A stretch of 64,000 nt of DNA, from positions 947,435 through 1,011,434 of the forward strand of contig JBGAHS010000002.1 in assembly GCA_044226015.1 (NCBI GenBank), in the 5' to 3' direction. Numbering within the stretch: position 1 is the stretch's first letter; every line of letters starts with the position of its first letter. Below, in pieces: positions 1-64,000 of the stretch. Origin of the DNA: Candidatus Obscuribacteraceae bacterium. Its GTDB lineage: Bacteria; Cyanobacteriota; Vampirovibrionia; Obscuribacterales; Obscuribacteraceae. The notes below the pieces were generated by a model. That model was not told the origin of the DNA. It did not search any database and saw only the letters and a program-made list of their open reading frames with translations. Made by a program: the position numbers and the translations under genes.

Positions 1-2
1 AA

Positions 3-3000
3 ATATTCGACACGAGAGCCCAAATCTATGGCGTCGAGACATCGCCAATGCACAAACCCATGCAGGGTTCAGCTGAGACCGTAAACAGCTCAACGTACAC
101 AGCAGGGCAAATAGTCAACACTGAAGGCAAGAGCTGGACAGTAAAGGGCTATAACAATGAAGATGGTCGCCTTGTGCTTGAGAGAAGAGATGAGAAAGCT
201 CTGAATGCTCAAGAAATGGCAAAATTAGCAGGTGCACAAGCGAAGGAAATAAACACGCTTGGCTCTAAGATTACACTCACAAATGAACAAGGCAAGCAGG
301 AAGATTGGACATTCGATGGCAAAACTGCGGATGGGAAATACAAACTCAGTCGAGCAGAAGAAAAGCACGTAAGTCCTCACGACCTTTCCGAATCAGTTCT
401 CGAAATGGCAGGTGGAAAGCGCAATCCTCACGTAGATTATCTGCAAAGCAATTGGAAACAGCTGGTCACTGACAATCCGAAGCTCTCCACACAACAGAAA
501 GAAAGCCTTGAGACATCTCGCCGTTTGCTAGAAGAAAACGCAAACAATGCGGGAGACTTCCGCAAAATTGTAGACGCAATCTCCAAGCTTGGGCAAAGCG
601 GTGCACCCGACGCTGGTGAACGCATAAATGCGCTTACAAAACTTGCTAATACGGCTGTCAATTATGCTGATGCTGTACATCTACCAATCGAACGCATCAT
701 AGCACCTGATACAAACTTGACTGCACTAAAACAAGTTGCTGAATCTTTTGCACAAAGCGCACCATTTGAGATGTCTGCCCCAACAATGATGGATGGCACA
801 CCGGCTAGAGATGGTGATGCATACGAACATGCGGCAAGTCAGGCGCTGCAAAAGGCTCTACAAGACCAGTACACACTTGACCGGTTAGTAAAAGAAGGCA
901 AATTTCCACCAGGAGAATGGGTCTTCGTTCCTTCATCAAAAGGCTCTGTCGCCGACGACATGAAGATAGATGGCATGCTTGTAGATTTGAAATCAGATAG
1001 AGCAATCTTCATCGACTTCGCACGGCAAGATGACAAAGGTGGCTACTCCAAACTTATCGACAAACTAGACCCGAGCAAATCTGGAAATACTTTCAGCGAT
1101 GGCTCACTCAAACATCCATATGCATTAACTCTCGACCACAGCAGCATTGGGTTCAACCCGACGACTGGTGAGAATAGCGGAAAGGTCAGTGCAACGAAAG
1201 TTCTTGAAAGAGTAGGCGCATTCATGCGTGGCACGCAGCTTAGCGAGCTCGGCATCAGACAGGTGCAACAAGGTCCGGCAAAAGAGTTCAGCATCTCACG
1301 CCTGAAATCAGCTTTGGGCGGAAGATTTTTCAATTTTGCACCAGTGAATGGCGAAACGGAAGCAGCCGTAATTTCACGAGAAACTGGCACAAAAACTCTG
1401 GCAAGACAGACTGAACTTGAAGACATTGCGAAGAGATCGAAATCGAATCCCGAGCTTCGCTTTTTCGGTAATGCTGCCAGTTCAGCTGTTCAAATTGCTG
1501 ATGAACCTGCGCATGGAGTCGATTTTTTTGCAAATGGCTTGCGCGCTGCTGTAGAAATGGACAAACAGGGACTAAGAGACACTGTGTTTCCTACAGACAA
1601 ACCGATGACGACAAGCATATCAGTTGGCAACGACACAGAGGGTCCTACTCGCTATAAGAACCAGCCATTCATCAAAATTGTTGCTGATGATAGAACAAAA
1701 TCAGAATACAGAATCTACCAAAACGGCGATGTTCTGGTTAAAGCAAATGGTGGCAGAGACTTTCATCCAATTGGAAGCCTGGACAGCCTTAGCCAGAAAT
1801 TGGGTCAGGCTCTAAGACAAGCCGACATGGACAACGCAGACTTTGCTCCGAAGTTGAAAGAGTTGCGGCAGCTGAAAGGACGTGCTTTCCAAACCGCCAT
1901 GAACGACATCGAAGCTTTAGGCAAAAAGGAAATTTCCGCTCAAGAGTTCTATAAGCGTCAGCCTGGATTGAAACTGCTTGCAGAGGGTCTCGAACACGGT
2001 TCTGAGGTTCAGCGAAGCGCCCAGGAATCAGGGCAAAAACTAGAGCTTAGATCGCAAATTGATAAGGACGAAAAACTCGCATCACTTTCTGAAGCAGCTC
2101 GAAATGAAATAGCTGCTAAATATTTACAGCTCAAAGCACAAGGAAGAACTGATTTAAGTTTCAGAGAAATTGCTAGAGTAATCTCACTTGAAAAAGCAGG
2201 AATGAAGATTCCAGATGCAGTCGACGCAACACGTTTCCAGGCTAAGCTCGGGCCGGCTGCAGAAGCATGGACAGCAGAAGAGATAAAAACAAACTTTGAG
2301 AGCGCGAAAAAAGCGCAAGAGACCGACTACCGATCTGTAAATGAATTGACCGAAGTATTCAAATTACAGCAGCTCCAAAAGCAATTCAGCGCCACTCCTT
2401 CTGAGGCGCGCCTGTATTCGAATCTGATAAAAGAGGTTCCTACAGCTTCCAACTCGGAACTCATCGAAATGAAGCGAATGTATGATGCGATGAAAGCTAA
2501 CGAAGTGAGAGGCACAAACGCTGAACTCACCGCAAACACATTTAAGAAGTTCGGCGCCATGAGCAATGAAGCCATAGCAGAATGGGGCAAACTCACCAGC
2601 AGCCTGAAGAAGTTGCCCAGCGATCAGCTGGCAACAATGGCAGTCAACAATCTAAAAGCGCAAGCCCTTTTCGGTGTTGACGCAAGCAAAGCTGCCGAGA
2701 TTAATAAAGCAGCAAGCGATCTCGCAAAAACCGGCACAGCACCTGAGCTTGCGCACGAAGTTGCTGCCTTGCAAGTGCTGAAGAATATTAAAGGCGCTGA
2801 TGCGTTAGACCAAGCAAGATTGATATCGGAAATGCGCTCAAGATCAAGCGGAAATACGAGCTACGATAATCTGCTGGCTAGCAGCCGAGTTCTTCAGAGT
2901 GTTCGCGCTCTGGCGCCAGAGTCAATTCGTGCCGAGATGGAAACATTGATAGCCGAATCAATCAAGAAAAACGGCGCTGACCTAGCGGCACTCAAGACGA

Positions 3001-4274
3001 ACATCAGCGAAGAACTGTTCAATCGAGGAACATCGCAAGGCGCAAATGAAGCAGATTGGGCAAAACTTTTTGATCATGTCGATAGTACTAAATCAGTCGA
3101 TGAATTCGCCAAATTGCTCAACCTCCCTGGCGAGCAAGCAGAACGCGCAGCCGCCCTGGATGCATACAGACGTTCATACATTCCAGATAGCGGCGACAAC
3201 GCGCCTGCGACTCCTTCCGCTGTGAGCGCAAGCGATTTAGAAGCAAGACTAAAAGGCAACCAAACCTATGAAAGATTAACTGATGCAAGTCGCATGACAG
3301 ATGGACTCAAGCAGCTGACAGACAGAGCCTTACAGAGAATGCCAGAAGCTAACAATGAGAAAGCCGAATTCTTGAACAAACAGCTGAAGGCAGCCTTACG
3401 CAAGCAGCTCGGTGTGAGCACTGACGCAGAGCTTCCCGAGTCCATTCGGAATATGAAAATTAAGATCACAGACTCAAACGACAAAGCACCAAAGCTGGTG
3501 CAAGCCGCTGCGGGTGACCCTGCCACCATCGAGATACCTGCTTCTCTACTGAAAGACAACCCCAAAGGAGCACTCGTAGATGCCTATACCCATGCATCTG
3601 GACTTGGAATAATCGACGCGCTCCATCAGAAAGGTAATGAGGCTGTCGGCATACAAGCATTGAAACCAGTTCTTCAAAAAATTGCATCACAAGCAGAATT
3701 AATTGTCGGAGCACGCTCACTGGCTTTGACGGCAGATAAGCCGGCAGTCCCTGTGAATACAGAAGCGGCTGCTTCAGAACGCCCAATTCGCATTCCACAG
3801 AATCAAACCCTGGTGAGCAGCTGGGACGGAGAGAATCTCGTTTTTGGCGGCGAAAAATTCCAACTTGGCAAAGAGATTCAAGGTCTGGAAAAGGAACGCG
3901 AAAGCAGGGTGAAAGCCCTCGAACAAGAACTGAAAAAAGCGCAAGAACTTGCAGAGCAATCAAAGGCAGAATCAGACATCGCGAAAGCCAAAGAATTAGA
4001 AACCAGACTTGCAGCTGAACAGCAAGATTACAGAGTAGTATCAGAGCTAAGAGCAGCAATGGAAGGTCAAAGAGGTGCAAACGCCCAAGAGCGGGCACGC
4101 AGCTATGTAAAAGCTGCAACAGAAAAGGCAATACAAGATCGTATGAGCAATCGTGGTGGCGGAGCAGTATTCAGCAGGGCCAATGCTGCAGCCCTCGTTA
4201 TCACCACTCTTGCATTCATGTACGTAAACAGCGCCCCAGCACAAGCCGAGACCTACACAAGTTCATTCCGCTAA
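3..4274 (+). CDS. Large hypothetical protein (over 1400 aa, probably 5'-truncated by the window edge); helical/coiled-coil, C-terminal hydrophobic segment
   Basis: ORF 48..4274; frame stays open upstream to base 3 (IFDTRAQIYGVETSP). Coiled-coil stretch EKERESRVKALEQELKKAQELAEQ and hydrophobic tail AAALVITTLAFMYV. Confidence 0.85.
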   Translation: MFDTRAQIYGVETSPMHKPMQGSAETVNSSTYTAGQIVNTEGKSWTVKGYNNEDGRLVLERRDEKALNAQEMAKLAGAQAKEINTLGSKITLTNEQGKQEDWTFDGKTADGKYKLSRAEEKHVSPHDLSESVLEMAGGKRNPHVDYLQSNWKQLVTDNPKLSTQQKESLETSRRLLEENANNAGDFRKIVDAISKLGQSGAPDAGERINALTKLANTAVNYADAVHLPIERIIAPDTNLTALKQVAESFAQSAPFEMSAPTMMDGTPARDGDAYEHAASQALQKALQDQYTLDRLVKEGKFPPGEWVFVPSSKGSVADDMKIDGMLVDLKSDRAIFIDFARQDDKGGYSKLIDKLDPSKSGNTFSDGSLKHPYALTLDHSSIGFNPTTGENSGKVSATKVLERVGAFMRGTQLSELGIRQVQQGPAKEFSISRLKSALGGRFFNFAPVNGETEAAVISRETGTKTLARQTELEDIAKRSKSNPELRFFGNAASSAVQIADEPAHGVDFFANGLRAAVEMDKQGLRDTVFPTDKPMTTSISVGNDTEGPTRYKNQPFIKIVADDRTKSEYRIYQNGDVLVKANGGRDFHPIGSLDSLSQKLGQALRQADMDNADFAPKLKELRQLKGRAFQTAMNDIEALGKKEISAQEFYKRQPGLKLLAEGLEHGSEVQRSAQESGQKLELRSQIDKDEKLASLSEAARNEIAAKYLQLKAQGRTDLSFREIARVISLEKAGMKIPDAVDATRFQAKLGPAAEAWTAEEIKTNFESAKKAQETDYRSVNELTEVFKLQQLQKQFSATPSEARLYSNLIKEVPTASNSELIEMKRMYDAMKANEVRGTNAELTANTFKKFGAMSNEAIAEWGKLTSSLKKLPSDQLATMAVNNLKAQALFGVDASKAAEINKAASDLAKTGTAPELAHEVAALQVLKNIKGADALDQARLISEMRSRSSGNTSYDNLLASSRVLQSVRALAPESIRAEMETLIAESIKKNGADLAALKTNISEELFNRGTSQGANEADWAKLFDHVDSTKSVDEFAKLLNLPGEQAERAAALDAYRRSYIPDSGDNAPATPSAVSASDLEARLKGNQTYERLTDASRMTDGLKQLTDRALQRMPEANNEKAEFLNKQLKAALRKQLGVSTDAELPESIRNMKIKITDSNDKAPKLVQAAAGDPATIEIPASLLKDNPKGALVDAYTHASGLGIIDALHQKGNEAVGIQALKPVLQKIASQAELIVGARSLALTADKPAVPVNTEAAASERPIRIPQNQTLVSSWDGENLVFGGEKFQLGKEIQGLEKERESRVKALEQELKKAQELAEQSKAESDIAKAKELETRLAAEQQDYRVVSELRAAMEGQRGANAQERARSYVKAATEKAIQDRMSNRGGGAVFSRANAAALVITTLAFMYVNSAPAQAETYTSSFR

Positions 4275-4582
4275 AGAGCCCAAGCTGATGTCGACGAATA
4301 ACTCAGAGCAATTGTCGCAGTTTGACGTGTGGTTATTCCCAAGCACATTGAAATTGAAGGTATTGCCCTAATGATGAATTTGGTATAACCTGCAATAAAG
4401 TTCACCACATGTGCAGCTGCGTTTGTTTTTGCGTAAGTCAGAAGCACAAATTGCACTGCAAAAAAAAATAATCGCTTGTTGAGATTCCCAATCTAACAGC
4501 GCACTATTTGTCGCTCGTAAGAGCGCAGCTTCTCTTCTCTGAGAGGCAGCCTTGTCTTGGCTTCATCAGGGGTAATACACAA

Positions 4583-7534
4583 ATGAAACTATCAGAACCT
4601 ACTGGCACGGAAGAGTGCCAGAGCAACAGCAGTGAGCAAGATCTCGCATCTATTGCCGCGGACTTGAGAAAAATTGAGGGATTTGACAGCGGCAGCAAAT
4701 CGTTTTTGCGAGAGCCTACTCTCTACTTTTCGATCCTCGGAATATTCGCAGTTTGTGCTGCAACACTGCTAAATTCGCCTACCACATTTTGGATAACGTT
4801 TTGCGCTTCATCTGCATTCATGGTCATTTTGCACATAGTTGCAGAGCGATATTTGTTCAAAGCTAAACCAGAGAATCTTATCTATGATGCACCCTATGAG
4901 GGCTCGTTCGTTGCAATCTTTGGCTCAATACTGCCGGGCATCAGCTTTATTACATATTCCATTTTTGCACTCGTCAGTTCAGCGCGAACTAACATTCCTT
5001 TAGAACTGTGCAAAATAGCACTTCTTCTTGCCGTACCATTTTGCAATTTTGTTGTTTGGAAAACCATTCGCAAGCGCTACATAAAAAAGCCGCGACTCAT
5101 TGGAATGATGAATGGAGTAGCTGTCGGTCTATCAGCGACTTGGACAATAATTCTCTTCAAAGTACTTTCAACCCCTGCAGCCGCAGCGGGATGCAAATTC
5201 GGCTGGATGTTTCTGTTGAGCACTTCGCCTTTCTTACTCATATCAGCACTGATGTTGCTAGTAGATCTTCATCTGAAAACCGAGAAACACATTGCTCGCA
5301 TCACGGCTGCTTTCGCTTCAATAGGATTCGTCTTGTCGTCGCTGATTGCATTTACACCAGCCATTCACACGATGCTGACCGAATCAACAATAAGCGAGGC
5401 TCGAAATGCAAGTTCGCAAAATAGAGCTGAAGCAGTCAGCAAGTTAAGCGCAATTGCAAGTGAAGATGATATTCGCCCATCAGAGAATTCGATTGATGGC
5501 TTCAGTCTTTCCTCCTTGCTAATTGGAAAAGAAGGGCTGGAACGCAATCAAGATCAAGATATGGAAATATATTTCAGACTAACAGGAAAGCCTTTTCATC
5601 AGAAAGGACAGAAACCGTACAGCCCCTCAACGTGGCACCCTGAGGATGATAGACGAACAACCATTTTCATAGGCGATAAAGCATACGGATTAGCCATGAG
5701 CAAATCGCAGATGACTGGTTTTCTGGACGCAGCATCGCTGACTGGAAGCCTAGACTGGACTATCAGCCTCTATAATTCGAATAACGCAGATGCAGATGGA
5801 AGAGCAGAAATAGTACTACCTCAAGGTTCTGTTATTTCAGGCGTTTCGTTATGGGTGAACAATCACCAACAAAGCATCAATCTCGTACCTACCGAAATAC
5901 AAAATGCCACAATGCATGTTCCCACAATATTGAGTAATACAGCAGGCGGAAAGATCATTCTCAAACACATCCCCGTAACCGCAAACGGTGGCGAATCACG
6001 GGTTAGCCTCCACATCACAATACCCCTTAGCTCTTGCAACAATCTGGCGCAGGCATCACTACCGAAAATTGCCGCGAGCAATTTCTCTCAGACCAAGCGC
6101 ATGCATCTCAGCCTCAGAGCATCCAGCGAGTTCGTGCGTACAAGAACTTCCAAGACCAGGAAAACCAACAAGACCTACTTCTTTGAAGATTTACTGAAAG
6201 ACGAAATGCTCGAAAAAACAGCTGACTATCCCATCGCAGTGAAAATTACCGCGCCGTTTCAAGCTCTAGCATACAAAGACGAAAATGCAGACAAGCAGTA
6301 CATCATTGAAAGATCGCAAACAACAAAACAGATCGGGCCAGATCAATTAGCGATAGTCATAGATCCCTCCGCAAGCATGAAACAGGTTGCCGAAGAAATT
6401 AAGAAATGCATTCTAACCCTACCTCAGAAATTGCATGCAGTGGTTTACTTTGCGAGGACACAAGAGATTGCAAGCCACGAGAAAATAAAGTACCTGCCCC
6501 TAAAGACTGCCGCGAATGAAATCAATTCCGAGCTATTTGAAGGAGGCAACGACAACAGTGCAGTATTGCGAACCGCAATCGAAAACACAGCAGAGAAGCC
6601 AAACTCAGTTGTTCTGTGGATTCACGGACCGCAGCCAGTACTATTCAGCGAAATAGAAAACACTCCTATGGACTTAATTTACCCAGTAAAGTTAGTTGAT
6701 CTTGCCATCCAGGAAGGACCCGATAAGGTCACGCCAGCGCTGCGACTTGGCTCCACTGATATAAACAAATCATGCGCATACAGTAAATTAGATCGAAGCG
6801 GAAGCCTGGAGAACGACCTTAACGCACTAATCAAAGATTGGACTGTAGAAAAAACTGTCACAAAGCTGGTACGCGTAGCATCTCAATCACCGGAGTCAGC
6901 AACTCTAGTCGACGCTCCTGAAACCGCGCAGCAAGTAGCCACACTCTGGGCAGAATCGCAATATCGATACTTGCTCGAATCGGGAAGAACCACTCAAGCC
7001 ATAGCACTAGCGAGGCATTATGAGATCCTCACACCAGACACTGAGTACATCCTATCTCTGAAAAGTGCTCAGCAACTTCATCCAAGATCCTACAAGCCCG
7101 AAGTAAGCGAAGAAAAAATCAGCTACGTGGGCAACGCTGTGATTAAAACAAAAGCTATTCAGAAACCAGTAGTGATTGCTGGCGAGAAAGATCAGCTTGA
7201 AGCTGTTGAAACTGTGACACCTCCCCAATCTTCAACGCCGGGTCCAGGGCTAATAGGAATGCCAGTTGACCCACGCTACGGACAGTCTAACGAAGTAGGC
7301 TCACTAGCAGACTACGGTTATGACACTGCCAGAGATATGTCACGCGCCATCACCTTGATTGTAACCGTCATCAACTCACTGTTTTGCCTGAAGAACGCCT
7401 ACTTGTCTATCAAACGAAACGACAAACCAGGCCTTGGTAAATCCATAGCTCTATTTATCATAGTTCCAACGGTTGTCCATCTTTTCGGAACCTTCTTAAT
7501 CAACAATTTTGGTGGTCTCGGTGGTGGGCTCTAA
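4583..7534 (+). CDS. Polytopic membrane protein with VIT-like and vWA-like domains
   Basis: About 7 N-terminal TM segments; VIT-like segment LDWTISLYN..GRAEIVLPQGSVISGVSLWVN; MIDAS-like AIVIDPSAS; two C-terminal TM helices. Start moved to ATG 4583 (AGGGG upstream). Confidence 0.7.
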   Translation: MKLSEPTGTEECQSNSSEQDLASIAADLRKIEGFDSGSKSFLREPTLYFSILGIFAVCAATLLNSPTTFWITFCASSAFMVILHIVAERYLFKAKPENLIYDAPYEGSFVAIFGSILPGISFITYSIFALVSSARTNIPLELCKIALLLAVPFCNFVVWKTIRKRYIKKPRLIGMMNGVAVGLSATWTIILFKVLSTPAAAAGCKFGWMFLLSTSPFLLISALMLLVDLHLKTEKHIARITAAFASIGFVLSSLIAFTPAIHTMLTESTISEARNASSQNRAEAVSKLSAIASEDDIRPSENSIDGFSLSSLLIGKEGLERNQDQDMEIYFRLTGKPFHQKGQKPYSPSTWHPEDDRRTTIFIGDKAYGLAMSKSQMTGFLDAASLTGSLDWTISLYNSNNADADGRAEIVLPQGSVISGVSLWVNNHQQSINLVPTEIQNATMHVPTILSNTAGGKIILKHIPVTANGGESRVSLHITIPLSSCNNLAQASLPKIAASNFSQTKRMHLSLRASSEFVRTRTSKTRKTNKTYFFEDLLKDEMLEKTADYPIAVKITAPFQALAYKDENADKQYIIERSQTTKQIGPDQLAIVIDPSASMKQVAEEIKKCILTLPQKLHAVVYFARTQEIASHEKIKYLPLKTAANEINSELFEGGNDNSAVLRTAIENTAEKPNSVVLWIHGPQPVLFSEIENTPMDLIYPVKLVDLAIQEGPDKVTPALRLGSTDINKSCAYSKLDRSGSLENDLNALIKDWTVEKTVTKLVRVASQSPESATLVDAPETAQQVATLWAESQYRYLLESGRTTQAIALARHYEILTPDTEYILSLKSAQQLHPRSYKPEVSEEKISYVGNAVIKTKAIQKPVVIAGEKDQLEAVETVTPPQSSTPGPGLIGMPVDPRYGQSNEVGSLADYGYDTARDMSRAITLIVTVINSLFCLKNAYLSIKRNDKPGLGKSIALFIIVPTVVHLFGTFLINNFGGLGGGL

Positions 7535-7548
7535 CACGTGTGGCCGAT

Positions 7549-7608
7549 ACGATCAGGATCCATCTGGCACGATAATACTCCACCTGGCACGATCAGGATC
7601 CGCCTAAC
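7549..7608. repeat. Three imperfect 20-bp tandem repeats
   Basis: acgatcaggatccatctggc / acgataatactccacctggc / acgatcaggatccgcctaac. Confidence 0.75.
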
Positions 7609-7613
7609 AAATC

Positions 7614-7646
7614 AACACCTCTGGAGCGCCTTCTTCAGAGGTGTTT
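7614..7646 (+). terminator. Probable intrinsic terminator hairpin
   Basis: aacacctctg...cagaggtgtt inverted repeat downstream of the VIT gene. Confidence 0.6.
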
Positions 7647-7660
7647 CAATCTTTGAGAAT

Positions 7661-7705
7661 GATGTCCGAAAATGGCGAGTCTTCATCTACTGATGCTGAT
7701 AGACT
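7661..7705 (+). promoter_or_regulatory. Candidate Ada-AlkA activator site plus -10 element
   Basis: gatgtccgaaaatggcgag (7661-7679) lies about 20 bp before a TAGACT -10-like hexamer (7700-7705), upstream of ogt/ada-alkA. Confidence 0.35.
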
Positions 7706-7853
7706 TTATTTCATCAAGGACGCGAGTAACTAAAAGAACAATACTGAAATCAGCAATAGACCAAGTCAACGAGCAAACTAACAGCGACAAGATTTGAGTC
7801 GCTTAAGGGTTCTCTTTGCTGGCTACCGCTATACTGTTTTGAAGGAATCAAAA

Positions 7854-8369
7854 ATGCTTACAATGACAAAACAATCTGTACACAAGAAAATAAAATCACC
7901 TAGTGGAATGCTCACGCTTATATCCAACGGCTCTGCACTCGCTGCTATTCTCTGGGAAAATGATAGTCCCGATAGAGTCAGAATTGAGAAAGGAGAGCAA
8001 AGTGAAACTGACCCTATACTAATTGAAGCGGAAAAACAGTTGCTCGAATACTACGCCGGTCGCCGTACTAGTTTTGACTTGCCCTTAGACTTCCAGGGTA
8101 GTGACTTCCAAAAGTCGGTATGGAAGGCTCTGTTGGCTATTCCCTATGGCGAAACCAAAACCTACAAACAGATCGCATCAGAGCTTGGCAAAGAGCAAGC
8201 AGTAAGAGCAGTTGGAACGGCTATCGGCAAAAATCCTCTCTCGATAGTTGCCCCGTGCCACCGCGTCATCGGCTCTGATGGTGAATTAAGAGGCTTTGCT
8301 GGCGGGCTTGAAACAAAAGCACAATTGCTAAAGCTTGAATCGAATACTTCGCTGCAATCGGTGCTATGA
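7854..8369 (+). CDS. ogt: Methylated-DNA--protein-cysteine S-methyltransferase
   Basis: Active-site PCHRV; FQKSVWKALLAIPYGET; RAVGTAIGKNP. Start moved to ATG 7854 after GAAGGA. Confidence 0.95.
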   Translation: MLTMTKQSVHKKIKSPSGMLTLISNGSALAAILWENDSPDRVRIEKGEQSETDPILIEAEKQLLEYYAGRRTSFDLPLDFQGSDFQKSVWKALLAIPYGETKTYKQIASELGKEQAVRAVGTAIGKNPLSIVAPCHRVIGSDGELRGFAGGLETKAQLLKLESNTSLQSVL

Positions 8370-9865
8370 AAATGAACTTGAGCTCAGACCTCTGCTACCA
8401 GGCGCTACTAACTCGAGACAGACGATTCGATGGATTGTTCTTCGTAGCTGTTAGCTCCACAAAAATCTACTGCAGACCGATTTGCACTGTTAAGGCCCCG
8501 CAGCAAAAGAATTGCTCATTTTATGACAATGCAGCGAGTTGCGAACGCGCAGGTTTTCGCCCTTGCTTAAAATGTCGCCCTGAATTAGCCCCAGGAAATT
8601 CCATTGTAGATTCACGAAGCAGACTAATCACTGATGCCCTGAGCCGCATCGAAGACAATGCTCTTGCTGCAGATTCACTCGAAGAACTTGCGAACGAACT
8701 TGGTGTCAGCAGTCGCCATTTGCGGAGGGTGTTTGAGTCTGAAATTGGAGTTTCGCCAGTTGAGTACATCCAAACCCAACGCCTGTTAGCCGCGAAGAGA
8801 TTGCTCACCGACACAAGTATGCCTGTAACTCAAATTGCGCTGGCTAGTGGCTTTGGAAGCGTCAGGCGCTTCAATGCACTGTTTCAAGAAAGATATCGCT
8901 TAAGCCCGAGCGAACTCAGAAAGTCTCGTTCTGACGAGTTGGGAGGACCATCTGATACTTTCACATGCTCTTTAAGTTATCGCCCACCATATGATTGGGA
9001 ATCTATGCTGTCCTTCCTTCGGCTACGGGCCTGCCCAGGAATCGAAAGCGTCACGGAGAAGGCATACTCCAGAACCGTGTCGATAGATGAAATAGATGGC
9101 TGGTTAAGTGTAGAACAATCCCAAAAATCACCAAACTTGATAGTGACTCTCTCCTCATCACTGGCACCAAAGTTTCTGCAAATAGTTAACAGGCTTAATC
9201 GCCTTTTTGACCTTCAAGCAAAACCAGACCTGATAGAGACACAACTCGGAAAACTGGCAAGCGACTTTCCGGGATTGCGCGTTCCTGGTGCATTTGACCC
9301 CTTTGAAGTCTCAATCAGAGGAATACTCGGGCAACAAGTGAGTGTCAAAGCTGCTACAAATCTGGCGGGCAGATTGGCAAACAAATATGGAGCTAAGATT
9401 GACACACCAATTGACGAACTCAAGCTCTTAAGTCCAACAGCAGAGAAGCTCAGCAAAGCCACCACAGAGGGTATCAGTGAGCTTGGCATAATTTCAACAC
9501 GCGCAAACACTATCATCAATTTCGCAAAAGCGTATGCAAAGGGAGAACTGAAGCTCTACCCGGGAGCCGACTACGACGCAACCGTGAAGACACTAGCCTC
9601 ACTGCCAGGCATCGGAGAATGGACTGCTGACTATATTGCTATGCGCTGCCTGGCATGGCCCGACGCATTTCCACATGGGGATCTTGGTATCAAGAAAGCG
9701 CTAAATAATAACAGCAAGAAAGAAATTCTCGCCCTGGCAGAAGCTTACCGCCCCTGGAGAGCCTACGCAGCGATGCACCTCTGGAAATCACTGGATAAGC
9801 TCGCCCCAAAGTCCAAGGCAAAGACACAGACAAAGGCGAAGTCCAAGAAAATATTGCCTTCCTAG
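8366..9865 (+). CDS. alkA: Bifunctional Ada-type transcriptional regulator / DNA-3-methyladenine glycosylase II (AdaA-AlkA fusion)
   Basis: Ada Zn site YCRPIC...RPCLKC, AraC-type HTH (SGFGSVRRFN), AlkA N-domain, HhH LPGIGEWTADY, YRPWRAYA; ATGA overlap with ogt. Confidence 0.93.
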   Translation: MKMNLSSDLCYQALLTRDRRFDGLFFVAVSSTKIYCRPICTVKAPQQKNCSFYDNAASCERAGFRPCLKCRPELAPGNSIVDSRSRLITDALSRIEDNALAADSLEELANELGVSSRHLRRVFESEIGVSPVEYIQTQRLLAAKRLLTDTSMPVTQIALASGFGSVRRFNALFQERYRLSPSELRKSRSDELGGPSDTFTCSLSYRPPYDWESMLSFLRLRACPGIESVTEKAYSRTVSIDEIDGWLSVEQSQKSPNLIVTLSSSLAPKFLQIVNRLNRLFDLQAKPDLIETQLGKLASDFPGLRVPGAFDPFEVSIRGILGQQVSVKAATNLAGRLANKYGAKIDTPIDELKLLSPTAEKLSKATTEGISELGIISTRANTIINFAKAYAKGELKLYPGADYDATVKTLASLPGIGEWTADYIAMRCLAWPDAFPHGDLGIKKALNNNSKKEILALAEAYRPWRAYAAMHLWKSLDKLAPKSKAKTQTKAKSKKILPS

Positions 9866-12800
9866 TATTGACTGTAATTACCTTTTCTAAGATTTAGCGA
9901 TGTGAGAATACAAGCATCTTTCACAATTTGCGAGTAATGCTTTTGGTCAGCCTTCTCCTTCGACTGGCGCAGAGCCTGCAAGGTTTTGTCATTTACAAGA
10001 GCTGCTGTGACAGAGAACTCGCTGCTGTGAATTCTCATTCCATTTGCAAGCGTCTGACTGCTGAGGTTACGGACTGCAACCCCTGTTGAGTGGCAAAAAT
10101 CAAGCGCCGGTCTCTGAGTCTGATTTGTCGCCACCGCCTGCCAACCAAGGTTTACTTCAATCGCATCGTTTCCGCTAATTAACCTCACGTCCCCAGGCTT
10201 TCTATCATGAAGCGTGCGCACAGCTGTGAATTCAGCGGAAGTCTCAACAATTACTTTAGCACCTGCCGCAATTTCGAGCGCACCGTGATTGGTTTTCAAT
10301 ACGACATTTTTGGATGGAGCAAGCAAGAGCGCGCCTGACTCCAATTCGAAATTAGAGCGTCCCTTTCCTGCTCGAATCGAGACCCCAGCCCTCGCCAATT
10401 TACTCTTCAAATCAGAGGTGAATACCGAATCTGATACCAGGTTTGCAACAGCAGTTTTTGCCACCGCAGCTCTGTATGACTCATTCAGCTCAGCCTCTGA
10501 TGGAACCACTTCAACAAAACTGATTCCTTTCAATTCGCTCTCTTCCGTCGAACCCTCAGCACCAGACATTGCAAGATTTGTGCCTGAAGCGAGTGGCAAC
10601 TCAAGTCCCCTGAAAGTAATGAATGTCTTGCTTCTCTTTTTCGCAAAAGGATTTTCCTCAGATTCACCTGGTGACCAGGGAACCAGAGACGTCAGGATTG
10701 TGCCGGGCTGACCAGCTTTGCCTTGTGGAGACACGGTGCCATCTTTGCCGGGCGTTAGACCAAGACCTTTCAACCCAGCTACGCCAAGCTGAAGTCCAGC
10801 TAAGCCCCCAAGACTTGTGGGTGGAGAGAAGGAATTTCCACCACTAATCGTGATGTCTCCACCATTTCCACCATTGCCGGACGGATTAACATTTCCGCCA
10901 TTTCCTCCGGTTCCTTTTATAGTTGGACTGGTTGATGCGTCGCCACCTTTTCCTGCGACACCAAGCTGGTCGCCACCTACACCACCATCGGCAGAAATGC
11001 TACCCGTTATCGTGATTGAACTACCCGCTGTGATACTTATGGCTTTAACAGAAGGCAAAAGTACAACCTTACCACCGGCATTACCTGCCCTATCTACTGT
11101 TCCACCGTCGCCACCATGGAGAGGATTGTTGCCACCATCACCTGCAATACCGAGATTATCGCCACCATTGCCACCAAGGACAGTGACACTTCCCGTAATG
11201 TTGATGTCCGAACCAGAATTCAAGACGATTCCCGGAACACCTGCAACGACGCCAGACGCACCTCCATCTCCGGCTCTGCCAATGCCACCACCGTTGCCAC
11301 CAGTAGAGTCTCTGCCACTGGAAGAAGCATCTCCGCCAGACCCGGCACTGCTAACCTGTGAACCACCATCACCTTGATTAGCAAGAACAGAACCAGAAAT
11401 TGTCATGTCGCCAGTCAGAGCCTTCAGCGTGACGGAACCGCCTTTGCCTCCGTCGCCAGCATTGAGCACATTGCCGCCAGCACCACCAGTGCTACCACTA
11501 TCTCCACCACTTCCAGCAACACCATAGTTGTCTCCGCCCTTGCCGCCATTGGCAGTTACACTTCCGCCAATAAGCAAATTATTCGAAGCTGATATTGTAA
11601 TAGAGCCACCAGGTCCTATCACAAAGCCAGCGCTGCCGGCGTTCCCCGCATTACCAACATTGCCTCCGCTGCCTCCTCCCCTCGCGTCTTCGCCAGTGTT
11701 AGATACTGCACCAGTTCCGCCTATGCCGTTCTGAGTGCCACCATTGCCCTGATTAATCGATACCGACCCTGTGATTGTTACGTCGCTATTTACAGATTCA
11801 ACCGAGATAGCACCAGCTCTTCCTCCATCACCTGCGTCGAGAACCTTACCTCCAGCGCCACCTGAGAGCCCTGTACCTCCACTACCACCAACCGCATAAT
11901 TATTGCCACCATCTGAACCTTCCGCGATCAGGCTACCTGTGACTGAGACAAGATTGTCGGATTTAATGCTGATAGTACCACCAGCGCCGCCATCAGCACC
12001 AGAACCGGCATTACCGCCCGAACCGCCCGCCTTCGTGCTGCTGCCACCATTACCGGAAATACCTTTATTATCTGCAACACCGCCGCCACTCGCACTTATG
12101 TTTTGACAGGTCAATTTAGAGGAACCAAGCCCAGCAAACGTGAACGAACCACCAGCCCCAGCGCTTCCATTACCGCTTGTGTCACCAGCTGCGCCACCAC
12201 TGGCCCCGCCAACGCCTCCATTTCCGCTCTTTCCTGCATATATGCCCAGCACGCTTCCACCGTTGAGATTTATATCAGCGTTTATGGTGGCGTCAAGCTT
12301 AGTGCTGATACTGATTGAGCCGCCACTGCCAGCCTTGCCGTTGCTTCCCACGAACCCACTACCACCACCAGCGCCACCAACTATCTTTCCAGCAGTTGGA
12401 GCACCAGTACCGCCGTCGGCGCTAGTTCCATTATAGGCACCGACAGAACCACCCGAGAAATTCCAGGACGATGTAGGGTTAGCAAGGAAAGTTCCATCAG
12501 TAGATATAGTGAGGGAACCGCCTGCACCCGCATCTCCATTCTTGCCGACAGCGCCGCTCTTTCCACCATCGCCATTTTGCGCAATTTGCGAACCGGGTGT
12601 CAAACTCTTGGCGTTCATGTTGCCGACACTGCCACCGTGAGCATCCACCGTAGTTGTGCTAACAGCTCCACTTATACTTGTGATGCGAACATTGCCGCCA
12701 CCACCACCCGCACCATTGTCGAACACAGAGCCACTTGCGCCACCGGCTCCGCTGAGAGAGCCGGCATCGCCGCCAGCACCACCGCTGCCATCAAAATCAC

Positions 12801-15800
12801 CGTTAATAGAGCCTCCACTCGCCAAAATGACCGTGAGCCCTATGTCGGACTTGGAAGAAATATCGATAGCGTACAAGCCAGGTTTGTTTAATGAGGAACC
12901 AGCATCGCCCCCACCACCTATATCTCCACCAACCCCTCCCGCTCCGTTTGCTTTGCCATCGCCACCATTGCCACCGATTTGCAATATACCGAAGGAATCA
13001 CCACCCCTGGCGAGTATTCCGCCTGCACCAGATATAGTGCTCTGCCCATCAAGGACAACACGACCGCTGTCACCGCCGTGACCTGCTTTCGCTACAGAAC
13101 CGCCAGCACCGCCTCCGCCACCTATCTTCGAGCCTAAGAGCGGCGACACTCCATTGCCACCATTGCCTCCAGTCTGATTTACCAAGCCACGCTGTCCGCC
13201 ATCAACCGACAACAAACCATCAATTAATATTTGATTTGCCTTGGAAGTCAATTTGATTAAGCCGCCCGCACCGCCACTTCCAGCAGAATCAATCTTTCCA
13301 CCGCTACCACCGCCGGCTATCTGAGAGACATTACTTCCACCATTTCCACCATTGCCAGCCACTCCAACGTAAGCACTGGCGTTTCCACCTGAGGCAAGTA
13401 TGAGTGGACTCGAGGCAGTAATCGATATGGATGCCGCACTAACTTCAAGATTTCCACCACGTCCGCCGTCTCCCTGAGCTCCTAATGAGCCACCAGTGCC
13501 ACCCGGCTTGGTGTTAGTACCGTTGCCTCCACTGCCAGTCAGAGTCGGCAAATAAGCACCACTATCGCCGCCATACACACTAACAAGCGGCAGTTGAACT
13601 GTGCCACCATCCATAGTGAAGACATATTTACCACCTTTACCACCGCCTCCGGCGTTTAAGATATCCCCACCTTTACCACCAGCGCTATCTCTGCTTGCAA
13701 GCCCGAGACTGTTACCACCGTTTCCGGACTTCCCTGTGACGTCACCGCCTCTGCCACCATAGGCGCGGAGACCTTCGTTTGCACCACAATCAAAAGTGAC
13801 AGGGCTAATTGACAAACTGTTGATTTCAACTGTTCCACCATTTCCACCCGAGCCCGAAGCCAGATGAAACGAACTATTAATATCGCCCAGAGCTCCGCCA
13901 TCACCAGCGGCACCGAGACCATAAACAGCGTTGCCACCATTACCGGCAACTCCCTTGTTGGAACCACCACTACCACCAATAGCATCAACAGTACGAACAA
14001 TTAAAGAAGGCCCTGCCTCTGCCGTAAGCTTGATGTAGTTCGCGTCTCCACCACTGCCGGCAGAACCAACGCTACCACCTTTTCCTCCATTTTTATCACC
14101 ATTTCCGCCATTACCAGCAATACTCGCCTGGTCGCTTCCGGCGCCACCATCCACGGTGTACAAAGATGAGCCCGGAATACTCTTTGCCGCATCAATTTTA
14201 ATGCTTCCACCAACGCCACCCTGAACAGCGTTACCTATAGTGCCGCCATTACCGCCGATTCCCCCTTTGCTTGAATCGCCAATTGCGTTACCACCGTTGC
14301 CGGTGTGCGCATTAAAAATCGTGGGACCGAGATAGGTTCCATCTTTGGTATAAATTCCGGTGGTACCACCGAAAGCAAAAATTTGCGCTGGAGTAATGTC
14401 ACCGTTGGTAGATGTAATCGACACATCGCCACCATTGCCCGCAATACCTTCATGATCAATATCGCCAGCATTTCCGCCTTTGATGGTTCCATTACCACCA
14501 TTTCCAGTAATTGGAGCATAATTTTGCGAAGCCGCATTACCGCCGTATGCCGCGATTACCTCTCCACCGGTAAAATCGCCTCCACTCGTGATAGATAGAG
14601 TGCCACCTAGACCACCCTTGCCGCCTTTACCGATGCTTCCACTGTCGCCTCCTACACCATTTACGGTACTACCACCGTTGCCGGTACGCGACAGATTTCC
14701 ATTGGCGACTCCTCCACGAAGAATGATAACGCCTACATTAGATGCCGTTCCTGTGTCGGTGCTCAAACTGACTGAGCCAGCGTCGCCACCATTTCCGGTA
14801 AACGATCTATCCGCATTTATTGCTATGGAACCACTCTTACCACCATCGCCCTTCACGGAGACTGAGCCACCGTTACCGGTACTAGCCGAGTACAAGCCTC
14901 CATCACCGCCCGTAGCTATAACGCTTCCTTTAGGTGTGAATATATTTCCAGATTTACTTATGGCGATGACAGTGCCACCTACGCCGCCCTCACCACTGCT
15001 GCCGATATCGCCGCTGTTCCCTCCGTTACCAGTACTAGCGTCACCGCCCTTGCCGGTAGTTGGAGACGCAGCGCCGACCGCTCCACCCGCGACAAGCCAG
15101 GTTGCAGAGGTGTTGCCAGATATACCTATTTGACCAGAATCACTGCCAAGCAAGATATATCCACCCTTGCCAGCATTTCCGTTATTTTCAATAAGACCGC
15201 TGTTTCCGCCCCGTCCCGAAGTGCTTCCCCCTCTGCCACCATCACCGGTGACAGGATTCCAACCTTGTTCTACGTCTCCTCCAGGAGCTATTAGAGGAAC
15301 CAACAAGATTTTTCCGCTGCTCGTGCCAATGCTTATTATCCCACCGTTACCAGCATTTCCATTGCCACGGATTATGCCGCTGTTACCACCAACACCAATA
15401 ACATTGCCACTACCGCCCGCGCCAGAATGCGGTGATGCAGCCGAAACATGCCCCCCGGCAACTGCCAATGTGCCAAAGCCGCTAATGTCACCGGTTCCGC
15501 CCAATATGGTGATCGATCCTCCTTTGCCCGCATTGCCGTTGGAAAGAATCTCGCCTCCATTGCCACCCCTTGTGTTGGCGTTGCCCTTAGCACCAGCATT
15601 TCCGCCCGAGCCGCTACTAGCAAGATTGAAGAAAACATCACCACCACGCGCTCCGATTAAGTCTTGCTCTCCGGTGGTGCTGGAGGTGAAAGCGTTTGAG
15701 ACGCTTATTTGAACGAAGCCACCAGCGCCGCCGGAACCGCCATGCCCTACCATGCCTCCGTTGCCACCGTTACCGCTGCCACCGCCGTCTCCGCCGTTTC

Positions 15801-18800
15801 CAGAGCGTCCAAGAGTCAAATTGAATCCGAGGGCGCGGCCGCCATCGGCATATATGTGTCCTTTGTTGGTGAGATTGGCAACGAAATCAGTGGCAGTGAT
15901 GAGAACCTGGCCACCTTGCCCTCCGGTACCCTGGTCACCAAGCCTGCCTCCGGCACCGCCGCTTCCATTGCTGGCATTGCCACCGTTTCCGCCAAAAGCA
16001 TTGTAGGCTCCTGCAAAACCGCCGTTTGCGTCGATTTGAGACGTATCACTCAACGTAATAGTTGCAGTTCCCAGCTGTGATGTCGAAATCTCTATGCCCC
16101 CGAAACCAGTGGCACCACCACCGGCACCACCAGCCCCACTGTTGCCGACTGCACCTCCGGCTCCACCGCTGAGCCCCGAACCACCAACGCCTCCACTGGC
16201 AAACTGAGCACCACCATCTCCACCATTTGCGTTAATAAGACCCGGAATGATATTCGCCACTCCGGTAATTTTGATGTCACCACCGGCGCCGCCCTTTCCG
16301 GCATCAAGGACGGCACCCCCAGCGCCTCCGGCAGCAGTGCTACCCTTGCCACCATCGCCAGCTTTTGCGAACAAACTGCCGCCCGAACCGCCACCAGCTG
16401 AAAGCGCAGGCAGTGTGATGTCACCTTGCTGAGAACTTATGGTGATAGATCCACCATTGCCACCATCGCCTGATGCGCCGACCTGACCACCCTTGCCACC
16501 TGCAGCACCGTCACCACCTATGCCAGCATTTGCAACGAGCGATTTTCCGACTGAGCCGACTGAGCCACCAATGCCACCCAGAGCGGAGAGCGGCTCTGAA
16601 AGTGTGATGCTTGAGTCCGTAGTCAGCTTTATCTGCCCACCTTTGCCTCCGGCTCCAGCTCCAAGTATTGAGCCGCCGGCACCGCCCTGCTTAGAGCCAG
16701 CAGCACCCGCGCCAGCATCCGCCAGAATGCTTCCTCCCGAACCGCCATTAACTTTTACCTCGACCCCAGCACTGATGGCTGCCAGTCCGGTAACCGCGGT
16801 TAGCTTGCCACCACCGCCTCCCTTGCCAGCGGGACTGATGTCACCGCCCGCACCACCCATTGTCGTCCCTGCACCACCTGCGCCAGAGCCGACGAGAATG
16901 TCGCCGCCAGAACCAGCACTCATATCCATAGAACCTAAAAGAGTGATAGTCCCCAATTTAGAGTTCAAAGTGACGGTACCACCATCACCGCCATCACCAG
17001 ACCCCATCACAATGCCGCCAGAACCGCCATTAGCACCGCTTCCACCTGCACCGCTCTTTTCAGGGCTAGCACCAGCACCACCTTTTGCATTGATTGTGTC
17101 AATCAATATGTTGCCCAAGATTGTCGTAACACTAATGGAACCGCCCGCAGAGCCATCAGAGGGCGTACCACTATTGCCGCCTTTGCCGCCAGTCGATTTT
17201 CCTGGACCACCATCTGCTCCGGCTCCACCCGCTACGCCAGCTCCACCACTGACATCTAAACCAAAGAGGATAACGTCACCAACCTTTGAACTTACAGTAA
17301 TCTTCCCGCCTGTTTGAGAAGCACCGCCTGCGCCACCACTACCCCCGATGCCTCCAGCGCTTGCAAGAACGCCGCCAACTCCGGCAGCACCACCTACGCC
17401 ACCAACACCACCAGTTCCGCCTTTGACACTTATCACGGTGAATGGCAGCTGTGTTAAAGCGGAAGTATCAACAGTCAAGTTAACCGAACCTGCGCGACCA
17501 CCTGCGCCACCTGCACCTCCGATGCCACCACCTTTACCAGATCCACTTCCGGCACCGCCCGCTCCACCGGCGCCTCCTGTGCCACCATCAGAGAGAATGC
17601 TTGCAGCAAGAGTAATTCCAATAGGTGCTGTTAAATCAACTTTGCCGCCACTACCGCCACCCTGCCCGGCTTTGCCATCGGCACCACCGACACCTGCTGC
17701 TCCAGCTGTTCCTGCAGCGCCAGAAGCCAGTATCGACGACAACACATTTATTGTGTTTCCTTTTATTGTTATGTCGCCACCATTGTGTCCGCCAGAAAAG
17801 CCAGCAGAAATCAGTTCAGCCTGAACGTCAACCTTTCCACCGCTTATTAGAGTTATAGAGCCACTCTCGATAGCAATTTGCTTATTGATTGAGATATCAA
17901 AATTATTCGGTATAGTCGAATATTGAACCAGTCCCTTTCCCGTGCCAGTGCTGTCGAAAGACATAGCAACAATCGGCTTAGCTGCCACCAACTGAACTGA
18001 GCCAGCAGTGGCACTGTTACCCCCGACAGAAAAGACGCTGATGTTATCAAAGGCTTTGCTCGTCGAAGGCAAGGAGCCGCCCGCTACAGCCAGCAATGAG
18101 CCATTTTTTCCAGTCCCCGAGCCACCCGACAGCACAGACAAATTGCCTATACCGCCGTTAGATCCATTAGCATAGGCGATAAGCAGGACATTGCCACCAT
18201 CCTGATTTAAACCGGTAGAACTTGAGTTCAATACAGCACCGGAGAGATCAATATTACCCCCCTTGGCTGATGCTCCCTGCACTGTCACTGTTTGTCCTGA
18301 CAAAATGCTGCCACTCAGCGGAGGAATCGCTGATACAGCAACGGCACCGCCCGTTGCAAGAAGCGAAGCACCTGCTATCAAACTGATATCGTGACCCTGT
18401 TTCGTCGTCTTGTCTTGAGCTGTGATGCTTATATTTGGAGACGCTGTGATATCACCACTAGCTAATATCGCCAGATTTTCATCAACCTGAATGTTCGAAG
18501 TTATCTGTATATTTCCATTATCGTTGAAAAATGTAGGGTCTTTAACGTCGATAGCACCCAAATACAAAGTGTCTGAATTTGAACCGATGTGAGCTGCATA
18601 ACCGGTTACATTCGTCACACCATTGGCGGTGTCAATGAAACTTCGGATCTCACCAAGTCCGGAATTATAATTTATTTGAGGAGCATTAATTGAGCCTCCG
18701 AGCAGCGATAACACAGAATGTGCTTTCAAGCCGCTGCCGCCAACGTTAACTGCACCATTCAATGCTTCAATAGTTCCACCACTATTATTGATGTTTACGA

Positions 18801-19506
18801 ATTTCGGCAAGGAACTTGCAAGGTTCAGCCCCAATTGCTGCACAGAGGTTGTGTAGAGTGATGGGTTTGCAAGATTTACGGCCCCGTTTATTGATGAGAT
18901 CAATCCAGAATTGGCCACTGCACGCGACAGAACATTCACATTATTGGCTGCTTGCAAACTTGCCAAAACGGAAGAACCAGCGACGCTAGTGTTGCTTATG
19001 CTGCCACCTGCAACGAGACTCAAGCTGTTGGCACTGCGGATTGTGCCCTGATTGACGATGTTTTGCAGAGCTACAAGAGTCAAACTCAGATTTGGAATAG
19101 CATTCGAAAAACCGGCAAGACCGCTTTGAGGAAGCACTGTGGTTATCAATGCACCTGGCGCGTTGAAGATGTTTCTGGCAATAAGTGTGGCAGTCGTCGT
19201 TAAAGGGTTTGTTGAAACGACATAAATGGTGCCGAGATTTGAGAGGTTACCATTCATCTTGTGAATAGGACCATTGCTCACATCGATAACGAATGTGCTG
19301 CCAATCGGAATATTCATACTAGACCCGGTTGTGGAAGCCTTAGAGCCTGGTCTTAGTGTTGAAGAAGACAAAAGATTTGTCGTTGGAACAATTGGGTCAG
19401 CCACCGCATTCGGTGCAAATACTAAAGAGGAAACTTGAGAAAGACTTACAAAAATGACACACGCAGATGCAGCCGAAGCCACCGGCTTTGTTGAGCCCTT
19501 GTTCAT
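9862..19506 (-). CDS. Giant (3214 aa) glycine-rich repeat exoprotein / putative adhesin
   Basis: Signal-peptide-like N-terminus ending AVA-D; haemagglutinin-like beta-rich N-region; about 2300 aa of alternating GGxGGxG tracts and short beta-strand motifs; globular C-terminal domain. Confidence 0.85.
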   Translation of the reverse strand: MNKGSTKPVASAASACVIFVSLSQVSSLVFAPNAVADPIVPTTNLLSSSTLRPGSKASTTGSSMNIPIGSTFVIDVSNGPIHKMNGNLSNLGTIYVVSTNPLTTTATLIARNIFNAPGALITTVLPQSGLAGFSNAIPNLSLTLVALQNIVNQGTIRSANSLSLVAGGSISNTSVAGSSVLASLQAANNVNVLSRAVANSGLISSINGAVNLANPSLYTTSVQQLGLNLASSLPKFVNINNSGGTIEALNGAVNVGGSGLKAHSVLSLLGGSINAPQINYNSGLGEIRSFIDTANGVTNVTGYAAHIGSNSDTLYLGAIDVKDPTFFNDNGNIQITSNIQVDENLAILASGDITASPNISITAQDKTTKQGHDISLIAGASLLATGGAVAVSAIPPLSGSILSGQTVTVQGASAKGGNIDLSGAVLNSSSTGLNQDGGNVLLIAYANGSNGGIGNLSVLSGGSGTGKNGSLLAVAGGSLPSTSKAFDNISVFSVGGNSATAGSVQLVAAKPIVAMSFDSTGTGKGLVQYSTIPNNFDISINKQIAIESGSITLISGGKVDVQAELISAGFSGGHNGGDITIKGNTINVLSSILASGAAGTAGAAGVGGADGKAGQGGGSGGKVDLTAPIGITLAASILSDGGTGGAGGAGGAGSGSGKGGGIGGAGGAGGRAGSVNLTVDTSALTQLPFTVISVKGGTGGVGGVGGAAGVGGVLASAGGIGGSGGAGGASQTGGKITVSSKVGDVILFGLDVSGGAGVAGGAGADGGPGKSTGGKGGNSGTPSDGSAGGSISVTTILGNILIDTINAKGGAGASPEKSGAGGSGANGGSGGIVMGSGDGGDGGTVTLNSKLGTITLLGSMDMSAGSGGDILVGSGAGGAGTTMGGAGGDISPAGKGGGGGKLTAVTGLAAISAGVEVKVNGGSGGSILADAGAGAAGSKQGGAGGSILGAGAGGKGGQIKLTTDSSITLSEPLSALGGIGGSVGSVGKSLVANAGIGGDGAAGGKGGQVGASGDGGNGGSITISSQQGDITLPALSAGGGSGGSLFAKAGDGGKGSTAAGGAGGAVLDAGKGGAGGDIKITGVANIIPGLINANGGDGGAQFASGGVGGSGLSGGAGGAVGNSGAGGAGGGATGFGGIEISTSQLGTATITLSDTSQIDANGGFAGAYNAFGGNGGNASNGSGGAGGRLGDQGTGGQGGQVLITATDFVANLTNKGHIYADGGRALGFNLTLGRSGNGGDGGGSGNGGNGGMVGHGGSGGAGGFVQISVSNAFTSSTTGEQDLIGARGGDVFFNLASSGSGGNAGAKGNANTRGGNGGEILSNGNAGKGGSITILGGTGDISGFGTLAVAGGHVSAASPHSGAGGSGNVIGVGGNSGIIRGNGNAGNGGIISIGTSSGKILLVPLIAPGGDVEQGWNPVTGDGGRGGSTSGRGGNSGLIENNGNAGKGGYILLGSDSGQIGISGNTSATWLVAGGAVGAASPTTGKGGDASTGNGGNSGDIGSSGEGGVGGTVIAISKSGNIFTPKGSVIATGGDGGLYSASTGNGGSVSVKGDGGKSGSIAINADRSFTGNGGDAGSVSLSTDTGTASNVGVIILRGGVANGNLSRTGNGGSTVNGVGGDSGSIGKGGKGGLGGTLSITSGGDFTGGEVIAAYGGNAASQNYAPITGNGGNGTIKGGNAGDIDHEGIAGNGGDVSITSTNGDITPAQIFAFGGTTGIYTKDGTYLGPTIFNAHTGNGGNAIGDSSKGGIGGNGGTIGNAVQGGVGGSIKIDAAKSIPGSSLYTVDGGAGSDQASIAGNGGNGDKNGGKGGSVGSAGSGGDANYIKLTAEAGPSLIVRTVDAIGGSGGSNKGVAGNGGNAVYGLGAAGDGGALGDINSSFHLASGSGGNGGTVEINSLSISPVTFDCGANEGLRAYGGRGGDVTGKSGNGGNSLGLASRDSAGGKGGDILNAGGGGKGGKYVFTMDGGTVQLPLVSVYGGDSGAYLPTLTGSGGNGTNTKPGGTGGSLGAQGDGGRGGNLEVSAASISITASSPLILASGGNASAYVGVAGNGGNGGSNVSQIAGGGSGGKIDSAGSGGAGGLIKLTSKANQILIDGLLSVDGGQRGLVNQTGGNGGNGVSPLLGSKIGGGGGAGGSVAKAGHGGDSGRVVLDGQSTISGAGGILARGGDSFGILQIGGNGGDGKANGAGGVGGDIGGGGDAGSSLNKPGLYAIDISSKSDIGLTVILASGGSINGDFDGSGGAGGDAGSLSGAGGASGSVFDNGAGGGGGNVRITSISGAVSTTTVDAHGGSVGNMNAKSLTPGSQIAQNGDGGKSGAVGKNGDAGAGGSLTISTDGTFLANPTSSWNFSGGSVGAYNGTSADGGTGAPTAGKIVGGAGGGSGFVGSNGKAGSGGSISISTKLDATINADINLNGGSVLGIYAGKSGNGGVGGASGGAAGDTSGNGSAGAGGSFTFAGLGSSKLTCQNISASGGGVADNKGISGNGGSSTKAGGSGGNAGSGADGGAGGTISIKSDNLVSVTGSLIAEGSDGGNNYAVGGSGGTGLSGGAGGKVLDAGDGGRAGAISVESVNSDVTITGSVSINQGNGGTQNGIGGTGAVSNTGEDARGGGSGGNVGNAGNAGSAGFVIGPGGSITISASNNLLIGGSVTANGGKGGDNYGVAGSGGDSGSTGGAGGNVLNAGDGGKGGSVTLKALTGDMTISGSVLANQGDGGSQVSSAGSGGDASSSGRDSTGGNGGGIGRAGDGGASGVVAGVPGIVLNSGSDINITGSVTVLGGNGGDNLGIAGDGGNNPLHGGDGGTVDRAGNAGGKVVLLPSVKAISITAGSSITITGSISADGGVGGDQLGVAGKGGDASTSPTIKGTGGNGGNVNPSGNGGNGGDITISGGNSFSPPTSLGGLAGLQLGVAGLKGLGLTPGKDGTVSPQGKAGQPGTILTSLVPWSPGESEENPFAKKRSKTFITFRGLELPLASGTNLAMSGAEGSTEESELKGISFVEVVPSEAELNESYRAAVAKTAVANLVSDSVFTSDLKSKLARAGVSIRAGKGRSNFELESGALLLAPSKNVVLKTNHGALEIAAGAKVIVETSAEFTAVRTLHDRKPGDVRLISGNDAIEVNLGWQAVATNQTQRPALDFCHSTGVAVRNLSSQTLANGMRIHSSEFSVTAALVNDKTLQALRQSKEKADQKHYSQIVKDACILTSLNLRKGNYSQY

Positions 19507-20244
19507 TTTTATGCCCCCGAAAGATGGTTTGGTATTTTTTGACCCTTTATTCAGTATACAGAGGGGTATTCAAAGAGCATATACATTTCTATGCCTCTCG
19601 ACCGGAAATGTTGGCTAGCAACAAAGTGCTACCGATGCAGACTAGCCAGACACGAATTTAAAAGATATCTCAGCTAAGAACAGAGTCCTTGTCACATCAT
19701 TACTCTGGCGAAATAGATGCCCAAACCAGGTAAATGAAGTGCTCTCAGGAGAGACAGAAGTTGTCAACACAAGAATTCCCGGTTGTCGCAAAATTTGCGA
19801 CTGAGCACAGCGAGCTTGCAAAGTAGAAGCCCTCTCGCTCTGTTTTGCAGGATCAAGCGGAGAGGGCTTTATTTGGTAGACCTGAACTACAAACCGACTA
19901 ATCCAGAGAACGATCACCGGTAGGATAAAATGTCGGCTCGTAAGAGCTGCGTTCATCAAGATGCAGCCTGATACCATCTGCAGTATCACCATTAAGTTCC
20001 AGGTCTGGACCAAATTCAACCACTTCGTCCGCACCGCTAACTCCAACTCCCGCAGCAATTCGCGAACGAGAACCCAGCGCGACTTCAGCACCAGCTCTAA
20101 CGCCAGCGGCGTCTTCAATTCCCTGATTGCCGCGCAGTTAGCTTCGTCGTAAACAACAAATAAACAAGTCCTTACTATATTGAAATCATACAACTACTCA
20201 AATGTGCCATGAGACTCACTCATCAATTGGCAAAGTGATGCAAT

Positions 20245-20721
20245 ATGGAAAGGAACAGAACAAAACTGGTCTACCTCGCTCTTCTACTCGCTCTATTTAC
20301 GTTAGCACCAGCTGCAGAAGCACAGATTTCAACAGAGAATAACAGAAATACAGCGAGTTCAGAGACAAATTTAGAAGCACCCTCCGATGATAACGCCTCG
20401 AAATGGCGATCAACAGTCCCTGACGGCAGCAAAGGCTTGATGCGAAGCAATGCAACACAACAAATTGCATACGCTACACGTCCAGAAATTCAAGAAGCAG
20501 CTTCGAGCATTCTTCGCATGGTTTCGGAAATTTCCAGACGAGGGGAGATAGTCGTCGTAAAGGTTCCAGCGTACAACTTCCTCGGCGTACTGCAGGAAAT
20601 GCAAAACAGAAAGGCACGTTTTCTCATGCCGAACAGCAAGATACCAGCCTACGCTAGAGCAGTTTTCCGACTTGAGTCCGAACAAGCAGGACTGAGTCAA
20701 TTAGTTTACTTGCCAAACTGA
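20245..20721 (+). CDS. Hypothetical secreted protein
   Basis: Sec signal peptide (LVYLALLLALFTLAPAAEA-Q), 158 aa. Confidence 0.75.
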   Translation: MERNRTKLVYLALLLALFTLAPAAEAQISTENNRNTASSETNLEAPSDDNASKWRSTVPDGSKGLMRSNATQQIAYATRPEIQEAASSILRMVSEISRRGEIVVVKVPAYNFLGVLQEMQNRKARFLMPNSKIPAYARAVFRLESEQAGLSQLVYLPN

Positions 20722-20843
20722 AGTCTCTTCCAGCGCTGTCGTTCAAGGCGGCGCTAACTTCAGTTTACCTGTAAACAACATATAAACAACACAAGTCTAA
20801 ATTACTAAACATAAGCCACAGCGCACCTACAAGGATTAGAGCA

Positions 20844-22178
20844 ATGGGACACGGACATCACGAACTGGTTGAGAAAAATAGCGACTCCAAGGTCAGCGGG
20901 TCATCACTGGCAAAGACAGTAAACGCTGCCGATGAATCATTCAATGACTTATTCAAGAAAGCAACCAATGCTGTTGAGCAAATTCCAATTGCGATGATTA
21001 CAGGAAATATGACAGGCATCACGAAGGCTCTTGAAAGTGGAGGAAAGGTTGCTTCTGACGCGATCCTAGTGTCAACCAATGGTTTATTCACTGACTCAAG
21101 ACTGATGGAAGGTCTTATGCAAGGTTTGACAAAAGCGCTTCACGACAACGAAGTTGCAGAGCACCGTCAACATAAGATTGCCGAGAAAGCGCTTCACGAC
21201 CCAAAAACTCAGCAAGTTCGAGAAATACATAATGGTCAAGCCGTCGAGACAGTTGTTGTTGAAAAGAAAGATGGCTCAGTGCAAACATTCAAACCAGATG
21301 GAACGAAAATCGTCGAAACAGCAGACGGTACAAAAACTACCGAGTACCCCAAAGATGTTGATGGGACCGTAGCGAAGGTCATTGAAAAGTCTAACGGGGA
21401 GAAGGAAACGATTAATCGTGACGGCTCAAAGGTTTATGAATCTCCTGAACTTCAAGGAAAGAAAATCAAAGTAGATAGAGATGGCACCGAAACCGAAATT
21501 CGCCCTAATGGCACGCAAATCATCACCAGACCGGACGGAACACAAACAAAAATTACTGCCGATGGTACAAAGCTAACCCGCAAGCCAGATGGAGAAGAAA
21601 TACTGGAAAAGCCTAACGGTGACCGGGTTGTAACTCGTCCTGAAATGATAGAAGATGACGGTACGAAAGTATGGACAAAAGACAATGGCACCGAAGTTCG
21701 TGAAGGCAAAGACGGTAGCAGAACAACCATCTACCCCGAATCTGTCAACAAGAACGTGGAGTCGATAAAGGTCAGCAAGAACGGCGACGTAGAACAGCAC
21801 CTCAGAGATGGCTCAGTCATCAAAATGGACCACAAAGGTGGAATGGAAATCACAAATAAAGATGGCAGCACATCAAAGTTCAAAGCAAACGGTGATATCG
21901 AAGTACATGACGCTCACGGCAACGGCTTCAAAATGCACAAAGGGGTCATGACCGTCGACTCAGGAGATCTGAGCACAACGTACCACAGCAAAGGTGTCAC
22001 AGAGATAAGAGACCACAAAACGGGCGATCGCACCATCAAGACCTCAGACGGAAAAGAAATGGTCATACACAAAGATGGCACGGTCGAAGAGCGCGGCAAG
22101 AAAGACGAAGACCTCGGCGGCACTCTAGTAAAAATCGCCAACAAGGCAGCAGAACGAATTATGCGCGGCGGCTTCTAG
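20844..22178 (+). CDS. Beta-hairpin repeat protein (xxDGT/DGS repeats, Tcp10_C-like)
   Basis: More than 20 short (P/K/R)DG(T/S) turns at roughly 9-residue spacing; AAGGA RBS. Confidence 0.75.
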   Translation: MGHGHHELVEKNSDSKVSGSSLAKTVNAADESFNDLFKKATNAVEQIPIAMITGNMTGITKALESGGKVASDAILVSTNGLFTDSRLMEGLMQGLTKALHDNEVAEHRQHKIAEKALHDPKTQQVREIHNGQAVETVVVEKKDGSVQTFKPDGTKIVETADGTKTTEYPKDVDGTVAKVIEKSNGEKETINRDGSKVYESPELQGKKIKVDRDGTETEIRPNGTQIITRPDGTQTKITADGTKLTRKPDGEEILEKPNGDRVVTRPEMIEDDGTKVWTKDNGTEVREGKDGSRTTIYPESVNKNVESIKVSKNGDVEQHLRDGSVIKMDHKGGMEITNKDGSTSKFKANGDIEVHDAHGNGFKMHKGVMTVDSGDLSTTYHSKGVTEIRDHKTGDRTIKTSDGKEMVIHKDGTVEERGKKDEDLGGTLVKIANKAAERIMRGGF

Positions 22179-23334
22179 CGCGTACTTCACAGGCTTGAGC
22201 AATATCATATTGCTTGCGGTAGAGAGACTCATACATTGGCACCAACCTATCGGCGGAGAAGAAATTCTCCGCCCTGATTTTTCCGTTTTTGCCAAGGCGC
22301 TCACGTAATTCTTTATCGCTAATGAGCCTCTCTACTTGCCTTGCAAGTGCATCAGCATCCCCAAAATCGACAAGAAGCCCACACTTATTCTCTATCATAA
22401 GCTCAGGAATGCCACCAACCCTGGTAGCAACACTTGGACAGCCAAATGACATAGCTTCCAATATGCTCAGACAGAAACTCTCTGATTCTGAGGTAAAAAG
22501 TCCAATATCAGCAGCTTGCATATAGCTTTCTACTTCAGGAACACTTTCTCGGACAATAATGCGATCTTGCAATCCTAGCCGCTGCACCATTTCCACATAA
22601 GGCGAAAAACTGCCGCCAGCCACAATGACCAATCTGAATGAATCAGATGGGCGAATTCTTGCGACTGTCTCTAGAAGCAGATCTATGCGCTTGACTGGTC
22701 TCAGGTTAGAGGTGTGAACAAGCATGACCTGATCGTCCCTGATACCTAGCTCTGCACGCAAGGACTCACGCGATTGCAGCGGTACGCCTCGTTCGTAGAA
22801 ATTATGAATGACCTCGATTGGACCATCGAACCCAATTACTCTTCTTGTTTCGTTCTTCAAAAACTCAGATACGGTCGTCACTTCATCCGAGTGCGTCAAT
22901 GCATGATGAATAGCAGGACCGTAACCGGGGTCACTTCCCAGTAGCGTAGTGTCCGTACCGTGCAAAGTAGTCACAATTCTGGGTTGCTCGTGTGGAGCCA
23001 GCATACAATGCGCAAGAATAGCGGCAGTTGCGTGTGGCACCGCGTAGTGAACATGCAAGACATCTAATTGATAATTTCGACTGACTTCGGCCATCTTTAC
23101 GGACAGAGGCAAAGTATAGTCAGGATATTTGAACAACCCGTAGGTATTGATAGCAACGGGATGAAAATGAATCCTTTCTGCTTTTTCAGGCAAGCGAAAC
23201 GGGCGGTCATAACTAATGAAATGAACCTCATGACCGCGCTTTGCCAGTTCAATACCCAAAAGCGTTGCGACAACGCCACTACCACCTATTGATGGATAAC
23301 AGCTCATACCAATTCTCAAAGGGCAATTTGACAT
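22159..23334 (-). CDS. bshA: N-acetyl-alpha-D-glucosaminyl L-malate synthase (GT4)
   Basis: CYPSIGGSGVVAT, FKYPDYTLPL, HVHYAVPHA, TTLHGTD, SNLRPVKR and ESF motifs typical of BshA. Confidence 0.93.
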   Translation of the reverse strand: MSNCPLRIGMSCYPSIGGSGVVATLLGIELAKRGHEVHFISYDRPFRLPEKAERIHFHPVAINTYGLFKYPDYTLPLSVKMAEVSRNYQLDVLHVHYAVPHATAAILAHCMLAPHEQPRIVTTLHGTDTTLLGSDPGYGPAIHHALTHSDEVTTVSEFLKNETRRVIGFDGPIEVIHNFYERGVPLQSRESLRAELGIRDDQVMLVHTSNLRPVKRIDLLLETVARIRPSDSFRLVIVAGGSFSPYVEMVQRLGLQDRIIVRESVPEVESYMQAADIGLFTSESESFCLSILEAMSFGCPSVATRVGGIPELMIENKCGLLVDFGDADALARQVERLISDKELRERLGKNGKIRAENFFSADRLVPMYESLYRKQYDIAQACEVRARSRRA

Positions 23335-24050
23335 TAATACTGACGCGCTCCTCTGCCTGCACCGTCAAGCGATTCAAAAATGAGTGGGTCATTCGAATAC
23401 AAAGCCATTGCGTATTGAACACCAGCACGCTCTCCCCAAACTCGGGCGCGCGCTAACTGCAGTTCGACATAATTACGAGAAGACGTTTGGGTCAAATGCG
23501 CTTGCATTGCTTCTGTCCAGCTCTGCACAATTTCCGCATTTGAAATGTCAAACAGACTAGGCGACACACCTTCCGGTTCTCCCTCAGGAGTAACAGCATA
23601 ATAAAATAGCTGACGAATCGAATGTGCATTCGAACCTTTCAATTCTTTGAGTCCACCATAACGAGCTAAGCGGCAAGCATCACGAACTAGAAGCCCAAGA
23701 CGAGAATGATCAGGATGTTGATTTGGTGCATGACTCGGCGCAAGAATACTGGATGGTCGTATTCTCCTGATGATCTCAGCAATCTTGATTGCATGTTCAA
23801 CCTTTACTTCTAAATGAGCATCACCGTCTAGTTCAAAAAACTCGATTTCAGCACCCAAAATTCTTGCAGCATTTCGGGCCTCTTGCTCACGCTGTTCTGG
23901 CGAACCATGGGTGCCCGTCTCACCCCGAGAGCAGACATAGAGATGTACCTTTCTGCCCCGTTTTGACTCCAGAGCTACAATGCCACCGCAACCAAACTCA
24001 ATATCGTCGGGATGAGCACCAAACACGAGCAATGGGTCGCTATCAAACAT
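23334..24050 (-). CDS. bshB1: PIG-L family deacetylase, bacillithiol biosynthesis BshB1-like
   Basis: GAHPDDIE, SRGETGTHG, HPDH; TAATG coupling to bshA. Confidence 0.85.
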   Translation of the reverse strand: MFDSDPLLVFGAHPDDIEFGCGGIVALESKRGRKVHLYVCSRGETGTHGSPEQREQEARNAARILGAEIEFFELDGDAHLEVKVEHAIKIAEIIRRIRPSSILAPSHAPNQHPDHSRLGLLVRDACRLARYGGLKELKGSNAHSIRQLFYYAVTPEGEPEGVSPSLFDISNAEIVQSWTEAMQAHLTQTSSRNYVELQLARARVWGERAGVQYAMALYSNDPLIFESLDGAGRGARQY

Positions 24051-24813
24051 CGATGTATGCCTCGTCAGATCGCTCTATTTCCTCACGGGTAACATACTGT
24101 ATTTCAGGAGCATCTTCTTTGCGCAAATAGTTCGCCTCTCCAGCGCCAGTGACGTAATGAGTGCAGTGTATTACGGACTGCATCCATTTCAAGCGACTGT
24201 CTCTCGTGGGACTGATTTGCCTTTTCTCAAACTTCACAGCAGGCACATCCACATAAACATCGCCACCTTCGTGAAGCTTGAAGGAACCGTCAGTAGCGTG
24301 TCGGGCACGAACAATCTCGCCGTCTTTTTCAATATCTACAAAAAACTCGTCAACATCACAGGCAGATTCACGAACTTCAGTATCACTAGACCTGAGCACT
24401 CTTACACCATCAAGAAGCCCCATCTTCGCGTACATTTCAAGACAGAACTCAGAAACAGTATTGCCCTGCGTCTCTTTGAACATGTTGATCAATTTGTGCT
24501 CAACATAATTCGGCAACTGTCCCGTGGTCTTGTTTTGCCAACCTTCAGGAATTCGCTTGGCATACAAAGGCGAGAATTTGCGTTGAAGCTTATTTTCAAA
24601 AGTGAAATTGAGCATAGCTGGCTCATTTGTTTTGCGATGTCGAACAACCGTTCTGGTCTCCCGGGGGTCATGATCACTATCATGATAAAAGAAAACTATC
24701 TCGCCCCCGATTTCTTGCTGAAGCTTTCGTGCTGTGAAAATTTTGGCAACGAGAAACCTCTTCGGAAAAAAGCCTGAGGGTTGCTGACCAAAACAAATGA
24801 TTGGAGAACTCAT
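24043..24813 (-). CDS. Compact BshC-like protein (putative cysteine-adding enzyme)
   Basis: GQQ, VFFYHDSDHD, SPTRDSR and YVTGAGEANY match the order of BshC motifs; adjacent to bshB1/bshA; only 256 aa. Confidence 0.65.
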   Translation of the reverse strand: MSSPIICFGQQPSGFFPKRFLVAKIFTARKLQQEIGGEIVFFYHDSDHDPRETRTVVRHRKTNEPAMLNFTFENKLQRKFSPLYAKRIPEGWQNKTTGQLPNYVEHKLINMFKETQGNTVSEFCLEMYAKMGLLDGVRVLRSSDTEVRESACDVDEFFVDIEKDGEIVRARHATDGSFKLHEGGDVYVDVPAVKFEKRQISPTRDSRLKWMQSVIHCTHYVTGAGEANYLRKEDAPEIQYVTREEIERSDEAYIDV

Positions 24814-26519
24814 TCGCTAATAACCCTTCCGCCATTACTTCTATCACCAATTGCCATTTGGAGTATCCAACTTAATACCACACAAATAGCGCAGCCAATA
24901 AGAGGATACCAGAGGTATGAGATGCTCAGAGTGAAATAAAGAATGAAAACAATTGATTGAGCAATCAATGCAGCCCAAAAGATAGCATTGCCACCAATTC
25001 TGCGGAAGAAGAATGCTACGACAAAAAGACCCAACATAACGCCATAAAAAATTGAACCAAGAATATTCACGGCTTGAATGAGGTTCTCAACAAGATTCGC
25101 ATAAAGCGCAAAAATTATCGCGAGCACTCCCCACAGGGCAGTAAAAATTCGCGTAACTCGCACGTAAGTGGCATCATTTTCTTTTGGGTTGAAATGCTTG
25201 TATATGTCGATGCTGGTGCTTGCTCCAAGAGCATTTAGCTCAGCAGCCTTTGATGATAATGCAGCGGCAAAAAATGCGGCGATCAAAAGGCCTATGACTC
25301 CGTGTGGCAATTGCTGCAATATGAATGTGATGAACACATAATCGGCATCATTTGCTTTTGCACCAGCTGTCTTACTGGAAATGATCTTAGAAGCTTCCGC
25401 TTTTATTGCGTTTGCTTTTTCTTGCGATTCCAACGCAAGAGCGAAGGACTTTTTCTCAGCTTCGAGATTCGATTCTTTGCGAGCTGCCACCCAATCTTGC
25501 AGGTTCAGCTTCAAGTCCTTGCGATTCTTCTTATAGCTCTGGTCCAAATTACCCAACTGCGGGTCTGCTGCATTTGCATCCATGAATCTCCTTGATGATG
25601 ACTCGAAGAACATCGGAGCTTCGTTAAACTGATAAAAAACGAACATCAAAACGCCAAGCATCAAAATAAAAAACTGCATCGGAATTTTGCATACTGCATT
25701 GAACAAAAGTCCCAGTCGACTTTCTCTCAAAGATGATCCCGAAATATATCTCTGCACCTGAGACTGATCCGTCCCAAAGTAGGAAAGCATTAGAAAGGTA
25801 CCACCAAGAAGTCCAGACCAAAAGGTATAGCGTTCTTGCAGATTCGGGTAAAAATTCACTGCATTCAATTTATGCATGCCGCCAGCCAGCGCGAGGGTTC
25901 CACCAAGGTCAAGCCCCGTCGGCATTTTAGAAATCAAAAGACAAGCAGCACTAATCATTCCTGCAAAAATGATCAGTAGTTGATACCGCTGCGTCACCGT
26001 AACTGCCTCGCACCCGCCCATGACTGTATAGGCGATAACAAGAAGCCCACAGCTAATAATCGTGGGGTTCAAGGGCCATCCAAAGACCGTTGTCAAAACG
26101 ATTGCCGGTGCATAAATTGTCAGCCCAGCACCAAGTCCCCGTTGCAAAAGAAACAGAACTGCACCGAGCAATCTCGTCTTAAAGTCAAAGCGTTTCTCCA
26201 GGTATTCATACGCAGTGTAGACATTCATTTTCCGAAACTTGGGGAGAAAAAATACCGAGATGATTATCAGCGCGAGAGGCACGCCAAAATAAATCTGAAT
26301 AAAGCTCAGCCCACCAAGATAGCCCTGACCAGGAGTGGAAAGAAAGGTAATAGCACTTGCTTGTGTCGCCATCACGGAAAGCCCGATTGCGTACCACGGA
26401 GTTTGGCTGCTACCTTTTAGATAACTGTTCAAATCACCAGGGTGGCGGGTTCTCCACATTGCGTAAGCCGCAATGCCAACTATAGTTCCAATCAAGACAA
26501 CATAGTCCAACGTGTTCAT
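24810..26519 (-). CDS. Sodium:solute symporter family protein
   Basis: LSVMATQASAITFLSTPGQ, TAYEYLEKRF, YFGTDQSQVQRY, about 13 TM segments; start moved to ATG 26519. Confidence 0.93.
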   Translation of the reverse strand: MNTLDYVVLIGTIVGIAAYAMWRTRHPGDLNSYLKGSSQTPWYAIGLSVMATQASAITFLSTPGQGYLGGLSFIQIYFGVPLALIIISVFFLPKFRKMNVYTAYEYLEKRFDFKTRLLGAVLFLLQRGLGAGLTIYAPAIVLTTVFGWPLNPTIISCGLLVIAYTVMGGCEAVTVTQRYQLLIIFAGMISAACLLISKMPTGLDLGGTLALAGGMHKLNAVNFYPNLQERYTFWSGLLGGTFLMLSYFGTDQSQVQRYISGSSLRESRLGLLFNAVCKIPMQFFILMLGVLMFVFYQFNEAPMFFESSSRRFMDANAADPQLGNLDQSYKKNRKDLKLNLQDWVAARKESNLEAEKKSFALALESQEKANAIKAEASKIISSKTAGAKANDADYVFITFILQQLPHGVIGLLIAAFFAAALSSKAAELNALGASTSIDIYKHFNPKENDATYVRVTRIFTALWGVLAIIFALYANLVENLIQAVNILGSIFYGVMLGLFVVAFFFRRIGGNAIFWAALIAQSIVFILYFTLSISYLWYPLIGCAICVVLSWILQMAIGDRSNGGRVISE

Positions 26520-26662
26520 GAATAGAACTCCGTCAGTAATATCAGCAAACTGATCCACAGAATGAAAGCAAGAAACACAAAGCCATATACTGCTTTCCAG
26601 GTCTTTAGCAAAGGCAGTCCCGGGTTTTCATTCTCATCCAAAGTACTGCCCTCACTCTTCAC
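26516..26662 (-). CDS. 48-aa single-TM peptide, probable symporter accessory subunit (below the ORF-track cutoff)
   Basis: Hand-translated MKSEGSTLDENENPGLPLLKTWKAVYGFVFLAFILWISLLILLTEFYS; GTGA overlap with the upstream stop and ATGA overlap with the symporter start. Confidence 0.8.
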   Translation of the reverse strand: MKSEGSTLDENENPGLPLLKTWKAVYGFVFLAFILWISLLILLTEFYS

Positions 26663-29208
26663 TTTCCGATCGAAAGCATGTTTGCAAACAGCTTGTAGGC
26701 TCCAGGTACACCAGCGGGAAGTTCTCTGAAGAACACCAAACCGGTGTACATGTAATAACCTTTGCCGTAAGGTGCTATCAGAAGATTGCCTTTGACGGAT
26801 TCCTCGCCGACGTCGTTGCAGGCAAGAATGGCGGTAAAATGGCCGTCATACTTAGCTGGGCAATAAATTGATCGCTCTTGCACCCAACCGTCAAAGTCAC
26901 TCTGTGTAATTTTGTTGGGAAAATTTAAGACCGGATGTTCTGGTGCTAGAAAGGTGATCGGAGCTTTCTCGTCTGTCACGCGAGCTGCAGAAATCTCAAG
27001 GTCATATGGTGCAATTTTCTCCGCTTTGAGGTTATCGGGTCGATTGTATTGAACGATTAAAGTGCCACCATTTTTAACGTATTCGAACAAAATCGGAACA
27101 GCGGCACCAATGTTCTTCTTGACGTTAAAGGCTCTCACTCCGAGAACCACGGCGTCTACACCCTCTAATTGTTGAGCGTTGAGACCTGATTCATCGAGCA
27201 CTTTCACTGTATACCCAATCTCTCCTATGTTCTCAGGCAGACTGTCTCCCGCGCCGGCAATGTACCCCACAGTTTTTCCACGAAAGGCAATATTGGTACT
27301 GACTGCCTTCATCGATGCTTCCGGTTGCAACAATTGAACGGGCAAGTGTTCGTAACTAACTTCTGATCGGTGGTTTCTATAACTGACACCGTTCATGCTC
27401 GCTTCCGCGAGGATTCTAACAGTACCTTCCTTCTTTGGAGAGCTAATGTCGAAACTCAACTTACAAGTGTCGCCCACCTTCTCAAGTCGAAATTCGCGCT
27501 TCGATGGAATTGCCTTCCACCCAGAAGGAAGAACTAATCTTAAGGATCCTGCAGATTGCGAGCGTGAAGCAGTCATCTCAAGCTCGACAGTTCGTGTAGT
27601 ACCTGGCTTAAAGAGCACAACTTCTTTGCTGAAGTTCAAAGAAACTGGTGGTATTACATCAATTCGTCGAGTAATTTCTGCATTGGAAACCTTAGTTGCA
27701 TTGAAAGGCTCAACTTCAATATCGAGCCTGTGGCCCAATACCTCAAAACTGTCCACAACAGGGAAAGCTGCGGTATTTTCCGGGCTACCAATTAGTTCAT
27801 CGTCCTCAACTCCAAACAGCCCCGAAGTACCCTCCTTGCGAAGCCACCAGGGCTGTGAGAAGGCAGTTGAAACTGGAATACTTTCTACGGCTTCAAAACT
27901 GACTTCCTTGTCCCGCTCAAGGACCAGATGTTTCTTCTCCTCTTTATTCAGGCTCGGATACGTCGTCGAAACCCACACAACAGGCAAATCAGCTCGTAGC
28001 AATGCAGTATGAACTATTTTAATTGCCTCACCAGGAACAAAATTCTGTTGAACAGTTTTTGCATTCACTGTCAAACCTATACATTCTTGCAAAATCTTGT
28101 CTAACAACTTGCGTTTTTCAGCGATGATCGAGTCGTTCGATTTTAACGAATCGAGCTCAGTGCGCAAGTCTAAAATTGCAAGTGCGCTAGCAGCAGGGTT
28201 TTTCGCATCAAACTTAGCAATAATCGAATCGATTGCCTGCTGAATCTTATCTCCGCCTGGTACGCGGTGCCAGGTGGTGTCGACACCATCCATAATATCA
28301 TTTTGTGCTTGTTCACCATCGAGATTTTGAAAAGATTCCAGGCGCGGACCCGCACTAACATTCTTAAACTGGAATGCATCAAACCCCTGAGTCTTGTGCA
28401 TTGCTCGGCTCTTCGCAGCAATATCCATAAACGTCTCGGCGCTAACAGAATCAATTCCACCTACGTCGATCTTCAACGCATTTACGCCCACGGCTTTATC
28501 TTTTTGGAATGTCGAAATATTCCACATTATTCGTTTCGCCTGCCATGGCGCTAACTTTTGCTCTGGAAATGCCTTGGGGTCCGCAGCAGCCTTGAATGCC
28601 TCCAGGGCAAGCACAGTGGACGCCGTATGGTGCCCATGAGTACCGCCAGGGCTCGGAGAAAAGCGCGTGATGATCACATCAGGTTTGAACTTCCTGATAA
28701 TGCGAACCACATCGGAAAGTACTTCTTGTTTATTCCAAACTTTGAGAGTCTCAGCATAATTTTTCGAGAAACCAAAATCAATCGCGCGCGAAAAGAACTG
28801 TTGTGCACCATCTAACTTTCTTGCTGCAAGAAGTTCTTGGGTACGGGCAACACCGAGCTTCGCGCCCAAATCGGCTCCCAAGACATTCTGCCCACCGTCA
28901 CCACGAGTCAGCGACAAATATGCCGTACGATAATCACGCCCACGAGACAAATAAGTCAGCAACTCGGTGTTTTCGTCATCGGGATGAGCAGCTATGTATA
29001 AAACACTGCCCATTTTTCTAAAGCACTCGAGCTCATGCAAAATGGCGGACTGCCTGCTATGCACAGCCACACTAGTTTCCTGATTCATTTGGGCTCCCAG
29101 AGTCATATTCGACGCGAACGGCGACATGCACAAAAGCGCAGAGACAAGTGCATGCCGCCAGTTAACGCAGACTAGCTTTTTCCATTTAGTGGAGTGATTG
29201 GATTTCAC
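26659..29208 (-). CDS. Exported PIG-L/LmbE family deacetylase with Ig-like and C-terminal glutamine-amidotransferase-like domains
   Basis: Signal-like N-terminus; AAHPDDEN, TRGDGGQN, RTQELLAAR, DFGFSK, HGHH; C-terminal GYIAGAGD, GGTLIVQYN, FFRELPAGVPGAY. Confidence 0.88.
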   Translation of the reverse strand: MKSNHSTKWKKLVCVNWRHALVSALLCMSPFASNMTLGAQMNQETSVAVHSRQSAILHELECFRKMGSVLYIAAHPDDENTELLTYLSRGRDYRTAYLSLTRGDGGQNVLGADLGAKLGVARTQELLAARKLDGAQQFFSRAIDFGFSKNYAETLKVWNKQEVLSDVVRIIRKFKPDVIITRFSPSPGGTHGHHTASTVLALEAFKAAADPKAFPEQKLAPWQAKRIMWNISTFQKDKAVGVNALKIDVGGIDSVSAETFMDIAAKSRAMHKTQGFDAFQFKNVSAGPRLESFQNLDGEQAQNDIMDGVDTTWHRVPGGDKIQQAIDSIIAKFDAKNPAASALAILDLRTELDSLKSNDSIIAEKRKLLDKILQECIGLTVNAKTVQQNFVPGEAIKIVHTALLRADLPVVWVSTTYPSLNKEEKKHLVLERDKEVSFEAVESIPVSTAFSQPWWLRKEGTSGLFGVEDDELIGSPENTAAFPVVDSFEVLGHRLDIEVEPFNATKVSNAEITRRIDVIPPVSLNFSKEVVLFKPGTTRTVELEMTASRSQSAGSLRLVLPSGWKAIPSKREFRLEKVGDTCKLSFDISSPKKEGTVRILAEASMNGVSYRNHRSEVSYEHLPVQLLQPEASMKAVSTNIAFRGKTVGYIAGAGDSLPENIGEIGYTVKVLDESGLNAQQLEGVDAVVLGVRAFNVKKNIGAAVPILFEYVKNGGTLIVQYNRPDNLKAEKIAPYDLEISAARVTDEKAPITFLAPEHPVLNFPNKITQSDFDGWVQERSIYCPAKYDGHFTAILACNDVGEESVKGNLLIAPYGKGYYMYTGLVFFRELPAGVPGAYKLFANMLSIGK

Positions 29209-30065
29209 TTCTTGAGGCTTTTAATTAGGTCAGCATTGAGTTTTACAAAACTGGGGTCACTAGCTTTCTCAGCCAGCTCACTCGACTGCTTTGCGGCCGC
29301 AATCGCACCTTCTTTATCGCCAAGCTTTGCTAGAATCTCGGCTTTCAAATAAACCATATAATGAGCTTCTCGTTCGGCAATTGCTTTGTCAACCCATTCC
29401 TTGGCTTGCTTCAAATCTTGCCCATGATTGTAATAAAACATGGCCGCCTGATAGTACGGCTTTTGCTTCGCATCTGAAGCCATCACTTCTTTGATTTGCG
29501 AAAGAACCTTTTCTGTCACATCAACTTCAATCTTCACTGGTACTCTGGTTTTGTCCCAGCTGAGATCCATCTCGGCTGACTCATCGCGCAAATTATCGAA
29601 GTCGATGGTGAAACTCTCAACAGCCTGAGATAAATTGACCGGCTTAGCTTTAATTCTGGCAAGGTCACCTTTCTCATCGTATTTGTAGGCGCCCCACTGG
29701 TCAGACCCTTTGTTTATGATTACCGTCCATTCGTCCTTTCCAGGAATAGTCATCAAGGCATAGGTTCCTGCCGGTATCTCTGTTCCGTTAAGCTTAACTG
29801 CAGTACTGAAGGTAATCTTCGTAGCTTTGTTAGCCCCGGTTCTCCAGACCTTTCCGTAAGCGATCATGCCACCAAAAATTTCGCGACCTTTTACACTTGG
29901 TCGGGAATACTCGATTTCTACATCGGTTAGTCCAACGCGCTGTTTGATGGTGCAAGCAGGACTTGGAGCAGGAAACTCAACTTTAGGAGCATCCGCGTAG
30001 GCTCCTGCAGCAGAACCAGCGAAGCAACAAAGTGCAAAAGCTAAAGACAAATTCTTTAAGTTCAT
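29205..30065 (-). CDS. DUF2911 domain secreted protein with C-terminal TPR-like helices
   Basis: Signal peptide; PAPSP, YSRPSVKGR.IFG, VWRTGAN, QWGAYKY; start moved to ATG 30065. Confidence 0.88.
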   Translation of the reverse strand: MNLKNLSLAFALCCFAGSAAGAYADAPKVEFPAPSPACTIKQRVGLTDVEIEYSRPSVKGREIFGGMIAYGKVWRTGANKATKITFSTAVKLNGTEIPAGTYALMTIPGKDEWTVIINKGSDQWGAYKYDEKGDLARIKAKPVNLSQAVESFTIDFDNLRDESAEMDLSWDKTRVPVKIEVDVTEKVLSQIKEVMASDAKQKPYYQAAMFYYNHGQDLKQAKEWVDKAIAEREAHYMVYLKAEILAKLGDKEGAIAAAKQSSELAEKASDPSFVKLNADLIKSLKK

Positions 30066-30376
30066 AACTCTTCCTATCTCGTTTCCAATAAAAACGATTG
30101 CCGGTGAACAACAATGAGATAGTACTACCGACATGAGGTACCGATTACACAGTTTTGCTGAAAATTTGCAGAGCATCTAGCGACTTGAATAACTAGTGTG
30201 CTGACAACAAGAAATGATCCTTCTGAGAATTCCCATATTCACTGCCAGCAACAGCATTTAAGAATTGACCATTGATGGGTCTACAAACAATTTTTGAAAA
30301 ACAATTAAACAGAGCAAACTGTCACATTCAGACCTAATACTTCAAAAACAAAGACGGTATCAAAACCTATACCTGC

Positions 30377-32248
30377 TCAGCCAACCAGCTTTCTAGAGGA
30401 TTCATCGCTCAGCTCGGCGGTTTCATTTTTTGATTTAGATTCTGCATGTATTGGAAATTTGAACCAGAATGTACTGCCACCACCATCGGTGGCTCTCACA
30501 GCTATTTCTCCCCTATGCGCTTGCACAATAGCTCTGCAAATTGGCAATCCTAAACCCGTACCTTTTGTTCTTTTATTGCTGGAACTATGAGCTTGGGAGT
30601 ATTTTTCAAAAATTGCTTCTTCATAGCCTTCAGGAATGCCCGAGCCATGATCAATCACCCGCAATTCGGCGAAAGTACCATCCACAAACGTGACAAGCTC
30701 TACTTCACTATCATCGTCTGAAAATTTAATCGCGTTTGAAAGTAAATTGACGATGACTTGAACTATACGATCAGGGTCAGCGTACACATCCCTTTCATCG
30801 GCGCTGCCATCATATTTCAAGCGAACGCCTTGCAGTTCTGCAAAACCGCGCACGGACTCAATTGCACGCTCGACGATTTCGGCAAAGCAGACGTTCCTAA
30901 ATTTCATTGAGAGCTTTCCTGCTTCCATTTTCTCCATGTCGAGAAGATCATTTATTAGCAAGATTAGCCTCGATATGCCGACCTCTGCGCCTTTTATTCT
31001 CTTTTCTGCCACGGGCGTTATAGGTCCATAGGTTCCATTTAAAAGAAGGTCGAGAGTCATTTCCAGCGAGGTCAGCGGGGTGCGCAGCTCGTGTGAAACG
31101 ACGGCAACAAACTCCTGCTTCAAGCGCTCAACTTCTTTCCTGTCTGTAATGTCGTGCGCTACACAAAAGAAAGATTGCTCTTCTTCAGACCATCGAATTG
31201 ACCATAAAGTAAAGATCGGACGTCCATCGCTTGCCAGAACTCTGTTTTCCAAATTGAAAAGAACAGCAGAGCCCCGATTTTTTTCCAGACCATCTTTGAA
31301 TTTTTCGACATCATCTTTGAACAATAAATCCGAAACGTGCTTTCCGATCAGCTGCTCTGGTTGAATACCCCAAACCTGTTGGGAGGCAGGGTTCATAGCA
31401 CTAAAAATACTGTCTTTGCTGATTGAACAAATCACATCCACAGCATTGTCTAAAATAGCTCGTTCTTTTCTTGTTGCTTCAGCCAGGTCTTTTGCCATCT
31501 GATGAAAGGTTCTATCAAGCTGAGATATTTCATCGTCACCGGCAAGCTCAGGCAATAACTCCTCTTTTCGCGAAAGACGCAGTGTGTTGTCCATCAGCAA
31601 GCCTAGCCTGGAAGTAGTGCTGCGATTAAAGTTTATCGTCAGGAAAGCTCCGATGCCGATAGCGGCAGCAACTCCAAATAGAATCCAGGCTTTAACGAAA
31701 GCGCGAGTTCGGGCTTCTTCGGCTGAATTAATGCGATGCTTTGAAGTTTCGTGAGCTACAAGTTCTTCAAGTTTCGCGGTGAAGGCAGCACCAACCATAT
31801 CAAGTTGCTTGTATAAGAGCCCCACTTCCAGCTCGCTAAGCCGCTCTTCTCCTGCGATATGGCGCTCATATCTGCTCATGAGATCCATTCCGGTCAATGA
31901 TATCTTCTGCAATTTTTCAAGTTGCTTTACTTCAACACGATCATCGCCCATCAAGTTCCTGAGCTCAGCAAGATTTTGGTTCGTTCTCTTGATCTTCTCT
32001 TGAAACTTTTGACGTTCTTCATCATCACGCGTGTGCTTAAAGGTTAACAACTGAGATGCCGCATCGTAGTACTGCTTCACCATTGAATTAGCTGACGAAA
32101 TAATGGTTTTGGAATGATCTACTTCTGAGGCTTCTCTTTCTACTTTCTGGAATAGAATGAACAAAGTCAAAAGGAAAATGAGCATGAGCCCAATGGGCAC
32201 GCCAACTAGAATTGCTGCTTTGTGTGAGAGTTTAAGACTCTGAGCCAT
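30377..32248 (-). CDS. Membrane sensor histidine kinase (periplasmic sensor, HAMP, PAS, HisKA, HATPase)
   Basis: Two TMs, DEISQL HAMP, PAS ending HDITDRK, H-box VSHELRTPL, NLLSNAIKF, GTGLGL; start moved to ATG 32248. Confidence 0.93.
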   Translation of the reverse strand: MAQSLKLSHKAAILVGVPIGLMLIFLLTLFILFQKVEREASEVDHSKTIISSANSMVKQYYDAASQLLTFKHTRDDEERQKFQEKIKRTNQNLAELRNLMGDDRVEVKQLEKLQKISLTGMDLMSRYERHIAGEERLSELEVGLLYKQLDMVGAAFTAKLEELVAHETSKHRINSAEEARTRAFVKAWILFGVAAAIGIGAFLTINFNRSTTSRLGLLMDNTLRLSRKEELLPELAGDDEISQLDRTFHQMAKDLAEATRKERAILDNAVDVICSISKDSIFSAMNPASQQVWGIQPEQLIGKHVSDLLFKDDVEKFKDGLEKNRGSAVLFNLENRVLASDGRPIFTLWSIRWSEEEQSFFCVAHDITDRKEVERLKQEFVAVVSHELRTPLTSLEMTLDLLLNGTYGPITPVAEKRIKGAEVGISRLILLINDLLDMEKMEAGKLSMKFRNVCFAEIVERAIESVRGFAELQGVRLKYDGSADERDVYADPDRIVQVIVNLLSNAIKFSDDDSEVELVTFVDGTFAELRVIDHGSGIPEGYEEAIFEKYSQAHSSSNKRTKGTGLGLPICRAIVQAHRGEIAVRATDGGGSTFWFKFPIHAESKSKNETAELSDESSRKLVG

Positions 32249-32337
32249 AATAAACGCCGAATTCGAAGAGCCTAAGCATAGCAAGGCGAAAGATGCCTTA
32301 CAATAACAAAATTGAACGAGAGCGAAAGCATCCCTAT

Positions 32338-33018
32338 ATGGCAAAAATTCTAATTATTGAAGATGACAAACAGCTGTCAATGTTGATTTGCGACTTTCTT
32401 CAAGGCGAAGGTCACACAGCAGAGGCAGTCTATAAAGGAAAAGAGGGACTGGAAAGGCTTCTCTTCTATAAATACGATGTTGTTATTCTCGATTGGGAGT
32501 TACCCGAACTTTCTGGACCAGAAATTTGCAAGAGGTATCGCGAGAAAAGCGGAAACAGCCCAATTCTCATGCTAACGGGAAAGAAAGAGCTTGAGGAAAA
32601 AGAAACAGGGCTAGACTCTGGCGCTGATGATTATTTGACAAAACCATTTCAGCTTCGTGAGCTCGCCGCGCGCTTACGAGCGCTTCTGCGTCGCCCTGCA
32701 GTAGCAAGTTCACCCGTACTCAAAGCAGGAAATATTAGTTTCAACCCAGCCAGCAGGCAGGTGTTCAGAGATGATCTTGAACTCACGATGCAACCCAAAG
32801 AAATCGCCTTACTCGAATTTTTCATGCGCCATCCAAACGTTCCATTCAGCGCAGATGCAATTATGGATAGGGTCTGGCCGTCCGAATCGGATGCAGCACC
32901 AGATACGGTGCGAATTCAAATCATGCGACTTCGAAATAAGCTAGACATCGACGGCAAAGAATCAATGATAAAAACAGTGCACAGAGTAGGCTACATGTTT
33001 GTTCCGCCCGAGGTATGA
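32338..33018 (+). CDS. OmpR-family response regulator
   Basis: ILIIEDD, ILDWELP, GADDYLTKPF, winged-helix ending IKTVHRVGY. Confidence 0.95.
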   Translation: MAKILIIEDDKQLSMLICDFLQGEGHTAEAVYKGKEGLERLLFYKYDVVILDWELPELSGPEICKRYREKSGNSPILMLTGKKELEEKETGLDSGADDYLTKPFQLRELAARLRALLRRPAVASSPVLKAGNISFNPASRQVFRDDLELTMQPKEIALLEFFMRHPNVPFSADAIMDRVWPSESDAAPDTVRIQIMRLRNKLDIDGKESMIKTVHRVGYMFVPPEV

Positions 33019-33136
33019 CAAGCGAAGGAAGCCTAACAATATATAAAACTGACAAAATGAGTCAACACAGAATGCTAGGATTTGCAGTTCAGCTTGAGGC
33101 AACGCTTCGAACTTCATCTAGCTTGAGGATAAATAA

Positions 33137-33589
33137 ATGGCAGTCAAACCAATTCCAGAAGGGTATCACAGCTTAACCCCATATTTTGTGGTTGATAACG
33201 CAATCAAATTCATCGAATTCGTCGAAAAGGTTTTCGATGGCAAAGTTTCAGAAAGAATGATGCAGGAAGACAAAGTTAGGCACTGCGAAATGCAGGTAGG
33301 CGATTCCAAAATGATGGTAGCTGACTCGATGCCAGAATATCCGGCAAACCCAATGATAATGTACCATTACGTCGCCAATGTCGATGAAGTCTACAATAAA
33401 GCAATTAAAGCCGGTGCCAAGTGCATCTCGGAACCAGCAGACATGTTTTATGGAGATCGCCACGGTGGGGTAATCGACCCCGTGGGAAATAAATGGTGGA
33501 TCGCTACACGCATTGAAAACGTCAGCGAAGAAGAACTGAAAGCTCGTGCCGCAAAACACCAGCAAGGCAGCTGTGCTTCAACAAAATAG
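33137..33589 (+). CDS. VOC family (PhnB/glyoxalase-like) protein
   Basis: PIPEGYHSLTPY, DMFYGDRHG.V.DP.GN.WWIAT. Confidence 0.9.
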   Translation: MAVKPIPEGYHSLTPYFVVDNAIKFIEFVEKVFDGKVSERMMQEDKVRHCEMQVGDSKMMVADSMPEYPANPMIMYHYVANVDEVYNKAIKAGAKCISEPADMFYGDRHGGVIDPVGNKWWIATRIENVSEEELKARAAKHQQGSCASTK

Positions 33590-33641
33590 ATCTGAGAATT
33601 AGTTCGCTGAAAGCGCTAGCTCTATAAATCAAAGACATAAC

Positions 33642-33669
33642 AAAACGGAAGCCCTGAGGCTTCCGTTTT
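33642..33669. terminator. Bidirectional intrinsic terminator
   Basis: Perfect 12-bp stem aaaacggaagcc-ctga-ggcttccgtttt between convergent genes. Confidence 0.88.
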
Positions 33670-33685
33670 CACATTTTCTAGTGCG

Positions 33686-34147
33686 CTACGCCAGCTTTAT
33701 CAATTCTCTGAACTTCTCGGCACTGACACCATATTCGGTGAATATTTTTTCAGCGCCACCACTAAAAGCCTCAGCCAGCCCCTGCAGAATATGCTCTGTT
33801 CCAATCTTGTCTTTACCCTCAGCTTCAGCCACCGCAAGTGCACATTCGAGAGTCCTATTAACATCATCTGTAAAAGGAACTTCAACACCGACAAACTCGG
33901 TTTCGGCCGCATACATTTTGGAAATTTTCTGACGAATCTTCGAGGCGTTCAGCCCCACTTCATTAATGACTTTTGCGGTCCGGGCGCTGACACCTGGCGT
34001 CAACAACCCCAGCAAGAGTTGCGCAGTATCCAAGTGCTTCAATCCTGCCCTGCGCGATTCTTCTTCGGCGGCAAGTATTACTTTCACCGCCTGTCCATCC
34101 AGCTTATCGAAAACTTTAATTCTCGGTTCACAGCCGTCGTTCGACAA
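33686..34147 (-). CDS. Stand-alone Clp protease N-terminal (double Clp-N repeat) domain protein
   Basis: AEEESRRAG..HLDTAQLLLGL and PFT....LE.A...A......IGTEHIL repeats; no AAA+ module. Confidence 0.85.
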   Translation of the reverse strand: MSNDGCEPRIKVFDKLDGQAVKVILAAEEESRRAGLKHLDTAQLLLGLLTPGVSARTAKVINEVGLNASKIRQKISKMYAAETEFVGVEVPFTDDVNRTLECALAVAEAEGKDKIGTEHILQGLAEAFSGGAEKIFTEYGVSAEKFRELIKLA

Positions 34148-34295
34148 TTTTGCACCTCATGCAAGCTCAGCCGTTAATTTTAGTTGTGGCGTTAGCTTGC
34201 TTCAAGCTTTTTGATTAATTGGCAAGTATTTTCACTGAGTTCCAAATAATAGGTTATATAGGTAATAGGTCGTCCCTTATTCACGAGCTACAAAA

Positions 34296-35513
34296 ATGGT
34301 TGTAAGACAAATCAAATCCAATTCTCGAGGCGCAGCCAACACGGGCTCAGTCCTTCTGGGACTGGGACTTGGTCTAGCTATTTCTGGTGCATTCTGGGCC
34401 GGACATGAGTTCTGGCCCCAACAAAACAAAGCTCAAACGGCTGCGGTCGCTCCAGCTCCGAAGATGGAAAATGTAAGCCCAAAATCGCTTGCCAACAGTG
34501 GCAACAATTTCATCGCTGACATCGTGGCTGCAGCCAGCCCGAGCGTTGTGAACATTGACACAAGCACAAGCGTGACAGTGCCAGCTCACGGCATTCCGCT
34601 GGGCATCGAACAGTTTTTCTTCCAGGGTGAAGACTTGCAAGCCCCGATGCGCAAATATGAGAGCCATGGCGCAGGGTCCGGGGTGATCATCCGCGCTGAC
34701 GGTTACATCATCACTAACAACCACGTAGTTCAGCAAGCTGACGACATTAAAGTCACACTTAGCGACGGCCGCACCTTCAAAGGAAAGGTCATCGGAAAAG
34801 ACAAGTTCACTGATGTTGCTTTGATTAAAATTCCAGCTACTGGGCTTCAAGCTGCCAAACTCGGCTCCACACAGATGATTCGCCCAGGAGACTGGGCTAT
34901 CGCTATCGGCAGCCCGCTAGGCTTGAGCCAGAGCGTGACACTGGGGATTGTCAGCGCACTCGGACGATCACTTGGCGACATCAACTCAGTCGACCTGATA
35001 CAGACCGACGCCGCCATCAACCCTGGAAATTCCGGTGGACCGCTGCTCAACATTAAGGGCGAAGTGATCGGAATTAACCAAGCCATAAGGCGAGATGGAC
35101 AGAACATCAGCTTCGCCATACCAATTGATATTGCGAAGAACATCGCAGAACAATTGATGAGCTCAGGATCGATCAAGCATGCTTACCTGGGAATCAGCAT
35201 GGTTGATATGGAACCCAAAATAGCAAAACTTGTTGGACTGCCGGAAGACACCAAAGGAGTTTTGATTGGAAAAGTCGAAGATGGCAGCCCTGCCCAGAGA
35301 GCAGGACTTCTCCCTAAAGACGTGTTACAGCGAATTGATGGCAAGCCAGTCGGCAGCTCAAAAGAGGTTCAAACCCTTGTGAGAATGCATAAACCTGGCG
35401 AAAAACTAGACATGGCTTTATTGCGCCAGAACGAGGTAGTGCTGATACCCGTCAAGATAGGCGACTATGAAGAGCTTAAAAGCCAGGAACAGCAAGCAAT
35501 TCAGATTCCATAG
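34296..35513 (+). CDS. htrA: HtrA/DegQ-type serine protease with one PDZ domain
   Basis: N-terminal TM; TNNHVV, DVAL, IQTDAAINPGNSGGPL; C-terminal PDZ. Confidence 0.93.
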   Translation: MVVRQIKSNSRGAANTGSVLLGLGLGLAISGAFWAGHEFWPQQNKAQTAAVAPAPKMENVSPKSLANSGNNFIADIVAAASPSVVNIDTSTSVTVPAHGIPLGIEQFFFQGEDLQAPMRKYESHGAGSGVIIRADGYIITNNHVVQQADDIKVTLSDGRTFKGKVIGKDKFTDVALIKIPATGLQAAKLGSTQMIRPGDWAIAIGSPLGLSQSVTLGIVSALGRSLGDINSVDLIQTDAAINPGNSGGPLLNIKGEVIGINQAIRRDGQNISFAIPIDIAKNIAEQLMSSGSIKHAYLGISMVDMEPKIAKLVGLPEDTKGVLIGKVEDGSPAQRAGLLPKDVLQRIDGKPVGSSKEVQTLVRMHKPGEKLDMALLRQNEVVLIPVKIGDYEELKSQEQQAIQIP

Positions 35514-35601
35514 TCGATCCTGAAATGCCTTGCAGGTTAATCCAAAAGATATCTGGGATAATGCATTCGTTTCAATTTGCTTAGACCCAAAGGATATCAA
35601 G

Positions 35602-36657
35602 ATGTCTGCTTGCTGCACAAAAGAATCTCAATACTCAACCCCTGGCAATGGCAAGGAACAGAGTGATGCTGCCCTCAAGACAGTAAATGGAGAAGTCAGA
35701 CACGACTGGACCAAAGAAGAAATCGGCGCAATCTATAACTCGCCTGTTTTGGAATTAGTCTTCACGGCAGCAACAGTTCACAGAAAGTACCACGACTCTC
35801 GTGCAGTTCAGCAGTGCACTCTACTATCAGTGAAGACTGGCGGCTGCTCTGAAGACTGCGCTTACTGCCCACAATCTGCTCGCTATGAAACTGACGTCAA
35901 AGCAGAAAAGTTGCTCGACCCTGAAACAGTGTACATGGCAGCAAAGCTCGCCAAGGAAAGCGGCAGTACAAGGTTCTGTATGGGCGCAGCCTGGAGAGAA
36001 GTGAAAGACAACGAACAATTTGACCAGGTTATTTCAATGGTTGAGAAAGTCAAATCTCTCGACATGGAAGTATGTGTAACTCTCGGCATGCTAAATCTCG
36101 ATCAGGCGCAAAAATTGAAGGATGCAGGCGTACACGCCTACAACCATAACCTTGACACCGGTGAAGGTTACTATTCAAAAATCATCAGCACACGCACTTA
36201 TCAGGACCGCTTAAACACTCTGAAAAATGTTCGTGAAGCTGGCATCACAGTCTGTTGTGGTGGCATTGTTGGAATGGGAGAAAGCGATGAGGATCGTGTT
36301 GACCTGATTCACACTCTTGCCACGATGGAAGAGCATCCAGAATCAGTTCCAGTGAACGCTCTGGTTGCTGTAGAAGGCACTCCTCTAGAAGAAAAGGCAC
36401 CAGTAAATATCACTGAGATGCTTCGCATGATCGCCACTGCTCGCATAACGATGCCGAAATCGGTGGTCAGATTGTCTGCCGGCAGACTGCAAATGTCACT
36501 AGCAGAACAGGCGCTCTGCTTCATGGCTGGTGCAAATTCCATATTCGCTGGTGATAAATTGCTGACGACTTCCAACCCGGAATTCGACGCAGACAAAGCG
36601 ATGTTTGATATGCTTGGCTTAAAAGCAAAAACACTGGAGCACGCCGCATGCAGCTAA
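35602..36657 (+). CDS. bioB: Biotin synthase
   Basis: Radical SAM CSEDCAYC, RFCMGAAWR, YNHNLDT, VRLSAGR, GANSIF.GDKLLT; start moved to ATG 35602. Confidence 0.97.
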   Translation: MSACCTKESQYSTPGNGKEQSDAALKTVNGEVRHDWTKEEIGAIYNSPVLELVFTAATVHRKYHDSRAVQQCTLLSVKTGGCSEDCAYCPQSARYETDVKAEKLLDPETVYMAAKLAKESGSTRFCMGAAWREVKDNEQFDQVISMVEKVKSLDMEVCVTLGMLNLDQAQKLKDAGVHAYNHNLDTGEGYYSKIISTRTYQDRLNTLKNVREAGITVCCGGIVGMGESDEDRVDLIHTLATMEEHPESVPVNALVAVEGTPLEEKAPVNITEMLRMIATARITMPKSVVRLSAGRLQMSLAEQALCFMAGANSIFAGDKLLTTSNPEFDADKAMFDMLGLKAKTLEHAACS

Positions 36658-37700
36658 GTCCTATTTCCGAAATCAGAAAGCTCAAACAGATCTCGTTAAG
36701 CTTACTTCTTGCGACAAGTGTCTCTGCTTCATTTGCGATCTGCACGTTTGCAGAAGACACGCCACCAAAAGACGAGAAAGCAAAAACTGGTGAACAACCG
36801 CTGTTTCCGTGGGCACAGCCAGGCGGAAAAGAGACTTCTGACAAAGAGAAGGAAAAAGAGGAAGAGGACGAGGACAAGCCACCGGTAGCACCTGTAGTGC
36901 CACAGAAGCCAGCAACTCCTCCGCCGAAACAGGAAGATGATCCTGAAAAAGCCAGAAAATTCAAAGCACAACTGCACGCATTTGAAGCGGGAAAACTGCT
37001 CAAGCAAAACAACTACCATTATGCTGCAATCGAATTTAAAGCAGCATGTGGTTTCGAGCCCGAAAATACAAACTATGTTTTGGGTTATGCAAATGCTGCG
37101 CACAAAGCTAACAACTGGGCTGATGCAATCGATGCCTATACAAAACTGCTGAAGGCAGACCCGACACACAAAGAAGTGCACAAAACCATGGCAGAGTGCA
37201 TGCAAAAACTTGGCAGATATGATGAGGCTGTGGCAGCTTACAGAAAGTCTCTTGACTTCGAAAAGGACAAGGCTGAGATTTGGCGACGAATCGCCTCTAT
37301 TCGCACCGGACAATCCAAACAGCAAGAAGCTATGGACGCATACAAGAGTGCCACAAAATGTGACCCTAGCGATGCAGCATCATACAAAGCACTTGCATCA
37401 ATGCAGTGGAATAATGGCAACAAAAGTGGTGCCCTGCAGACGTACAGAGAAGGTATAGCACACGCTAGAGATCGCGATTTGTCGGCAGCATATGCTTATG
37501 CACTCATGAGCAATCAGCAGTGGCAAGAAGCAGCTGACGCCTATATGGCTGCAGCCAAAATCGGTGGCACCACGCCACAAATCGATGCCGGGTACAAGAG
37601 CGCCATGGAGCACATTGCCTACGACAAGCAAATGGCCCAGCGCAAAGCCGAAGCCGACGCAAAACGAGAAGCCAAACTGCATCCGCTGCGAAGCAAATAA
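36648..37700 (+). CDS. Secreted tetratricopeptide repeat protein
   Basis: Signal peptide, Pro/Glu/Lys linker, about 6 TPR-like units (e.g. LGRYDEAVAAYRKSL). Confidence 0.85.
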   Translation: MQLSPISEIRKLKQISLSLLLATSVSASFAICTFAEDTPPKDEKAKTGEQPLFPWAQPGGKETSDKEKEKEEEDEDKPPVAPVVPQKPATPPPKQEDDPEKARKFKAQLHAFEAGKLLKQNNYHYAAIEFKAACGFEPENTNYVLGYANAAHKANNWADAIDAYTKLLKADPTHKEVHKTMAECMQKLGRYDEAVAAYRKSLDFEKDKAEIWRRIASIRTGQSKQQEAMDAYKSATKCDPSDAASYKALASMQWNNGNKSGALQTYREGIAHARDRDLSAAYAYALMSNQQWQEAADAYMAAAKIGGTTPQIDAGYKSAMEHIAYDKQMAQRKAEADAKREAKLHPLRSK

Positions 37701-37721
37701 TTAGAGCGGTCGCCCGATAAT

Positions 37722-38012
37722 CTAGCCTTTGATCTGCAGCTTCTTCGGAACTTTATGCTTCTTTTTGAGTGCTTTCACTAGATCAAAACAATCGTCAATT
37801 TCTAAGTTGCCGACGTACTTGTCCATACTTTTCACTTTGGCAACGGGACCCCGTCCGCACTTTCCTAAGCATTCCGACTTTTTGAGACAAATTCTGTCTT
37901 CTGCCTCATAGTCATCGAGAGCCTCTTCCAAGGCATGAAGGATCTCACGGGCCCCACGCTTCTTGCAGGTCTTCCCTTCTGTACAAACTATCAATTTCAA
38001 CTTCGTTGACAT
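37722..38012 (-). CDS. Thioredoxin-like [2Fe-2S] ferredoxin
   Basis: VCTEGKTCKKRGA...CLGKCGRGP cysteine pattern. Confidence 0.85.
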   Translation of the reverse strand: MSTKLKLIVCTEGKTCKKRGAREILHALEEALDDYEAEDRICLKKSECLGKCGRGPVAKVKSMDKYVGNLEIDDCFDLVKALKKKHKVPKKLQIKG

Positions 38013-38169
38013 ATCCAAATTATAGACAGGAAACTCTCAATTTATTGAGAATAATGTCAATTTAGAAATGAGAAAATTGCCAGAATTGTCAAGCGCCGCT
38101 CAGCCATTGCCAACAAAGCGTTTCTTGGGTGAGAATGATGATAATTGGCTTCATCTAATCAGGAACCAC

Positions 38170-38592
38170 ATGAGCAATTTCTTTATTGCTTCGCTAGAGG
38201 AATTGAAGGGTCTAATAGACTTCAGCCCAGGCATGGGAACCGGCATAGGCGGCATAGAGGTAGATCTCCTCATGCTCTGCAACCTTGAAGCAATACTCAC
38301 TGGCATAGACTGGGAATCAGTCTTCGACAAAGACTACATAAATCCTATAACTGATGAAGGTCCTGATGGTCCCTGGGTGTACAAAGTCTCAGAAGGACTA
38401 CTCGAGGCATTGAAACGATTGAGCCCAGATGCAGTGCTGAAGACTGCTAAAGAATGGGCAGAAACAGATGAATGGACGCTGCGAGAAAACGAACCTCAGG
38501 AAAACATTGCAGCAGTCATTCAAAAACTCGCAAGCATGGCCAAGAAAGCTAAATCCGAAGGCAAAAGCATATTTATAAGAACGGAACCATGA
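38170..38592 (+). CDS. Hypothetical acidic protein (possibly YfbM/DUF1877-like)
   Basis: 140-aa ORF with AGGAA RBS before ATG 38170; GPWVYKV...W...EW...LASMAKKA. Confidence 0.7.
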   Translation: MSNFFIASLEELKGLIDFSPGMGTGIGGIEVDLLMLCNLEAILTGIDWESVFDKDYINPITDEGPDGPWVYKVSEGLLEALKRLSPDAVLKTAKEWAETDEWTLRENEPQENIAAVIQKLASMAKKAKSEGKSIFIRTEP

Positions 38593-38653
38593 GAATCAGA
38601 TCTGAGCGAAGCAAGCAAAGCTCATAATCATGAATCGACCCGAAGGGCAGAGC

Positions 38654-39190
38654 CTATTTCTTAGCGTAGGCAAAAAGCGCATCGCTGAGCACTGTACGCA
38701 ACGGGTCAAAGCCCTGCTGAAGCATTTCTTTGTAGGCTTCATCCACAGTCCAGTTTTGAACTTTGACGCGATAAGTAGCTAGCATAAAGCCAGTTCGCTC
38801 ACGCCCATGCAAACAATGAACATACATTGGCAGATTTGTGTCATCAGCAAACAAAGATACAAAACGATCAATATCTTCAAAGCCAGGGGCATTCACACCG
38901 TCCAGCGAAATATTCAAAAACTTCAGACCAATGCGATCGCACACTTCCTGCTCTTCGTCGATTTCATCGTCGTCAGAATGCCTGCGAAAGAAGCTGTATG
39001 AGCTGGCTGGCTTGGGAGAGTTCTTACTGTGATGACGCAGATTCACAACTAGCTTTACCCCTGCTTTTTGCAATAAGAGCAGCGCATCTTCATCAGGCTG
39101 ACTACCGCGCAGCACCGCTGGCGATACCATCATAAAATTGACCAGGTAGTCTTCCGCGTCCTTTAATGCGTCTTCATCTAGTTGACTCAT
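38654..39190 (-). CDS. Cys-based tyrosine/dual-specificity phosphatase family protein
   Basis: CX5R loop YVHCLHGRERTG; RGSQP; VVNLR. Confidence 0.9.
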   Translation of the reverse strand: MSQLDEDALKDAEDYLVNFMMVSPAVLRGSQPDEDALLLLQKAGVKLVVNLRHHSKNSPKPASSYSFFRRHSDDDEIDEEQEVCDRIGLKFLNISLDGVNAPGFEDIDRFVSLFADDTNLPMYVHCLHGRERTGFMLATYRVKVQNWTVDEAYKEMLQQGFDPLRTVLSDALFAYAKK

Positions 39191-39461
39191 ATCTATTCCA
39201 GCCCAAAAGTGACATGTCGCTACAAGTTATGCCCAGATGAACTAATAATTCATCAAACATCAGCTCAATTTCAGATTTAGCCAATCTCTTGCCTGAGCAC
39301 AAAAACGCTCGCGTGCCAAACATTTCAAGCATCTGATCCGCCTCTCATCTGAAAGCTTAAGTATGTTAATAACTGATCTTGAAGCTAGATGAGTTGGCTA
39401 AAAGGCAATACAGTTACAAAGTGCTATTATCAACGCTGCTCCTGCTGGAGCTGTTCCTATC

Positions 39462-39785
39462 ATGGTGTCTATAACGATGTTAAACAAGCCAGTGCAAGTC
39501 CTCAACTCTGTTTTAGGTGCAGCCCTTTTGGCAGCGACGCAACTTTATGTCGGCACCGCAGCTGCGCTAGCAAAAGACCCTCTGGAAGCAGCCCAAGACC
39601 TTGCCGGAACCAATAATTCTGACCCCAATGGATTCACTCTGATGATCGTAAGCATCGGAATGTTGTTTGTGTTTGCTATTACACTAATAGTCGCGACTTC
39701 AGTGCACGTCTTCAAGAAAAAACCACAACGCCAGGGGCTCCGTCAGCCAAGCGCTAGTTATACCAGTTCAGCAGCTCAACGTTAA
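39462..39785 (+). CDS. Hypothetical small membrane protein
   Basis: Signal-like segment ending AAALA plus a TM helix followed by KKKP; 32-nt convergent overlap with moeA. Confidence 0.6.
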   Translation: MVSITMLNKPVQVLNSVLGAALLAATQLYVGTAAALAKDPLEAAQDLAGTNNSDPNGFTLMIVSIGMLFVFAITLIVATSVHVFKKKPQRQGLRQPSASYTSSAAQR

Positions 39786-41001
39786 CCTGCGAACCCTGTT
39801 TCAAATGTTCTTCATCCTGCGGAAAGACAATGAGTCCATTCGCTAGCGAAAGCCCGCCCAGCATGTGTGAATCTTGTCCCGTAGTTGGATGAGCATAGAG
39901 TTCGCCACCAGAACTCGAAACAACAGCACGAACCAGCTCAGTTCGTCCTTTTGCCTTACGCAAGTCACGACTTAGAATTGCTCTGAGATGCGAAACGGTC
40001 TGTCCGTACAACGCATTTTCCAGCCCCATGAGTTTGAAAATCGCTGGCTTCACGAATTGATTGAAGCAGACCATGGCTGAAACAGGGTTGCCTGGAAGTC
40101 CAAACACATACTGAACTTTGTTTTTGCGACGATGCTTTGCAGTGCCGAAAAAGACTGGTTTGCCTGGCTTTACAGCTACTTTATAGAAGATCGTTTGCAC
40201 GCCTAACTCATCATAAACTTGCTTCACGTAATCATGATCGCCCACGGACAATCCGCCCACAGTGATAATCAAGTCGGCGAAATCGAGCCCTAAGCCAACA
40301 ACTTTTCTCGTTTCACTCAAATCTTCACGACAACTCAAGGGCAAGTAATCATCAAGCCCCAACGCATCGCATGCAGCTTTAAGGGTGAAACTGTTTGAGT
40401 CATATATTTTACCAGGCGATAATGGCTTGCCCGGCTTTACGATTTCATTCCCCGTTGAGATAATCGCCACGGTCGGCTTTTTGTGCACCATAAATGATGC
40501 TTGTCCAAGAGAGGCAAGAAGCCCTATAACAGCCGGAGTAACGCGAACGCCTTCTGGCAGTATTTCTTGCCCGCGCAAGAATTCTTCTCCTCGACGGCGA
40601 ATGTTCTCACCCGACTTAGGTTCTTTGAGTATGCGAACGCGTCCACTTTCCTCAATGCAGTTCTCACGCATTACAACTGCGTCTACGCCGACTGGCACCA
40701 TTCCGCCAGTAAAAATTCGAACCGCACTCGATGAGGGCAAGCTCTCCGGCACTTCATCTCCTGCTCGAATTTCTGTCGCAACAGGAAGAACCGAGGGCGA
40801 TGCTTCGTTTGCTCCCCTGACATCAGACAGACAAACACCATACCCATCAACGGCTGAGTTATCAAAAAGCGGTAAGTCGTGCGTCGCTAAAACAGACTCG
40901 CCAAGCACGGCTCCAAGAAGTTTCTCCAGGCGCACTCTGACCTTCGGAAGTGCATTCACGTTCGAAAGCACAAGAGAACGCGCTTCATCGTATGAAATCA
41001 T
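39754..41001 (-). CDS. moeA: Molybdopterin molybdotransferase
   Basis: FDNSAVDGY, IFTGGMVP, STGNE, DSN, VKPGKP, GLPGNPVS. Confidence 0.96.
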   Translation of the reverse strand: MISYDEARSLVLSNVNALPKVRVRLEKLLGAVLGESVLATHDLPLFDNSAVDGYGVCLSDVRGANEASPSVLPVATEIRAGDEVPESLPSSSAVRIFTGGMVPVGVDAVVMRENCIEESGRVRILKEPKSGENIRRRGEEFLRGQEILPEGVRVTPAVIGLLASLGQASFMVHKKPTVAIISTGNEIVKPGKPLSPGKIYDSNSFTLKAACDALGLDDYLPLSCREDLSETRKVVGLGLDFADLIITVGGLSVGDHDYVKQVYDELGVQTIFYKVAVKPGKPVFFGTAKHRRKNKVQYVFGLPGNPVSAMVCFNQFVKPAIFKLMGLENALYGQTVSHLRAILSRDLRKAKGRTELVRAVVSSSGGELYAHPTTGQDSHMLGGLSLANGLIVFPQDEEHLKQGSQVNVELLNWYN

Positions 41002-41006
41002 TTAGC

Positions 41007-42002
41007 TCAACCACCTATTTCTACCATTGCACGATTTGACATCTCAGCAAGCTCTTCCATTGGGGGATGAGCCTCAGGCTTATTCGCCAGTGCATAGAGT
41101 ATCATCTCTCGGATTTCTAAATCACTAGCTCCAGAGCGTAATTTTTCCTTGAAGCTGATTTCGGCATCGTAAAACAAGCAAGATTTGATAGAACCATCAG
41201 CAGTCATGCGCAATCTATTGCATGTGGAGCAAAAGCTATCTGTCATCGAGCTTATGAAACTGACTTTGCCTCTAAAACCAGCGATCTGGAAGTCTTTGGC
41301 AACATCTGACGGAAGTCCTTTAAGAGGTTCCAACTGATAACGGGTTTGAATCACTTCTTTCATTTCGCCAAATGAATAGACATTTGCAGCATCCCAATGG
41401 TTATCTTTGAAAGGCATATATTCAATAAATCGAACGTTGAAATCGCGATCTCTCACGTAATCAACGAAATCTAGTACTTCATCATGATTGCGTCCCTTCA
41501 TCACCACCACATTCAACTTTATCGGGCTCAGCCCCACTGATTCAGCAGCATCTATTCCGGCGATGACCTTATCGAAATCGTCGCGTAAAGCTATTTCTTT
41601 GAAGCGGTCTGAACGCAAGGAATCAATACTAATATTGATGGACTGCAAGCCTGCGTTTTTCAAAGCAGCAGCTTTTTGTGCGAGCAGAACTGCATTGCTG
41701 GTCATTGAAAGATGCTTCAAACCGGGCAAAGTAGCAAGTCCTGCAATTAGAGCTTCGAGATCATGCCTGACCAACGGCTCACCACCGGTAATGCGAATTT
41801 TATCGATGCCCATTTCCACAAACACGCGAGCAACTCGAACAATCTCTTCAAAGCTAAGCAACTCATTTTTCTTTTTCAGCGGAATACCTTCTGGCGGCAT
41901 GCAGTAAACACAACGCAGATTGCACCTGTCTGTAACTGATATTCGCAGATAGCTATGCTTTCTTCCGAACTTGTCTATCAAGAGATTCTCTGCACTGCTC
42001 AT
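41007..42002 (-). CDS. moaA: GTP 3',8-cyclase
   Basis: LRISVTDRCNLRCVYCMP, TGGEP, FCSTCNRLR, C-terminal IGG. Confidence 0.97.
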   Translation of the reverse strand: MSSAENLLIDKFGRKHSYLRISVTDRCNLRCVYCMPPEGIPLKKKNELLSFEEIVRVARVFVEMGIDKIRITGGEPLVRHDLEALIAGLATLPGLKHLSMTSNAVLLAQKAAALKNAGLQSINISIDSLRSDRFKEIALRDDFDKVIAGIDAAESVGLSPIKLNVVVMKGRNHDEVLDFVDYVRDRDFNVRFIEYMPFKDNHWDAANVYSFGEMKEVIQTRYQLEPLKGLPSDVAKDFQIAGFRGKVSFISSMTDSFCSTCNRLRMTADGSIKSCLFYDAEISFKEKLRSGASDLEIREMILYALANKPEAHPPMEELAEMSNRAMVEIGG

Positions 42003-42505
42003 GATTTAAAACCTGCACTGAGGTCATTTGAACAAGATTTTTTTCTGGATTCATCTAAATGTTCTGGGCTCGAGGAATGCGCATGGCTCGAGCATTGCAC
42101 GCAATTCACCCATTCTGCAGTTTCGTCCACATAGTATTCTTTCTTCCATATCGGAACACGTGCTTTTATTTCATCGATAATGAAGCGGCATGCATCAAAA
42201 CCCTCCGCCCTATGCCTTGAGAGAACACCAACCCAGACAGCGATATCACCGATTTCCAAAAGCCCGGTTCGGTGAATACAGCTAGCAGCAATTATCGGAA
42301 AGCGCTCTGCAGCCTCTTTCATAATGAGCGCAGCTTCCTTCTCAGCTAGTGCCGCGTAGGCTTCATACTCCAAACGCAGAACTGCCTTTCCTTCATTATG
42401 ATTGCGCACGCGCCCTTCAAAGCAAACAAAGGCGCCCGCTTCTTTGCTGCTCATTTTGCGACTTTCTTCTGCCGCATCTATAGTCTGTTCTGAAAGCTTG
42501 AACAT
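41999..42505 (-). CDS. moaE: Molybdopterin synthase catalytic subunit
   Basis: FEGRVRNHN, LEYEAY, HRTG.L.IG, KARVPIWKKE. Confidence 0.95.
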   Translation of the reverse strand: MFKLSEQTIDAAEESRKMSSKEAGAFVCFEGRVRNHNEGKAVLRLEYEAYAALAEKEAALIMKEAAERFPIIAASCIHRTGLLEIGDIAVWVGVLSRHRAEGFDACRFIIDEIKARVPIWKKEYYVDETAEWVNCVQCSSHAHSSSPEHLDESRKKSCSNDLSAGFKS

Positions 42506-42751
42506 TCACCCCCCAGCGACTGGTGGTATGAACACTATTTCATCGCCACTTTTGAGTACGGCTTCCCACGGGCAAAATTCGCTATTTCTCGCAACTCTTA
42601 AAGTGTTGATGGATAAAGCAAAGCCATACTTTTCCTTGAGTTCCTCATAGAAATCAGCGAGTGTATTGGCTTCAGTTGCACACTCCTCGCTGGAAACGCC
42701 TCGTTTCTCGCGAAAGAGCGCAAAATAGCTAACTTTTACAGTTTTGCTCAT
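42506..42751 (-). CDS. moaD: Molybdopterin synthase sulfur carrier subunit
   Basis: YFALFRE, C-terminal FIPPVAGG. Confidence 0.95.
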   Translation of the reverse strand: MSKTVKVSYFALFREKRGVSSEECATEANTLADFYEELKEKYGFALSINTLRVARNSEFCPWEAVLKSGDEIVFIPPVAGG

Positions 42752-42921
42752 AACAGCACCTCTTGTACAAGTTTAATACGTAGCAGGCCTTTACACCCAC
42801 TTGTCAACGCAATGTTCACATTTGCGCTTATCCGCACAAATGAGCTTTTACTCTCGAATTCCACAATATTTTTACCTGCGATTTCTAAGCTTAGTGTCAT
42901 AGCCCAAACGAGGACAAAACA

Positions 42922-43065
42922 ATGGAACTAGCAAACCCCGAAGCGAACAAGCCGACGCATACTCGGCTGATCCTGGTTCTACTAGCATTTTTATTTTCGC
43001 TATCGGGAGGAGACTATGTAAAAATACTAAGAGAGCTGCTTCATTGTCGAAGTAAATCTAAATGA
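42922..43065 (+). CDS. Putative 47-aa membrane peptide (below the ORF-track cutoff)
   Basis: GAGGA RBS 7 nt before ATG; MELANPEANKPTHTRLILVLLAFLFSLSGGDYVKILRELLHCRSKSK. Confidence 0.45.
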   Translation: MELANPEANKPTHTRLILVLLAFLFSLSGGDYVKILRELLHCRSKSK

Positions 43066-43097
43066 GCCCTCGTCTTTGACTTGCTAGAGAATTCATC

Positions 43098-43397
43098 ATG
43101 CAGAATAAAACAGATACACGCGGAGAACTCATTACGTGGTATCTCGCTAAATTGAGAAAAAATGCTCAGCAAAGTACCCGAGAGCGTAAGTTGACGCCGA
43201 TGACTCTGGTGGAAACAGACAGACATTTGATTCAAGAGCTGGTCATGAGTTCGCAACTCGATATTGAACAAAAGACAGCCAATGTGCTTGAAACTATTCA
43301 AAAGCAAAACAAGGGAATCAGAGACAGCCTCTCAGCACTTATTGTCTTGACGGCAATTGTTGCAGCGGGGCTCTTCCTACTTGCATTCCTCAATTGA
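43098..43397 (+). CDS. Hypothetical protein with C-terminal TM anchor
   Basis: 99 aa, helical body, terminal hydrophobic stretch. Confidence 0.65.
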   Translation: MQNKTDTRGELITWYLAKLRKNAQQSTRERKLTPMTLVETDRHLIQELVMSSQLDIEQKTANVLETIQKQNKGIRDSLSALIVLTAIVAAGLFLLAFLN

Positions 43398-43409
43398 GAA
43401 TCAAGAACT

Positions 43410-44111
43410 CTATTCGCCCGCGACGGTATCTGGGGCATCAGAAACCGAAATAACATAACCTTCGTTTTTATTTGTCGCAATCCCAACTACCGTGCCGGAA
43501 GCCGCGAGCTTCTTTCTCAAATTCTTCACATGGACTTTTACCAGTTGCTTCGAGACCTGAGGCTTGTCTGACCAGAGGCGAGATAGCATAGACTCTGTAG
43601 AAAACACTGTGTCAGGATTACGTGCAAACAGTTTGAAAATTTCAAACTCAATAGGAGAAAGCTGTAGCTTGTCTGTGCCCTTCAAAACCTCGTGAGAATC
43701 TAACTTTATCTCAAGGTCACCTATGAGAAAACAGCGCTCTTCATTCTTACCATGACGACGCAAAAGAGCCCTGATGCGAGCAGACAGCTCCTCAAGCGAA
43801 CAGGGCTTCACGAGGTAATCGTACGCACCCACATCGAGTCCATGAACACGATCATCAAGAGAGCCACGCGAGGTCAGCATCAAAATTGGAACCTGACTAC
43901 CTTCATTGCGCACTGTCTCGCAAATTTTGGACCCTTCCATTCCCGGCAACTGCCAATCAAGAATGGCAAGGTCATAAGCATAGTGGCGCAGCATCTCGAG
44001 CCCTTCCAGGCCGTTTGCAACAGTGTCTACTACATGCTTTTCCTTTTCGAGCCAGGCTTTCAAATTGGACGAAACAGATAGGTCGTCTTCAACAAGAAGA
44101 ATTTTTGCCAT
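43410..44111 (-). CDS. OmpR-family response regulator
   Basis: ILLVEDD, ILDWQLP, GAYDYLVKP, winged helix. Confidence 0.94.
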   Translation of the reverse strand: MAKILLVEDDLSVSSNLKAWLEKEKHVVDTVANGLEGLEMLRHYAYDLAILDWQLPGMEGSKICETVRNEGSQVPILMLTSRGSLDDRVHGLDVGAYDYLVKPCSLEELSARIRALLRRHGKNEERCFLIGDLEIKLDSHEVLKGTDKLQLSPIEFEIFKLFARNPDTVFSTESMLSRLWSDKPQVSKQLVKVHVKNLRKKLAASGTVVGIATNKNEGYVISVSDAPDTVAGE

Positions 44112-44250
44112 TGGAATCCATCACGAAATGCGATTGCATAATCATATCGAAAGATCACCGTTTAATCCATGTTCACCTTGCCAAGACCGGCTGCTCTATT
44201 TGTCCCGCAAAGCTTTGATGCTACGATAGTTCAGCGAACGAACCACTCAG

Positions 44251-45624
44251 ATGAAGCTAGAGAACCCAATCAAATTATTACTAGTACTGGTGTCAGCAAA
44301 TGCGCTGTTTTTTGCCGCAATTGCTTTTTTGATCAAAAGCAGTTCAAGCTCCGCTGATGAGAAAATGCACTTGATCTTGCTCTGCGCAGTCGGCTTCACC
44401 CTTGCTTCTGTCGCGGCAATATTTGCTGGCAAACGACTTTTGAAGAATTTCGTTGAACCTCTCGAAGAGTCTGCTAGCAGAATGAATGCCGTCCTAGACA
44501 CTGACTCAAAGAGTTCTAGCCTGAAGGATCTATGCAACGCTCTCATTACGAGATTGGAAACCGCTACACAAAGAGAGCGCTTAATTGCAGACTACTCTTC
44601 TGACTTGCTTTTCTGTTTGGATGGAGAACGCAAGATTCTGGATCTAAATGCACAGGCGGAGTCTGTTCTTGAATATCCGCCCATCACCTTGCTGGCAACT
44701 CCGATTGATGTGGTGGTTTTTAAGGAAGATATCAACGATCAACTTCTCTATTTTGAAGCGTGCAAGATTCAAGAGCAGCAAAAGTTTCTCGAAACCAGAG
44801 TGATGTCTCGCACTGGCAAGGTGCTGGATCTTGAATGGCAAGTAGAATGGTCGCAAAAACTATCGCAGTATTATTGCCTGGCTCGAAACATAACTGAGCG
44901 CAAAGAAGCACAACGTTTGAAAGCTGAGATTACTGCAATGGTAGGACATGACTTGCGGGCTCCAGCATCTTCACTTTCCTTTCTACTGCAGAATTTGAAG
45001 GCTGGAACTTTTGGTAATTTACCAGCCGAAGCAGTAGAAAAAGTAAATCGCGCCAGCGACAATGTCGAAACTATGCTAAAGCTCATCAATCAGCTGCTTG
45101 ATGCGGAAAAGCTCGATGGTGGACAGATGGAAGTTGAGCTAAAGATAATTCCACTGAGCGAACTCTACGAGACCTGTACGGATCTCTTAAGTGATTTGGC
45201 CAGCAGAAAATCCATCACCATCACATTCCCAGAAGAAAGCAGCAGTATGGTCATGGCAGATTTTGACCGTTGCGTGCAGATTCTCTGCAATCTCCTCTCG
45301 AATGCAATTAAGTGGTCACCGGAAAATTCGCGTGTGGAAATTAGTGAAGCACAAGAAGGAAAAAGCATTTGCATTAAGGTCAAAGACTGCGGACCAGGCA
45401 TAGAGAAAGAGCGTCAGGAATCAATTTTTCATCGTTTCAAATCCGTTGATACCAGAGCAGATAAATCACTTGCAAGTACAGGGCTCGGCTTGTACATCGC
45501 AAAAAAACTCATCGAATTGCAAAATGGCAACATTTCAGTTGAAAGCGAACCAGGGCACGGAAGCACTTTTACAATCTGCCTTAAACGGGTTCGCGAGGTC
45601 GATCTGCCCGGTTATTTGGATTAA
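44251..45624 (+). CDS. PAS domain sensor histidine kinase
   Basis: Two TMs, PAS ending RNITERK, H-box GHDLRAP, NLLSNAIKW, DCGPGI, TGLGL. Confidence 0.93.
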   Translation: MKLENPIKLLLVLVSANALFFAAIAFLIKSSSSSADEKMHLILLCAVGFTLASVAAIFAGKRLLKNFVEPLEESASRMNAVLDTDSKSSSLKDLCNALITRLETATQRERLIADYSSDLLFCLDGERKILDLNAQAESVLEYPPITLLATPIDVVVFKEDINDQLLYFEACKIQEQQKFLETRVMSRTGKVLDLEWQVEWSQKLSQYYCLARNITERKEAQRLKAEITAMVGHDLRAPASSLSFLLQNLKAGTFGNLPAEAVEKVNRASDNVETMLKLINQLLDAEKLDGGQMEVELKIIPLSELYETCTDLLSDLASRKSITITFPEESSSMVMADFDRCVQILCNLLSNAIKWSPENSRVEISEAQEGKSICIKVKDCGPGIEKERQESIFHRFKSVDTRADKSLASTGLGLYIAKKLIELQNGNISVESEPGHGSTFTICLKRVREVDLPGYLD

Positions 45625-45735
45625 AGAATTTAGCGAGAGGCTGACACACGGAATTCGCCAATTCTCAAAGTTAATACAAAAAGCAGAAAGAGATGCTCAT
45701 ATGAGCATCCCTCACTACTACCGTCCAACAAATTA

Positions 45736-46920
45736 CTAGCGTCGGAAATTGCCACCAACGGCGATATTCCAATCGTCATCCCATCCGCCATAGGTGCGAA
45801 TTGGAATGTTGCCGTTTCGAGTGACAATCTGAACATTGTCCCATGTGCCTCGAGCGGGATCCCACGCGCCAAGATACAGATCGGCGCCAAATCCTTTGCG
45901 GTCAAAATTATTGACACGGCTCAGTAGCTGATCTTGAGCATACATGTCACCGCGCAGATTGTAGAGGTCTTCGCTGAGTTCCGCAGCAGCACCAACAGCA
46001 TTTCCTGTGTCAAGCTGGAATGCGATGTTACTCGCTTCGCGCCCTATATTGTCATTCCACCGTGGATAGTTTGGACTCTGCCTCCAGAACCAGTCGTCCC
46101 AGCCATGGTGCCAGCGATTCTGATCATGCCAGCCCCAGTGATGTCCAGGTTCTGGACCCCAACGATGCCCGCCCGGAAAACCATGATCTGGTGGATGAGG
46201 TCTTGGATGCGGATGTGGTTCTGGCCTCGGAGGATGTGGTTCCGGCCTCGGAGGATGCGGTTCTGGCCTCGGAGGATGCGGCTGCGGCCTCGGAGGATGT
46301 GGCTCCGGTCTCGGAGGATGTGGTTCTGGTCTCGGAGGATGCGGTTGCGGCCTCGGAGGATGTGGTTCCGGTCTCGGAGGATGCGGTTCTGGCCTCGGAG
46401 GATGCGGTTGCGGCCTCGGAGGATGTGGTTCCGGTCTCGGAGGATGTGGTTCCGGTCTCGGAGGATGTGGTTCCGGTCTCGGAGGATGCGGTTCTGGCCT
46501 CGGAGGATGTGGTTGCGGCCTCGGAGGATGCGGTTCCGGTCTCGGAGGATGCGGTTCTGGTCTCGGAGGATGCGGTTGCGGCCTCGGAGGATGTGGTTCC
46601 GGTCTCGGAGGATGCGGCTGAGGCCTCGGCACATCATGCCCGCCACCTGGACGTGGGAATCCGCCACCACCACCACCTGGGTGCGGTCTGGGCACATCGT
46701 GCCCGCCACCAGGACGCGGAAATCCGCCACCACCACCACCTGGGTGCGGTCTTGGCACATCATGCCCACCGCCTGGTCTCCCACCACCACCGCCTGGTCG
46801 TCCGCCACCACCACCGCCACCACGTAATTCAAACGCGATTTCTTCGTTCAATGCCGAGTTTCTATTTTCCTGCACCTTTCCCGGCGTATCTTTTGCAGGT
46901 TGAAAATTCTCAATTGCCAT
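45736..46920 (-). CDS. Pro/His/Gly-rich tandem repeat protein with globular C-terminal domain
   Basis: Only frame with plausible unique flanks; GGGHDVPRP repeats, 20 x PRP(E/Q)PHP, Trp/His-rich linker, about 95-aa C-domain. Confidence 0.8.
46210..46629 (-). repeat. Intragenic 21-bp tandem repeat, 20 copies ([14 protein letters not shown])
   Basis: Plus-strand unit near ggatg(t/c)ggtt(c/g)(c/t)gg(t/c)ctcgga, contiguous with no spacers. Confidence 0.95.
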
Positions 46921-47320
46921 ATTCTGTTCTCACCCAATGTCTTAGCAGTTTCTAAGCGCCAAACCATCACACAGTAATTGCTCCCCACCTCAGTAAACAA
47001 TTCACCAAACACAGTTACAATGCGGTTTTTACGCTTAGCCAAGCTTAAGGTAGGAAGATCAAAAAGAATATTGAGTGTTTATCAAGCTTTGAAGCAAGCT
47101 TGTAATTAATCTCATTCTTTTGTTGTCCAAAAACAGGAGGAACCGTATATCGGCAGATATTGCGCCTGTCGGCTATTTCAACTTTGCCGCAAGTGCTTGT
47201 CATAGAGCGAATGCCACCACTATTAGTTGCACGTAATATTGAATACGCACCTGATTCTCGATCCCTTTAACAAACGGCACATCGTGAACATCGGTCAGAA
47301 TCGCGCTTCGGCAAGCATAA

Positions 47321-48445
47321 CTATGCCGACCATATGCTCTTCTTGTTCCTTACTTTCCAAATAAAACCATCTAATACGTAGTGCGTTGATTGGGGCAATG
47401 CCAAAAACGGAATTAGTAAAGCCATGATGCTTTTGTCAGCAATGGCTGGCAGCACGACAAAAGGTGCAAACACATTAAGGTGTTCTCTCCAAATAAAACC
47501 ATCCCAGAGACCCTCTTCCAAATAAGCACAAACAAATAACAGAAGGATGAATGCAGGCAGATACCTTGCACAAACAGAAGCCAACATCTCTAGTAAGGGA
47601 GAGGCTTCACGCACTTCAGATTGCGAACTCGTCGGCTTATGCATGTACATCCAGATAAGTGCCATGTAAGGAACACCATGACTAATCACATTCACAAGTG
47701 TAAAAGACAAATCCGAATTGATTGCGATAATCGCCACCCACCAACTGAAGGCTGTTCCAAGAATGGTTAGAAGCTTGGGCCAATTTATGATCTTCAATCG
47801 TGAAAATAGAAAGCACTCCTTAAGCAAAAAAAGCACAGCACTTATTGCATAAAGAAGAAAACCTACATCAGCAAGAAATGCAGGTGTCGACTCGACGAAA
47901 TCGCCCTCAACAAACCAATTGAAGTTACGTGGCATATGAGTATGCCAAAACACTAGCGGAAATAAAACTGCAGCGTACAAACAAAACTGATCGAGAATCT
48001 GAAACCTTCTAGCTAGCGGCGAGTCAGTCCTTGAGTACAGCGCCAGAAAACCGTACTGTTGGCGCATAAAGTGAAACACCGCTAAGTATGCCAGACAACG
48101 CCAGAAGAAAAGTGCATCCACTGAGTAGAGCATCGCTCCAACAGCCCAACACACTATCGGTATACCAATTAGCAAGGATTTGTGCTGCTGCCAGGCGTTT
48201 TGGTTCAAATAGGTGCGGAACAATGTTGCGTAGACATGGGCCACATCGACAAAAAGAACGAAGCTAACCCATGCCCATAGAGGTAACGCTTGAAACTGCT
48301 CGATCTGTGGCTTCAGTACAAGAGCAAGACCAGCACTAATAAATGCTGGTCCAATTATCCACAACCCATCATAGGCAGCAGACTTCAACCACGGCTGCCG
48401 AAATTCAACACCTTCGCCTGCGGAATCTATTAGAGTTTGCATCAT
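47321..48445 (-). CDS. Polytopic membrane protein with conserved-looking His motifs
   Basis: About 9 TMs; DVAHVYAT, HFMRQQYGF, HGVPY, THYVLDGFIWK; ATGA coupling to the upstream oxidoreductase. Confidence 0.8.
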   Translation of the reverse strand: MMQTLIDSAGEGVEFRQPWLKSAAYDGLWIIGPAFISAGLALVLKPQIEQFQALPLWAWVSFVLFVDVAHVYATLFRTYLNQNAWQQHKSLLIGIPIVCWAVGAMLYSVDALFFWRCLAYLAVFHFMRQQYGFLALYSRTDSPLARRFQILDQFCLYAAVLFPLVFWHTHMPRNFNWFVEGDFVESTPAFLADVGFLLYAISAVLFLLKECFLFSRLKIINWPKLLTILGTAFSWWVAIIAINSDLSFTLVNVISHGVPYMALIWMYMHKPTSSQSEVREASPLLEMLASVCARYLPAFILLLFVCAYLEEGLWDGFIWREHLNVFAPFVVLPAIADKSIMALLIPFLALPQSTHYVLDGFIWKVRNKKSIWSA

Positions 48446-50061
48446 ACCTTTAACTCTGTAAGTACCCGCCGCGCACACTCGACTCCCTGATACTGAGCCT
48501 CTTCGAAGTTGGAAATTCCACTCATGTCAGAATGTGCAAAATGAATTCGTCCCATTCTCTGACTCATAGAGCGTCTAGATTCGCCCCAAATATGGCCAGG
48601 GCGAGGAGAAACCATTCCATGCCCCCACCGCCACATATCGATTGAAAGAATATTGCTACTGATTCCTGGATGCATTTTTTCCAAATCGTCGAGAATGACC
48701 TTCTTCCAATCTGTCATGCTCGCCTTCAGTAACTTCATGCGAGAAATATCGGTTGGGTCGGAGGATAAAGGATAGTAATAGGTAAGAACTGTTGGTCCTT
48801 GCCTGGTACTGATGTTCTGATGTGTCGCAACAACATATCCGAGTGAGGGACTGTAATAGCTGACATTGTCCCATGCAAGGTCTTCGCCGCGCGCTGCGGG
48901 CACTTTGGATACTGTAAGGTTCGCCACCATCCACGGTGCATAAGCAGGAAGAGAAGAACTGTCAACTTTTGCATCATCTAAAACATGCTTAGCAACAAAT
49001 CTGGGTGCAGCAAAAATTAGCTGCTCTGCAGCATAGCCATCAGAGCCATTGTCCTTATTCAGGACTGATAATAGAACACGCCCCTCTCTTTCTTTGGCCT
49101 TATAAACTATTGCAGCAGGAACAATGTGCTCACTCAACTTTTCTCGCAACTTGGACACGAGATAGCCATTTCCCTCGGGCCAGGTGACAACCGCGTTGTT
49201 CTCAGCATTGGCAGCGCGACCTCGTCTTCCAGCAAAGTAATGCAGGCCTGCCCAGGCTGAAACATCGGCAATACCTACTCCGTAATCATCTCTACAGCAA
49301 TAGTTCACGTACCATAGAAGCGCCTTAGAATCGAACCCCTTTGACTCAAGCCATTCTTTCATCGAAAGCTTATCGAGTTCCAAAAATTCTTTGTCCCGAG
49401 AGCTCAGATCAAGTGGAATTGCAAATGCTTTTTTTCCATCTGAACCTACTTTTTCACGCAGCTGAGCAAGCTCATCAAAGAACAGCGCCATTTGTTTAGT
49501 ATCCGACGGCTGCAATCCCTTTTTAGGGACTAATCCTTCTTGAAAGCTACCATCCTTCAACAAGCGCTCCTGCGGCTCGTGACACAAGAACAGCTCATCA
49601 TAAACTGGCAAATTTGTGTCCTTGTTTATATCGGTGATTACTCCAATTTCTTTGAAGAATTCCATTACATACTCAGACTCTTCGTTGGCTAAAGGCACAT
49701 AATGTGCAGCCCAGGGAAAAGAACTCACCGAGTTTTTTCCGGAACGCGAATTCCCTCCGACTTCATCTTCAAGTTCAAAAATTTTGAAATCACTGAAATT
49801 ATGCTTTTTCAGCCACCATCCAGCCGACAGCCCAGCAATGCCGGCCCCGACAATTGCGACTCTCAGAGGTTTTGACTCACGCGCAGGAAAGAGATCCGGC
49901 GCCCAGAGTTTATGTCCTCTCTCAAGCGAAGGACCTAACATACGGCAAGGGATGCGATCCTTACGTATATATTGTTCATAAAGAACCTTGCCCGCTACAC
50001 TGGCAGAACCCAAACCAATCAGCCCCTTGACGAAACTAGAGCGGCTAATGCGTTTCGACAT
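48442..50061 (-). CDS. FAD-dependent oxidoreductase (flavin amine oxidase-like)
   Basis: Rossmann IVGAGIAGLSAG, ELEDEVGGNS, RWGHGM, FAHSDMSG.S.FEEA; Tat-like N-terminus; GGAG RBS. Confidence 0.9.
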   Translation of the reverse strand: MSKRISRSSFVKGLIGLGSASVAGKVLYEQYIRKDRIPCRMLGPSLERGHKLWAPDLFPARESKPLRVAIVGAGIAGLSAGWWLKKHNFSDFKIFELEDEVGGNSRSGKNSVSSFPWAAHYVPLANEESEYVMEFFKEIGVITDINKDTNLPVYDELFLCHEPQERLLKDGSFQEGLVPKKGLQPSDTKQMALFFDELAQLREKVGSDGKKAFAIPLDLSSRDKEFLELDKLSMKEWLESKGFDSKALLWYVNYCCRDDYGVGIADVSAWAGLHYFAGRRGRAANAENNAVVTWPEGNGYLVSKLREKLSEHIVPAAIVYKAKEREGRVLLSVLNKDNGSDGYAAEQLIFAAPRFVAKHVLDDAKVDSSSLPAYAPWMVANLTVSKVPAARGEDLAWDNVSYYSPSLGYVVATHQNISTRQGPTVLTYYYPLSSDPTDISRMKLLKASMTDWKKVILDDLEKMHPGISSNILSIDMWRWGHGMVSPRPGHIWGESRRSMSQRMGRIHFAHSDMSGISNFEEAQYQGVECARRVLTELKV

Positions 50062-51547
50062 ATTCGCTCCACTCTGATTCAAACATGTGCACCAGCGCCT
50101 GATTATTCAACTTATTAACAAGATGCTCTGTCGGCATCATGTCCGCCGGAAAATGCAACATTTGAGAGAATGCATCTGCGGACAAATAGCGCAGTCCATC
50201 AGGATACTTAGTGGCAGCGACAAATGGTCGCTTCGAAGCAATCACATAGCCCCAATCTCCAAATGACGGAACATAGGCATGATATGGCGTGGTGTTCAAT
50301 CCAACAGTGTGCAGAGTATTCACAACACACCAATAGGAATTCTTAGCAAAATAAGGTGATGTACTCTGAATTACTATCAAACCATCGTCTTTCAACACGC
50401 TTTTCAATGTGCTGTAGAAAGTATCTGTATAAAGCTTCCCGAGTGAAAAATTGCTAGGGTCAGGAAAATCAACCGCAATAAAATCAAATTTGTTTTTGCA
50501 CTTCCGCAGCCAGAGAAATGCATCATCGTTGATTACTTGCACCTTTGGATTGTTCAGCGAATCTTGATTCAGCTCTGAGAAAAGCCCCTTGGATTTGAAC
50601 AGGTTGGTCATCTCTTTGTCTAAATCGACAAGCGTGATGTGCTGTACTGATGGGTACCTTAGCAGCTCACGCACGGCCATTCCGTCACCGCCACCGAGAA
50701 CAAGGACTTCTTGGGGATCCTTCAAGCTAGCCATGGATGGATGAATCAAGGCTTCGTGATAGCGGTATTCATCACGCGAGCTGAACTGCAAGTTTCCGTT
50801 CAGAAACAACTTAAAATCCTTTCCACTCCCGGTCAGGACGATGCGCTGATAAGGTGTAGAAGTTGAATAAATGACGTTTTCAGAAAATGTTGTTGATTCT
50901 GACAGAGTCATGATTTTGTCAGAGAAGGCAAAGCCCGATACCATAAAAATGATCAGACCATAAGCCAGCGTCCTGAACAGTCGCAGCCAGGGCATTTCTT
51001 CTCTGAACAAATGGATAGTCCAGATTGCAACACTTACGTTGAGTATGCCAAAGAGAAAAGAAGAACGAACAAGCCCAAGCACTGGCACTAAAACAAGGGG
51101 AAACAATACTGACGCAATTAATGCTCCGATGTAGTCGAAGGTAAAAACCTGCGATACAAGCTCCTTAAACTGCAAGCGATCCTTCAAAACTTGCATAAGT
51201 AGCGGCACTTCCATACCAATTAGAATGCCGATCGCACTGACTATCAAATAGAGAAGCACCTTAAAGTTATCGACATGGTTAAACAAGAGAAATAAAGTCG
51301 CAGCCGAGCAGCCACCAATAAGTCCGACCATGAGTTCAATTTGCACAAATGTGGCAATAATGTTCTTTTCGATAAAGCGAGAGAAATAAGACCCCACTCC
51401 CATAGAAAACAAGTAGACGCCAATTACAATCGAAAATTGAGTAACCGAGTCTCCTAATAAATAGCTAGCAACCGTACCGGCTATCAACTCGTATACAAGA
51501 CCACAAGTCGAGATTATGAATGCAGTTATGAGAAGTGGATAAGTCAC
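50045..51547 (-). CDS. speE: Polyamine aminopropyltransferase (spermidine synthase) with N-terminal membrane domain
   Basis: About 7 TMs (CGLVYEL) then TPYQRI, LNGNLQFSS.DEYRYHE, LGGGDG, VDFPDP, VPSFG.WG. Confidence 0.93.
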   Translation of the reverse strand: MTYPLLITAFIISTCGLVYELIAGTVASYLLGDSVTQFSIVIGVYLFSMGVGSYFSRFIEKNIIATFVQIELMVGLIGGCSAATLFLLFNHVDNFKVLLYLIVSAIGILIGMEVPLLMQVLKDRLQFKELVSQVFTFDYIGALIASVLFPLVLVPVLGLVRSSFLFGILNVSVAIWTIHLFREEMPWLRLFRTLAYGLIIFMVSGFAFSDKIMTLSESTTFSENVIYSTSTPYQRIVLTGSGKDFKLFLNGNLQFSSRDEYRYHEALIHPSMASLKDPQEVLVLGGGDGMAVRELLRYPSVQHITLVDLDKEMTNLFKSKGLFSELNQDSLNNPKVQVINDDAFLWLRKCKNKFDFIAVDFPDPSNFSLGKLYTDTFYSTLKSVLKDDGLIVIQSTSPYFAKNSYWCVVNTLHTVGLNTTPYHAYVPSFGDWGYVIASKRPFVAATKYPDGLRYLSADAFSQMLHFPADMMPTEHLVNKLNNQALVHMFESEWSEYVETH

Positions 51548-51561
51548 ATAAGCTCCATTGT

Positions 51562-51705
51562 TTACTTATGAAAGCGAGCGGCACTTCCTGTAGGCTTATC
51601 AGCCGCACCTGCGTCAGCCAGTCCCAGCCTGGTTCCCGATCCATACAGAAAGAAGAACCAAGCCAAAATACAAACGCAATAAACAATGTAGAACTTGTTC
51701 ATCAT
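51562..51705 (-). CDS. 47-aa membrane-anchored peptide ending in HK (below the ORF-track cutoff)
   Basis: Hand-translated MMNKFYIVYCVCILAWFFFLYGSGTRLGLADAGAADKPTGSAARFHK; ATGA overlap with the upstream DUF4178 gene; fills the gap before speE. Confidence 0.75.
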   Translation of the reverse strand: MMNKFYIVYCVCILAWFFFLYGSGTRLGLADAGAADKPTGSAARFHK

Positions 51706-53039
51706 GACTCACCCGATTGATAAATTGACGGCGTGAAGTCGCTCTGACTCCAGCGCTTCACATTGTCGTTGTAAACCGCAAATGAATAAAACATCGGAAA
51801 AATCGAAATCAGAATCAGCGAAATCCAATAGTTCGAAAAATCTGGAACATCTCTTTTCACAATCATACTCACAGCTCGAGTGCCACTATCGGTAAAAGCC
51901 CCCGACTCATAATCAAGACTTACATAGTATTTGCCAGAAGGAACATTTGAAAATCCAAGTTCTTCAGAACGAGAACCTTCTGACCATGACTCACCATCTG
52001 AATAGCCGTGATAGTACTCAATCGATTTCTCAAAAGGATAACTAACACCAGTGTCATTATTCACAAGAACGCCAGACACCCAGAACCAGGAGTTGTCTAC
52101 AGGCGCAAGGAAATACAAATCGACATTTGCCTTGTCCTTATCCAGTTGAAACACACGACTCGTTTGGCTGCCCTTTTTGTTCACCTCAAATGATATTTCT
52201 TCGGCATCAGCTATTTTGTTTGAAGACATAAAACAAGTGAGTATTTGAGCGCACGTTAGAAGTCCGGCAAAGATCAACCAAACTTTCTTCATCGAAGCAA
52301 GAGTTCGCTGGGAATGTGTTAGCTGGTTAGCCCCGACTCCTGAAGGCTTCCTAAACCCCTTGATCTTAAAAGCTTTGGCAACATCGTCAGCCTCTACATA
52401 CTCTCCAATGCTCCAATTAATTTCAAGCTTGTCCTTTTCAGAGGAAAGCATGTAAGGCGGGTTTATGTAGTCTGACATCTCGACAGATGTTTCAACATGC
52501 AGGTTCCAATAGAATTCTCCCAGCACAAATTCATAGACAGCAGATCCACGATTGAACAGTGTGTATTTTTTGCCATCTAGGAGAACTGATTTTGCGTTCG
52601 AATCATCTGGCACGTCTTTGATGGGGCGCACAAAATTCCAGTGCCCGCTTAAGTTCACCAGCCATCGATAACCATAATATGGGTTAAAGAGAAGATACTC
52701 TTCCCAATAATATGCACCATCTCGCCTAACGCAAAAACCAATACACTCCCACAGTTTCCCAAAAAGCGTGCCGCGAGTGCCGAATGCTATCAAAGGCTCT
52801 TGCCCACGTCTAGCATCGGCACAGCTATCTATTATTCTGAAGTTCGCATCTTGTGCATCGAGTACAGCCTTGCAAGACTGACACACCACAGAAAGTGATG
52901 CTCCAGGGTTACGTATAGTGACAGAGCCGCCGCAACGAGGACAAGAAATCACTTTGACTTTTCTTGGACGAGACGAGGCGGGCAAGTTAGGCTCGCCCTT
53001 TTTCGACTCAGACTCAAAATCGTGTGATTCACCAGCCAT
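51702..53039 (-). CDS. DUF4178 domain membrane protein with N-terminal Zn ribbon
   Basis: CPRCGG...CQSC, WEEYLLFNPYYGYRWL, GEFYW, YYHGYSDGESWSEGS, two TMs. Confidence 0.85.
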   Translation of the reverse strand: MAGESHDFESESKKGEPNLPASSRPRKVKVISCPRCGGSVTIRNPGASLSVVCQSCKAVLDAQDANFRIIDSCADARRGQEPLIAFGTRGTLFGKLWECIGFCVRRDGAYYWEEYLLFNPYYGYRWLVNLSGHWNFVRPIKDVPDDSNAKSVLLDGKKYTLFNRGSAVYEFVLGEFYWNLHVETSVEMSDYINPPYMLSSEKDKLEINWSIGEYVEADDVAKAFKIKGFRKPSGVGANQLTHSQRTLASMKKVWLIFAGLLTCAQILTCFMSSNKIADAEEISFEVNKKGSQTSRVFQLDKDKANVDLYFLAPVDNSWFWVSGVLVNNDTGVSYPFEKSIEYYHGYSDGESWSEGSRSEELGFSNVPSGKYYVSLDYESGAFTDSGTRAVSMIVKRDVPDFSNYWISLILISIFPMFYSFAVYNDNVKRWSQSDFTPSIYQSGES

Positions 53040-53658
53040 CGATTTCCCTCAAGTGCTTGAATTTGAAATCGTCAAACTCCTGGTAGGAACCAACATAAAT
53101 TCGCGTTTGGTCGGGTGCACACTCAATTGTTGCCATCTGTTTTCTTGGACCGCGTAAGTCTAAACTACGAGACCTTCGTCCCGCAGCAGCATTCATTGGT
53201 AATTCACCCTCACTGAATATACAGACCACATCATGAATATCATCGACCATGAATTCACCATAGGGAGACAGGGTCAAGCGTTTGCCGAGAGAGAAATGAC
53301 TTGCGTCAAAGTTCTCATTGAATTGATACGGAAAACAAACCGCATAAAATCCCTGCGCCTCAGCCAACCAACCTTCTTTGCCGGCACTATCGATCGTATA
53401 CCACTCGTTCCAAAACCCGTCATGATAACGAATTTTCAAACGTCCGATGATATTGAAAAACTGATTCTTGTAATAGCCCTGGGTTCCTACCTGCAGTGGG
53501 GATATTTCGTCCTGCAAATCGGCCATTTTCCCAATGGCTTCAAGATTCATATCCTGTCGCACAAGAGTTGATTTGCAGTACTGACATACGGCAAACACAG
53601 AGGCTTTAGATAGAAACTTTACTTCAGCACCGCAAGAAGGGCAGCTTAGTTTCAACAT
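53029..53658 (-). CDS. DUF4178 domain protein with N-terminal Zn ribbon
   Basis: CPSCGA...CQYC, SPLQVGT.G, G.WNEWY, GWLAEAQG, EGELP. Confidence 0.85.
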   Translation of the reverse strand: MLKLSCPSCGAEVKFLSKASVFAVCQYCKSTLVRQDMNLEAIGKMADLQDEISPLQVGTQGYYKNQFFNIIGRLKIRYHDGFWNEWYTIDSAGKEGWLAEAQGFYAVCFPYQFNENFDASHFSLGKRLTLSPYGEFMVDDIHDVVCIFSEGELPMNAAAGRRSRSLDLRGPRKQMATIECAPDQTRIYVGSYQEFDDFKFKHLREIDGW

Positions 53659-54650
53659 CAGGAAATTCTCTTTAGTATCTCCGCTTTCTTCGCATCAAAC
53701 TCATCCTGGGTGATCAATCCCTTTTGAAGAAGATTCCCAAGCTTTTCCAACAACTCAAAAGGGTCGACTTCCGGTGCTTGTGCTTTTCCAGCATCAGCAG
53801 CATGCTGCGTATTTTGTGCAAACATCTGCCCGATGACTTGTCCGGCACCCAAGCCGACTCCAGCGCCAGCCAGTCCGCCTCCATTTGCCGCCGCTGCAGC
53901 AATGCTGTCGGCAGCCTGGAAATGTGCGTACTTGTTCAAATCGCCAACAAGATTCATAGAAGAGCGCTTGTCGAGATATTCTTGAAGCTCTTCCGGCAAA
54001 GTAATACTCTGCACCATAAAGGAACAAAGCTTCAATCCATAGGTGAAGAACACCGAATCAAGTTCTTTCTTCATTTCTTCAGAGAACAGCATCTGATTTG
54101 CTGCAAGGTCCAGAAATGCCGTCTCAGCCTTACCCAACTTTGTCGCAATGCCAGTAATAATCGCTGCACGTAACTGCCCATCTAACTCAGCAACAGTGTA
54201 GGTCTGCCGCGTTCCACTAATTTTTTGATAAAAAGTTGTAGGCTCTTCAATTTGATAGGAAAAGGTGCCAAACGCTCGCAAGCGAATTGCGCCAAATTCT
54301 TTGTCTCTTACTGTGATAGGTTGCTGCGTTCCCCAGCGCTGGTCAATTTGTTCTCTTGTAGAGAAGAAATAGACATCTGATTTGAAGGGCGACTTGAAGG
54401 CCTTATCCCAATTCAGCAAAGTTGTGAGTATCGGCAGGTTAGCGGTTGTTAGCTTGTAACGACCCGGAGTGAAAGAATCAGCTATGTTGCCCTCATTAAC
54501 AAACAAAGCGAGTTGCGTATCACGCACAGTCAATTGAGCACCGTTTTGAATTTCACGATCCAACGTGGGAAAACGATAGGCAAGGACGCCATCAGTCTCT
54601 TCGGTCCATTCGATTACTTCGATAAATTGCTTTTTGAAAATGTCAAACAT
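53658..54650 (-). CDS. SPFH/Band-7-like domain protein with C-terminal SHOCT
   Basis: FIEVIEW, EIQNGAQLTVR, SPFKSDVYF, RWGT.QPI..RD.EFG, GLITQDEFDAKKAEIL; AGGAG RBS before ATG 54650. Confidence 0.9.
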   Translation of the reverse strand: MFDIFKKQFIEVIEWTEETDGVLAYRFPTLDREIQNGAQLTVRDTQLALFVNEGNIADSFTPGRYKLTTANLPILTTLLNWDKAFKSPFKSDVYFFSTREQIDQRWGTQQPITVRDKEFGAIRLRAFGTFSYQIEEPTTFYQKISGTRQTYTVAELDGQLRAAIITGIATKLGKAETAFLDLAANQMLFSEEMKKELDSVFFTYGLKLCSFMVQSITLPEELQEYLDKRSSMNLVGDLNKYAHFQAADSIAAAAANGGGLAGAGVGLGAGQVIGQMFAQNTQHAADAGKAQAPEVDPFELLEKLGNLLQKGLITQDEFDAKKAEILKRIS

Positions 54651-54814
54651 AAGCGCTCCTCGCGTCCATCTTTGCAACAGGTATTGCTATTGCTGTCAGG
54701 ATAGCAAAACAGCTGATTTCATGCATGAGAACATGAGACTTAAGTTCTGCTGGACGCAGAAAGAAAATGCAGGATAATTGTCCTTCCTTCATTCTTACCA
54801 CTGGGAAAGCAAAG

Positions 54815-56155
54815 ATGAGTATTCATACACCCAAAGACACTGACAATCTCGTTATTTACAGTGTGTATGTCAGGGCCCACGGTCCAAGTGGGACATTCAA
54901 AGATGTAGAGAACGACCTCGAGCGCATCAAAGGAATGGGCGTAGACGTCGTCTGGTTCCTGCCCATACATCCCATCGGGAAACTAAAAGCCAAAGGCAGC
55001 CTTGGCTGCCCCTACAGCATCAGCGATTACCGGGGAGTTAACCCCGAGTATGGAACTGAGGAGGACCTGAAGCGCTTGATCAAAAAGGCGCATCAATTGG
55101 GTCTCAAAGTGATGATCGATGTGGTCTACCATCACACCTCACATGATTCAAACCTGATAACTGAACACCCCGAATGGTACCGACAAAATGCTGATGGAAC
55201 TCCACAGACTTCAGTTCCTGAATGGAGCGACATCATCGACTTGAACCATCCAAACGAAGAGCTGACTCAGTACCTGATTGACTCTTTGCGTAAATGGGTT
55301 GAGCTAGGCATCGATGGCTTCCGCTGCGACGTGGCTTCTTGCGTGCCGATTGAGTTCTGGAGTAAGGCAATAAAGAAACTGCGTGAAATAAATCCCGATT
55401 TGCTCTGGCTAGCAGAGTCAGTAAACCCTGATTTTATAAGGGACCGCCGAGCAGCAGGGCTCATCGCACATTCAGATGCTGAACTCTTCGAGCATTTCGA
55501 TATTTTGTACGACTATGACATTTGGTTTGCATTTAAAGCAGTTCTCGCCGGAAAAATGAGCATTGAACGTTATCTTGAGTTGATGGCACTGCAAGATGCG
55601 CACTTCCCGCACAATTTTTCAAAGATGCGTTTCGTTGAGAATCACGATCAAAAGCGCATCATGGATGCAGCCACAAGCGAGCGTCATGCATTTGCCTGGA
55701 CAGCCTTCCAAGCATTTAACAAGGGACCGTTTTTGATCTACGCTGGCCAGGAATCGAAAGATAAACGAACGCCATCGCTTTTTGAAAAAGAGGATGTGAA
55801 TTGGGACCAATATCAATGGCAAAACCGATTGACTAAATTATCGTTTCTGAAAAAGCACGAAATAATGCTCCACGGAAAATTCAAAATTCTCTCCAGCAGC
55901 CCCTGCCTTCAGGCTGCATGGGTGGAACCCTCCGGTCAAAGCCTCTATGGAATTTTCAATGTTGCAGGAAGTTCGAGCCAGGAAATTGAGACGCAAGCAC
56001 CTGACGGCGAATATGTAGACATTTGCTCAGAAACAGGAAGCCACATTGTGATCAAGAATGGCAAAACAAAGCTACCGGCAGATGCCTGCATCTTCCGAGT
56101 TAGCACCCGCTGCTCTTACAAGACCCATGTACCAGACTTCTGGACATATAATTAG
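54815..56155 (+). CDS. GH13 alpha-amylase family glycoside hydrolase
   Basis: WFLPIHP, DVVYHH, DGFRCDVA, LAE, FVENHD catalytic regions. Confidence 0.93.
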   Translation: MSIHTPKDTDNLVIYSVYVRAHGPSGTFKDVENDLERIKGMGVDVVWFLPIHPIGKLKAKGSLGCPYSISDYRGVNPEYGTEEDLKRLIKKAHQLGLKVMIDVVYHHTSHDSNLITEHPEWYRQNADGTPQTSVPEWSDIIDLNHPNEELTQYLIDSLRKWVELGIDGFRCDVASCVPIEFWSKAIKKLREINPDLLWLAESVNPDFIRDRRAAGLIAHSDAELFEHFDILYDYDIWFAFKAVLAGKMSIERYLELMALQDAHFPHNFSKMRFVENHDQKRIMDAATSERHAFAWTAFQAFNKGPFLIYAGQESKDKRTPSLFEKEDVNWDQYQWQNRLTKLSFLKKHEIMLHGKFKILSSSPCLQAAWVEPSGQSLYGIFNVAGSSSQEIETQAPDGEYVDICSETGSHIVIKNGKTKLPADACIFRVSTRCSYKTHVPDFWTYN

Positions 56156-56163
56156 CGCTCGAA

Positions 56164-57399
56164 TTAATCAGCGCACTGAATCACATGACCTTCGCGCACG
56201 AGTTGCTCTTTGTGCGCACCATTGAACTTCGAATCTTTCACAGGCTGCTTAAGCCCTTTCTCATCGTTTGAGAAAAAGGCATTTAAATCTGGAACTTCAC
56301 CCAGGACCGTAAACCTATCAAAGAGGTATGGCACACCATTGCTTCCGAGTATGTGGGGATCGTCCACAACATGAAAATGTAAATGAGGACCCGAAGTATT
56401 TCCCGTGTTTCCCACTTCAGCTATTTGCTGACCGCGCGAAACTTTGTCACCAACATTGACTTTAATGCTACCCGGTTTCAGGTGAGCATAAAATGCATAG
56501 AGCGACTCCGAGCCATTAGAGATTTTGAGCACGATAGAGTTGCCACCAGGATACTTGATGCGATCAGGACCTTTTACATCTTTGTATGGAGTCTGATTTT
56601 CGAAGCCTTGATTAACGCCCACCACTACTCCATCAGCCACCGCATATAGTGGCTGCGCATAACAAGAAGAACTCTCGCACTTTGAGCTATCACTTTTAGT
56701 TGAGAAACCTTGTTCATCAAGACGGACCCAATCAATGGCAAATCGTTGCGCACAATAGCGCTTGTTATCAATGCCGAATATCGCTCTGCGATGACCTGCT
56801 ACTCCTGCATAGCCACCGAATGCAACCCACTTCCCACCCTTGAACGGAGGGCTTATGACTAGAGCCGGCTTTTTGTTTACCTCAATACCCGAGCAATCAA
56901 CTATCTTCGTGGCTGGCTTTTTGTCGAAATCAATTGTTTTGTAGGTAAATCTGTAAGCAAGTCGATCTGGGCACTGACTCGGATTTTCAAATTCTAGATT
57001 CACAAACAAAACAACGTCTTGCCCCGCCTTCAAGACCGCTGTTTTGGTCTTATCGTATTTCAGCAATAAAGCAGCAATGTCCTTTGCAGCCAATTCTTTT
57101 AGCACAGAATTGTTTTCTGCGTTCAATATTTCAACCTTGCTGAGTTCAATCTCAGACACTGATACATTAGTCAAAAAGAGTTCATAAGCCAGGATAAACC
57201 TGCCCTCGCTACCCTGAAACAATTGCGGACTGACAGACTCCCGTACAAGCAACATAGTCCAATTAACAGCAGCCTCAGCAGGGTTTTTCGGGTCTCTTCC
57301 CTCAGAAGCAACTGCTGCTAATGCGCAAAAAACAAGAATCGCAGCAGTACTGCTAACTAGAGCAAGCTGAACTAATTGAAAACCAGAATTTACACGCAT
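56164..57399 (-). CDS. Secreted M23 family metallopeptidase
   Basis: Signal peptide; QRFAIDW, YAVADG, YAHLK, GNTGNTSGPHLHF. Confidence 0.9.
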   Translation of the reverse strand: MRVNSGFQLVQLALVSSTAAILVFCALAAVASEGRDPKNPAEAAVNWTMLLVRESVSPQLFQGSEGRFILAYELFLTNVSVSEIELSKVEILNAENNSVLKELAAKDIAALLLKYDKTKTAVLKAGQDVVLFVNLEFENPSQCPDRLAYRFTYKTIDFDKKPATKIVDCSGIEVNKKPALVISPPFKGGKWVAFGGYAGVAGHRRAIFGIDNKRYCAQRFAIDWVRLDEQGFSTKSDSSKCESSSCYAQPLYAVADGVVVGVNQGFENQTPYKDVKGPDRIKYPGGNSIVLKISNGSESLYAFYAHLKPGSIKVNVGDKVSRGQQIAEVGNTGNTSGPHLHFHVVDDPHILGSNGVPYLFDRFTVLGEVPDLNAFFSNDEKGLKQPVKDSKFNGAHKEQLVREGHVIQCAD

Positions 57400-57528
57400 T
57401 TTGACTCTCCAGAAACAAGAGACTCAATTTAGCACGAAGCGAACTAAACCAGGCAAGTTCAAAATAGTGAGATGCTCTTGTGCAAATAATTCATTAGCGA
57501 AAGAGGATGCTAAATTTGAAAGACTTAG

Positions 57529-58254
57529 CTAAATGTCAACGCGTTTTGCAGCAGCGGCCGGTCCACCCTGGCGATGAGTTCTGGCCCTCCACTTTTCCAG
57601 GGCTCGAATGCGCTTCCGTTCATTATTACCCTCTGAAAGCTGATCATCGTAGGGGTCGAGAATTTTGTCAAAAACGCGATAGCCGATTGTTGCCGCAGCG
57701 TTAGATGACTTGTAGCCCAGCTCTTGCGCAACCTCTGCCCATGAGCAGCCCTCATTAATCAACTCCATCAACCGAGCTTCCTTAGTGGATAACTGTTCCC
57801 TGATAAAAACATGGCGCATTTCGCGCGAGACAAGAACAACGTGACCCTGCATAGCAAGCTTTAATTCTGCCACCATGGATGGAATCTCAGCAAGTGGTGC
57901 ATGCTTGCACAAATATCCATCACAACCAGCTTGCAGAGCCCGCTCACCATCCTCCAACAATCGGGAGTTGGTCAAAACCAAAATTGTTCCGAAAAACCCA
58001 TCCGCATGACGAAGTTCTTTCACGATTCGAAGACCCGCCATAGAGTTGGCTTCCTTCAGCCCTTCTGATTTCGGAATCACAAGATCTACCAGCGCGCAAT
58101 CTAGCTTAGAGAGGTCGTTTGATCTAATCCACTCATTTGCAGCTTCTTCATTGTTCAATACTGCCAGTACCTTAGTGGCGCCATCCTCCTCAAGACACTC
58201 TTTGAGGATTTCAGCGAAATCAACATCGTCCTCCACTATTATTATGTTAATCAT
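57529..58254 (-). CDS. Response regulator with atypical C-terminal HTH
   Basis: IIIVEDD, LVDLVIP, LVLT, GYLCK receiver; LSTKEARL...WAEVAQELG. Confidence 0.85.
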   Translation of the reverse strand: MINIIIVEDDVDFAEILKECLEEDGATKVLAVLNNEEAANEWIRSNDLSKLDCALVDLVIPKSEGLKEANSMAGLRIVKELRHADGFFGTILVLTNSRLLEDGERALQAGCDGYLCKHAPLAEIPSMVAELKLAMQGHVVLVSREMRHVFIREQLSTKEARLMELINEGCSWAEVAQELGYKSSNAAATIGYRVFDKILDPYDDQLSEGNNERKRIRALEKWRARTHRQGGPAAAAKRVDI

Positions 58255-60625
58255 TTTCAGAACCTCTGGCTTCCTGGACTATAGCACCCACAGTTGCCTT
58301 CGACGACATTGATAACGAACTACTTTTTTCTTCCACTATTATAGTATGTTGCCCCGTTGAAAGTATGTCCTCACCGGAATCTCCACCAGCCTCAAGATGA
58401 CTTGACGGCAGGGTTATCGTGAACGTTGTACCTCGTCCTACTTTGCTGCTCACTGCAATTTTCCCCCCAAAGGACTCCACGAAAGCGCTGACAATTTGCA
58501 GTCCCAAACCGTCGCCATTGCTACTTTTCAGCTCTTGCATCCGGCTCTTGTCAAACAGCAATGGAAGTTTGTCTTGGTCTATACCCTTACCATTGTCACT
58601 AACGAAAATCTGGTGAACATGTGCACTCGAGCGAGCTTCAATAGTAATATGAATTGCATTAGGATTATGGAGAATGGCATTTCTGATGAGGTTATCGAAT
58701 ATTCTGGACAACCTTAGCGGCACTGCATTCATCCAGAGAACGCGCTCAGGAAGTAAGAGTTCGATCTTGTCATTTTTCATCTCGGCGAGGGGACGGGCCA
58801 TCGCAACACAATCGATCAATATCTTGTTCAGCTGACAACGCTCAGAAACAAACCCCTCCTCATGCTCTGTAGATGAAACAACATAGCTAGAGGAGAGTTC
58901 ATGAAGAAGGTCGATCAAGCGGTTTGATGTCTTTGCCAGCTTATCTATCTTCTCAGAGACAGCCTCAGGCGGAAGCTCACCAAGCTTGAGCCTGGAGAGA
59001 ATCCAACTCATAACTGTAACTGGAGCCTTCAGATCATGATTGATTCGCCTTATGAACTCTTGTCGCCTATACTCATCTTGAAGAACTTCTTGAACCTGAA
59101 GCTCTGCTAATTGCCTCTTGAGCTCTTCTTCATACTTTTCCTCCTGCAGCTTAAGCCTCTCTTCAGCGTGCTCGAGTTGCCTCTTCAAGGAAAGGGTACG
59201 CTCATTTTCGCGTTCCCAAAGTGCAGCCGATAGAGACGCAATCATGATTGAAATCGATGGCACAATCACAGGGACAATCAAGCCAAAATAAGCAAAGACA
59301 AAACATGCCGTTAGATAACAAATGTTGATGCTAATAACACAACAGGCAATGTCTAAAATCAGACCTACAGCCAGAGTCTTTCCGAGTCCTTTGACTGATT
59401 TCATCAAATACTTCCAGGCAGACAAGAATGCTGCACCTAGCAAAGAACAAAGGAAGAGATACACAAGGCTTCCCGAAAAGGACAAGCGGTGGCGCCAACT
59501 ATGCCGAGCGATTGTGTCAATCGACTGAGCAATGATTTCGGACCCACTCATCAAGTTGACACCAAGATTTGTAAATGGCGTAGCGTAGACGTCGGTTACG
59601 CCATCACCCACAATGACAATGGCATCATCGAGTGTCACATCCTCGTTCTGAGGGTCAGCATTTTGAAGTAAGCGCGACTTTAGCGCAGGGTCCAACAGAT
59701 ATTGAAACGGTCTTACTGGATATAAGTCGGAGTTTGGAGGTCCGGCAAAATCAATGTCCATCTCACGGGGCAAATCAGGTGGAATTGTTTGCCCAAGAGC
59801 CTGCAGGACCTTAACAGTTATAGAACTTCGTTCCTTCGATTTTAGATCCGCAGCACTACATACGGTGCGTCGAACAACCAGATCTTCATCAAGCATCATG
59901 CTTGTTGTGCCAGTGTACTTCTTCAAAACATCCACACCCGGCTCAAGGTTTGAGAGTTCCTTCAAAACGCCAGATGGATTCGACGTTACATCGAGCTGTA
60001 AGATATTGATAAAACTGCGCCGATTGACAGTACTTGCCATCAAGACAGGAACCTTTTTTCCGGTCAGCGTGCCGTTTGAAGCTTCGCTAATTGCTTTTGC
60101 CAGAACAGCATCGTCTTCAGAAAACTGGGGGAAATCGTTGTCCAAAATCACAAGCTTGGCATTTGATTTAGCCAGAAAACGCACAATGTTTGCGATCTCT
60201 GCTCTTGAGTACGGAAACTTCATCAGGGGTTTCATCCACGGAAACGTTTCCACAGCCTCAGGCGGTGGCTCGTCTTCTAACAGATGATTGAAGATGACAA
60301 ACTTATTTTTTACCGGTATATGATTGGGCTCTAACAGCCAGCTCAGAGTATAATCCCACGCCCACCACCTTCGCGGAATTTCGTGCTTTTCGTGGTAAGC
60401 CCAAAGCCTGGATATATCTAAACGGTCGAAAGCTTCTGGCGACCATACAAGAAATCGCCTCGCCTCAAACATGCGATCTATCGTCTGCAGCTCTGCTCTG
60501 CTAAGCATGCCACTCATTAAAAGAATAGTGCCACTGAGGAAACATGACAGAACAAAAACCAGGAAGAGCAGAACACTCTGGCGCGTCTTGATTGCGCTAA
60601 ACAGCTTATGAAGACGCAGGTTCAC
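58247..60625 (-). CDS. CHASE2 domain sensor histidine kinase
   Basis: N-terminal TM, CHASE2-like (LVILDNDF, DAVLAKAI, DEDLVVRR, D.YATP, M.G.EI.A), three TMs, coiled coil, NHDLKAP, NLIRNA, DNGKGI, GLGL. Confidence 0.88.
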   Translation of the reverse strand: MNLRLHKLFSAIKTRQSVLLFLVFVLSCFLSGTILLMSGMLSRAELQTIDRMFEARRFLVWSPEAFDRLDISRLWAYHEKHEIPRRWWAWDYTLSWLLEPNHIPVKNKFVIFNHLLEDEPPPEAVETFPWMKPLMKFPYSRAEIANIVRFLAKSNAKLVILDNDFPQFSEDDAVLAKAISEASNGTLTGKKVPVLMASTVNRRSFINILQLDVTSNPSGVLKELSNLEPGVDVLKKYTGTTSMMLDEDLVVRRTVCSAADLKSKERSSITVKVLQALGQTIPPDLPREMDIDFAGPPNSDLYPVRPFQYLLDPALKSRLLQNADPQNEDVTLDDAIVIVGDGVTDVYATPFTNLGVNLMSGSEIIAQSIDTIARHSWRHRLSFSGSLVYLFLCSLLGAAFLSAWKYLMKSVKGLGKTLAVGLILDIACCVISINICYLTACFVFAYFGLIVPVIVPSISIMIASLSAALWERENERTLSLKRQLEHAEERLKLQEEKYEEELKRQLAELQVQEVLQDEYRRQEFIRRINHDLKAPVTVMSWILSRLKLGELPPEAVSEKIDKLAKTSNRLIDLLHELSSSYVVSSTEHEEGFVSERCQLNKILIDCVAMARPLAEMKNDKIELLLPERVLWMNAVPLRLSRIFDNLIRNAILHNPNAIHITIEARSSAHVHQIFVSDNGKGIDQDKLPLLFDKSRMQELKSSNGDGLGLQIVSAFVESFGGKIAVSSKVGRGTTFTITLPSSHLEAGGDSGEDILSTGQHTIIVEEKSSSLSMSSKATVGAIVQEARGSEND

Positions 60626-60634
60626 CAGAGCACC

Positions 60635-62140
60635 TCAATGTCCTAATCCTAAACCGCCTCCAGACCCGCCCCCCAAAATCGAGCCAAGACCACCAGTAAG
60701 TCCTCCAACGGTATTGCCCACGCCACCGACCAATCCACCGCCGTGCGTTCCGCCCGTAAGCCCCCCAGTGAGTCCTCCTACCGCACCAGTGACACCGCTG
60801 GTCACGCCTCCCAGCGCGCTGCTTGCACCGCCAGTGACACCACCCACCGCACCAGTGACACCACCGACTACGCCTGACATACCACTCACGGCACCGGTCA
60901 CCGCACCAACACCGCCCATAGTACCACCTACCAATCCATGACCTGCTCCGATACTTCCCAGAGCAGCTGTTGTTGTGGTCGGAAGCACGTTAATAGAAGG
61001 AACTATGTTTGCCCCTCCAGCCCTATTTAGGACGGGGCCATTTGTAAGCTGCGACAGATCCGACATTCTGTTGAGCGACCCACCCGGACCTATCAGCCCA
61101 GGAACGGCGCCACTTGCAGTATTGCTCAACTGACCTATGACACCGCGAGGTGGAAAGAAAGTAACCGATTGGGGCAATGCAAAAGCTGTTCCAGCGAGCG
61201 AACCCACGTTATAACTCAAGGTTGTTGGAACCGCAAGAATTTTCGACTCGGACGAAAGCGTTTGACTCAACAATGGCAAAGCACCGTCTTTAAGAAGCCC
61301 AGTACTGGCATCAAGCAGATTATTTACTGTAGGCAGAAGAGAGTTAAGCGTGCTCCCAACAAGAGGAAGGCTGCTAAGCGGGGTTTCCAGAGAATTTAGC
61401 AATGGATGCTCAAGTAAACTCTGTGGATTTGCCACGTAAAGCGAGGTGATTGTATTTTTCGTCTCGAAGACTTGAACAGGAGGAATATTTCCCAGGGCAA
61501 TTGGAGTCAAAGATTGCTGCGTCACATTTGCAGATGGACCCTGGCTAGAGGAACCAGATGCATTCGGCATCGATTGATTTAGTTCCTTGATTTCGTAAAT
61601 GACGCCTGGCTCCAAACGCAAAACACTTTTGTCTTTGCGATTCAAGATATCGACGCATCCTTCTAGCACCGTTATTCTTGTTGTATCATCGTGGCACTGG
61701 AACAGCACAGTGGTGCCTCGCAGACGGGCCTGAATAAGCTTCGTCCAGACGAAATAATCACTTTTATCCTTTCTATTTTTGTCGAGGTGATATAGCATCT
61801 CTCCACCAAGAAGATAGACGAGCCTCTGATTTGGTGCAATAGCATAAACAGAATTCGACCAGGCTCTAGCAGTAATGTAATTCCATGTAAGTTGCGCCCA
61901 CGATTTCTCACCAGTGCCAACTTGAGTTCCTTCTTGAAGAACATCACCTTTAGCAGCTTTCGATGGGTCACCCCACTCTTCCTTTTCCCAATCAACAAAG
62001 CCGCGCTTATAAACATCTCCGTGCGCTTCAGTAATCTTCGCTTCAGTGTTTTTCTCAGCCCTTGCAAAACAAGATGTTTGAGAAGTCAGAATCATGCACA
62101 AACTGATCGTTGCCAACACCGTGGCCATACAGTTCTTCAT
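60635..62140 (-). CDS. Secreted FecR-like domain protein with Gly-rich C-terminal tail
   Basis: Signal peptide; GDVL..G.QVGTG..S.A.L, T....ARLRGT, ITVLEG.V; tail of GGVTGAV/GGLTGG repeats. Confidence 0.8.
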   Translation of the reverse strand: MKNCMATVLATISLCMILTSQTSCFARAEKNTEAKITEAHGDVYKRGFVDWEKEEWGDPSKAAKGDVLQEGTQVGTGEKSWAQLTWNYITARAWSNSVYAIAPNQRLVYLLGGEMLYHLDKNRKDKSDYFVWTKLIQARLRGTTVLFQCHDDTTRITVLEGCVDILNRKDKSVLRLEPGVIYEIKELNQSMPNASGSSSQGPSANVTQQSLTPIALGNIPPVQVFETKNTITSLYVANPQSLLEHPLLNSLETPLSSLPLVGSTLNSLLPTVNNLLDASTGLLKDGALPLLSQTLSSESKILAVPTTLSYNVGSLAGTAFALPQSVTFFPPRGVIGQLSNTASGAVPGLIGPGGSLNRMSDLSQLTNGPVLNRAGGANIVPSINVLPTTTTAALGSIGAGHGLVGGTMGGVGAVTGAVSGMSGVVGGVTGAVGGVTGGASSALGGVTSGVTGAVGGLTGGLTGGTHGGGLVGGVGNTVGGLTGGLGSILGGGSGGGLGLGH

Positions 62141-62400
62141 AGTAACCTCTCCCGATTGGGAAACACTTTCAATCCAACTAAATCGCCTGGATTTGATATG
62201 CCCATTTTACACCAAAGTCATAGTGTTTCTGAAGCTAGTAGTCACCTTAAATTTGCTCTGGGACCTATTTCTAACCAAACGGCTATTTTTCTTTCTATAG
62301 TCTGCAACAGCTAGATGCCTATGAACAGCTATTTTCCACTTGTTTTGTTAGGGTAGCTCACGGAAGACTGATACTAAGTGCATAAAGGAGGGAACTTGAT

Positions 62401-62910
62401 ATGCAATGCGAACCCGAGCTTGAGACCCCCAACTTCGCAGAAGAATTGCTGTCCGAGGTGGAAACTAGCGCTAGTGCACGGCACGAGGACCACGTCAGCG
62501 ACACAATTTTCATGCCCAACTCTGAAATGACTGAGAAAGAGTCAATTCGATTCCTTTGCAGAATGGCTGAGGATGCGTCATTACCACTGGAAATTTTGGA
62601 AAAACTAGCCCAACATGATTGCCCAGAAGTAAGAGAAGCTGTATCAGACAACCCTGGGCTATCAATAGATATTCTGAGGAACTTGGCACAAGATGAGTGC
62701 CTAGACGTAAGATTTGCCATCGCAGAAAATCACAACGCACCCTCAAATGTATTGTACGAACTCTGCGAAGATGACAATCCCTATGTGAGCCATCGAGCAA
62801 GAAAAACAATTGAGCGACTTCGCCGCAGTTGCATGTTCGGCGCACACAACTTACTAGACATGGAACGTAAACTTGAGATAAAGCACTCTCGCTTACAATA
62901 TTCTGTCTAA
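62401..62910 (+). CDS. LRV/HEAT-like helical repeat protein
   Basis: Three repeats L..LA.D....VR.A(V/I)..N; AAAGGAGG RBS. Confidence 0.8.
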   Translation: MQCEPELETPNFAEELLSEVETSASARHEDHVSDTIFMPNSEMTEKESIRFLCRMAEDASLPLEILEKLAQHDCPEVREAVSDNPGLSIDILRNLAQDECLDVRFAIAENHNAPSNVLYELCEDDNPYVSHRARKTIERLRRSCMFGAHNLLDMERKLEIKHSRLQYSV

Positions 62911-62941
62911 AACATAATCCTTTTTTCCGGATTGGGAGCAC

Positions 62942-62980
62942 ATAAGAGCAGGATACCCTAAATGGGAATCCTGCTCTTAT
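62942..62980. terminator. Bidirectional terminator-like hairpin
   Basis: 13-bp stem ataagagcaggat / atcctgctcttat between convergent genes. Confidence 0.75.
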
Positions 62981-63009
62981 CAGGTCTCCAGGCGACCTTT
63001 GTCAGCACC

Positions 63010-63465
63010 TTATTTACTGGCGTCGATATTCTTGTTAATGGCGTATTGCAAACCAGTCATGTGTTTCTCCATTTGGTCTACATCAGCTGTCGGCACACGC
63101 CCATATCCGGACTCTCGCATTGCTAGTTCTTCTTTAGCGACTGAAGAATGCCAGTCGGAAAGGTCTTTGTATTGTGCGTCTGTAAGCCAGCCGTTCGATC
63201 GAGCATTATTTATTTGCTCTGCCATATCATTTAGCCGTTTGACGTAGTTGGATCTTTTTACAAGGTCCGCATCCGATTGAATAAATGTTTCTGGCTCGTG
63301 AATAACTTGCTTTTCTACAACCTTCTGAATACGTTGATCTCGCATTAACACTGGTGGTACTCGTTTAACGACAGTTTGTTCAATGACTTCCTGTCCTAGC
63401 GCGCCAGTTGATTGCACACAAGATGTAACGAGTACCGCCAAGGTTAATTTACCAATCATTTTCAT
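63010..63465 (-). CDS. Hypothetical secreted protein
   Basis: GGAGGA RBS, signal peptide, helical C-domain. Confidence 0.8.
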   Translation of the reverse strand: MKMIGKLTLAVLVTSCVQSTGALGQEVIEQTVVKRVPPVLMRDQRIQKVVEKQVIHEPETFIQSDADLVKRSNYVKRLNDMAEQINNARSNGWLTDAQYKDLSDWHSSVAKEELAMRESGYGRVPTADVDQMEKHMTGLQYAINKNIDASK

Positions 63466-63487
63466 ACAAAATATCCTCCACTAGTCC

Positions 63488-64000
63488 TTACAACACATGT
63501 AAGTCGAGGAGATGACGTTTTTTCTTTTCGATGATCACGGGCTGCTGAATTGTGCGTTCCATCATAACCGGTCTATGAATCACAACGGGTTTGCTAACAG
63601 TCCTTTGAATAATTACAGGACTTGAGACAACCCTACGTTCAACAACCACTGGTTTCTCTACAACACGGTCGATGTAAACTGGTCTTTCAACCATTCGACT
63701 TCGTTCAACAACTACAGGTCTTTCGACAACAATCGGTTTTTCAATCGTTCTCTCAATAGTGCTGCTGCTGCTAATTACTTTGTTTGAACACGCTGTAGTA
63801 TGCGCGCGAGCAATTCGTCGCACTCTATGATGTTTCACAGGGCGATAAGAAACTCGGCGATTGATGTACACAGGTACCTTTTCCTTCACGATTTGCTTTT
63901 CAACAATTCGGTTTTCTAAAACAACAGGACGTTCTATAATCACGGACTGAGCCGGAGTTACGGTCTCTGTATAACGGTATTCAGTCACACCTGGACCGAT
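63488..64000 (-). CDS. Val/Glu/Arg/Pro-rich repeat protein (5'-truncated by the window edge)
   Basis: Frame open to base 64000; repeated (V/I)E(R/K)PV(V/Y) motifs. Confidence 0.75.
   Translation of the reverse strand: MGPGVTEYRYTETVTPAQSVIIERPVVLENRIVEKQIVKEKVPVYINRRVSYRPVKHHRVRRIARAHTTACSNKVISSSSTIERTIEKPIVVERPVVVERSRMVERPVYIDRVVEKPVVVERRVVSSPVIIQRTVSKPVVIHRPVMMERTIQQPVIIEKKKRHLLDLHVL

Follow-up and report, generated by a model that had tools for sequence, protein, structure and literature searches.

A probable variant of bacillithiol metabolism with an extracytoplasmic salvage branch in Obscuribacterales

Layout, conservation and origin of the gene row

The window, a 64,000-nucleotide stretch of a Candidatus Obscuribacteraceae genome (G000) from a non-photosynthetic lineage related to cyanobacteria, carries seven minus-strand open reading frames in one row (22159–30065). 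Read along that strand, they encode a DUF2911 protein, a large PIG-L protein with predicted export, a 48-aa membrane peptide, a sodium:solute symporter (SSS), a predicted half-size ligase that we call mini-BshC, a BshB1-like deacetylase and BshA. The first-pass annotation had described seven overlapping same-strand genes, and we could verify all six junctions: GTGA, GTGA, ATGA, ATGA, 8 nt and TAATG. From these overlaps we infer that the genes are co-translated. Scans for promoters and terminators returned chance-level results; there was no Rfam match, and no relevant tandem repeat.

Of 360 GTDB loci with the mini-BshC gene (256 aa), the best 80 were used to count gene order, and only loci with room were scored. 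Upstream of this gene lie the SSS (78/78 loci), the large PIG-L gene (71/73) and the DUF2911 gene (66/67); downstream of it lie bshB1 (71/79) and bshA (66/69). The complete set of six large genes, in unchanged order, occurs at 50 of the 59 long loci among these, which belong to Obscuribacterales and Verrucomicrobiota. This conserved row is not a product of chance. No additional neighbour recurs, the top neighbour clusters being shadow frames. An apparent bshA–PIG-L fusion at L118 and L119 is explained by GC-rich DNA, where an open frame runs long.

The trees mostly nest the Obscuribacterales copy inside Verrucomicrobiota, which the mini-BshC tree by itself does not, and they support an earlier proposal that the block was acquired horizontally; the seven-gene row was probably taken from Verrucomicrobia. 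The acquisition would be old, because GC content and codon use of the operon are host-like, with low GC3 in bshB1 only. A recent transfer was considered and rejected, as composition shows no sign of one.

The biosynthetic genes

The 391-aa product of the last gene (22159..23334) scores 404 bits against TIGR03999, above the 273.7 cut-off, and its alignment with solved BshA chains covers the full length (E 4e-90 to 1e-88; 5d00, 1e-88). By sequence it is BshA, a predicted GlcNAc-malate (GlcNAc-Mal) synthase. The preceding gene (23334..24050) encodes a 238-aa BshB1-like deacetylase: its best solved match is 6p2t (E 6e-26), and its TIGR04001 score of 138 bits is below the 182.5 cut-off, which is exceeded in 0/80 genomes of the order. 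The zinc motif HPDD.E is kept in 75/75 aligned rows and R..E (Arg53) in 71/75; according to PMC4101496, HXDD+H is the zinc motif of LmbE/BshB enzymes, and Arg109 assists substrate binding in BshB. Where canonical BshB1 reads RHPDH (Arg109), the operon protein reads QHPDH. Gln occupies this position in 71/75 rows, and the remaining four, which have Arg, are canonical acidobacterial copies.

The 256-aa gene product (24043..24813) had been annotated as ‘BshC-like’, a label that the fold bears out and the sequence does not. The structure model (pLDDT 92.7; longest helix 17 residues) superimposes on BshC (4WBD) with Z 20.4 and an rmsd of 2.5 Å over 239 aligned residues, the next match reaching Z 14.5; Foldseek also matches it to BshC (E 8e-10), and BshC stands at rank 3 of the Atlas search (score 0.91). 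The core motifs GQQ, DHD, SP..R and G..E..Y are common to mini-BshC and a canonical BshC. On the sequence side, there was no Pfam or NCBIfam match at E 0.01, PF10079 and TIGR03998 included, and no match among solved structures; PF10079 weakly matches 4/54 homologs (best E 0.003) and finds no gene in any of the 80 order genomes, and a profile–profile comparison with canonical BshC (hhalign) gave a probability of 0.7. The link to BshC therefore rests on fold and motifs. The protein spans 4WBD residues 82–512 with ~190 internal residues missing, at 16% identity; its median length is 255 aa (87 rows) versus ~540 for canonical BshC, and the long coiled-coil dimerisation domain is absent. We predict that mini-BshC is the cysteine-adding enzyme, in which case it is a natural minimal BshC and indicates the half that a BshC can do without. 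The BshC reaction, unreconstituted as of a 2018 review, is listed there among open questions together with bacillithiol import and export (PMC5790435).

We weighed whether the product might be a bacillithiol analogue, with a different acyl group on glucosaminyl-malate (GlcN-Mal) or an acid other than malate, which the module would recycle. A half-size ligase at 16% identity and the clade-wide exchange of Arg109 for Gln would fit, as would the retention of both ligases in G081, which carries canonical bshC plus the mini operon. So would the redox partners: neither a YpdA orthologue nor a bacilliredoxin was found above cut-off in the window genome (92% complete), and YpdA-like genes occur in 4/80 order genomes, all below cut-off. 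All four of these genomes, however, bear the operon, BshA is above its equivalog cut-off with an end-to-end alignment, and the four BshC core motifs are retained; we therefore think an analogue unlikely. With respect to glutathione, the 80 order genomes show no mutual exclusion with the operon: GshB is above cut-off in 0/80, sub-cut-off paralogues occur in 14/80 (10 of these operon-bearing), and PF04262 has no match in the window genome.

Bacillithiol itself, a protective thiol, remains our preferred product. The operon shares with the pathway of Bacillus subtilis, Chlorobiota and Bacteroidota a BshA orthologue, a BshB1-type deacetylase and the BshC Rossmann fold with its motifs. It differs in its ligase (256 versus ~540 aa, missed by PF10079 and TIGR03998), in a frequently lost BshB1 with Gln in place of Arg109, in that YpdA and bacilliredoxin were not found, and in the coupling of its bsh genes to four envelope genes.

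The envelope genes and their association with bsh genes

The large PIG-L protein (26659..29208; 849 aa) matches PF02585 over residues 70–204 (E 7e-16; 59 bits, above the 28 cut-off). Across 90 rows, conservation of its residues H75-P-D77-D78, H194 and R122 is 93% or higher; its third motif is HGHH rather than HPDH. The top NCBIfam match is Mca (TIGR03446; E 1e-12, 48 bits versus a cut-off of 277), followed by MshB and then BshB1, all far below cut-off; the TIGR04000 profile does not match. Signal-like N-termini in most homologs, read by eye, and hydropathy support export. The characterised LmbE enzymes all act on N-acyl-glucosamines, according to PMC4101496, and we predict from sequence that the large PIG-L protein is an exported N-acyl-glucosaminyl-malate amidase/deacetylase. 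It resembles Bca (BshB2) and Mca in its HXDD+H zinc motif, its best NCBIfam match and the proposed release of GlcN-Mal for reuse; whereas those enzymes are small and cytoplasmic, this one carries ~550 additional residues at its C-terminus, begins with a signal-like segment and is paired with a dedicated symporter.

That symporter (24810..26519; 569 aa; PF00474) scores 211 bits against TIGR00813, above the 184 cut-off, and its nearest solved relatives are the SLC5/SSS carboxylate symporters 7sl9, a monocarboxylate transporter (E 6e-44), and 5nv9, the sialic acid transporter SiaT (E 1e-42). It differs from both in forming a separate bacterial family coupled to the 48-aa peptide, and its cargo is a prediction: we propose that it imports GlcN-Mal. 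The peptide (26516..26662) is a single helix by hydropathy, and its stop codon overlaps the symporter start. A peptide motif ending at the SSS start occurs at 83/94 loci, and W22, Y26, V29 and L40 are invariant across 30 rows; the peptide is probably a small partner of the symporter. The DUF2911 protein (29205..30065; 286 aa; PF11138, E 3e-58) has a signal-like N-terminus and TPR-like helices at its C-terminus. No solved relative was found for it, and the Atlas search gave no usable match. In G414 and G447 its gene is relocated jointly with that for the large PIG-L protein, and it is likely to be a periplasmic accessory protein.

Co-occurrence was assessed in three samples: the order (80 genomes), the phylum of G080 (301 genomes) and the phylum of G081 (151 genomes), with Bacteroidota, the largest bacillithiol group, left out. 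Genomes with the large PIG-L gene carry bshA in 33/34, 21/21 and 77/82 cases, respectively, and those lacking it in 0/46, 1/280 and 23/69, related genomes not being independent. Other arrangements also join the module to bsh genes: mini-bshC–bshA–PIG-L–SSS (L117, L118), bshC–bshB1–bshA–PIG-L–SSS (L119, L120) and bshB1–bshA–PIG-L (L121, L123). In G414 the PIG-L gene is retained 2.5 Mb from the operon. The first-pass annotation had tied the module to the bsh genes and asked whether it is usually unlinked to them and fails to co-occur with them; when this test was run, the module proved to be linked in several orders and to co-occur with bshA where unlinked, and the tie was not refuted. The salvage arm appears to be optional, since the large PIG-L gene is absent from 23/100 bshA genomes in the G081 sample and has been lost at L075 and L079.

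Proposed salvage and the lyase operons

The operon is probably a variant of bacillithiol metabolism with an extracytoplasmic salvage branch. In the scheme that we favour, if by a narrow measure, bacillithiol is made in the cytoplasm and GlcN-Mal is salvaged from outside it through the exported amidase and the symporter. BshA would form GlcNAc-Mal; the periplasm would receive GlcNAc-Mal or else bacillithiol, free, as disulfide or conjugated, whether of the cell’s own making or from neighbouring cells; the exported PIG-L enzyme would cleave the N-acyl bond, cysteinyl or acetyl; the symporter with its peptide would bring GlcN-Mal in; and mini-BshC would attach cysteine to it. Gamma-glutamyl transpeptidase cleaves glutathione in the periplasm, and the parts are re-imported. 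The proposed arm would function alike, a thiol being cut outside and its parts recovered, with unrelated enzymes and an unrelated thiol. Glutathione is exported, and the 2018 review found no analogous process established for bacillithiol (PMC5790435). Our literature searches (main texts, with few subscription papers) found no paper on a DUF2911/PIG-L/SSS–bsh module; extracytoplasmic recovery of the sugar–malate core is probably a step not yet described for bacillithiol. For the import and export question, the operon offers a candidate transporter and an exported hydrolase.

Because the exported enzyme would deacetylate GlcNAc-Mal too, it could replace bshB1, and such a substitution would explain why that gene is repeatedly lost. 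In the order sample bshB1 is absent from 8/33 bshA genomes, the tree implies at least four independent losses in Obscuribacterales, and the gene is absent or fragmentary at L117 and L118. In pairs of genomes without bshB1, dN/dS is 0.05–0.09 for bshA and 0.02–0.07 for mini-bshC, which denotes purifying selection. In four genomes without bshB1 (G031, G034, G035, G061) the exported protein is the sole PF02585 member found. The operon’s BshB1 is dispensable and divergent. A stronger claim could be built on these data: that the exported PIG-L protein is mainly the pathway’s BshB, GlcNAc-Mal going out, being deacetylated and returning through the symporter, with thiol salvage secondary. To the losses, the continued selection on bshA and the missing Arg109 it can add the symporter’s place immediately before mini-bshC (at all 78 scored loci of the best 80 of 360). 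Yet bshB1 is retained at 71/79 of these loci, and where kept shows purifying selection of its own (one pair gives dN/dS 0.06); no exporter gene lies within the operon, and none is known. Moreover, the four genomes are 87–95% complete and an unrelated deacetylase might substitute, while G003 and G535 carry a second PIG-L gene, that of G003 within a NeuB/WbqC glycan locus. We regard this detour as rather unlikely.

GlcN-Mal as the proposed cargo gains independent support from a second type of operon: in Acidobacteriota the symporter and PIG-L families recur next to a fumarate-type lyase. Sixteen genomes of the 151-genome sample have the lyase, and in 15/16 it adjoins the symporter, PIG-L or bshC: 11 adjoin an SSS of this family (four of these in SSS–PIG-L–lyase rows), three are near a PIG-L gene, one is tail-to-tail with bshC and one is unlinked. 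At L171, L176 and L178 the SSS–PIG-L–lyase row lies downstream of a ROK regulator and a TonB-type receptor; at L185 an SSS–PIG-L–NagB-type row adjoins bshC. The lyase occurs in 3/5 PIG-L genomes without bshA versus 11/77 with it (p 0.03). Among plasmid records, all 22 in which the PIG-L match is long also have an ArgH-like lyase within ~5 kb (nine are from Aminobacter), accompanied by sugar ABC, ROK, PfkB or NagK-like genes; in Roseomonas it is accompanied by a ROK kinase and a SIS protein. At several PIG-L/lyase loci an amino-acid permease or DASS transporter replaces the SSS. The symporter’s cargo may differ between the two operon types, since the symporters linked to the lyase and those linked to bsh genes form sister clades at 37–43% identity.

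GlcN-Mal is the likely metabolite common to both operon types. Elsewhere among bacteria, this front end would deliver GlcN-Mal to an ArgH-like lyase that splits it into glucosamine and fumarate; a kinase and a deaminase would then act, and the compound would serve as food. Unlike its class I relatives ArgH, PRK06705 and 2SL, this lyase, which is absent from the window, would need C–O elimination from a malate glycoside, for which fumarase and carboxymethyloxysuccinate lyase are precedents. The link suggests how the bacillithiol core might be catabolised and what three orphan families might do.

The same neighbourhoods invite two other readings. One is that the DUF2911/PIG-L/peptide/SSS module scavenges an unrelated amino sugar, either a chito-oligosaccharide or a glucosamine–aspartate adduct split by the lyase, and lies beside bsh genes for precursor supply or co-regulation. 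Weak matches to diacetylchitobiose deacetylases (E 0.004), the sugar ABC, ROK, kinase and NagB neighbours, and the N-linked adducts that are the classical ArgH substrate type agree with it. Against this, neither the operon nor its recurring neighbours include a glycosidase, the module tracks bshA even in genomes where the two lie apart and is joined to bsh genes in several arrangements, and the nearest solved symporters are carboxylate carriers, which makes such scavenging very unlikely. The other is repair of bacillithiol damaged by S-succination or in another way: the amidase would free a cysteine adduct for the lyase to repair, as 2SL does with succinated N-acetylcysteine. Class I lyases acting on S-succino adducts have precedent (PMC9706529), and amino-acid permeases adjoin the lyase or PIG-L genes; but loci lacking PIG-L still place the lyase among sugar ABC, kinase and deaminase-type genes, and the window genome encodes nothing close to the lyase (28% at best). 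We judge repair highly improbable.

GlcN-Mal salvage could also extend beyond the single cell. Tentatively, and leaning slightly against it ourselves, we put forward a community cycle of bacillithiol with GlcN-Mal as its currency, in which one family of large exported amidases would release GlcN-Mal outside the cytoplasm; producers among Obscuribacterales, Verrucomicrobiota and Acidobacteriota would re-import it and recharge it through half-size BshC, some of them without a cytoplasmic deacetylase, so that synthesis loops through the periplasm; and other bacteria would import it and convert it to glucosamine and fumarate by a lyase mislabelled argH.

New here are the lyase-operon link, the repeated loss of bshB1 and the placement of the Obscuribacterales copy mostly within Verrucomicrobiota. 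Thiol surveys required full-length BshC (PMC6282198, PMC12719100) and would for this reason miss genomes with the operon; Verrucomicrobia were named as lacking a predicted thiol (PMC6282198). The operon predicts a thiol in a minority of Verrucomicrobia (~7% of the sample) and in ~40% of Obscuribacterales. For Verrucomicrobiota, this prediction may be affected by Supplementary Dataset 1 of PMC12719100.

A conserved operon whose large PIG-L tracks bshA

The seven-gene operon runs on the minus strand from 30065 to 22159, in the order DUF2911, a large PIG-L protein predicted to be exported (849 aa), a 48-aa peptide, a sodium:solute symporter (SSS), a 256-aa BshC-like protein, a BshB1-like protein and bshA. 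Its reading frames overlap at every junction, just as the first-pass annotation had described. Profile searches matched DUF2911, a PIG-L domain at the N-terminal end of the 849-aa protein, the symporter and, clearly, BshA; the BshB1 match falls under the cut-off. The 48-aa peptide, previously proposed as a gene, is a real one: in 83 of 94 loci its motif stops where the symporter begins. The host genome (8.19 Mb, 92% complete) finds its closest named homologues in Obscuribacterales/Melainabacteria.

We ran the gene-neighbourhood and co-occurrence check against bshA that had been suggested with the initial proposal, and the linkage of the PIG-L module to bsh genes is real: gene order holds across the 80 best of 360 loci, and bshA tracks PIG-L in three samples, in counts where kin are not independent and where misses are possible, part of the candidates per genome having been scored. 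Among 80 Obscuribacterales genomes, the large PIG-L occurs in 34 (a 35th match, weak at E 1e-4, is left out) and bshA in 33, all within those 34; the sole PIG-L genome of the order without bshA is a bin of 86% completeness, with a contig that breaks off in bshB1. In 301 genomes from the phylum of genome G080, taken as Verrucomicrobiota on sequence identities, bshA accompanies PIG-L in 21/21 cases, and a single additional genome carries bshA without PIG-L. For the 151 genomes from the phylum of genome G081, labelled Acidobacteriota, bshA is present in 77 of 82 PIG-L genomes (75 of 80 minus the unpublished G107 and G132) versus 23 of the 69 others; here the two genes are mostly unlinked, yet are joined in other gene orders. 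The proposed salvage arm (exported PIG-L and symporter) is optional in many producers.

Just upstream lie a CHASE3/PAS histidine kinase and a divergent OmpR-type regulator (30377-33018); similar kinases flank a few of the other loci, but kinases of this sort abound in these genomes. At the other end, a 444-aa plus-strand ORF (20844-22178) with short beta-type repeats and a Tcp10_C match (E 1e-11) runs towards bshA, the two genes sharing 20 nt at their 3' ends. A 3214-aa minus-strand ORF (9862-19506; 26% glycine, signal-like N-terminus, no Pfam match) has the look of a giant surface protein rich in glycine; GC is raised and skew strong in the stretch that holds it.

A minimal BshC and a dispensable bshB1

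The earlier label "BshC-like" for the 256-aa protein (6816 relatives; median length in the loci, 255 aa) gains nothing from family profiles, none of which it matches, but is upheld by fold and motifs. The best structural match of its model (pLDDT 92.7) is B. subtilis BshC 4WBD (Foldseek E 8e-10; Z 20.4, rmsd 2.5 Å over 239 residues, across chain residues 82-512; next match Z 14.5), and the GQQ, DHD, SP..R and G..E..Y motifs of canonical BshC are kept. BshC is dimerised by a coiled coil, according to PMC4360819; the model has no long helix, so the dimerising coiled coil appears to be gone. Canonical bshC was not found in any of the 80 Obscuribacterales genomes. Our preferred reading of the protein is a minimal BshC (mini-BshC) with predicted enzymatic activity. 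In acidobacterial G081, about 15 kb separates a canonical bshC from the mini-bshC operon, and a second bshA is present as well (L077, L085, L086); the large PIG-L of that operon lacks the catalytic N-terminus.

bshB1 is dispensable: it is absent from the operon in 8 of the 33 bshA genomes of the order, and the BshA tree places these losses in at least four places, each with bshB1-bearing sisters. In bshB1-less pairs, bshA and mini-bshC are under purifying selection (dN/dS 0.02-0.09, with dS saturated in some comparisons). In G031, G034, G035 and G061 (87-95% complete) we found no PF02585 member besides the exported one; G003 and G535 have a second. The simplest account of the loss is that the exported PIG-L can also deacetylate GlcNAc-Mal, the predicted BshA product. 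An unrelated deacetylase or an outside supply may instead have made good the loss. Where BshB1 is retained, Arg109 is replaced by Gln in 71 of 75 rows. The window's genome also encodes a second small PIG-L (L158 5928-7768; G000:C5), next to genes for a UDP-GlcNAc 2-epimerase-like protein and a GntR regulator.

Set against the bacillithiol pathway, the synthesis genes are predicted to work alike, and BshA belongs to its family; the ligase and the deacetylase do not pass their profile tests, yet keep the fold and catalytic motifs. The operon is a real, conserved, previously undescribed variant of bacillithiol metabolism, and thiol synthesis is likely. Our literature search on the module and its parts found no description of the module. 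PMC6282198 counts Verrucomicrobia with the lineages for which no thiol is predicted; the survey in PMC12719100 demanded a length similar to BshC, its main text being silent on Verrucomicrobia.

Some features do not fit. The operon encodes no exporter, and the known bacillithiol redox partners, YpdA reductase and bacilliredoxin, were not found in the window's genome (92% complete); 4 of 80 Obscuribacterales genomes, each of them with the operon, carry YpdA-like genes, which all score under the cut-off. Another reductase may serve, or the product may be a bacillithiol analogue; more speculatively, hydrolysis and resynthesis could take the place of disulfide reduction. Several genera of the order (G029-G037, G075-G077, others) have between three and six GshB-like paralogues of the ATP-grasp type, which score below the cut-off for the family.

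Probable cargo of the proposed salvage arm

The exported PIG-L is predicted to work like Bca/Mca but is not a member of that group. Distant full-architecture relatives (26-35% identity, same motifs) are found on plasmids, without a signal peptide in alphaproteobacteria and with one in Bacillus. All 22 long PIG-L matches (of 32 plasmid records matched) have an ArgH-like, fumarate-type lyase within about 5 kb, and their loci also carry sugar ABC importers, ROK regulators and sugar kinases. Two Deinococcus plasmids hold the same genes, their PIG-L being related over the N-terminal part (L143 6980-16581 and L144 7061-16677, each a single row of ROK, ArgH-like lyase, large PIG-L, sugar ABC, small PIG-L and kinase); they offer a cultivable case in a genus that makes bacillithiol. 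The lyase occurs without PIG-L in Roseomonas, beside a ROK kinase and a SIS protein, and at three further loci; a haloarchaeal match has an unrelated gene context. PMC9706529 offers 2SL as a precedent for class I lyases that act on S-succino adducts.

Sixteen genomes of the Acidobacteriota sample have the lyase: four in SSS-PIG-L-lyase rows, seven more adjoining this symporter family, three near PIG-L, one tail-to-tail with bshC and one unlinked. At L185, an SSS-PIG-L-NagB-type row adjoins bshC. Because this sample joins both gene contexts, we infer that one common front end supplies either a BshC or else a lyase that eliminates fumarate, with glucosamine-type enzymes after it. To our knowledge, the only compound that suits both is glucosaminyl-malate (GlcN-Mal). 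The bsh-linked and lyase-linked symporters form sister clades, not one clade. The nearest solved symporters are carboxylate carriers, and LmbE enzymes act on N-acyl-glucosamines (PMC4101496). GlcN-Mal is more likely than not the cargo of the symporter. At L121, a DASS/CitMHS-type transporter (6957-8351, minus strand) follows bshB1-bshA-large PIG-L in place of SSS; it is possibly a non-orthologous replacement, and would suit a dicarboxylate-bearing cargo.

A close lyase was not found in the window's genome, so the arm there would serve salvage and not feeding. We give an even chance to the full model, in which the exported PIG-L would free GlcN-Mal outside the cytoplasm, the symporter would import it and mini-BshC would recharge it with cysteine. 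According to PMC5790435, bacillithiol import and export are not known, and the reaction of BshC has yet to be determined.

Origin of the operon

That the block might be horizontally acquired, as first suggested, is supported by the BshA, SSS and PIG-L trees and an AU test, and the transfer is probably old. In a quick tree, Obscuribacterales BshA is one clade (support 99) within Verrucomicrobiota-labelled sequences; FastTree phylogenies of SSS and PIG-L agree and that of mini-BshC alone disagrees, all from loci chosen by likeness to the window's gene, some with taxon labels that look wrong. For mini-BshC plus BshA, an AU test on 31 selected rows, run without a mixture model, rejects Verrucomicrobiota monophyly (p 0.022). 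Together with the rarity of bshA in other genomes of the window's phylum (1/300) and the host-like codon use of the operon, these results point to one old transfer, then patchy loss. Six loci (L025, L026, L027, L031, L044, L050) bear labels that misfit (Bifidobacteriaceae, Pseudomonadales, Akkermansia); they are probably mislabelled bins, and in the BshA tree those that carry bshA fall with Verrucomicrobiota from soil and fresh water.

Follow-up and report, generated by a model that had tools for sequence, protein, structure and literature searches.

A seven-gene operon with a membrane-fused aminopropyltransferase and a lysine-tailed microprotein as candidate acceptor in a Candidatus Obscuribacteraceae bacterium

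Membrane-fused "spermidine synthases" are common and routinely annotated as spermidine makers, while published work points to another acceptor. Which molecule such an enzyme aminopropylates is the question raised by an operon in a 64,000-nucleotide stretch of Candidatus Obscuribacteraceae DNA (the window). The initial annotation assumed a membrane-microdomain pathway that aminopropylates and oxidises a membrane-bound acceptor, either lipid or peptide, and does not form free spermidine. The candidate acceptor put forward here is a microprotein encoded directly upstream of the transferase.

Operon architecture and published relatives

The seven-gene minus-strand operon at 47321-54650 is real and tightly coupled (Table 1). 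ORFs, junctions and family scores over the cut-offs bear out the gene kinds annotated initially, the four-histidine protein and the peptide being without family. The SPFH and short DUF4178 genes overlap by 1 nt (TGATG, read from the sequence), the two DUF4178 genes by 11 nt, and the transferase and oxidase genes by 17 nt. Overlaps of 4 nt (ATGA) join the long DUF4178 gene to the microprotein gene and the oxidase gene to the four-histidine protein gene. A 14-nt gap, with GGAG ahead of the GTG start, leads from the microprotein to the transferase. The gene order is kept in 15/15 same-family loci with the transferase (14 complete, one cut by a contig end), which argues against a chance arrangement. 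Co-conservation of the genes among close relatives supports the initial annotation; across the wider family, the SPFH (2/27), oxidase (3/27) and four-histidine protein (1/27) genes are accessory in loci selected for the transferase. Loci compared in all counts are related and partly redundant, so that the counts overstate independence. Promoter and terminator matches at the operon were no better than shuffle level. A PADLOC search for anti-phage systems found no system-specific set; two of the seven proteins gave generic domain matches only (mad2 methyltransferase region, FAD motif).

Table 1. Genes of the operon, in order of transcription (positions in the window)
Gene	Position	Strand	Product
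SPFH/Band-7	53658..54650	-	Band_7_1 and C-terminal SHOCT, 330 aa
Short DUF4178	53029..53658	-	Zinc-ribbon-like and DUF4178, 209 aa, soluble
Long DUF4178	51702..53039	-	Zinc-ribbon-like and DUF4178, 445 aa, two membrane helices
Microprotein	51562..51705	-	ORF, 47 aa, single helix, ends His-Lys
Transferase	50045..51547	-	PRK03612-type aminopropyltransferase, 500 aa
Oxidase	48442..50061	-	Flavin amine-oxidoreductase family, 539 aa
Four-histidine protein	47321..48445	-	Unnamed polytopic membrane protein, 374 aa

Neither a DUF350 nor an AdoMet decarboxylase (AdoMetDC) gene lies within the seven-gene operon, as annotated initially. Searches of the genome, which is 92% complete, located two AdoMet decarboxylases, both outside the window, and a single DUF350 away from the operon, without the WKEI and terminal-His motifs typical of the operon form. 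The DUF350 slot of 14/15 same-family relatives is a 14-nt gap here; among the same-family loci, the operon DUF350 is absent only here and in one genome of the same genus. An AdoMetDC gene adjoins the operon in 3/15 of these loci. The absence of both genes from the operon reflects local loss or relocation, not another system, and the locus shows that loss of the operon-type DUF350 is compatible with the other genes remaining intact. A soluble AdoMetDC-spermidine synthase fusion is encoded separately in the genome and offers an alternative route to free spermidine. GGG[DE]G is missing from all nine further Spermine_synth matches in the genome.

The operon is a variant of a published cluster type whose product remains unassigned. 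Clusters of AdoMetDC, a membrane(MFS)-spermidine-synthase fusion and DUF350 were reportedly described in 2019 by Li, Kurihara, Kim, Liang and Michael (Biochem J 476:2579). In the passages on these clusters, a membrane-fused aminopropyltransferase (APT)-like enzyme with an MFS-like N-terminus is reported to form neither spermidine nor spermine; the MFS-like part is found here on a predicted model. In contrast to these clusters, AdoMetDC is unlinked here and the operon-type DUF350 lost; the present proposal adds a candidate acceptor and a periplasmic location of the catalytic domain. Passages in Ravi et al. (2024, mSystems, PMC11237479) list operons of a 7TM-spermine-synthase, DUF350 and DUF4178 (Shewanella SO_3763-66, M. 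tuberculosis Rv2597-2601) and a PspA-free band-7/SHOCT polyamine operon variant. They associate such clusters with envelope-stress genes and already suggest aminopropylation of other substrates. Common to that variant and the present operon, as far as the passages describe it, are a 7TM-fused spermidine-synthase-like enzyme, DUF4178, band-7 and SHOCT domains, a flavin "polyamine oxidase" and the absence of PspA. The operon differs in having two DUF4178 genes and neither DUF350 nor AdoMet decarboxylase. The "2TM" given there between band-7 and SHOCT has no counterpart helix here at the hydropathy threshold, the region at ~247-277 being Gly/Ala-rich. The lysine-tailed microprotein, the four-histidine protein and the periplasmic catalytic domain do not appear in these passages.

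Transferase and lysine-tailed microprotein

The transferase matches Spermine_synth (141.5 bits, above the curated cut-off) and NCBIfam PRK03612 (NF002956, 665 bits versus a cut-off of 472, residues 5-496). Seven hydrophobic helices precede the catalytic domain, in agreement with the approximately seven annotated initially. In the predicted model (pLDDT 86.6), a half-MFS six-helix domain (1-186) and a seventh helix (188-207) are followed by the catalytic domain (~218-495). Residues 1-186 superpose on a single half of numerous MFS transporters, OxlT being the best match (8hpj, Z 18.5, 175 aligned residues, rmsd 2.5 A); the match covers one half per chain, and a 12-helix carrier would be a homodimer. 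MFS halves start and finish in the cytoplasm, hence helix 7 leads outside. The mean Lys+Arg numbers of successive loops in 50 homologues (0.0, 2.0, 0.9, 4.0, 1.0, 3.0, 0.8) alternate in agreement with this topology, and the catalytic domain is predicted to be periplasmic. A predicted periplasmic site of the chemistry was absent from the initial annotation. The invariant intramembrane acids E20, E71, E113 and D138 of the half-MFS domain fit a cationic cargo.

The modelled catalytic fold resembles Thermus thermophilus SpeE (1uir, Z 34.4, rmsd 2.1 A, 270 aligned). Fold, GGG(D/E)G and conserved acidic residues are shared with the soluble aminopropyltransferases (SpeE 1uir, plant thermospermine synthase 6bq2, Bacillus subtilis SpeE 1iy9), from which the transferase differs by an identity of ~28-30%, the half-MFS membrane anchor and its predicted periplasmic location. 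GGGDG 285-289 (D288), D308, D342 and D360-x-x-D363 are invariant in 50/50 homologues, as are Q254, Y263, H264 and E265; the invariant residues align with those of solved aminopropyltransferases. Two residues past D288, a Met is present, where the decarboxylated-SAM motif GGG(D/E)G as defined in a passage of PMC11107197 has Gly or Ala. According to a passage in a citing paper, APT-like proteins fused to membrane domains in bacteria have been shown to take no part in spermidine or spermine synthesis, the exact subfamily not being stated. Together with the separate AdoMetDC-spermidine synthase fusion, this sides with the initial annotation, and the product is probably something other than free spermidine. 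Membrane-fused transferases occur in 28/201 genomes sampled in this phylum, and also in Proteobacteria, Gemmatimonadota and mycobacteria.

The microprotein gave no family match in Pfam and NCBIfam profile searches. A hydropathy scan places one membrane helix at 5-23. Microprotein tails comprise 18-38 residues and are Gly-rich and flexible. Conservation is limited to the terminal His-Lys (HK), which is present in 16/16 class-level loci. A terminal Lys was found in 41/42 further oxidase-type loci, 39 of them picked automatically and 2 read by hand; the remaining locus has a frameshifted HK copy. Loci from a plasmid collection agree in 6/6 cases (Ralstonia, Burkholderia, Novosphingobium, Gemmatirosa, Ensifer, Tritonibacter). 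In genomes chosen only for the transferase, a Lys-ending membrane ORF adjoins it in 15/27. In two class-level orphans (L030, L031), no microprotein partner adjoins the transferase. A search for distant partners covered five of the 12 orphan-transferase genomes and revealed in four a GK-ending membrane ORF near a distant DUF350 gene; the fifth (G130) had no DUF350 to search beside. The background of Lys ends amounts to 45/659 for similar ORFs and 7/368 for the remaining operon genes. Alignment A5 drew solely on Lys-ending peptides, so the invariant Lys in it is due to selection. Charges orient the tail outwards in 36/46 microproteins (25 versus 8 without the alpha-amino charge), a weak bias. 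HK goes with the oxidase and GK with its absence, except for one oxidase locus (L033) ending in GK; this pattern may represent a single split between two clades.

Flavin oxidase and accessory proteins

The oxidase matches Amino_oxidase (PF01593, 30.7 bits versus a cut-off of 19.8, residues 75-534) and PF13450. Glycines G72, G74, G102 and G103 of the FAD motif are invariant. Profile matches comprise monoamine and L-amino-acid oxidases, mainly via the N-terminal FAD-binding motif, on which the substrate class mostly rests. Polyamine oxidases and spermidine dehydrogenase SpdH are matched weakly, and the PigB profile yields 54 bits (cut-off 850). The top solved-structure match is 2b9w, a fatty-acid isomerase. 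The N-terminus lacks the twin-arginine motif S/T-R-R-x-F-L-K and carries a degenerate Tat-like SRSSFVK instead. Among 52 homologues, the first Arg of the Tat-like motif is present in all 52 (RR 26, RK 11, RA 8, RS 7), and 24 have a lipobox-like motif. TatC is encoded in the genome. By these signals, the oxidase family is likely exported. Export of the copy at this locus is uncertain because of its RS, as opposed to the RR of the six other Tat-like signals in the genome.

The four-histidine protein matches neither Pfam nor NCBIfam entries and defines a large unnamed membrane family. Homologues made up 3955 of the 7997 candidates scored, with 1659 representatives at E<=0.001. An alignment of 113 sequences shows ~10 helices and invariant H70, H125, H256 and H355, accompanied by Q129, Q352, Y356 and D359. 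Fold searches with the predicted model (pLDDT 85.4) gave no clear match to a known fold. The gene directly follows the oxidase gene in 70/80 loci. The protein is possibly a metal-binding enzyme with an optional, accessory role. Brp/Blh beta-carotene 15,15'-dioxygenases (PF15461) are likewise polytopic, with invariant His on separate helices and similar spacing. One ESM Atlas cluster of the family bears this name by automatic assignment. Sequence profiles do not place the family in PF15461: 0/113 members match, and the hhalign probability is 0.1-0.5%. No Blh chain occurs among the matches of the fold searches.

The SPFH protein scores over the cut-offs for Band_7_1 (PF13421, 248 bits) and SHOCT (PF09851, 33 bits). 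No membrane helix reaches the hydropathy-scan threshold, and the gene is adjacent in 9/37 long four-histidine protein loci, where the flank end may cut it off, besides the 2/27 mentioned above. The SPFH protein is an optional scaffold, and the membrane-microdomain part of the initial annotation has at best weak support. DUF4178 (PF13785, cut-off 25) is matched by the long (72.8 bits) and the short protein (26.2 bits). Both have an N-terminal CxxC..CxxC pair, with zinc-ribbon matches below threshold only. The short protein has no membrane helix by hydropathy scan. In the long protein, helices at ~253-271 and 404-422 flank a predicted periplasmic domain that conserves W318, E341, Y343, W352, E354 and Y371 in 55 sequences, making it a candidate reader of the microprotein tail.

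Proposed mechanism and competing explanations

In the favoured reading, which has a little less than an even chance of being correct, a half-MFS dimer would export decarboxylated SAM and aminopropylate the microprotein lysine, and the oxidase would edit the tag. AdoMet decarboxylases encoded elsewhere, whose genes are present, would supply decarboxylated SAM in the cytoplasm. Two half-MFS domains, a fold found on the predicted model, would pair into the exporting 12-helix carrier. The catalytic domain, periplasmic by predicted topology, would transfer the aminopropyl group to the epsilon-amine of the terminal Lys, and the flavoenzyme, likely exported, may oxidise or remove the aminopropyl arm. 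Speculatively, the microprotein tail would be recognised by the aromatic/acidic periplasmic domain of the long DUF4178 protein, which would pass the signal on to the zinc-ribbon/DUF4178 and SPFH proteins of the cytoplasm during envelope stress. The four-histidine protein would have an optional accessory role, perhaps as a metal enzyme. A complete extracytoplasmic write-read-erase system devoted to a novel protein modification, in which the transferase dimer exports decarboxylated SAM and marks Lys, the exported oxidase removes or oxidises the mark and the long DUF4178 protein reads and signals to the zinc-ribbon and SPFH proteins, is a rather doubtful extension.

Between the two acceptors of the initial annotation, the peptide is better supported than the lipid, because the terminal lysine travels with the transferase. 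A periplasm-facing transferase modifying a lipid head group or other envelope amine, with oxidase and four-histidine protein tailoring the lipid and the microprotein as subunit or regulator, is unlikely, if a serious competitor. Half-MFS fold and loop-charge topology fit it equally, and the four invariant intramembrane histidines, as would be expected of lipid-acting metal enzymes, their linkage to the oxidase and the 2b9w match speak for it; it leaves the terminal-Lys-only conservation across both transferase subtypes unexplained, and the four-histidine protein is rarely adjacent in transferase-selected loci. The invariant lysine is also without a role if the enzyme converts a small diamine at the cell surface to spermidine or a related free polyamine, which the exported oxidase then degrades, tuning envelope charge. 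This explanation is favoured by the complete aminopropyltransferase fold and motif set (with the D360-x-x-D363 pair), the database name "polyamine aminopropyltransferase", the published designation of the M. tuberculosis homologue Rv2601 as a spermidine synthase, and the weak matches to polyamine oxidases and SpdH. It is improbable in view of the separate soluble route and the statement on membrane-APT fusions in the citing passage.

The conserved terminal Lys could serve another use, e.g. binding or cell-wall cross-linking. Braun's lipoprotein (Lpp) is attached to peptidoglycan through a terminal lysine, and the membrane anchor, Gly-rich tail and invariant Lys of the microprotein resemble this logic. 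An inner-membrane-to-cell-wall tether cross-linked via the Lys, plain or aminopropyl-extended, and built and released by the operon would match the envelope-stress association in the published passages; a tether would be expected to have a longer tail, and no transpeptidase gene lies within the seven-gene operon, which leaves this explanation slightly less probable than surface polyamine synthesis. Least probable is a cytoplasmic location of catalytic domain and peptide tail, with modification of a cytoplasmic target or coupling of synthesis to product export. Decarboxylated SAM arises in the cytoplasm, the oxidase copy here has no canonical twin arginine, and several basic residues occur in peptide tails, but half-MFS fold, seventh helix and loop-charge census put the catalytic domain outside, and twin-arginine and lipobox-like motifs are common among oxidase homologues.

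If the microprotein lysine is indeed aminopropylated, this would be a case of aminopropyl modification of a protein in the bacterial envelope, with a SAM derivative exported by a transporter fused to an enzyme. The candidate acceptor narrows the question to a single mass-spectrometry measurement: a shift of +57.058 Da at the C-terminal residue of a protein 45-90 aa long. Microproteins of this size are often annotated merely as "hypothetical".

Composition of the operon and published relatives

Seven tightly coupled genes had been proposed in the initial annotation, and seven minus-strand open reading frames (ORFs) occupy the interval as claimed. In order, they encode an SPFH+SHOCT protein (330 aa), a short and a long DUF4178 protein (209 and 445 aa), a microprotein (47 aa), a membrane-fused aminopropyltransferase (APT, 500 aa), a flavoenzyme (the oxidase, 539 aa) and a polytopic membrane protein with histidine motifs (the His protein, 374 aa). 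Read from the sequence, neighbouring genes overlap by 1-17 nt at five of the six junctions and lie 14 nt apart at the other. Scores above the curated cut-offs were obtained for Band_7_1 (248 bits), SHOCT (33), DUF4178 (72.8 and 26.2), Spermine_synth (141.5 bits) and Amino_oxidase (30.7), and the APT scores 665 bits against PRK03612 (cut-off 472). The microprotein and the His protein have no match in Pfam and NCBIfam family scans. Promoter and terminator scans of the operon gave matches at chance level, and a PADLOC anti-phage scan of its proteins found no system. The genome holding the window measures 8.19 Mb (92% complete); the closest named relatives are Ca. Obscuribacterales.

The operon is real and conserved, and represents a variant of a published, unsolved system. 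Its architecture is not surprising. Two types appear in the available sections of Ravi et al. (2024; PMC11237479): 7TM-spermine-synthase operons containing DUF350 and DUF4178, and a band-7/SHOCT variant that lacks PspA and carries AdoMet decarboxylase (AdoMetDC) and polyamine oxidase. The authors propose that other substrates are aminopropylated. The window locus works like the clusters of Ravi et al. and Li et al., but lacks DUF350 and AdoMetDC in cis and adds the His protein. Within the full text searched, DUF4178 appears solely in Ravi et al. and its preprint. The product, the microprotein or the lysine tail was demonstrated in no paper found, subscription papers being mostly outside the scope of the search.

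Coordinates of the operon and associated features (G000, the window's own genome; other G-numbers, other genomes; C-numbers, contigs; L-numbers, loci)
Feature	Location	Strand	Description
Operon	window 47321-54650	-	seven genes
Repeat-rich ORF	window 45736-46920	-	394 aa, 400 nt downstream of the operon; many P-R-P-[EQ]-P-H-P repeats, also Gly/His/Trp-rich segments; no Pfam or NCBIfam match
Three coupled genes	window 39754-42505	-	resemble, by sequence, the molybdenum-cofactor synthesis genes moeA, moaA, moaE
His-protein paralogue L118	G000 C8:176590-177783		unrelated neighbourhood; histidines at four conserved positions
His-protein paralogue L119	G000 C12:63014-64198		as L118
His-protein paralogue L120	G000 C4:11209-12273		as L118
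DUF350-model overrun	G027:C5:34869-35222
DUF350-model overrun	G071:C239:40815-41165
DUF350-model overrun	G111:C3:58325-58690
L003 protein	G000 C9:225002-227680	+	892 aa; GGGDG-type aminopropyltransferase domain first, no N-terminal membrane part, then hydrophobic helix and long Gly/His/Arg/Trp-rich low-complexity stretch
Oxidase paralogue	G000 C4:276160-277701	-	E 1.9e-28; canonical twin-arginine signal; outside any such operon per profile search
Transferase-oxidase ORF, G079	L020:7380-10643
Transferase-oxidase ORF, G111	L026:7539-10580		1013 aa, joined by in-frame deletion

Conservation of the gene set

Co-conservation holds within the family and is weak for part of the gene set in a wider sample. 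The APT is present in 15 of the 23 other same-family genomes sampled, and all 15 loci preserve the gene order as far as the His protein (14 complete, one broken by a contig end). Selection by APT alone retrieved 28 of 201 genomes of the phylum, including the window's. Among the 27 others used for neighbour counts, the oxidase, SPFH and His-protein genes adjoin the APT in three, two and one, and the reverse link from APT to these genes is weak. The adjacency counts therefore define a core of APT and microprotein, frequently accompanied by DUF350 and the DUF4178 membrane domain; one subtype carries the oxidase, SPFH and His protein as extras. Scanning metagenomes with the alignment of the His protein yielded at least 560 confirmed stretches, of which the best 80 were used. 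In 70 of these best 80 the His gene follows the oxidase, and for three of the remaining ten there is hardly any upstream sequence. In the 37 loci of the same 80 with at least 6.5 kb upstream, oxidase, APT and DUF4178 occur in 33, DUF350 in 31, AdoMetDC in 27 and SPFH in nine. A scan of genome contigs returned one locus, a duplicate of G095, and the His gene is found in none of four plasmid-collection loci. The loci surveyed are related and partly redundant, and L012, a duplicate of L021, was left out of the counts. Of the underlying alignments, A3 and A4 omit the fused ORFs L020 and L026 and length outliers, A4 also the divergent transferases L029-L031, and A5 (microprotein) non-Lys picks, near-duplicates and plasmid loci.

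Neither DUF350 nor SAM decarboxylase is present in cis, again as annotated. A 72-aa DUF350 gene lies between microprotein and APT in 14 of the 15 family loci; the exception, as in the window, is the same-genus genome G107. The window's genome has a single DUF350 match elsewhere, without the WKEI and terminal His motifs of the operon type, so that the operon-type gene seems to have been lost in this genus. It is also missing from three distant loci (L056, L075, L115). The C-terminus of operon-type DUF350 proteins (loci L033-L116) is His, His-Gly or His-Ser in 41 of 43 cases, and this terminal histidine is a second conserved one beside the His-Lys of the microprotein. The 133-position Pfam DUF350 model reads past the stop of the 72-aa gene into the first transferase helices (overrun cases in the table), hinting at DUF350-transferase similarity or merely at common hydrophobicity. 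A decarboxylase-like gene adjoins the operon in three of 15 family loci.

The transferase, the lysine tail and the candidate acceptor

The microprotein has one helix and the C-terminus ARFHK. Its equivalents end HK in 16 of 16 class-level loci. Forty-two further loci have the slot, and the automatic pick ends in Lys in 39 (38 HK, one GK); read by eye, two of the remaining three hold an HK peptide in a different frame and one a frameshifted HK copy. Next to the APT, a membrane ORF ending in Lys was found in 15 of the 27 APT-selected genomes, with HK in the three that have the oxidase and GK in the twelve that do not. The other 12 are orphans, without such an ORF adjoining. Five orphan genomes were examined: in four, a GK-ending membrane ORF lies within ~1 kb of a DUF350 gene located elsewhere, and the fifth has no DUF350 match. 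Two orphan APTs at class level lack an adjoining partner, and the partner at the third divergent locus ends GGGK. Loci of Ralstonia, Burkholderia, Ensifer and Tritonibacter are Lys-ending too. As controls, Lys ends occur in 45 of 659 similar-sized hydrophobic ORFs of the 27 loci and in seven of 368 ends of other operon genes; HK or GGK ends occur in three of 1727 short membrane-like ORFs of the window's genome. Mean column identity in A5, built from Lys-ending picks, is 21%.

The APT model (pLDDT 86.6) has two parts. Residues 218-495 are predicted to fold like solved aminopropyltransferases (1uir, Z 34.4, rmsd 2.1 A). GGGDG, D308, D342, D360-x-x-D363 and Q254/Y263/H264/E265 are invariant and align with the solved enzymes. 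The GGGDG motif belongs to the decarboxylated-SAM site according to the part of PMC11107197 available; two residues after the motif Asp, the APT has Met, whereas the motif given there has Gly or Ala. GGG[DE]G is absent from nine of the genome's other 11 Spermine_synth matches, which makes the APT a better aminopropyltransferase candidate than these nine.

Periplasmic aminopropylation of the microprotein's terminal lysine is the reading we favour, at slightly under an even chance. The APT would export the donor across the membrane, the terminal lysine would take the aminopropyl group and the oxidase would edit the mark. Speculatively, the long DUF4178 protein could read the lysine tail, with a role in envelope stress. 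Its two helices flank a domain of ~130 residues, in which W318, E341, Y343, G345, W352, E354, G355 and Y371 are 91-100% conserved (55 sequences); aromatic and acidic side chains here may accommodate an alkylammonium tail. A periplasmic write-read-erase aminopropyl-lysine system as a whole is possible but doubtful. A lipid or other envelope amine as acceptor is unlikely, though a serious contender. Polyamine synthesis at the surface appears improbable. The window's genome encodes a standalone AdoMetDC and an AdoMetDC-spermidine synthase fusion; with these two genes elsewhere, the donor could be made in trans and free spermidine would have a separate route. Li et al. (2019), as cited in the available part of PMC12803844, found bacterial membrane-APT fusions uninvolved in spermidine or spermine synthesis, and Rv2601 is still named spermidine synthase in that of PMC11841054. 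The value of the finding is that the operon allows the acceptor to be tested specifically and at low cost.

In the model, residues 1-186 of the APT resemble a single six-helix half as it occurs in many MFS transporters (OxlT 8hpj, Z 18.5, rmsd 2.5 A, 175 aligned). In MFS halves, both ends are cytoplasmic. Helix 7 (188-207) would therefore place the catalytic domain outside. Mean Lys+Arg per loop over 50 homologues (0.0, 2.0, 0.9, 4.0, 1.0, 3.0, 0.8) alternates in line with this predicted topology. E20, E71, E113 and D138 are invariant acids in or at membrane helices, and an APT dimer may act as carrier for the cationic donor. For the microprotein, flanking charge gives N-in, tail-out in 36 of 46 peptides with the alpha-amino group counted, and 25 versus 8 without it, a modest orientation bias. 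Its service as a peptidoglycan tether is quite improbable. The oxidase N-terminus resembles a Tat signal, with the first Arg in 52 of 52 (RR 26, RK 11, RA 8, RS 7); a loose lipobox-like motif occurs in 24 of 52, and the window's genome has TatC. The window's copy has RS, whereas RR is present in the six further Tat-like signals detected in this genome, which counts against its export. A cytoplasmic reaction is very unlikely. Complex prediction for transferase and microprotein scored 0.03 against a mark of 0.32, with controls not folded, and counts neither way.

Paralogues, apparent fusions and the His protein

The oxidase is a PF01593 member. Among solved structures it is closest to monoamine and L-amino-acid oxidases, mostly via the FAD motif; SpdH is a weak match. 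The transferase-oxidase fusion at L020 was rejected, as one A is missing in a homopolymer compared with L014, a likely sequencing error. The deletion at L026 removes the transferase tail and the Tat-like signal of the oxidase. If real, it would place both domains on the same membrane side; an assembly error is also possible. L003 possibly combines enzyme and acceptor in a single chain. Nine large Spermine_synth-domain proteins of the window's genome (L004-L008 and four more; open frames of 741-1180 aa) lack GGG[DE]G, an unusual expansion that is more likely methyltransferase-like.

The His protein has thousands of homologues and about ten helices. H70, H125, H256 and H355 are invariant and have aligned histidine counterparts in the window's genome, in three distant paralogues; a metal site is plausible. 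Foldseek (best E 0.36) and a PDB profile search (best E 0.034) gave nothing clear. In a VIA fold search the best Z was 6.7, with rhodopsin-like bundles at background level, and comparison with named Atlas clusters reached 0.77 at best, none explaining the protein. One of the family's Atlas clusters carries the automatic name beta-carotene 15,15'-monooxygenase. Kinship with Blh failed in a profile comparison with 120 Blh proteins (probability 0.5%). His-protein genes without the oxidase have no common neighbours. In one case, protein P0180 (1278 aa), a His-protein homologue is fused to an M1 aminopeptidase, possibly a read-through artefact.
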